Notes: generated by a model not told the origin, from the sequence alone. DNA of 64,000 bases from Macrostomum lignano (GCA_002269645.1 NIVC01001159.1:1-64000), one strand, 5' to 3'; numbered from the stretch's first letter, positions 1 through 64,000 are shown. Numbers and translations are program-made.

Positions 1-700
1 GCGAGCGAGGGTAATCGGCCTAGACGAAGAAGTGCAACTACTCTGGGCAGAGGGACGTTTCGGAATGTCTAATCCGACGCAGCTGTGAAATACCCTGCTG
101 TACCACTTACCCCTGGTAGGTTCTGCAACCTATGCTCAGAGCGAGTGCTGAACATCGCGCGTTAGAATTCGGTGAGCGATCGCAGCTTGTGCTCGTCAAG
201 GAAAATGACACTGAATGTCTGGTGTACACCGAGCGAATGTCGAAGAACGGGAGAGTTGGTTTGCACAAGGCACAACGTTGAGCTGAAACAACCAGGATCT
301 ATTCGAATGCGACCCAGACAAATGTGTCATCACGATGTATAAGACCTACGTTCGTCACCGGCCGGAGCAATTCGGACTCAAGGGTCACTCTGCGTTCTAT
401 CTGACACCGATCAAGGCGCCGACATCTGATATATGGTATCGTATCAACCAATGGGTGTGCATACGATTGAAAACGTCGTGAAGAATCTGTTCTCTGGCAA
501 GCGATTTGAAGCCGGCACTACGACCGGACCTATCACGAACAGTAGTCTGCGTCGGACCTGCAAGACTAGGTTGGTGAAGGCGCATCAGTAAGGAAATAGC
601 AAGCCAGAAGACTGAAGATTACCGAAAAGGCTGACAGGTCCTACATCGACGTCCGTAGTCAGAGAAGACACATGTCGGCAGTACTATATGGAGAGAGCAC
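1..700 (+). mobile_element. Degenerate Crypton-type tyrosine recombinase (DUF3504 family) transposon relic, 5'-truncated by the window edge, with stops and frameshifts
   Basis: Hand translation across frames gives EEVQLLWAEGRFGMSNPTQL*NTLLYH / LRASAEHRALEFGERSQLVLVKENDTECLVYTERMSKNGRVGL / DPDKCVITMYKTYVRHRPEQ..SAFYLTPIKAPTSDIWY / QPMGVHTIENVVKNL..ITNSSLRRTCKTRLVKA / RSYIDVRSQRRHMSAVL. These blocks are collinear with the Crypton/ZMYM/KCTD1 YR domain as I recall it. Confidence 0.8.
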
Positions 701-1852
701 TGCCGCAGCCAAAACGAGCGGCGTGAGTGAGGTTGAAGAGCAATTGCCAAAGGCAACTCCAATATTTCCGGACCGCAGGCTTTGGCTCTAAGTCAACAAT
801 GGTCGCGCCCTGTACTAAACTTCTACGGGCCAACCACGATCAATTTCAGTTCCCCGACAAACAAGATGCAATAGTGATAGCAATAAAAATTGTAGACTAA
901 CGAACTAAAACAACTATAACTGACTAAACGCTTGTTTACCGTTTTAACGTTCAATAAATATACGTGTTTTTGTTTTACTATCAATTTTAAGTTTGTCTAT
1001 GGTAGCGGAGTTACCGCTACCAATAATCTCCGCGAGCTTAACACTAGGGACATAAGAAGGCGAACAGGCAAAGTTGATTAAATAATCCTTCACAAAGTTC
1101 CTTCCTAAAGTGACCTCGAAGAGCTGAAACTTGCTTAAGGCCTGGTGGTGCTTCTGACTTGGGATTGTGAAAGCATTCCAGCATGCCGAAAGGAATTGAT
1201 CAGATCAATAAGATCTGCACAGCTACGCTGGTATGCTGCCACCAGCTTTGCTACTAAAATACCGCAGCTATTTTTTCCTCTCGCTCCCCTCTACCCCTTC
1301 TCACGGGAGCAGGGGTTGAAACGTGGCAATGGAGAGAGGAAAGGAGAGAGAGCCCGAGACTGCTAGGGCCAGCTGAGACCCTGACGTCCAAATAGGCGAT
1401 CGCGGCGAGAAGAAATCGATTATTCTGATCACCCGCATATTTCGGCTTCTTGCCTCGGTCTGAGCAGCCCTTTCAGCCAGCCCCCCCCCCTCCCCAAAGT
1501 GCGTCAGACCTAGGCAGCCAAGCTGTTCAGCCTAAGAGTCGCACAAGCCTTCTGCCTCCCGCGGTGTTTTATGCGCACAGAGCTCGTACCGACTCCGTTA
1601 ACAACCCCCGCCTCTCTCCTCTCTAGACGCCTGTTGTTTGGCAGGGAACGCGCCCAAATTAGCTTTGACAACCAGCTCGATAGTTAGCTTATTCCGTCAA
1701 TAAAAGCTAGAAGCGTTACGCAGAGAGGCGCGACCAACTTTGATACAGGATTAGCGATTCTTCAACAACAGACACAGGCTATTAACAGTTTTCTAAGGAA
1801 AACTTCAAAAAAACTTTGAAGCAGAGAGCGAAGTTGCTGCAATTGTATAATC

Positions 1853-1921
1853 ATGACAAGTCAGCAGCCGCAGTCATATCCGAATCCTAGGCCGCTGAGC
1901 TATAACCAGTTTCAGCAACAA

Positions 1922-1953
<32 letters not shown>

Positions 1954-4672
1954 ACGTCAGCCTCCGCCAGTGCCAAAGAAGCCGTCAATTCGAGAGCGTC
2001 CTCCGCATCAACACGAAGACAACGGGTTCGGTCAAAGCCAACAACCGCCGCCTCATCAGCACCAACATCAGGACCCACAGCGTTTGAAGAACTCCACCCT
2101 GAGGGACGAACATCCAAACGGCACCCAGCCAGTGACGTCACCTTGGCTCAATAAGCAGTTGCAGCAAGAGAATGGTGGCGCTGAGAACGGTACTAGTTAC
2201 GCTTCTCAAGCAGCTAGACGCTCTCACCAGCCCCATGAGTCTGAGCTAGACGATCTGAAAACGGAGAACCGTGCTCAAAGCCGCGAGCTGGACACAAATC
2301 GATACATTGAACGCGAAATGAATCGCAAGCTGAAAATAGCGGACGATGCCTACATGCTGAGGCACCTGATCAAGGACAAGGAGAGACAAATCAGCAACCA
2401 GGAGAAAGTCATCGCCGACCTCACGGAGGACAATGCAAGGCTTGGTGAAGACATTGCTGACAAAGAGCGCATGATATTTCAGCTGCAGTCAGAAGTAGAC
2501 AACCTGGATCGAGTCATTGTCGCTAAGAATGCACTGAAGGAGGCTGAAAGATTGCAGGCGGTTAGCGAGGAGCTAGACAGGACCAAAGATGAACTGGCAA
2601 GCATCGAGTTGGAGGTTGATGGCGCCAAATCTGAGTTAAAAAGTCTGCAAAACCAGCTAGCGAGAAAGGAGAGAGAGGTAAGAGCAAAAAATGAGCAGAT
2701 TGAGAACCTAAACCGCGAACTTGTTGAAGCTAAGAGCTCCATCGCTAGTGCGGAGAACGAAAAAGCGGTGTCGGACAGTCACTATCGAACAGCCGAGCGC
2801 GAGAACAAGGCGCTTAAAGAGCAGGTGGACAAGCTCGCTGACTACCGCGAACGATGTCGAAACCTTGAAGAAGAGAACGCCTATATTTCTGAAGCTGTGC
2901 GAGCACTGGAAGCTAAAGTGTTCCATCTTGAGACACTTAAACGAGACAAGGAGACCCTTGAGGAACTAGTGCATGATCTGAAAATGGCCTTAAAGGACAA
3001 AAATAAAGTTTTAAAGGATCGACGAGACTTGCTAGTTGAGACCCAGCAGCTCAAGGACATGTTGCGAGAAAAGTCCACAGATGAACAGGGCCTGCAGCAG
3101 GAGTTGGGGAAGCTCAAGGATGTTCTTAACGAGCTTGAGCGTGAGAATGACTTCTACCGCGATCTTGAGACTGACTTTCACAAAATTAAGAAGCGCTACG
3201 AAGACCTAGAGCGAGACAAGTTCAAGAACGAGCTGCTTGTTGCAAAGCTGAGGCCAAAAGTTGAGCGCTTGCAAAAACGCTGCAAGGAGAAGGACGACCT
3301 GATTCGACGCCTGGCTAACGAGCTTCGCGGAGGTGGGGAGCGCTTGCCGAGGGAGCTGCTGCAGGAGGCGGATCAGAATCAGAGGAAAACTGTAGATGAC
3401 TATGTTGATCCAATCGACTACCTGGTCAACCCGGACGACACGCCGCTCTCAGAGCAGATCGTCGCAAAGTCACAGGGTCGACCCAGATCCAGTGACCAGG
3501 CACCGCTTTCACCACTGTCGCAATCGGAGCAGCAGCAGCAAAAACAGCCACAGAAGCAGCCACAAAAACAGCCTTATTACTCACCTGCCTATGAAGATCC
3601 TCCAGCGTCGCCAAAAGCCGCATACGAGCCGCGCGCTGCCACACAATACCAGCAACAACAGAAGCCGCAGCAGCAGAAGCCTGAGAGTGATTACCCAAAT
3701 TACGCTAATAATCGTGATCCACATCAACACCAGCAACCGGAAGATCCAATTAAACCTCAGTACCAGTCTCATCCGCAGCAACAGCAACCGACACGTGACG
3801 ATTCAAATGACTATCCATCACTTCGCGCCTCGCGACAGCCGCAAAATCATCCCGCTGACGATCCGTACTCGAGTCCCTATAGTCCAGCAGCTGCGGCGTA
3901 CCCTGTGCAGCCCGAACCAGTGCGACAGCGGGGCCGTTCGCCACCACAGACCAGACCTACTGCTGCCAGGTTGAGTCGCGCCGACATTGAGCCCACAAGA
4001 AATCGGCCGACACCTCGGCTGCTCGATCCGCCGATGAACGTACGCATTAGCCGCGTCCTTGGCGACGGCAGCATCATGCTGGAGTGGGAAGCGCCGCAGC
4101 TGGACAATCTGGACCGGAACCAAGGCGTTGTGGTTGCTGGCTACAGAGTGTTCGTGAATGGTGTCGAGGAGCAGACCGTGGTGAGCTGCCGCCTAACCAA
4201 GTCGCTCATTCCGAAGACTTCACTTGGCGCTCTCGTCTCACTGGGCGTTCAGACATTCGGCTACGATGGTGAAACATCGGACAAGATTGAAATACCGGCA
4301 GGCGATGCCGCTAAAGGTCGCAGTCCGGGCAGGGACGACGCCCCCATAGGCCGGCCAAGCAGCGGGCCTATGGATCCATATTACTCTTCGCCGGCGCCCA
4401 AGTATCAGTCACAGCAGTCACCGCCGCAGTTTTCACCGTCACATCTGCAGCCTCATGAGGAGCCACAGCAGCAACAGGGTGCAAAGCGACGCGCTGCTAG
4501 AGACTACCGACCGAGTGAAGAATCACCATCCGCTTTTCCCTCTTATGAACTTGAGCTGCGCCGCGGCGACGATGTTACGACGTTCGGTCCGATGCGCCCC
4601 GACGGAATGTATAACGCTGAGGTGAATGGGCACAGGGGTCTGGTGCCTGGCCAGCTGCTGGAATTGAACTGA
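1853..4672 (+). CDS. RIMBP: Intronless RIMS-binding-protein-like protein: Q/P-rich N-terminus, long coiled coil, one FN3 domain, one C-terminal SH3 (939 aa)
   Basis: Uninterrupted ORF. FN3-like segment at about 4028-4290 (PPMNVRI..IMLEWEAP..VAGYRVFVNG..VQTFGYDGETSD). RIM-BP-type SH3 at about 4484-4669 (ARDYRPSEESP..ELELRRGDDVTTFGPMRPDGMYNAEVNGHRGLVP). Confidence 0.8.
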
Positions 4673-7600
4673 TTCAGTCGATGCTGATGACTAGTAGAAA
4701 ATTATAAGCGTTTTGATGAGCTGTTTGCAGTGAACATCAAGATAGATCATTTTGAGCAGTTGGTACCAATCAAACCATTTGAATTCGTTTTTATGTACGC
4801 AGTACTTTATAATTACAGTTGTTGCAACGCAAAGAAAGATCACCAGAAAGCTCTCTACGATCTTCCATCTCATTTGCAATCTGCATCATCGATTAATTTG
4901 CTAATGCGAAGAAGAAAAACTTTACTCCAAGATTTCTGGACTTCATTAATATTAATTAAATTTCGAATTTGTGCCATTGTACAACTTTTCACTATTGTGG
5001 AATAAGCGAAACTCCTGCAATACCTTCTGAACTGGATCCAGTTCGCAAAACTTTCTCCATGCAGTCGAATTTTCGTTTCTTTGAATAATTAATTTTTCTT
5101 TGCGTTTTTAACTTTTCGATTTCTTTGCGGCTGTTTTGACATATTTTCAAATTCAAAGAAACAGATGTTTACTGTTCTCTTACGAGTATTACGGCTTTTT
5201 TGTTTGCCTTCTGTGAAGGCTAAATTGTTTTACTTATCGCAATATAAAGCTAATAAGAATTAATTCATACTTATTGAGGTAATTTGTTAAAGTAAAAGTA
5301 TGCTTTTAAGGCTGGTTCACACCTCTGACAATTGAGACATCAAATGTCAAAACAAAGCAACCGTGAAATGTCTTCTTATTGGAGAAGGCAGGGTAATGGT
5401 ATCGGAAGAAAACTCTTTTGTGTTATTTGTATCTAAAGACAATATTTTTATTTACTGATTTCTATGATGACCAGCCAACGGCTGATTAGAATACTTTGTT
5501 CAAAATATATCGAGCATGTTATCGGTTCCTGAAAAGCGTTGACTTCTTGGCTTTGACTCGTTTGTTTTCTATTGGCGAGTCATTAACTAAAAAAGCCTAA
5601 ATTTTCAACTCATTGTTTACAAAAAATACCGAAACCGCTTATTGCCAATAAGCTAATCATTAAGGTTAACTGAAAGGAACATATGCGCTATATATTACGT
5701 TGCAGATGTCTTTTTAGGACAGCTGAGAACATGGTTGCGACCTTGTCGATTCATTCGATTTATTTATTTTACTGATCTCTCCAAAAAAATCCGCCTACTT
5801 TTCAGAATAGTAACAACATAAGCCCCGGATAGCGATGTCGCCCATATTCAAAACTACGGTTATGTATTTATGGACCTGTCGATAATTCTCGATCGTTACA
5901 TATGCATAGCTAATTGCTACCAGTAGAAAGCAAAATAAATGATGGAGAATTTGCGGAGCTACTTATTCAGACAAAATTAAAGCTATCTATATGTGGTAAA
6001 AATGAAACTTTCTAACGAAAATTTCGTTAACCTGGTAATTAAAAATATTTTAACTACACAATCATGCAATTAATCAACGCTAGCTATTAAAAAACTGAAC
6101 GCTTTTTAACGAACAAGCGCACAATTGTGGCAAGTCCTTAACAACTACATTTTCAGCTTATTTTTCATATTAATGTTCTCCAAACAGTAGAGAAACGCAA
6201 ATTTTGTAATAATTAATAGTGTTAATTATTTTAAAATATAAATTTGCTCAAAACATCACACTGTTTCCTTTGGAAATGGAAACCCCATGGTCACGCATGC
6301 TACTTGCTTTCAGCACAACTGATCACATATATGTATGAGCATCATTCAGAAAGACACCATAAACTGCATATGTACTGCATTTTTTCCAACTGGAGGTTTC
6401 AATGCACACGAAATAATTGTATACCTGATTTTTTAATTAATAATGAGTTACCCGTGTACATGTACATGTGCATGTACCGTAATTCAAATTTTACACAATC
6501 AACTCTACTTTAGTAGGTAAAATTTGTAGTTGACTGGTATAACTAAAAACACTAGCATTTTAAGAACACAAACTATAATACATCTCGAAGAAATCCCGGT
6601 CTCCCCTGGTTTGTATTTATTTTAGTGAATGAAAATACACAAAAGACACAAATATTTCAATAAAACTGTAAGAGAAGGTATAGGAAAAGAGAAAAACTAA
6701 ATGATTCACAGTAAAGTCGGCAAGTGTAGTAAATATGACACAAAATTTGATAGTTATTAGCGATAAATTCCTTAATAAAATGGCGCGAAGAATTAAGACA
6801 AAGAATAAATCAGCAAGCCTGATAATAAAAGCTTGCTTAACACAGATGCGATGACAGCAACTCGACATGAGTTTTAGCAATTAGTGCTTTGGCGCCAAAA
6901 ATTTAAAGAAACCATCGGTTTCAAATACAATAGAGAAAATTATAAATAATTTGTTAAAAAGGGTGTTTTTGCTTTCTTTAATACGCGTTGGTAATTCTGC
7001 TCGATCATTGAACAATAGAAGCTAGGACTGACAAATAAAGTTTCGAATTTAAAGCAATATAACAATTCAGTTAAAAATAGCTTAATAAATATACATGGTT
7101 AGTAAAATAATGAAATTGTAGATAAAAAATGCGACAAAACGCAATTTTTTGCGCACACAGCAACGAACAGGAACAGTTTTGTCAAAAGACTGTCGCAAAG
7201 GAAATAGAAAGTTAATGAGGACATCAGCCAGACAAGATGCGTGGACAAATTTTACACCCTAAAACAAAATAACGTCACGGTTATTATATTAGGGAAAAAA
7301 ATAAAATAATTTAATGAAAAATTTATACCAGTCCAAATTACATGTAATTATTTTACTTAATGAAATAGTACAAATATAGTACAGAAACGATTACGAACAT
7401 GTACACAGACGTCACGGCACCACAAGATGAAATTATGTAACCTCCAAGCACTGTATACAAGGATTGCGTCGAACATCGAACAATACGAATGATATAGCCA
7501 TTGGATCAATTATTAAATAGGAAAATAAAAAGACAGTCACATCAGTGTTACAAAGTTCATTCACAACAGTGCTATGTGAATAATATATTGGAGTATTGAA

Positions 7601-7829
7601 TATATTCAGATACTGCTCAGATAAGCACAAAAGGATCGAACGCTAAAAAAGTAGATAAAAGTCGGGAATTTCATGGAAAAAGCTCGCGCAAATTTTGCTC
7701 AAAAAGCTATTTGCTGCAGCTGGAATCTTTGAAGATAAGCTCTGCTTTCAGTTACAAATAAGAATCAGGATAAGCTCATATTTGCAATTGACACATGGCT
7801 ACTTTTCATCGAATTCTCTGGGACTGCTC

Positions 7830-37464
<29,635 letters not shown>

Positions 37465-37552
37465 GACTGCTGCAGCTGCTGCTGTTTGGCGACTTGGCGA
37501 TTCTGAGCTGCGTCTGCGGATAATCGGGTAGTTGGGACTCGAATAATGCAAT

Positions 37553-38560
37553 GTGGGAAGTGGGATTTAGGATTTGGGAGTTGGGATTTGGGAATTGGGA
37601 TTTGGGAATTGGGATTTGGGATTTGGGATTCGGGATTTGATTTTGGGATTTGGAAATTGGGATTTGGGATTTGGGATTCGGGATTTGATTTTTGGGATTT
37701 GCAAATTGGAATTCGGGATTTGGGATTTGGGATTTGATTTTTGGGATTTGGATATTGGGATTCGGGATTTGGGATTCGGGATTTGGGATTTGAGAAATGG
37801 GATTAGACAATTGGGGTTTTTGATTTTGGATTTTGGATTGGAGAATTGGGATTCGGGATTTGGGGTTTGGGATTTGGGATTCGGGAATTAGGATTTGGGA
37901 TTCGGTAATTAGGATTTGGGATTCGGGAATTAGGATTTGGGATTCGGGAATTAGGATTTGGGATTTAGGGTTTGGGATTTGGGATTCGGGAATTAGGATT
38001 TGGGATTCGGGAATTAGGATTTGGGATTTGGAAATTGGGATTCGGGATTTAGGGTTTGGGATTTGGGATTCGGGAATTAGGATTTGGGATTTAGGGTTTG
38101 GGATTTGGGATTCGGGAATTAGGATTTGGGATTCGGGAATTAGGATTTGGGATTTGGAAATTGGGATTCGGGATTTAGGGTTTGGGATTTGGGATTCGGG
38201 AATTAGGATTTGGGATTCGGGAATTAGGATTTAGGATTTGGAAATTGGGATTCAGGATTTGGGATTTGAGATTTGAGAAATGGGATTAGACAATTGGGAT
38301 TTTGGATTTTGAATTTTGGATTTGGTAATTGGGATTTGGGGATTGAGATTTGAGAAATGGGATTAGACAATTGGGATTTTGGATTTTGGATTTTGGATTT
38401 GGTAATTGGGATTTGGGAATCGGGATTTGAGAAATGGGATTAGACAATTGGGGTTTTCGATTTTTGATTTTGGATTTGGTAATTGGGATTTGGGAATTCG
38501 GCTTTGGGATTTGAGAAATGGGATTTGGATAGGGATTTGGGGTGCAAGTTTTGGGATTTA
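37553..38560. repeat. G-rich GGGATTT/TTAGGG-like array immediately upstream of the RasGRF start codon
   Basis: Dense GGG tracts every 7-8 nt on the + strand; several TTAGGG. Confidence 0.85.
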
Positions 38561-39051
38561 GAAAACCGAATTCAAATTTTGGGATTTGTACTCGTAGTTG
38601 GAAATCCAGCTATTGGACTCAAAATTGGGACTTAAGTTCTGGTATCTGCGTATTCGAATTCGAAATTAAGATTTGAGTTCCGAGATTGGGATTTACACCT
38701 GTGTTGTGACCTCGTGCAATTTCGGTGCAAGAACTCCTATTTTCAAAGCTCGCTGCATATGCAGAATTTTCATCTGGGTTAAAAGAAGATTAGCATGAAA
38801 TCCAAAATCTTGACAAAAATTGCTGAACTTGTGCCAGCTGCACTTCCCCTGGCAACCTCTCCGTCACTTCCCGTTCTCCCTCTGACGGGATCTTCTGTGC
38901 CTAACAACTGACTTCCGCTTCCTGTCGTCTGCTTTGACTCTCTTCTCCACCTCTGTCTCCACTCTCCCTCTCTTCCTTCGCCTGTCTCATCTCTACTCTC
39001 CCTCTCTCACTTCTCCACTCTAAAACCTCTTTTCTCCACTCTCCACAATTC

Positions 39052-42000
39052 TCTTCTTCACTCTCATGGCTCTCTCTTCTTCACTCTCACAGCTCTCTCT
39101 TCTTCAATCTCACGGCTATCTCTTCTTCACTCTCACAGCTCTCTCTTCTTCACTCTCATGGCTCTCTCTTCTTCACTCTCATGGCTCTCTCTTCTTCACT
39201 CTCATGGCTCTCTCTTCTTCACTCTCACAGCTCTCTCTTCTTCAATCTCACAGCTCTCTCTTCTTCACTCTCATGGCTCTCTCTTCTTCACTCTCATGGC
39301 TCTCTCTCCTTCACTCTCACAGCTCTCTCTTCTTCACTCTCACAGCTCTCTCTTCTTCACTCTCACAGCTCTCTCTTCTTCACTCTCACAGCTCTCTCTT
39401 CTTCACTCTCACAGCTCTCTCTTCTTCACTCTCATGGCTCTCTCTTCTTCACTCTCATGGCTCTCTCTTCTTCAATCTCACGGCTATCTCTTCTTCACTC
39501 TCATGGCTCTCTCTTCTTCACTCTCATGGCTCTCTCTTCTTCACTCTCATGGCTCTCTCTTCTTCACTCTCATGGCTCTCTCTTCTTCACTCTCATGGCT
39601 CTCTCTTCTTCACTCTCATGGCTCTCTCTTCTTCACTCTCACAGCTCTCTCTTCTTCACTCTCACAGCTCTCTCTTCTTCACTCTCATGGCTCTCTCTTC
39701 TTCACTCTCACAGCTCTCTCTTCTTCACTCTCACAGCTCTCTCTTCTTCACTCTCATGGCTCTCTCTTCTTCAATCTCACAGCTCTCTCTTCTTCACTCT
39801 CACAGCTCTCTCTTCTTCACTCTCACAGCTCTCTCTTCTTCACTCTCATGGCTCTCTCTTCGTCACTCTCACAGCTCTCTCTTCTTCACTCTCATGGCTC
39901 TCTCTTCGTCACTCTCACAGCTCTCTCTTCTTCACTCTCATGGCTCTCTCTTCGTCACTCTCACAGCTCTCTCTTCTTCACTCTCATGGCTCTCTCTTCT
40001 TCACTCTCATGGCTCTCTCTTCTTCACTCTCATGGCTCTCTCTTCTTCACTCTCATGGCTCTCTCTTCTTCACTCTCATGGCTCTCTCTCCTTCACTCTC
40101 ATGGCTCTCTCTTCTTCAATCTCACGGCTATCTCTTCTTCACTCTCATGGCTCTCTCTTCGTCACTCTCACAGCTCTCTCTTCTTTACTCTCATGGCTCT
40201 CTCTTCTTCACTCTCATGGCTCTCTCTTCTTCACTCTCATGGCTCTCTCTTCTTCACTCTCATGGCTCTCTCTTCTTCACTCTCACAGCTCTCTCTTCTT
40301 CACTCTCACAGCTCTCTCTTCTTCACTCTCATGGCTCTCTCTTCTTCACTCTCACAGCTCTCTCTTCTTCACTCTCACAGCTCTCTCTTCTTCACTCTCA
40401 CAGCTCTCTCTTCTTCACTCTCATGGCTCTCTCTTCTTCACTCTCATGGCTCTCTCTTCTTCACTCTCACAGCTCTCTCTCCTTCACTCTCACAGCTCTC
40501 TCTTCTTCACTCTCATGGCTCTCTCTTCTTCACTCTCATGGCTCTCTCTTCTTTACTCTCATGGCTCTCTCTTCTTCACTCTCACAGCTCTCTCTTCTTC
40601 ACTCTCACAGCTCTCTCTCCTTCACTCTCACAGCTCTCTCTCCTTCACTCTCACAGCTCTCTCTTCGTCACTCTCACAGCTCTCTCTTCTTCACTCTCAT
40701 GGCTCTCTCTTCGTCACTCTCACAGCTCTCTCTTCTTCACTCTCACAGCTCTCTCTTCTTCACTCTCATGGCTCTCTCTTCTTCACTCTCATGGCTCTCT
40801 CTTCTTCACTCTCATGGCTATCTCTTCTTCACTCTCATGGCTCTCTCTTCTTCACTCTCATGGCTCTCTCTTCGTCACTCTCACAGCTCTCTCTTCTTCA
40901 CTCTCATGGCTCTCTCTTCGTCACTCTCACAGCTCTCTCTTCTTCACTCTCATGGCTCTCTCTTCTTCACTCTCATGGCTCTCTCTTCTTCACTCTCATG
41001 GCTCTCTCTTCTTCACTCTCATGGCTCTCTCTTCTTCACTCTCATGGCTCTCTCTTCTTCACTCTCATGGCTCTCTCTTCTTCACTCTCATGGCTCTCTC
41101 TTCTTCACTCTCACAGCTCTCTCTTCTTCACTCTCACAGCTCTCTCTTCTTCACTCTCATGGCTCTCTCTTCTTCACTCTCACAGCTCTCTCTTCTTCAC
41201 TCTCACAGCTCTCTCTTCTTCACTCTCATGGCTCTCTCTTCTTCAATCTCACAGCTCTCTCTTCTTCACTCTCACAGCTCTCTCTTCTTCACTCTCACAG
41301 CTCTCTCTTCTTCACTCTCATGGCTCTCTCTTCGTCACTCTCACAGCTCTCTCTTCTTCACTCTCATGGCTCTCTCTTCGTCACTCTCACAGCTCTCTCT
41401 TCTTCACTCTCATGGCTCTCTCTTCGTCACTCTCACAGCTCTCTCTTCTTCACTCTCATGGCTCTCTCTTCTTCACTCTCATGGCTCTCTCTTCTTCACT
41501 CTCATGGCTCTCTCTTCTTCACTCTCATGGCTCTCTCTTCTTCACTCTCATGGCTCTCTCTCCTTCACTCTCATGGCTCTCTCTTCTTCAATCTCACGGC
41601 TATCTCTTCTTCACTCTCATGGCTCTCTCTTCGTCACTCTCACAGCTCTCTCTTCTTTACTCTCATGGCTCTCTCTTCTTCACTCTCATGGCTCTCTCTT
41701 CTTCACTCTCATGGCTCTCTCTCCTTCACTCTCATGGCTCTCTCTTCTTCACTCTCACAGCTCTCTCTTCTTCACTCTCACAGCTCTCTCTTCTTCACTC
41801 TCATGGCTCTCTCTTCTTCACTCTCACAGCTCTCTCTTCTTCACTCTCACAGCTCTCTCTTCTTCACTCTCACAGCTCTCTCTTCTTCACTCTCATGGCT
41901 CTCTCTTCTTCACTCTCATGGCTCTCTCTTCTTCACTCTCACAGCTCTCTCTCCTTCACTCTCACAGCTCTCTCTTCTTCACTCTCATGGCTCTCTCTTC

Positions 42001-42567
42001 TTCACTCTCATGGCTCTCTCTTCTTTACTCTCATGGCTCTCTCTTCTTCACTCTCACAGCTCTCTCTTCTTCACTCTCACAGCTCTCTCTCCTTCACTCT
42101 CACAGCTCTCTCTCCTTCACTCTCACAGCTCTCTCTTCGTCACTCTCACAGCTCTCTCTTCTTCACTCTCATGGCTCTCTCTTCGTCACTCTCACAGCTC
42201 TCTCTTCTTCACTCTCACAGCTCTCTCTTCTTCACTCTCATGGCTCTCTCTTCTTCACTCTCATGGCTCTCTCTTCTTCACTCTCATGGCTATCTCTTCT
42301 TCACTCTCATGGCTCTCTCTTCTTCACTCTCATGGCTCTCTCTTCGTCACTCTCACAGCTCTCTCTTCTTCACTCTCATGGCTCTCTCTTCGTCACTCTC
42401 ACAGCTCTCTCTTCTTCACTCTCATGGCTCTCTCTTCTTCACTCTCATGGCTCTCTCTTCTTCACTCTCATGGCTCTCTCTTCTTCACTCTCATGGCTCT
42501 CTCTTCTTCACTCTCATGGCTCTCTCTTCTTCACTCTCATGGCTCTCTCTTCTTCACTCTCATGGCT
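39052..42567. repeat. 23-bp pyrimidine-rich satellite (CTCTCATGGCTCTCTCTTCTTCA), about 150 units, with a 1472-bp higher-order duplication
   Basis: Rare variants recur at an offset of exactly 1472. Confidence 0.95.
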
Positions 42568-43242
42568 CTTTTGTTCCCTCTCCTTATCTAATATCTTCGC
42601 TCTCACCTCTCTCTCATCTCTGCTCTCACGCACTCAATTTTACCCCTCTTATCCCATTATCTCTCTTAAAAACTGTAGCTCATCCTCATCTATCTCAACC
42701 CCCTCAGTCTCCCCCCACATCCCTGGCGCCTGGCAAGCAGAGCTGTGAAAACCACAAGATGGCTCACGAGGCTGGACTATACAGCGGCTTCACTGGGCTC
42801 TCCGGGGACGCGGGGCATCAGCTCTGGCATTTCAAAATGCCGATAATAATATGCTGTTGCTTTATACAGTGAGCCATCTCTCTGTTTTGCTGATACACCA
42901 GTACACTGAGCCGACTCTGGATGGATTTGAGCCTACTTTTCGTGATTCATCACATGGAGCAAAGTTTCTCATTTTCTGTAGCAATCACTGCTTTTTACAT
43001 TTTTTACACTTTACTTCAAATGCCATTGTTTAAAACTCTATGACTGAGTCTGGGAAAAGACTGCCAAATCTCAGCATCTGGAATGGACAGTCGCAGGGGA
43101 AAATTACGGAATACAACTGTCTATGGCCAGGCTCGATTCCAAGTGCAGTCGCATTATTTTGGGGCTAAATTGGAATCTCGGCTTGGGCCAATCCCCAAGG
43201 CACAGGGAAGTGAACATGCTTAGCGATTAAGGTAAAGTTAGG

Positions 43243-43375
43243 GCCGCTGTACACTCCTGTGTGATTTTGTGCCTGTGTGTGTGCCTGCTCAGAGGCGTCG
43301 GCGGAGTGGGCAGTAATGGCTCTCGCCGGTTAAAGTGTGACAATTTGTCGCTTAAAGTGCGCCAGGGAGCCCCTG
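43243..43375 (+). repeat. Dispersed repeat family, copy 2
   Basis: GTGCCTGCTCAG..GTCGGCGGA.TGGGCAGTAATG.CTCTCGCCGGTT..GTCGCTTAAAGTGCGCCAGG. Confidence 0.75.
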
Positions 43376-45019
43376 CCTCTTTATCTAAAAAAGTCAATGG
43401 CCAGCCCTTAGCTGCGAAAACTTCAGCGAAAGCAGATTTCGAGACCAATTGGCTGTCATTTCAACGGGTGCGCGGTGCACTAATCTGGGCGGAAAGACAA
43501 GAAATACAAAGGAGAAAAACTTAAGAGACAAAAAAGGGCTCACGAGAAGCAGAACTCCTGTTTGCAAAGGAATTGCACTATTACAACTCAACAAACTGCT
43601 TATTGACTGCAGGCAGGCGCGGGGAGAAGGAAGCCAGAAGGCGACTCAAAGAGAGGAGGCTGCGATTTTGGGGTGGGCGGTCGCAGTATTCGCTGCAAGT
43701 TTCCCCTATAAATGCAATCATTTTGCTGCATCAGCTGCTGCCCCGCCTAAGTCGCACCTGGGCCTGCACTGCAGCCTCCCCACCTACCCGACTGAGGTGA
43801 CTGAGGAATCTGGCGAGAGAGAGGGACGCAGGGAGAGAGAGAGAGACGGCAAGAGAAACCGTTGCCATGGAGACGTGTATTTGGCAAACACACGCGAGAC
43901 TGGATTATTGTACATGTATATTTAACGGGCAGGCGGGGGGTGGCAGCTGGGATGGCCTAAAAGTCTAAACTGCTTTTTGAACATGCCGGGTGGGCAGCGG
44001 GACCTGCCTATTCTGTGAGGGAAAGTTGTTTCAGAGAAAAAGATTTCCGGACCAGCCTGTTTACTGCGATGTGGGAAGAAACTTACGCAAAAAATATTTA
44101 TCGGCGTCTGAAGCAAGGAGTGACTTTGCCGCGGCAGTAATTCACCTGTGTGACGGCTGCTCTTCAGCAGTGTGTAGCTGCCTCAGTCTACGGTTGACTG
44201 CCCTGCGGACGGCTGAGAGAGTTTTATTGAAAACAGAGTCACCCCAGGGACTGTCAGCCTGTCAAACTGTCAAACTGTCAAAGTGTCCGCCGGTCGCAGT
44301 CGGAGCCCCCGGAGCAGCGGCTGGGCTTTCATAGGCTTCGGCGACGCACGATTTGCGAGGCCTGGGGTGGGGGGACCGCTGCCAGGACTGGCTCTGGGCG
44401 GTGTCCAACCCCAGGCCTCGAATTCAACAACAGCCGACCGACCCTGCCTCAGCTGCATTTGCTCAGAGGGCGTCCTGCAGTCCCCCCCACAGTTCTCCCT
44501 CACCCCATGGGAGCGGACAGAATGGCCGAGAGAAGGGCGGCGGACCTGGAGGGGTGGCGAAGGCGAAACGGGGGAATTGTGTCGCAGCTCGCGTCAAAAG
44601 GAAAATAAGGAGATGAGGGAGAGCCGGGAGCAGGCTGATGGTGATGATAGCAGCATAGAAGAGCAGATTCTCTTCAGTAAAAAATCCACTGAGCTGTCTT
44701 GAACCGCGTGTGCTCTGCTCCAGCTCTCCCTTTCCCTGCTGTCTTTCTTGCCTTTTCAAACTGAAACAGCAGAAGAAATCAATTCATCAAAGAAAGCCAC
44801 CGAACGGACGGCAGCTGCGCCGCAATGATGGGGCAGCGGGCAGATCTCAGGCTAGGAATATTGCAGAAATTCTCTTTGCGATGCCAGATTCGCGTCTGAT
44901 TGCGCCTTGGGATTCGATTTTGGAAAATAATTATAATTTTCAACTACATTAAATATTCCTTGGAATTTTGAGCATCTACATTTTGATGACCAATTTGATA
45001 AGTTTCAATCATATTGCCG

Positions 45020-45780
45020 CCTCAATCACCCTCCACTGCTTCCCTCTATCCCCTCCGCAATCACCCTCCACTGCTGCCCTCTCTCCCCTCCTCAATCACC
45101 CTCCACTGCTGCCCTCTCTCCCCTCCGCAATCACCCTCCACTGCTGCCCTCTCTCCCCTCCGCAATCAACCTCCACTGCTGCCCTCTCTCCCCTCCTCAA
45201 CCACCCTCCACTGCTGCCCTCTCTCCCCTCCTCAACCACCCTCCACTGCTGCCCTCTCTCCCCTCCTCAACCACCCTCCACTGCTGCCCTCTCTCCCCTC
45301 CTCAACCACCCTCCACTGCTGCCCTCTCTCCCCTCCTCAACCACCCTCCACTGCTGCCCTCTCTCCCCTCCTCAACCACCCTCCACTGCTGCCCTCTCTC
45401 CCCTCCTCAACCACCCTCCACTGCTGCCCTCTCTCCCCTCCTCAACCACCCTCCACTGCTGCCCTCTCTCCCCTCCGCAATCAACCTCCACTGCTGCCCT
45501 CTCTCCCCTCCTCAACCACCCTCCACTGCTGCCCTCTCTCCCCTCCTCAACCACCCTCCACTGCTGCTCTCTCTCCCCTCCGCAATCACCCTCCACTGCT
45601 GCCCTCTCTCCCCTCCTCAACCACCCTCCACTGCTGCCCTCTCTCCCCTCCTCAACCACCCTCCACTGCTGCCCTCTCTCCCCTCCTCAACCACCCTCCA
45701 CTGCTGCCCTCTCTCCCCTCCTCAACCACCCTCCACTGCTGCCCTCTCTCCCCTCCTCAATCACCCTCCACTGCTGCCCT
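45020..45780. repeat. 35-bp C-rich minisatellite, about 22 copies
   Basis: CCCTCCACTGCTGCCCTCTCTCCCCTCCTCAACCA. Confidence 0.9.
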
Positions 45781-46337
45781 AGCAGTGATTACGGTGTGGT
45801 CACTCCTTCTCAAGCACCGTATCCTTAATCTCCAATACGAAGCTAGCACCTTGAGCATAAACAGCCAGGATCCCGATGCAGAGCGACCCGTTCCCAAGGA
45901 TTAAAATTGTTTGGATGAATAGTGAGGGAACTCGGCAAGCTGCTCCTAGAGACACACGAGTGCCCGCTCGAAACCCAGCACAAGGAAGGAAGCAGGATGC
46001 AAGGGGCAGGAGTCCAGCATAACGAAGGCCTTGCAGCTCGGGTTCTCACACAGCTTGAGTCCACGCGCTTCAATCCCCCACCCCCCTCCCCCCAAGGGTC
46101 ACCCAGCTTGCCATATTTGCAAGTGAGTGATTTTCTACTTTTTTCAGCGTCAGTGCATGCAGGAGTCGCAGATTCGAGTTCCGGACTGACGCTCTGAGGC
46201 TGCAATCCCCTGAATATAATATTGCATACTCACTCCTTGTGATTAGTTTCATATTAAAAATAAAAGTTTTTCGCGCACCTTTGTTAATTAAGAGTCAGCA
46301 GACATCGGTGGCCGAGCCTTGATCCCGGCCGTATGCT

Positions 46338-46388
<51 letters not shown>

Positions 46389-47786
46389 TGGACAGGCCGG
46401 ACACTGTGGAGGATGCTGAGAGCCGGGGGAGATGGGGCACGTTCCCGCTAACTAATTAGGCAGGTAGGCTGGCAGGCAGGCAGTGTGTAAAAAGCAGCCG
46501 AGGACTGAGCAGGAAGCCAGAAGGGAGCTGGTCGGGGAAAGTTTGCCTGAAGGCAGCTGCGCTGAGCAGGGGACTCCGGAGCAGGGGCAGGGGGTGAGCA
46601 GCAGCTGACCAGCTTGAATCCTGCCGCGGGTACTTCGGGGAATGAAAGCATTGCAAAAAGGCAGGCTAAGAAAAAGTATACTGCCTGCTGCATAGAAAAC
46701 AAGTTGAATTTATTCTCTGCGAATTCGACAAAGTGGTTGAATTTCAGTGTGTGAAGCTCAACACGTCCTTCTTTGATCGACAACCGTCAAAAAATGCGCA
46801 GGGCATAAGCGGGTAGATTAAGTCATTAACGGGAGGGGTTGGGTGCAGATAAGAAAAGGAGGGGTGGGGTGCCCGACAGAGGAAAGAGGCAAGAGCCAAC
46901 AGCCAATCAGAAGGCAGCGAGGGAGAGAGATAAGATTTACTGGGTTGAACTGGACAGAGAGAGAGAGAGAAAACAGAGACGAGTGCAGATGAACTGAAGG
47001 ACTGACTAAGAAATCCGCGACAGCGATATGTGAGCTGCAGCTTTGCTCTCCAATATCCATAAATTTAAATTTGTACTTTTTTCAAATAATCGCTTATGCA
47101 TGCACAGAGGCAGCTAATTGTGCAGGTATCCGGGCTTATAAATCTTTTCGCTGAGCATAGCAACTCGGTCCTGCAGGGCTCTACAGATATAGCTAGATTC
47201 CCCCAGACCGGTAAACCAGTAGCTATATACCGTGCTGTCTTCAATAATTAATGAGCACACGAGTAGCGAGGACTAAAAGCAGGGTTGGCTACATTAGCTA
47301 TGGAGAACTGCATGTCTGTCCCACCTGAGGACTGCGTGCAGTAAAAGAGGGGGAACCGGACAGCAGGTGAGATAAAGAATGCGATGCGGCTTCAGTAGTT
47401 ATACGGGGGGAGATCGGAGGCGGGAGCCTGGCTCGCGCCCCTCTGACTCTGTTCTCAACGCTCCTTCGTTCGTAAATATTTTCTTCTTCAACTGGAATAT
47501 TTCAATATAACGGATTCGACAGCCTTTGTTCCCGTGAATCCCGATCATCATGTGGCAAAGCACGATCCTTTGATGAAGATTTCTAATCAAAGGTCAGCGA
47601 GTAGTTATTTGGGGTGTATATGAAATTTCAAGACTCGAATGCCCTTTCCCAACTTTTTTATACGATGCCAGCGCTTTTGGGGAAAGGTCAATTTAACTGT
47701 TTACTTGTACAGTTACATACCCACAATACAATGTAATTTATTTATTTAACTGCGTATGTCCAAGGCCGTCTTGTCCATGTCCATGT

Positions 47787-48863
47787 CCAAAATGAGTGCC
47801 TGCAGTGCCAAAATGAGTGCCTGCAGTGCCAAAATGAGTGCCTGCAGTGCCAAAATGAGTGCCTGCAGTGCCAAAATGAGTGCCTGCAGTGCCAAAATGA
47901 GTGCCTGCAGTGCCAAAATGAGTGCCTGCAGTGCCAAAATGAGTGCCTGCAGTGCCAAAATGAGTGCCTGCGGCGCTAAAATGAGTGCCTGCAGTGCCAA
48001 AATGAGTGCCTGCAGTGCCAAAATGAGTGCCTGCGGCGCTAAAATGAGTGCCTGCGGCGCTAAAATGAGTGTATGCGGCGCTAAAATAAGTGCCTGTGGC
48101 GCTAAAATGAGTGCCTGCGGCGCTAAAATGAGTGTCTGCGGCGCTAAAATGAGTGTCTGCGGCGCTAAAATGAGTGCCTGCGGTGCTAAAATGAGTGCCT
48201 GCGGCGCTAAAATGAGTGCCTGCGGCGCTAAAATGAGTGTCTGCGGCGCTAAAATGAGTGTCTGCGGCGCTAAAATGAGTGTCTGCGGCGCTAAAATGAG
48301 TGTCTGAGGCGCCAAAATGAGTACCTGCGGCGCTAAAATGAGTGTATGCGGCGCTAAAATGAGTGTATGCGGCGCTAAAATGAGTGTCTGCGGCGCTAAA
48401 ATAAGTGTCTGCGGCGCTAAAATGAGTGTCTGAGGCGCCAAAATGAGTACCTGCGGCGCTAAAATGAGTGTATGCGGCGCTAAAATGAGTGTATGCGGCG
48501 CTAAAATGAGTGTCTGCGGCGCTAAAATGAGTGTCTGCGGCGCTAAAATGAATACCTGCGGCGCTAAAATGAGTGCCTGCGGCGCCAAAATGAGTGTCTG
48601 AGGCGCTAAAATGAGTACCTGCGGCGCTAAAATGAGTGTCTGAGGCGCCAGAATGAATACCTGCGGCGCTAAAATGAGTGCCTGCGGCGCCAAAATGAGT
48701 GTCTGAGGCGCTAAAATGAGTACCTGCGGCGCTAAAATGAGTGTCTGAGGCGCCAGAATGAATACCTGCGGCGCTAAAATGAGTGTATGCGGCGCTAAAT
48801 TTAGAGTACCTGCAAAATGAGTGCCTGCGGCGCTAAAATGAGTGCCTGCGGCGCTAAAATGAG
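47787..48863 (-). repeat. 21-bp tandem array of the same family as the MITE array, about 51 copies, without the MITE flanks
   Basis: (AAAATGAGTGCCTGCGGCGCT)n on the + strand. Confidence 0.9.
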
Positions 48864-49550
48864 TCCGTCTATCTATGCATGTCTCAGTGCTTGGTCTGTC
48901 TGTCTCTGCCGATCCACAGTGAAAATCTCACGCAGTTGAATCGCTCGCAGTTGGGATAAGCGACAATTCATTAACAATTTGCTGAATCGGCCAGAGTTTG
49001 CGGCTGAAATCTGGGACAATCCAACAGCAGATACAAGCCAGAATAGTGCACTCGCTAATAAAAAGGAATAATCCGATATAGAGGGGATCTCGCGTGGCCG
49101 GACAGGAGCTCTCAGCCCCTCTCCGTCCCCCAGGGGGAATTTCCTGGACCAAGGAACGAACTGTGGCCACGCAGGCAGACAGCCACTCAATCGGGCCATG
49201 ATGAACATCTCAGCCTGCAGGCCGTCGCATCCGATTGTCCTCAATCACGGACCGATAGACAGCTCGGTCTGGGCAGCCACTCAGCGGCCCAGAGCAGTGC
49301 AGCAATAATTGCCTATGGAAATGAATATGCCTAGAGAGATAGATTTTTTAATAGCTGGCTCGAGGCAAGGCAATCCTGGGCTGAGCAGTCGGCCTCGGAG
49401 ATAAAGACAGAATTCGACTGCAATTAAGCGAATGCCGAATCGCCTTGTCGCTTTGTGTGTGTGCGTCACTGCATGTAAGAATCGATGCTAGTGTTCCTTT
49501 TACTAAATTACTGAACTTTTGCATGTAAGATATCCATGAATAATGGTAAA

Positions 49551-50035
49551 ATGAAGAATCAGCAGTCCCTGAATGCAGAGCGGATTGAAGAATCAGCAGT
49601 CCCTGAATGCAGAGCGGAATAAAGAATCAGCAGTCCCTGAATGCAGAGCGGAATGAAGAATCAGCAGTCCCTGAATGCAGAGCGGAATGAAGGATCAGCA
49701 GTCCCTGAATGCAGAGCGGAATGAAGAATCAGCAGTCCCTGAATGCAGAGCAGAATGAAGAATCAGCAGTCCCTGAATGCAGAGCAGAATGAAGAATCAG
49801 CAGTCCCTGAATGCAGAGCAGAATGAAGAATCAGCAGTCCCTGAATGCAGAGCAGAATGGACAATCAGCAGTCCCTGAATGCAGAGCGGAATGAAGAATC
49901 AGCAGTCCCTGAATGCAGAGCAGAATGGACAATCAGTAGTCCCTGAATGCAGAGCAGAATGGACAATCAGCAGTCCCTGAATGCAGAGCAGAATGAAGAA
50001 TCAGCAGTCCCTGAATGCAGAGCGGAATGAAGAGG
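49551..50035. repeat. 34-bp minisatellite, about 14 copies
   Basis: GAAGAATCAGCAGTCCCTGAATGCAGAGCGGAAT. Confidence 0.9.
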
Positions 50036-50870
50036 CCGTCCACCTGAGCCAGGAAAACAATCCAAGCAACAGGATGAAGTGCTGAAATGTAATTTCTCCA
50101 GTCCCGTATTGAAGCTGAGGCCAATATTACAGTTTTAGCGACAGCAAGCAGCCCATGGGGCGGTCATTTCGGGGCCTGAAAGCGGCAACAACAGCCCAAA
50201 TTAGAACGCGGAAGAGCGATATTCCAGCGCCCAGATGCATATAGCAGTGCCAGGCCCCGCAGCTGAACACTTTAATAAACAGATCGGAATTCATACGCAC
50301 GCTAATCAGACAAACTGGGGACAACATGGGCATAAAAATAAACTGACTCGGCTTTTAATTGCCAAGCGAGACACTGCAGCAAGCCGTATCTTGCAGCCAA
50401 AGACAATTTTGGCTAATTGGCTGAAAAGCCAATAAAAGGGCCACTTTGAAGTTCCATTTAGCTTCGCAGTCGCTTAAAATTCGAATCCCCCACTTCTGTG
50501 ACAAATATAAGGATGGGAATAGAAAAATGAAAACAAAAAGCAGAATTTCAGCATCGTCATTTACAAAACTTGAAATAAATTGAATTATTATTAATGCAAC
50601 AATACACAAGATATTACAAAATGATAAGCGATTTTTTACAGAGCAGATAGAAAAATAACAGAAAAAGCACCTTATACTACTGCAAGGCAGCAGATAGCAG
50701 TGATTAGTTAGTAGAAAAATGCTGGACATAAAAAATAAAGTTGTATATAATGCATTACCGAGTTTATAAATGTTAGAAAAAATTATTAATCCCATAAACA
50801 AAAATAAAGAAAAAATACTACTGACTTGGTTTTGAAATGTTAGTAGTGCAGACAGCGACTCGACATCCCG

Positions 50871-50982
50871 TCAGACATTTATCTCATCGAAAAACTCTTG
50901 ACAAGCGGCATAGGCTCCGGTGAGGAAAAACGTTCGGTCCTGGTTAATCCTCTCTGCCAACCGGGACTGCAGAGCCTGGCAA
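50871..50982 (-). CDS. KNL1: KNL1-like exon 11 (terminal)
   Basis: ttccag | [36 protein letters not shown]. Confidence 0.65.
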
Positions 50983-51446
50983 CTGGAATTAATGACAATT
51001 ATGATTTATTATTATGTTGTTGAAAATATTATGATCTACCATTAGAACTATGATCAATCATGAGTCACAATGACCCAGTGACTGGTTACAGCATGGTGCT
51101 CAATCATGAGTCACCATGACCCAGTGACTGGTTACAGCATGGTGCTCAATCATGAGTCACCATGACCCAAGCCGCACAGCAACTCACTCCACCAAGTCGA
51201 ACAGTCCTCCGACAGCCCACTGGGTGACGGCCACGCTAAAATCCTTGTGATGAGACTCCTCGGTTGCGAGGCCGGCAGAGTCCGAACCGGAGGCGGAGAA
51301 AAACCGATTGAAGTCTGGCAGGGAGATTCGAACCGACACGCGCCGGAGGGCTGCGGCAGCTCCAGTGCGGCTCATTGCCACGAATGACAGGCTGGCGGAG
51401 TGAGTGGGATTCTCTGGCGCTGAATGGCATTCCGGGTGTCTGCATT

Positions 51447-51477
<31 letters not shown>

Positions 51478-51538
51478 GTGTCTTCGTCTTTTGTGACTGT
51501 CTTTCTGTCTGTCTATCTGTGTCTTCGTCTGTTGTGAC

Positions 51539-51573
<35 letters not shown>

Positions 51574-51769
51574 GTCTTCGTCTGTTGTGACTGTCTGTCT
51601 GTCTGTCTGTCTGTCTATCTGTGTCTTCGTCTGTTGTGACTGTCTGTCTGTCTGTCTGTCTGTGTCTTCGTCTGTTGTGACTGTCTGTCTGTCTGTCCGT
51701 CTGTCTGTCTGTCTATCTGTCTTCGTCTGTTGTGACTGTCTGTCTGTCTGTGTCTTCGTCTGTTGTGAC

Positions 51770-51806
<37 letters not shown>

Positions 51807-51843
51807 GTGTCTTCGTCTGTTGTGACTGTCTGTCTGTCTGTCC

Positions 51844-51885
<42 letters not shown>

Positions 51886-52022
51886 GTCTCCGTCTGTTGT
51901 GACTATCTGTCTGTCTGTTTGCCTGCCTGTCTTGTCCGTCCGTATCGAACGAGCTTGGAGACCGTTGAGAGTTTCGATTTGCTTTCTGTCGTTGTCGCAT
52001 CGAGGCTGCAGCAGCTGATCAC

Positions 52023-52103
<81 letters not shown>

Positions 52104-55100
52104 ACTATCTATCTATCCATCCATCTATCTATATATCTATCTAACTATCTATCATTGTTTAGTCCTGCTTTAAAGCCTGTGCTCTAAGATTACGAACTTA
52201 CAGACCAGTACAAGTCACAGATACTACAATAATAAGATAGGCCACTCAGGCAATTAAAACAGCTGTCAACTTTCAGTTCACTAGCAAATAAGAATACATC
52301 AGCTATTTTATATAAAAGGCAATATAGCTCGTAATAAGAATTGGGGCGTGGCGGGTTGTGTGAAAAGGCGAGTTTGGAGGGTTTAGACTGGAGGGTTAGA
52401 GCCAATAAATGAGCCTTGACTATAAAAATATATTAAATACTTCTGTTTAACTTACTACTCAACTGAAAGTAGCTTACACGCAAATAAGATGAGCGGCCCA
52501 TCCAGTTATTCCAGTATCTGTGGTACAAGCTAGCATTTTCTGTGGAATATGAAAACAACCGAGTGTGCTTACAACTACTACAGACAATAATTCAGAACTC
52601 ACTCAACCGCGGTCTCGTCGAGACATTGCAGCTTGGCCAGGCAGCAGGCCTGAGTCTGCCTGAGTCGCAGAAACTCCAAAAGCAACAGAAAAGCCGGCTT
52701 AACAAGGCTGTAGGCCCGCTGCAGTGTGAGGTATCAATGGATAGTAGATGTGGGGTTTAAAAATGTGACAAGACAGTTATTACTCAAATACAAAATATCT
52801 AATAACAGTTATTACCCGTTCAAACTCGGACAGCGGCATATTGGGGCAGCAGTAGCCAAGGGAGTCCGTGACAAACTTTGCTGTGGACTTGAACAGCGGC
52901 ACCAGCTGAGCGTACGGCCCCGTGCATCCGCCTGCGGTAGGGCGGTTTTTCAAGTCATCAATTATCTGCGTGCTCCCTTATTATAGAATAGAAGAATTCT
53001 AATTTTCACCACATTTTATCACATTCATCCGCCCTATAATATCACCTTTATCTGCCCCCTAGAATCACCTTCATCCGCCCTCTAATCACCTTCATTTGAC
53101 CTCCAATCACCTTCATCCGCCCTTTTATCATCTACAACATCACCTTCATTCCCCATCCCCAAATAACCTTCATCCTCCCTCTTATCACCTGTATCCGCTC
53201 TCTAATCACCTTCATCCGCCCTCTAATCCCCTTCATCCGCTCTCTAATCACCTTCCTCTAAAATCGCTGCCATCCGCCCTCTAGAATCGCTGCCATCCGC
53301 CCTCTAAAATCACTGCCATCCGCCCTCTAGAATCGCTGCAGAATCGCTGCCATCCGCCCTCTAGAATCGCTGCCATCCGCCCTCTAGAATCGCTGCCATC
53401 CGCCCTCTAGAATCGCTGCAGAATCGCTGCCATCCGCCCGGCAGAATCGCTGCCATCCACCCTCTAGAATCGCTGCAGAATCGCTGCCATCCGCCCGGCA
53501 GAATCGCTGCCATGCAATCCTCACCTTCCCACACGGAGCAGGAGAAGGTCTGCAGTCGAAGTTCATCAGCAGATTCCAGATTCCCACCGTGAACCTGACT
53601 GCGGTTGGCACCTGTAGCATCTTCATCCTGCCTGTTAGGTGTCTGTCCATCACCGTCATCAGTCTCCATTGGCTGCAGCAGTTTGCAGTGAACCAGCAAT
53701 CGGCTGTGCAGGTATTTCAGAGTCACACGCGGCGGAGACTCAGTCACAGCGTACTGGACTGTGTAGAAGCTGTTGGGTGTTGGCGTTGGCTATTGGTATG
53801 GGTTGATTGGCAAATGCATGAGGTAACAAAAGTGCATCTAGCTCGTACAGAGGCCAACAGGTGAGCAGTGACAGAAGCCTAAAATCACAGGTGAGCAGTG
53901 ACAGAAGCCTAAAATCACAGGTGAGCAGTGACAGAAGCCTAAAATCACAGGTGAGCAGTGACAGAAGACTAAAATCACAGGTGAGCAGTGACAGAAGACT
54001 AAAATCACAGGTGAGAATTGACAGATGCCTAAAATCACAGGTGAGAATTTACAGATGCCTAAAATCACAGGTGAGAATTGACAGATGCCTAAAATCACAG
54101 GTGAGAATTTACAGATGCCTAAAATCACAGGTGAGAATTGACAGATGCCTAAAATCACAGGTGAGCAGTGACAGAAGCCTAAAATCACAGGTGAGCAGTG
54201 ACAGAAGACTAAAATCACAGGTGAGCAGTGACAGAAGCCTAAAATCACAGGTGAGAATTGACAGGTGAGCAGTGACAGAAGACTAAAATCACAGGTGAGC
54301 AGTGACAGAAGACTAAAATCACAGGTGAGCAGTGACAGAAGACTAAAATCACAGGTGAGAATTGACAGATGCCTAAAATCACAGGTGAGCAGTGACAGAT
54401 GCCTAAAATCACAGGTGAGCAGTGAAAGAAGCCTAAAATCACAGGTGAGCAGTGACAGAAGCCTAAAATCACAGGTGAGCAGTGACAGAAGCCTAAAATC
54501 ACAGGTGAGCATTAGGTAGGCAGAGGCGCCCAAACTTACGCGCAGTGAGTCAGGAAACTGAAATCAATCCTGGAAGAAGCGGATTCGGCAACAAAGGAAT
54601 CAGCAGCGGCGGTGCAGCAGGACGAGTCCAGACGCTGGCGCCGGCCTGGCTGGTGCAGAGACTGCTCAACCATGGCCTCAGCTTGAGCAGAGTACAGAGC
54701 GGCAGCTATGAGGCACTTGCTCTTGTCCATGAGGCACTGTCGCATGCGGCGGCGTACTGAAATATTTTTTTAGTATATGTACATCAATAAATATTCGGTA
54801 TGCGAGGCCGTAGCCCAAGAGCGCCAACTCCCAAGGCACAGTGTAGTGTGCATGCCGAACGATAAATCAAGTCAAGGGGCCGCTGTACACTCCCGTGTGA
54901 GTGTGTGCCTGTGCGTATGACTGCGTACGTATCCGCGCGCTGATTCTATAACTCGAGCGACTCTGGCACGCCTCAGGCAATAAAACATATCTAAAAATTC
55001 TCATTACTCACAGTTAACTAATCGCTGCTTCCTTTGAGTTCTCGGATCGAGGTACCGAGCTCGAACCCCGACTAGAATCTGCTTCATCAGCTTGTCGGCA

Positions 55101-58100
55101 ATCTCGCTGGCGGCCTCGCCAAGCCGACGACGGTAAATGGCAAGCAGGGCGGACTCGTCCAGCTGCTCATCCTGCTGCTGCACACTGCTCAGAGCCACGT
55201 CAGCCTGACAGCGCTCCAGCTCCAGTTTCAGACGGTTCAGTAGGATGTTCTTGAACCTGGGCGGCAGAGGTTGGCACAGCTGCCGCAGGCTGGCTATCAG
55301 CTCTGCGCCAACCCCAGCCTGCTCAGCTTCGAAGCCGGCAAAGAAGCTGAAGCTGGCCAGCCGCATCAGCTCATCTACGGTGCCGCTGGATTTCGAGTAA
55401 TTCCCTGCCGCCAACTGACCGCACCGGAGCGGCAGCAGCGGTGACGCGTCCAGGGAGTCGGCGGCGCCGGCGCCCGAGGCTTCGTGCTGCTGGCGCAAAA
55501 ACGACGGGGTGGCGACGAAGTTGCCGGACAAAGACCTGAGGTGGCTCGGCGTGGCCACTTGGGAGGACGGCGACAAAGACTTGAGGTGGCTGGGCGTGGC
55601 GACTTGGGCGGACGGCGACAAAGACTTGAGGTGGCTGGGCGTGGCGACTTGGGCGGACGGCGACAAAGACTTCAGGTGGCTGGGCGTGGCGACTTGGGCG
55701 GACGGCGACAAAGACTTCAGGTGGCTGGGCGTGGCGACTTGGTTGTGCGGCGCCAAGGGCTCGAGACTTCGTCTGTTAAGTTCGATTGGGTTAAAAGAAT
55801 GCGCGACGTGACATCTCGTTATCGTGGTTATCAGCAGCTCGAGGCTTAGATAAATTGAAGCTGCAATAGAAAATTCTAATATCCAAGATTTCTGAATGCC
55901 AGTCCCAGAATGAGCCCCCAGTCCCTAATCCCAGTGTCCCCAGATCCGGAATCCCAGTGTCCCCAGATCCGGAATCCCAGTGTCCCCAGATCCGGAATCC
56001 CAGTGTCCCCAGATCCGGAATCCCAGTGTCCCCAGATCCGGAATCCCAGTGTCCCCAGATCCGGAATCCCAGTGTCCCCAGATCCGGAATCCCAGTGTCC
56101 CCAGATCCGGAATCCCAGTGTCCCCAGATCCGGAATCCCAGTGTCCCCAGATCCGGAGTCCCAGTGCCCCAGATCCAAAATCCCAGTGTCCCCAGATCCG
56201 GAATCCCAGTGTCCCCAGATCCAAAATCCTAGTGTCCCCAGATCTCGGATCCCGAGTCGATCCAGAATCCGAGTCCCCGCAGATCCCGAGTCCCCAGATC
56301 CCGAACCCCTAGAGTCCCCAGATCCCAAATCCGAGTCCCCAGATCCTGAACCCCCAGAGTCCCCAGATCCCGAATCCTAAAGTCTACATAACCAATCGAA
56401 TAGTGCAGTAACACAATCACAACAATAGAAGCTTCTCACCCAGAGCTCAGCGACATGTGAGTAGCGGCATTAGCCGGAGCTGAGCACGCAGCTGTGAAGC
56501 GAATAATTTTAGTGGACGCGGAGGGTGGCGACTCGTGGCCGGCGTCCAGCTGCATGCTTTCGCCGCTGTCTTGGCCAGCTGTCATTGTCGGCGGATCATC
56601 GACACAGTAAGTGGCGTTCGCTTGTTGAACTGGCGGCGAATCTACCAGCTTTTTCTGATTTGCTGCTGCAGCAGGCTGGGCGGCCTCGACCTCCACTGGA
56701 TCGGAGCCCGAGCTGCCAGCGCTGCCCGGCACTGCTGGAAATGCCAGTTTTTTAATTATAGATAAAAATTTTCGCATTTGAGTAGAAATTGTTTCAAAAA
56801 GGAGTTGCAATTTTAAGAAACAATGTTTTCCGTTTTGTTTTCCAAGAAACGATGTTTTCCGTTTTATTTTCTAAGAAATAATGTTTTCCGTTGTGTTTTC
56901 TAAGAAACGATGTTTTCCGTTTTGTTTTCTAAGAAACGATGTTTTCATTTTGTTTTCTAAGAAACAATATTTTCCGATTTGTTTTTTAAGAGACGATGTT
57001 TTCACTTGAAGTTTTGTTTTCTTAGAAACGATGCTTAAGATTTGATCTCGAAGAAACGATGTTTCCCGTTTTGTTTTGTAAGAAATGAAGTTTTGTATTT
57101 TGGTTTCTAAGAAACGATGTTTCCTGTTTTGTTTTCTAAGAAACGATGCTTGACATTTCTAAGAAATGAAATTTTCCGTTTCTGTTCGATATCCTGTTAT
57201 GCTTTCGAAGAAACAAAACTATCTGTTTTTTCGAGAATTAAAATTTTCCGTTTCACTTAAGTTATCGTAGCATCGTAGCGGTCAAGGAGCTAGCGAACCG
57301 TTTTGAAAATGCGCTGATTGCCTAAGTCAGGAAGCCATGGCCAGTATACCAGAAAATAATATTTCAATAATATACCCACAACTTACAGTCAGACGCCTGA
57401 GGAGAGCCCTGCTGAGCAGCAGCCACAATGCTCATGCTGTCAGAGTCGCCAAACAGAGACCGCTCGATCTGGGCCAATATGGACGAGTCGGCGGCGGGAG
57501 GCGCCCGACGAGGTGACACCGCCGTGCAGGTGGCGTGGAACAGCTCTTCCAGTTCGCGGCATCGCTCCAGCACCGAGTCATTGCCTGTGTTGCCATTGGA
57601 TACAGTTTGAACTGGGGGCTTCTGCTTTGGCTCAGGCTGCTGCTGCTCAGGCTGAGGCTCGTCTGGCGATATAATTAGCGACTCGTCATCATATCCTGCC
57701 AGGTGACTGACCGTGAATCTGCGTTTGAAATTCATACTGAGATGTGATGATCGCATTGAGTGAGTAGAACACATGGGGTTGTATTGGGCTGAAATAAGGC
57801 TTATTGCTGCAAACCAAAGGTCACGGATATGGTCATTGGGTCATGCTAGAGACAGGGGGGTCAGTGGGACTTATACCGTAATAGTGCAGTTACGGTCATA
57901 AACTGAGGCCAGGTGGGTCATATATTGAGGTCAGGTGGTCTTTTACTGACGTCAGGGGGTCATATACTGAGGCCAGGTGGGTCGTATATTGAGGTCAGCC
58001 GGTCAGGGAGGTCATATACTGAGATCAGGTGGGTCATATATTGAGGTCAGGGAGGTCATATACTGAGATCAGGTGGGTCATATATTGAGGTCAGGGAGGT

Positions 58101-60602
58101 CATATACTGAGATCAGGTGGGTCATATATTGAGGTCAGGGAGGTCATATACTGAGATCAGGTGGGTCATATATTGAGGTCAGGGAGGTCATATACTGAGA
58201 TCAGGTGGGTCATAAACTGAGGTCAGGTGGGTCATATACTGCGATCAGGTGGGTCATACACTGCGATCAGGTGGGTCGTATATTGAGGTCAGGGAGGTCA
58301 TATACTGAGATCAGGTGGGTCATAAACTGAGGCCAGGTGGGTCATATACTGCGATCAGGTGGGTCATATATTGAGGTCAGGGAGGTCATATACTGAGATC
58401 AGGTGGGTCATAAACTGAGGCCAGGTGGGTCATATACTGCGATCAGGTGGGTCATACACTGCGATCAGGTGGGTCGTATATTGAGGTCAGGGAGGTCATA
58501 TACTGAGATCAGGTGGGTCATAAACTGAGGCCAGGTGGGTCATATACTGCGATCAGGTGGGTCATGCACTGCGATCAGGTGGGTCGTATATTGAAGTCAG
58601 GAGGTCATGATACTGAGGTCAGAGGGGTCATATACAGAGGTCAGGGAGTCACGCTGATAGCTGGAGTCATTTTGAGGCTAATGGGTCATGCTGGAGCTAA
58701 GCAGGTCACACTGAGGCCACACTCACGATGAGGCCAATAAATAATGAAAGCACAATGACCGGTTAACTGAGGCCTGCAGCCCCAAATTGCAGTAAAGCAA
58801 ATAACTACCTTGAAGACGGCTGCCCCAGCTGATGCTGATTGCAGAAATGCTGGCTGACGGTGGCCGCGGCCGAGGACGACGAGGTGATCAACGTCATGCT
58901 GCTGCCACTTGACGAGAAGCCAGCAGCAGCGGCACCGGTCGTGGCGGCGGCGGCGGACACAGCGGCGGTGGCGCAGCTGCTGGCAGCGAATGCGGTCACA
59001 GCAGCGACCATCTTCAAGGACTCCGAGCTGCTCGTGTCGGAGTAGTTTGGCATAGGCAGGATCCGCTCAGCCAGCTCGTGATGCAGCAGCTGGTGCATCT
59101 GGCCAATCAGCTGACTGGCGCAGCGCTGCATCCGCAGCTGCCGGGTGGCCTCGCCTCCATCGTCCTGACTGAAGTCGTCGTCTCCGTCGCCGACAACCTC
59201 GTTGTTGTCCTCGACGTCGGCATCGGCGAGCTGTGGAGCCTCGTCACCAGCTGCTGCCCGCTGGCTGTTGTCTGCGTCATCGCCGTGAGCGGCCAGATAG
59301 GCAGAGAAGTCGTCCTCGATGTTGGCGTCGGGACCTTCAGCGGTGATGTCGGATGGAACTTGCGGTTGCGGCACCGGCTGCGGCGGCGCAGCTGCCGATG
59401 ACATCGTGGTGATCTCCATAGCAACTGAGTCATAAAGGGTTCGATTCTCCGCCATTGCCGAAGCCTGAGCAGCCATTGAGACGCTGGCGGTGCCGTCCGC
59501 AGACTGCAGGGTGAGCATGTCGGACTCCTTGATGAATTCCTTCACTTTGTAGGTGCGAGCGAAGCTCACTCGCTTTGAGCGGCTGCCAGCGCCGCCGCCT
59601 CCGCAGCCGTCGTTGAAGTCGTCTGGTATGATGTCATCTTCGTTCAGTGTGCGCTTCAGGATCTGCGTTCAGCGGTGGGCATGAGGCGCATTTGTCTTCG
59701 TTTTCACTCTCACCTGCTTGTCTGCACCACTACCTGTCTGCTTGCCTGCATCTCTACCTGTCTGCTTCCCTGCACCTCTACCTGTCTGTTTCCCTGCACC
59801 TCTACCTGTCTGCTTCCCTGCACCTCTACCTGTCTGCCTGCTTCCCTGCACCTCTACCTGTCTGTTTCCCTGCACCTCTACCTGTCTGTTTCCCTGCACC
59901 TCTACCTGTCTGCTTCCCTGCACCTCTACCTGTCTGTTTCCCTGCACCTCTACCTGTCTGCTTCCCTGCACCTCTACCTGTCTGTTTCCCTGCACCTCTA
60001 CCTGTCTCTTCCCTGCACCTCTACCTGTCTGCTTCCCTGCACATCTACCTGTCTGTTTCCCTGCACCTCTACCTGTCTGCTTCCCTGCACCTCTACCTGT
60101 CTGTTTCCCTGCACCTCTACCTGTCTGCTTCCCTGCACCTCTACCTGTCTGTTTCCCTGCACCTCTACCTGTCTGCTTCCCTGCACCTCTACCTGTCTGC
60201 TTCCCTGCACCTCTACCTGTCTGTTTCCCTGCACCTCTACCTGTCTGCTTCCCTGCATCACTACCTGTCTGCTTCCCCACTTGTCTACCTGTCTGCTTCC
60301 CCACTTGTCTACCTGTCTGCTTTCCCACTTGTCTACCTGTCTGCTTCCCTGCATCTATACCTGTCTGGTTCCCTGCATGACTACCTGTCTGGTTCCTTGC
60401 ATCACTACCTGTCTGGTTCCCTGCATCACTACCTGTCTACTTACCTGCATCTCTCTGCTTCCCCACTTGTCTACCTGTCTGCTTCCCCACTTGTCTACCT
60501 GCAATATATTGCAAAATATGTACATAGAAAAACACTTACAGATGATCTGGATCGCTTCTGAGTGCGAGTCTTAGTTGTTGCATAAGGTACTAGATTTGAC
60601 AT
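50871..60602 (-). CDS. KNL1: Candidate kinetochore scaffold KNL1/Spc105-like protein, 11 exons, about 1104 aa
   Basis: Eleven GT-AG exons join in consistent phase (3315 nt including stop). N-terminal KRSRSS|ILK...[11 protein letters not shown], an AMEITT motif, a disordered middle, a helical/coiled-coil region, and a beta-alpha C-terminus resembling tandem RWD. Gene structure is well supported; orthology is inferred from motifs. Confidence 0.7.
51055..51168. repeat. 46-bp repeat, about 2.5 copies, KNL1-like intron 10
   Basis: CAATCATGAGTCACCATGACCCAGTGACTGGTTACAGCATGGTGCT. Confidence 0.8.
51188..51391 (-). CDS. KNL1: KNL1-like exon 10 (putative RWD-C)
   Basis: [31 protein letters not shown]...GGLFDLV | gtgagt. 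Confidence 0.65.
51445..52150. repeat. (TCTG)n composite repeat and (ATCT)n microsatellite, KNL1-like intron 9
   Basis: Direct reading. Confidence 0.9.
52603..52718 (-). CDS. KNL1: KNL1-like exon 9
   Basis: [38 protein letters not shown] | gtgagt. Confidence 0.65.
52816..52931 (-). CDS. KNL1: KNL1-like exon 8
   Basis: [38 protein letters not shown] | gtaata. Confidence 0.65.
53030..53515. repeat. 22-23-bp minisatellite (CTAGAATCGCTGCCATCCGCCCT and AATCACCTTCATCCGCCCTCT variants), KNL1-like intron 7
   Basis: Direct reading. Confidence 0.8.
53525..53769 (-). CDS. KNL1: KNL1-like exon 7 (putative RWD-N)
   Basis: [31 protein letters not shown]...FSCSVWE | gtgagg. Confidence 0.65.
53857..54512. 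repeat. 30-bp minisatellite (CAGGTGAGCAGTGACAGAAGCCTAAAATCA), about 22 copies, KNL1-like intron 6
   Basis: Direct reading. Confidence 0.95.
54540..54756 (-). CDS. KNL1: KNL1-like exon 6
   Basis: tttcag | [21 protein letters not shown]...FSFLTHC | gtaagt. Confidence 0.7.
54878..54940 (+). repeat. Dispersed repeat family, partial 5' copy
   Basis: CCGCTGTACACTCC.GTGTGA...CTGCGTACGTATCCGCGC is shared with copies 1 and 2. Confidence 0.55.
55012..55772 (-). CDS. KNL1: KNL1-like exon 5 (15-aa coding repeat plus helical region)
   Basis: [10 protein letters not shown]([15 protein letters not shown])n...[11 protein letters not shown]...QRKQRLVN | gtgagt. Confidence 0.8.
55915..56380. repeat. 23-bp minisatellite (CCCAGATCCGGAATCCCAGTGTC), KNL1-like intron 4
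   Basis: Direct reading. Confidence 0.9.
56440..56734 (-). CDS. KNL1: KNL1-like exon 4
   Basis: [15 protein letters not shown]...ESMQLD...MSLSS | gtgaga. Confidence 0.75.
56815..57200. repeat. Degenerate repeat of about 29 bp (AAGAAACGATGTTTTCCGTTTTGTTTTCT), KNL1-like intron 3
   Basis: Direct reading. Confidence 0.7.
57387..57718 (-). CDS. KNL1: KNL1-like exon 3
   Basis: [18 protein letters not shown]...QASD | gtaagt. Confidence 0.75.
57890..58620. repeat. 22-bp minisatellite with two alternating variants, KNL1-like intron 2
   Basis: GTCATATACTGAGATCAGGTGG / GTCATATATTGAGGTCAGGGAG. Confidence 0.9.
58809..59662 (-). CDS. KNL1: KNL1-like exon 2 (ILK, RVSF, MEIT)
   Basis: acgcag | [43 protein letters not shown]...; donor gtagtt. 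Confidence 0.8.
59705..60500. repeat. 24-bp minisatellite (CTTCCCTGCACCTCTACCTGTCTG) filling KNL1-like intron 1
   Basis: Period 24 read directly. Confidence 0.95.
60540..60602 (-). CDS. KNL1: KNL1-like exon 1
   Basis: [21 protein letters not shown] | gtaagt; too short for the ORF track. Confidence 0.7.
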
Positions 60603-62050
60603 CGCTGATTAATGTTTATCAGTGCTAAAAACAGTAATGAGAAATTTTGTCACTTAAGATTTTCTTTATCCAAGAGCAGTTAATAACAATGACATTGTTT
60701 TTGTCAGACAATATTATATATAGAAAAATAAAGCATATATTTAAGTTTTTTGTCAAAATCATAATGCCATTTGGCATAATGACATCAAATTTGACAATTT
60801 GTTATGCCATTTTCAATTTTGACATGCCATTGGCATAAAATGTAAAATAACACTTTGTGAGCCCATATTACTGTTTCCTTTCAAGGTAATACTTGAACAA
60901 GTTTAAAAGCAAAACTAAAATTTGGAATTGGGAATTTAGCATTGGCAATTTGGCAATGGCATAATGGCAAAAAATTGTTATGCCATTTTGGCATAAAAGC
61001 ATCAAAATCATTATGCTCTTTTTTAATTTTGATAGCATGCCTATGACACAAAAAACCTAGGCATATATTAATACAAAATCCAAATTAATAAAAAACAAAA
61101 AAACATGAAAATAGTTCTTAGACAAGACAAAAAAGCTTAGCTACTATATCAGCTTATAAAATAAGATATATAATAAACAGTTATGATATCAGTTGAGAAA
61201 ACTATATATGCCTAACCTTGGGAATCACATGGCCATTTCTATTGGCAATATACACATGTAAATTGCTATTGGCTATCATTTTACTTATTTTGTCTTGTGT
61301 GCTGCTAATAGAAACAGCCAAGTTAATTCTTAGGTTACAACCAAACATAGAGAAATCTCTATCATTAAGCAATAATGAAAATAAACTTAGTAAATTGTCT
61401 TATATATTCTGTTGTACTTTTGACTCTCAGGAAGGATGCGCCTACAAGGGTCAGAGTATGCAGGCCCATGTTGGCCTGCGTTAGGGCACGAGTGTATACA
61501 TGGGACCCTAAGTCTAGGCTCTGGGGTATCAGGATGCACCCAAGTGGCTGGCACACATGTAGGGACACTGATGTCAATCACCTTTAGCAGGGTATCAAGG
61601 TGCATGAGCTGGCATCTACATACAATGGGCTTAAAGTACAGGGTGGTCCCTGGCTGACTACCTAGCCTAGTCCCCCTTGGCCCTTAGTTGGCCTTAGGAC
61701 ACACAAACTGCCCCTGCTATAGCCCCCAAAATGAAAGAGACAAGGCAGTGACTTACTTCATGTACAGCTTGCCTTTGTGCATGCGGTCAATTAATTGCAG
61801 CTGAAGTCTGTTCACAGCTAGCAGACATATGGCTATGGCATAGGCATAGAAGTTCAAAGAAAATTGGTTGAGTTGTTTTTTGCTGAAATCGATCACACAC
61901 ACATGCACACACACAGACAGACCCTATTTGGTATATGGATAAGGGATAAAAAAGCAAAAAATTACATATTTCTTGGCCTATTATTGTTTGGCAGATTGAT
62001 ATGGGCATAGAAATTGTTTAAGTTTATTTTTTTATTAGAGGCAGGGGGTT

Positions 62051-62155
62051 GTGTGCACCCTGACGCACTTTTAAGCGACATAGGCACACAACCGGCGAGA
62101 GGCATTACTGCCCATTCCGCCGACTCCCCTGAGCAGGCACACAAGCGCGCGGATT
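62051..62155 (-). repeat. Dispersed repeat family, copy 3
   Basis: Near-identical to 12660-12760. Confidence 0.75.
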
Positions 62156-62796
62156 GTTTAAGTTATACAAAATTACAGAAAGTTATATAATAAATTGTTA
62201 TTATAGAAGTGTCTTTTTGCAGAAATGAATATAACCCCATATAGTCGACTATAAAACATTTTTAGAACTTTATAAGTTTATTACTTGACCAATTTTTATA
62301 AGTAAGGGGTCTTCATACTTATGCAAATGAGATTTATCAGATGAATTAGAAATATACAAAAAATAATAATCAAAATATCGCTCACAATCCTCATAGGCTA
62401 ATGCTAGATAGATCTAAGCACGCGTCGCGAGTCCGTGTTCTACTTGGCATGTTTCTAGGATTTGAATTTTTACTTTTTTTTAACATAGAAAAACAACTTT
62501 ATTACTTTTAGTGTGTACCACAAATTTCTTTCACTGACCCATTAAAAATTTTAGAATAAATAATTTTTTGCTTTACAAAGCATTATAAAAAATAAAATAA
62601 TGATCATACCTTTATATCGAAGAGTTGGGGTTTAATTTAAAAATACTGCATCATTTTTAAAGCGCTTTAAATAAACTTTAAAAGTGTACACTGAGCAAAG
62701 CTTCAGACAAAGCAAATATACTCTTAAGACATATGAAACGAGTCTATTGATTTGCATCACAATAATTTTGAATGCCTCTCAATGGCTAGGCCTAGT

Positions 62797-63284
62797 TATA
62801 ATATCGTTATATTGCTTATTCATCTTCTAAAATTAAAGTTATTCATCTACCATTCTTACCATAGTTATTCATTTAACAACTATTTTAGATTATAATATTT
62901 TTATAACTTCTAGCTTAAACTAAATTTGTGTCTTCTTAAAGCAATTTAATATTATTAATAAAATAGCTTAGTCCTAATTAATCCAGTATTTAATTAATTT
63001 GTTTTATTAAAATTAATTATGATTAGATTATCCTATTTATTATAATATCGTTATATTGCTTATTCATCTATTCTATAATTAAGGTTATTCATCTTACCAT
63101 TATTATAATAGTTATTCATTCAACAACTATTTTAAATTATAATATTTTTATCACTTCTAGCTTAAATTTGATTTTGTATACTTCCTAAAACAATTTAATT
63201 CTATAAAATAGCTTAGTCCTAATTAATCCATGAATTAATTAATTGGTTTTATTAAAATTAATATTGATTAGATTATCCTATTTA
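62797..63284. repeat. Diverged AT-rich tandem duplication, about 244 bp x 2
   Basis: TATAATATCGTTATATTGCTTATTCATC...GATTAGATTATCCTATTTA occurs twice. Confidence 0.85.
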
Positions 63285-64000
63285 AGAAATAAATAGCCAA
63301 GACTATATTTTAGATTTTTCTATAACCAAAATTTTCTTGTATTGATATCTGTATCTAGACTATAGCTAATTAACTCATGTAGTAACTTTCTATAACTATT
63401 GACAATATAAAATCCAATGGCAGCAAGTCCTATATCATCATTAAGTATGGAGTTTAAGAAAGTTAAGAATGATTTAAATTTCATTTAAATTTATTGTACA
63501 AAAAACTATATTCATTTTAGCTTTAGCCCTAGCCCCCCAACCAGGGAGAGATTCAAAATCTCTGTTGCTTGAGTTATCTTAATATATGAATAAATTATAA
63601 CATTTTCAGATATGAGTTATCAACATAAATGGATTAAATAATGCACTACAAGATCATTATCATTTTTTCTCTAATTGTCTTATTGACAATATGGAGTGCT
63701 ACTTCAAGCTATGCAATAATTTTTACTATCAATAATAGGCACTTCTTTTCTTTTAAAGGTAATATTTAGCTACTAAAATATTGCAATGTCTTTGCCTTCA
63801 ACTTTAATTTACAATTCAAGCATCATTTTAGAATTAAAAAGTCAACTGATCAATGTCACTCTTAATGGAGGCTCAATCAAGCTTGTAGCTTCAACAGCTG
63901 GCTTCTACTACCTTGGTGGATTGTAAGCATTTCATAATTTAGAGTCTAACAAATTGATACTAAATTTATTGATTCTCTATTGACATCATTTCTCTCGCTT

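Follow-up and report, generated by a model that had tools for sequence, protein, structure and literature searches.

A candidate KNL1 kinetochore scaffold gene in the flatworm Macrostomum lignano

We propose that an 11-exon gene on the minus strand (50871–60602) of a 64,000-nt stretch of Macrostomum lignano DNA (the window) encodes the M. lignano orthologue of KNL1 (CASC5, Spc105, Spc7, KNL-1), the outer-kinetochore scaffold, and we put the probability of this identity at roughly three in four. Support comes from the sequence of the N-terminus (aa 13–72), and similarity to KNL1, whether by sequence or by profile, is limited to the first 72 residues. The parts of the protein follow one another in an order that fits the KNL1-calling criteria laid out by Tromer et al. 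(2015; PMC4558858). The sequence-only reading of this region had proposed a hidden KNL1/Spc105-like scaffold gene ending in a region that resembles tandem RWD domains. The N-terminal profile and the order of parts favour the scaffold assignment; the gene is not hidden, being present in GenBank as PAA71514.1, and the tandem RWD found no match.

KNL1 is the hub where attachment to microtubules, spindle checkpoint signalling and its silencing through PP1 are coupled, and M. lignano is a transgenic, RNAi-amenable regeneration model. A named KNL1 candidate in this species would give access to the workings of the kinetochore and the checkpoint in neoblasts, and a seed sequence with which to find orthologues in planarians and parasitic flatworms. 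Van Hooff et al. (2017), in a broad survey of kinetochore proteins, have no KNL1 for Schistosoma mansoni, their only flatworm, yet list Zwint-1, Nnf1, Bub3, MadBub and Mad1/2 for that species, so that a divergent, thus far undetected flatworm KNL1 is to be expected. Our literature search found no paper that names a flatworm KNL1. The gain is one of annotation inside a well-known family, with no new mechanism.

The gene and its existing annotation

Joining the 11 exons gave a 3315-nt coding sequence for a 1104-aa product, with one stop codon, at its end, and canonical GT–AG borders at every junction, reproducing the length of the protein that the sequence-only reading had assembled from fragments. 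This product equals GenBank PAA71514.1 (P0037) minus Met1, with exact identity otherwise. The GenBank title is "hypothetical protein BOX15_Mlig013379g2", Macrostomum lignano; the gene itself is therefore already catalogued rather than unannotated, and the sole thing missing from the record is a functional name. The M. lignano GenBank gene set was built from an RNA-seq-based, genome-guided transcriptome (PMC5730564), indicating that the exon junctions are transcript-supported. We found no expression data for Mlig000589 or Mlig013379 in papers or supplements, and an Rfam scan of the 64,000-nt window returned no matches.

Two variants of the model were considered. An alternative acceptor for exon 3 at 57736, 18 nt upstream and in phase, would replace R306 by S and add MNFKRR after it; it is a possible alternative, and the P0001 and P0037 models use the acceptor at 57718. 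Extra exons at ~52539–52478 and ~52280–52200 were rejected: both are open in frame, are phase-incompatible and are absent from the transcript-based models.

The M. lignano copies PAA71514.1, PAA51403.1 and PAA63912.1 are near-identical homeologs, and the homeolog P0001 is 94% identical to the 1104-aa product. Minisatellites fill all introns of the gene, and older WormBase/UniProt models (P0002, P0003) join it to unrelated upstream sequence. Both observations could speak for a mis-joined or non-functional gene model, an explanation that we regard as scarcely credible given that the same 11-exon frame is intact at at least three loci with ~95–96% DNA identity, that all junctions are canonical and that the annotation is RNA-seq based.

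A KNL1-like PP1-docking module at the N-terminus

Exon 1 (60540–60602; aa 1–21) ends in phase 0 before GTAAGT and has an in-frame TAA 9 nt upstream of its ATG. Exon 2 (58809–59662; aa 22–305) encodes the ILK of SILK, the RVSF module and MEIT, together with low-complexity sequence that is acidic and Ala/Ser-rich. The basic stretch KRSRSSILK, correctly placed at the N-terminus by the sequence-only reading, occupies aa 16–24 and crosses the exon 1/2 junction (SS/ILK), such that the SILK-type PP1-docking motif SSILK (aa 20–24) is encoded by 60545–60540 (S20–S21) and 59662–59654 (ILK). Within it, R19-x-S21-I22 matches the Aurora-type R-x-S-hydrophobic pattern and may be a phosphorylation site of that type. 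After a spacer of 27 residues comes the RVxF segment that had also been predicted (aa 51–61), with RVSF at aa 52–55 and the docking module taken as including aa 51–64; our HMM alignment extends the motif through a downstream VKEF extension (aa 51–69; 59519–59575), in agreement with RRVSFAxTxxVKEF, the metazoan KNL1 consensus derived from 12 KNL1s. A motif scan placed MEIT, a MELT-type motif likewise named by the sequence-only reading, downstream of the docking motifs at aa 103–106 (59408–59419). The pattern M[ED][ILVM][ST] occurs only this once in the 1104-aa protein, so there is no MELT array, and the SILK and RVSF classes also have one occurrence each. For any one protein, the probability of having by chance a SILK-type motif within its first 60 aa and RV[ST]F 10–50 aa further on is ~2e-6 to 8e-6, and SSILK at 20–24 and RVSF at 52–55 agree with the N-terminal criterion that Tromer et al. 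(2015; PMC4558858) used for KNL1 orthologues.

To score the protein, we took 12 KNL1 N-termini of species other than flatworms from the Knl1.fa dataset (van Hooff et al., 2017) and built a profile from them. Residues 13–72 scored 30.0 bits (P = 2.6e-11 per sequence), or 32.3 bits when the profile was built from alignment A2. In leave-one-out tests, accepted KNL1 orthologues scored 25.5–58.1 bits and the M. lignano protein 27.5–33.5 bits. Full shuffles of aa 1–120 (n = 5000) reached a maximum of 8.6 bits. Shuffling only the flanks, with SSILK and RVSF kept in place, gave a mean of 9.4 bits, and 30 bits was reached in 1 of 5000 trials; the flanks contribute ~20 of the 30 bits. Statistically, the PP1-docking module in the first 72 residues cannot be told apart from the modules of accepted KNL1 orthologues, in line with the earlier KNL1 reading of the N-terminus.

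The same profile run against the PDB (177,635 sequences) gave KNL1 at 69 and 61 bits, with PPP1R3A/B next at 16–19 bits. In a collection of 5.8 billion proteins, four of the 10 matches at E <= 0.01 were named, all as KNL1/CASC5; the other six were uncharacterised, hypothetical or unnamed, four of them being nematode fragments. This search returned no M. lignano protein, P0001 included, a sign that the reach of the word index is limited. When the PDB was searched with the M. lignano N-terminus by itself, KNL1 was not recovered; the family profile alone detects the KNL1-like module.

The closest known system is KNL1 itself, as represented by the human protein (CASC5, Blinkin; 8PPR, 8Q5H, 4NF9, 6CZO), Spc105R of Drosophila, KNL-1 of C. 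elegans and Spc105/Spc7 of yeasts. Common to these and the M. lignano protein are an N-terminal patch of basic residues, SSILK, ~30 spacer residues and RRVSFAxTxxVKEF, with SILK at 21–24 in M. lignano versus 25–28 in human KNL1 (sequence checked against PDB 8ppr_K) and RVSF at 52–55 versus 58–61. The two also share a downstream MELT-type motif, a long low-complexity centre whose tandem repeat turns over quickly and a putatively ordered C-terminal region several hundred residues long. They differ in length (1104 aa versus 2342 in human), and the M. lignano protein has a single MELT-type motif in place of the KNL1 array, has a repeat unit of 15 aa that lacks an acidic-hydrophobic-Thr core, lacks KI motifs in our motif scan, and has a C-terminus whose sequence does not detectably resemble the coiled coil or the RWD domains of KNL1.

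Confinement of the similarity to aa 13–72, the part that would bind PP1, is also what would be seen if the protein were a regulatory or targeting subunit of PP1 particular to this lineage, having acquired SILK and RVxF by convergence or exon capture and delivering PP1 to some structure other than the kinetochore through an unrelated, orphan C-terminus. We consider this unlikely, at odds well below those of KNL1 identity. PPP1R3A and PPP1R3B (6DNO, 5ZQV, 5ZT0) partly match the profile through RVSF and a downstream hydrophobic segment, an arrangement shared with the M. lignano protein, indicating that PP1 binding constrains such sequence in unrelated proteins; the extended form RVSFAD...VKEF is also found in PPP1R3 proteins, making convergence conceivable. 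By contrast, these proteins lack the SILK motif that the M. lignano protein has, and their 16–19 bits compare with 30–32 for the M. lignano protein, whose score is one that accepted KNL1 orthologues also reach. The extreme N-terminal position, the SILK–RVSF spacing, MEIT, the repeat-bearing centre and the length of the putatively ordered C-terminus likewise match KNL1. A CBM21 domain defines the PPP1R3 glycogen-targeting subunits, and Pfam found none in the M. lignano protein. Inhibitor-2 (PPP1R2) and other SILK–RVxF PP1 interactors have SILK N-terminal to an RVxF-type motif. Inhibitor-2 has PDB entries, and neither it nor these other interactors are among the PDB matches of the profile at E <= 10, which further argues against a PP1 subunit of this kind. 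The M. lignano protein has no Pfam match to the IPP-2 domain, and its 1104 aa and different architecture set it apart from IPP-2 proteins of ~200 aa with SILK, RVxF-like and HYNE motifs.

If the protein is KNL1, its N-terminus would be expected to act as in the known orthologues. By analogy with KNL1 biology, PP1 would be bound by SILK and RVSF, and phosphorylation of S21 and S54 by Aurora B would block this binding at unattached kinetochores. MEIT is a candidate docking site that, once phosphorylated by Mps1, would recruit Bub3–Bub1 for checkpoint signalling; bound PP1 would later undo this.

A divergent C-terminal region

A hydrophobic-rich, predicted helical C-terminal region starts at ~aa 644 (~55387 in the window). 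After exon 5 it is encoded by exon 6 (54540–54756; aa 769–840), with low-confidence helix prediction; exon 7 (53525–53769; aa 841–922), a candidate first RWD, with strand-like segments FYTVQYAV and RVTLKYL and an acidic/Gly insert of ~35 aa; exon 8 (52816–52931; aa 923–961); exon 9 (52603–52718; aa 962–999), which the low-confidence model shows as one long amphipathic helix; exon 10 (51188–51391; aa 1000–1067), strand-rich in the same model and a candidate second RWD; and exon 11 (50871–50982; aa 1068–1104), with two terminal helices in that model and a TGA stop at 50873–50871.

The sequence-only reading had compared this region to the tandem RWD that binds Mis12, a resemblance that none of our searches recovered. 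The protein had no Pfam match at E <= 10, fragments included, whether to Knl1_RWD_C, to Spc7 or to any other family; phmmer against the PDB gave no KNL1 match outside the first 72 residues; and an exhaustive phmmer search of aa 644–1104 against 1.84 billion representatives found M. lignano itself only. Neither phmmer nor blastp detected anything between human KNL1 and the M. lignano C-terminus. Hhalign gave probabilities of 0.2–0.6% with C-terminal KNL1 profiles, one of amniotes and one covering a wider range of metazoans. The amniote alignment (0.6%) came from the human KNL1 C-terminus, which recovered only amniote homologues in the word-indexed collection; the broader profile, comprising human, a second vertebrate, Ciona, Branchiostoma, Saccoglossus and Nematostella, gave -2.7 bits with hmmsearch and 0.16% with hhalign, and global alignment with it gave nothing. 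The best local hhalign match, between human DDQAVFTFVYDTIQLTITF and a segment of exon 7, is non-significant, and its position fits colinearity. A block HMM for the conserved G-x-I-x-V-x-E-F-L upstream of the coiled coil scored -1.4 bits, and we rejected a candidate counterpart of that block. Comparison with KNL1 coiled-coil profiles showed no similarity either.

AlphaFold2 was run single-sequence on aa 644–1104 and aa 827–1104, as supplying KNL1 homologues for the alignment would be circular. The models were poor (pLDDT 38.7 and 33.6). Long helices were predicted for aa 647–870, with pLDDT of only 33–57. In the model with pLDDT 33.6, the last 150 aa run helix–strand–strand–strand–short helix–strand–helix–helix, an order that looks RWD-like at low confidence. 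Foldseek with the aa 827–1104 model gave no KNL1 or RWD match (E >= 0.56, TM <= 0.19), an outcome that is meaningless given the poor quality of the model; we discarded a few matches to the E2/UBC fold, of probability 0.03, as noise.

The C-terminal 460 aa thus have no detectable relative outside M. lignano and no family or fold match, as would be expected of a PP1 subunit with an orphan C-terminus. In a control, the KNL1 C-termini of Drosophila, Anopheles, C. elegans and Brugia were equally undetectable with the same C-terminal profile, indicating that missing similarity in this region is uninformative. As a KNL1, the protein would use this region to bind a Zwint-like partner and, via putative RWD-type domains, to attach itself to the Mis12 complex.

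The low-complexity centre and its tandem repeat

MEIT is followed by about 540–640 low-complexity residues and then by the ~460 hydrophobic-rich residues of the C-terminus, so that the full series of PP1 module, MELT-type motif, repeat-containing low-complexity centre and hydrophobic-rich C-terminus agrees with the KNL1 order that the sequence-only reading had described. Beyond exon 2, the centre is encoded by exon 3 (57387–57718; aa 306–416), exon 4 (56440–56734; aa 417–514), which is Ser/Pro/Ala-rich and low-complexity, and exon 5 (55012–55772; aa 515–768), which carries the repeat array and then the onset of the hydrophobic-rich C-terminal region. The array is a coding 45-bp tandem repeat (55527–55742; TRF: 4.8 copies, 97% identity), specifying a 15-aa unit present five times (aa 526–600) with TP and SP sites.

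A young, copy-number-variable TP/SP repeat in the place where other KNL1s have MELT arrays, together with the single MELT-type motif, might reflect a KNL1-derived gene without canonical checkpoint scaffolding, in which PP1 recruitment at kinetochores was kept and Bub1/Bub3 recruitment moved to the TP/SP array or to another protein. We consider this very improbable; a single repeat is also found in some accepted KNL1 orthologues, such as that of Spizellomyces (one repeat), according to Tromer et al. (2015; PMC4558858).

A broader and speculative extension of KNL1 identity, which we rate as doubtful, somewhat more so than the PP1-subunit explanation, is that in macrostomid KNL1 the MELT array was replaced by the copy-number-polymorphic 15-aa TP/SP array, while the C-terminal anchor diverged past a recognisable RWD. 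Checkpoint or polo-type factors would in that case be brought in by proline-directed (Cdk1-type) phosphorylation of the array, and the KNL1 of this stem-cell model animal would be a rewired one. The TP/SP repeat expanded recently: the PAA71514.1 locus has five copies and its homeologs seven, a change in copy number resembling the fast repeat turnover reported for KNL1.

Gene structure and existing annotation

The window is DNA of Macrostomum lignano. The gene lies on its minus strand from 60602 to 50871 and has 11 exons, all with GT-AG junctions; its 3315-nt coding sequence comprises 1104 codons and ends in a single stop. This assembled frame has the same length as the 1104-aa protein that a sequence-only reading had joined from fragments. 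An exact-sequence look-up showed that our model, minus the initiator Met, corresponds exactly to the GenBank entry PAA71514.1 ('hypothetical protein BOX15_Mlig013379g2, partial'; P0037, 1103 aa). The M. lignano GenBank gene set is based on an RNA-seq transcriptome built with the genome as a guide (Wudarski et al. 2017, PMC5730564); the ten exon junctions, for which RNA-seq had been proposed as a check, are therefore transcript-supported. A mis-joined gene model is very unlikely. By the same match the gene is not hidden, as had been claimed: a correct GenBank model already exists, and a functional name alone is missing. The top database match of the assembled protein was the homeolog protein P0001 ('hypothetical protein BOX15_Mlig000589g3 [Macrostomum lignano]'), with 94% identity.

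Older UniProt/WormBase models of the same gene, P0002 and P0003 (A0A1I8IP11 and A0A1I8INJ2; 'BRCT domain-containing protein') and P0038 (A0A1I8IBA2; 'Protein MGA2'), fuse or misname it. Their fused N-terminal part is unrelated sequence absent from the window, and both names appear to be artefacts of annotation. Exon 3 has another in-phase 3' splice site (57719-57736), 18 nt upstream of the annotated acceptor; its use would turn R306 into S and then add MNFKRR, and may give rise to an alternative isoform. Spliced-leader trans-splicing is common in M. lignano, and a TTTTAG acceptor-like site at 60625-60626 could be a putative spliced-leader acceptor; it precedes the start codon by 22 nt, and an in-frame TAA precedes the same codon by 9 nt.

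Protein layout and the N-terminal PP1-docking module

Residues 1-72 comprise a basic stretch, SSILK (20-24; intron 1 interrupts its codons between SS and ILK), a 27-residue spacer and an RVSF-bearing 19-aa segment (51-69). MEIT, which the sequence-only reading had reported, is present once, at residues 103-106, and is the sole M[ED][ILVM][ST] motif of the protein. Residues 107 to ~640 are low-complexity (acidic, Ala/Ser-rich and Pro/Gln-rich), and residues ~644-1104 are hydrophobic-rich, with long predicted helices followed by alternating strand-like and helix-like segments at the end. The order of these parts fits the proposed KNL1-like layout: PP1 motifs, MEIT, a low-complexity centre and a hydrophobic-rich C-terminal part with predicted helices are all in place. 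The MELT-type motif is single and forms no array.

By composition arithmetic, chance would place a SILK-type motif within residues 1-60, with RV[ST]F following within 10-50 aa, in ~2e-6 to 8e-6 of proteins. The motif positions are nearly equal to those of human KNL1 (SILK 25-28 and RVSF 58-61, against 21-24 and 52-55 in the flatworm protein; the human reference was checked full-length against 8ppr_K). Accepted KNL1 orthologues in Knl1.fa (van Hooff et al. 2017, PMC5579357, supplementary file 60) supplied 12 N-terminal sequences for a profile HMM, none of them from a flatworm: human, Ciona, Saccoglossus, Branchiostoma, Drosophila, C. elegans, Brugia, Nematostella, Trichoplax, Amphimedon, Mnemiopsis and Monosiga. 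The profile matched residues 13-72 with 30.0 bits (P = 2.6e-11 for a single sequence; E ~1e-6 when scaled to a proteome of ~5e4 proteins), and a version from MAFFT alignment A2 gave 32.3 bits. The best of 5000 shuffles of residues 1-120 scored 8.6 bits. When SSILK and RVSF were held fixed and only the flanks were shuffled, the mean was 9.4 +/- 4.0 bits, with 30 bits reached in 1 of 5000; hence ~20 of the 30 bits come from motif context, namely basic residues upstream and the extension A-x-T-x-x-V-K-E-F. With each accepted orthologue omitted in turn, the omitted sequences scored between 25.5 bits (Drosophila) and 58.1 bits, and the flatworm protein scored 27.5-33.5. Judged by its sequence, the module is a member-quality match to KNL1, and the earlier claim of a KNL1-like PP1-docking N-terminus holds. 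Of four criteria that Tromer et al. list for KNL1 orthologues, the first is N-terminal PP1 motifs, which the flatworm protein carries. On the other three, it has one MELT-type motif where an array would be typical, and its putative coiled coil and tandem RWD are seen only in low-confidence structure predictions.

Among all PDB sequences the profile ranked human KNL1 on top (8ppr_K, 69 bits; 6czo_B, 61 bits), followed by PPP1R3A/B peptides at 16-19 bits. The main, less likely alternative is a PP1 targeting subunit specific to the lineage, with a docking module similar to that of KNL1 because PP1 binding constrains the sequence: RVSF with a downstream hydrophobic segment is common to PPP1R3 proteins, but the profile score is much higher than theirs, and the SILK motif and SILK-RVSF spacing, the N-terminal position of the module, MEIT and the overall layout also argue against such a subunit. 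Against a 5.8-billion-protein collection (E <= 0.01), all functionally named matches were KNL1/CASC5 (4 of 10); the remaining six were uncharacterised, hypothetical or unnamed, four of them nematode fragments.

The C-terminal region and the identity of the gene

The C-terminal region had been read as resembling a tandem RWD. Neither Pfam (E <= 10, whole protein and fragments) nor phmmer against PDB gave a match, nor did phmmer and blastp comparison of the flatworm and human KNL1 C-termini. An exhaustive HMMER search of residues 644-1104 against 1.84 billion representative proteins returned M. lignano itself and nothing else. Probabilities in hhalign were 0.6% against an amniote KNL1 C-terminal alignment and 0.16% against a broader metazoan one, and a block HMM of the conserved motif upstream of the KNL1 coiled coil found no match in the flatworm protein. 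The top local hhalign match, not significant, paired residues 829-850, a colinear position, with the opening RWD strands of the human protein. AlphaFold2 without homologues gave poor models (pLDDT 38.7 for residues 644-1104 and 33.6 for 827-1104), and Foldseek of the low-confidence model against PDB returned nothing meaningful. In the 827-1104 model the last 150 residues begin with a helix and three strands, continue with a short helix and a further strand, and end in two helices; this order matches the RWD domain but at such low confidence is only a hint. As a control, the C-termini of Drosophila Spc105R, Anopheles, C. elegans KNL-1 and Brugia scored -0.9 to -2.8 bits (hhalign 0.1-0.2%), and the flatworm C-terminus scored -2.4 bits (0.2%) with the same profile. 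The C-terminal negative therefore says little either way, because accepted fast-evolving KNL1 C-termini are equally undetectable.

We put the probability that the gene is a KNL1 orthologue at about three in four; it is probably a new, very divergent member of the known family, not a new kind of system. By analogy with established KNL1, PP1 would dock on SILK and RVSF, and Aurora B would phosphorylate the serines in R-S-S21-I and K-R-V-S54-F, keeping PP1 off until attachment. Mps1 would phosphorylate MEIT to recruit Bub3-Bub1. A Zwint homologue and the Mis12 complex would be the binding partners of the C-terminal region.

Schistosoma mansoni is the sole flatworm in the survey of van Hooff et al. 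2017 (PMC5579357). None of the 75 header lines mentioning Knl1 in its Knl1 file is from this species, which is included in the Zwint-1, Nnf1, Bub3, MadBub, Mad1 and Mad2 files. Full-text literature searches turned up neither a paper that connects KNL1 with Macrostomum nor one that names a flatworm or planarian KNL1. The finding serves annotation and kinetochore work in flatworm stem cells.

Homeologous copies, repeats and neighbouring features

Two more near-identical copies of the gene lie on other contigs (PAA51403.1 and PAA63912.1). Outside repeats, the locus of one of them (L001) shares ~95-96% DNA identity with the window in colinear order, as expected because the M. lignano genome is neopolyploid. 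Residues 526-600 are five copies of a 15-aa unit coded by a 45-bp repeat with 97% identity (55527-55742). Two homeologous copies (P0001 and P0036) have seven units, which on sequence comparison is a recent in-frame expansion or contraction within the coding exon. The TP/SP repeats may serve as a phospho-docking array specific to the lineage, or may simply be drifting low-complexity sequence.

Minisatellite arrays with periods of 4, 21-24, 29-30 and 44-46 bp and up to 31 copies fill nearly every intron (59714-60501, 57894-58645, 56814-57253, 55916-56377, 53857-54511, 53017-53513, 51447-52153 and 51054-51169) and produce numerous long but spurious ORFs in either strand. The gene spans 14.9 kb at the homeologous locus and 9.7 kb in the window, presumably reflecting differing array lengths.

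Elsewhere in the window, a single-exon plus-strand ORF of 939 aa (1853-4672) resembles a RIM-binding-protein-like gene: it has a long coiled coil and, by Pfam, an Ig domain of the RIMBP2 type and an SH3 domain at the C-terminus. Exon-sized minus-strand ORFs at 10696-11091, 22445-22807 and 37129-37551, which jointly carry RasGEF, RhoGEF (DH) and PH domains, may be exons of a single large multi-exon GEF gene or of several. A ~3.8 kb tandem array at 39066-42872, with strongly negative GC skew, is open in three plus-strand frames (ORFs of 1136-1268 aa of LSSSLSQLSLLHSH-type units) and is almost certainly satellite DNA rather than a gene. At L001, the flank preceding the KNL1-like gene in locus coordinates carries a predicted Sema-domain gene (1-6915, minus strand) in the opposite orientation.
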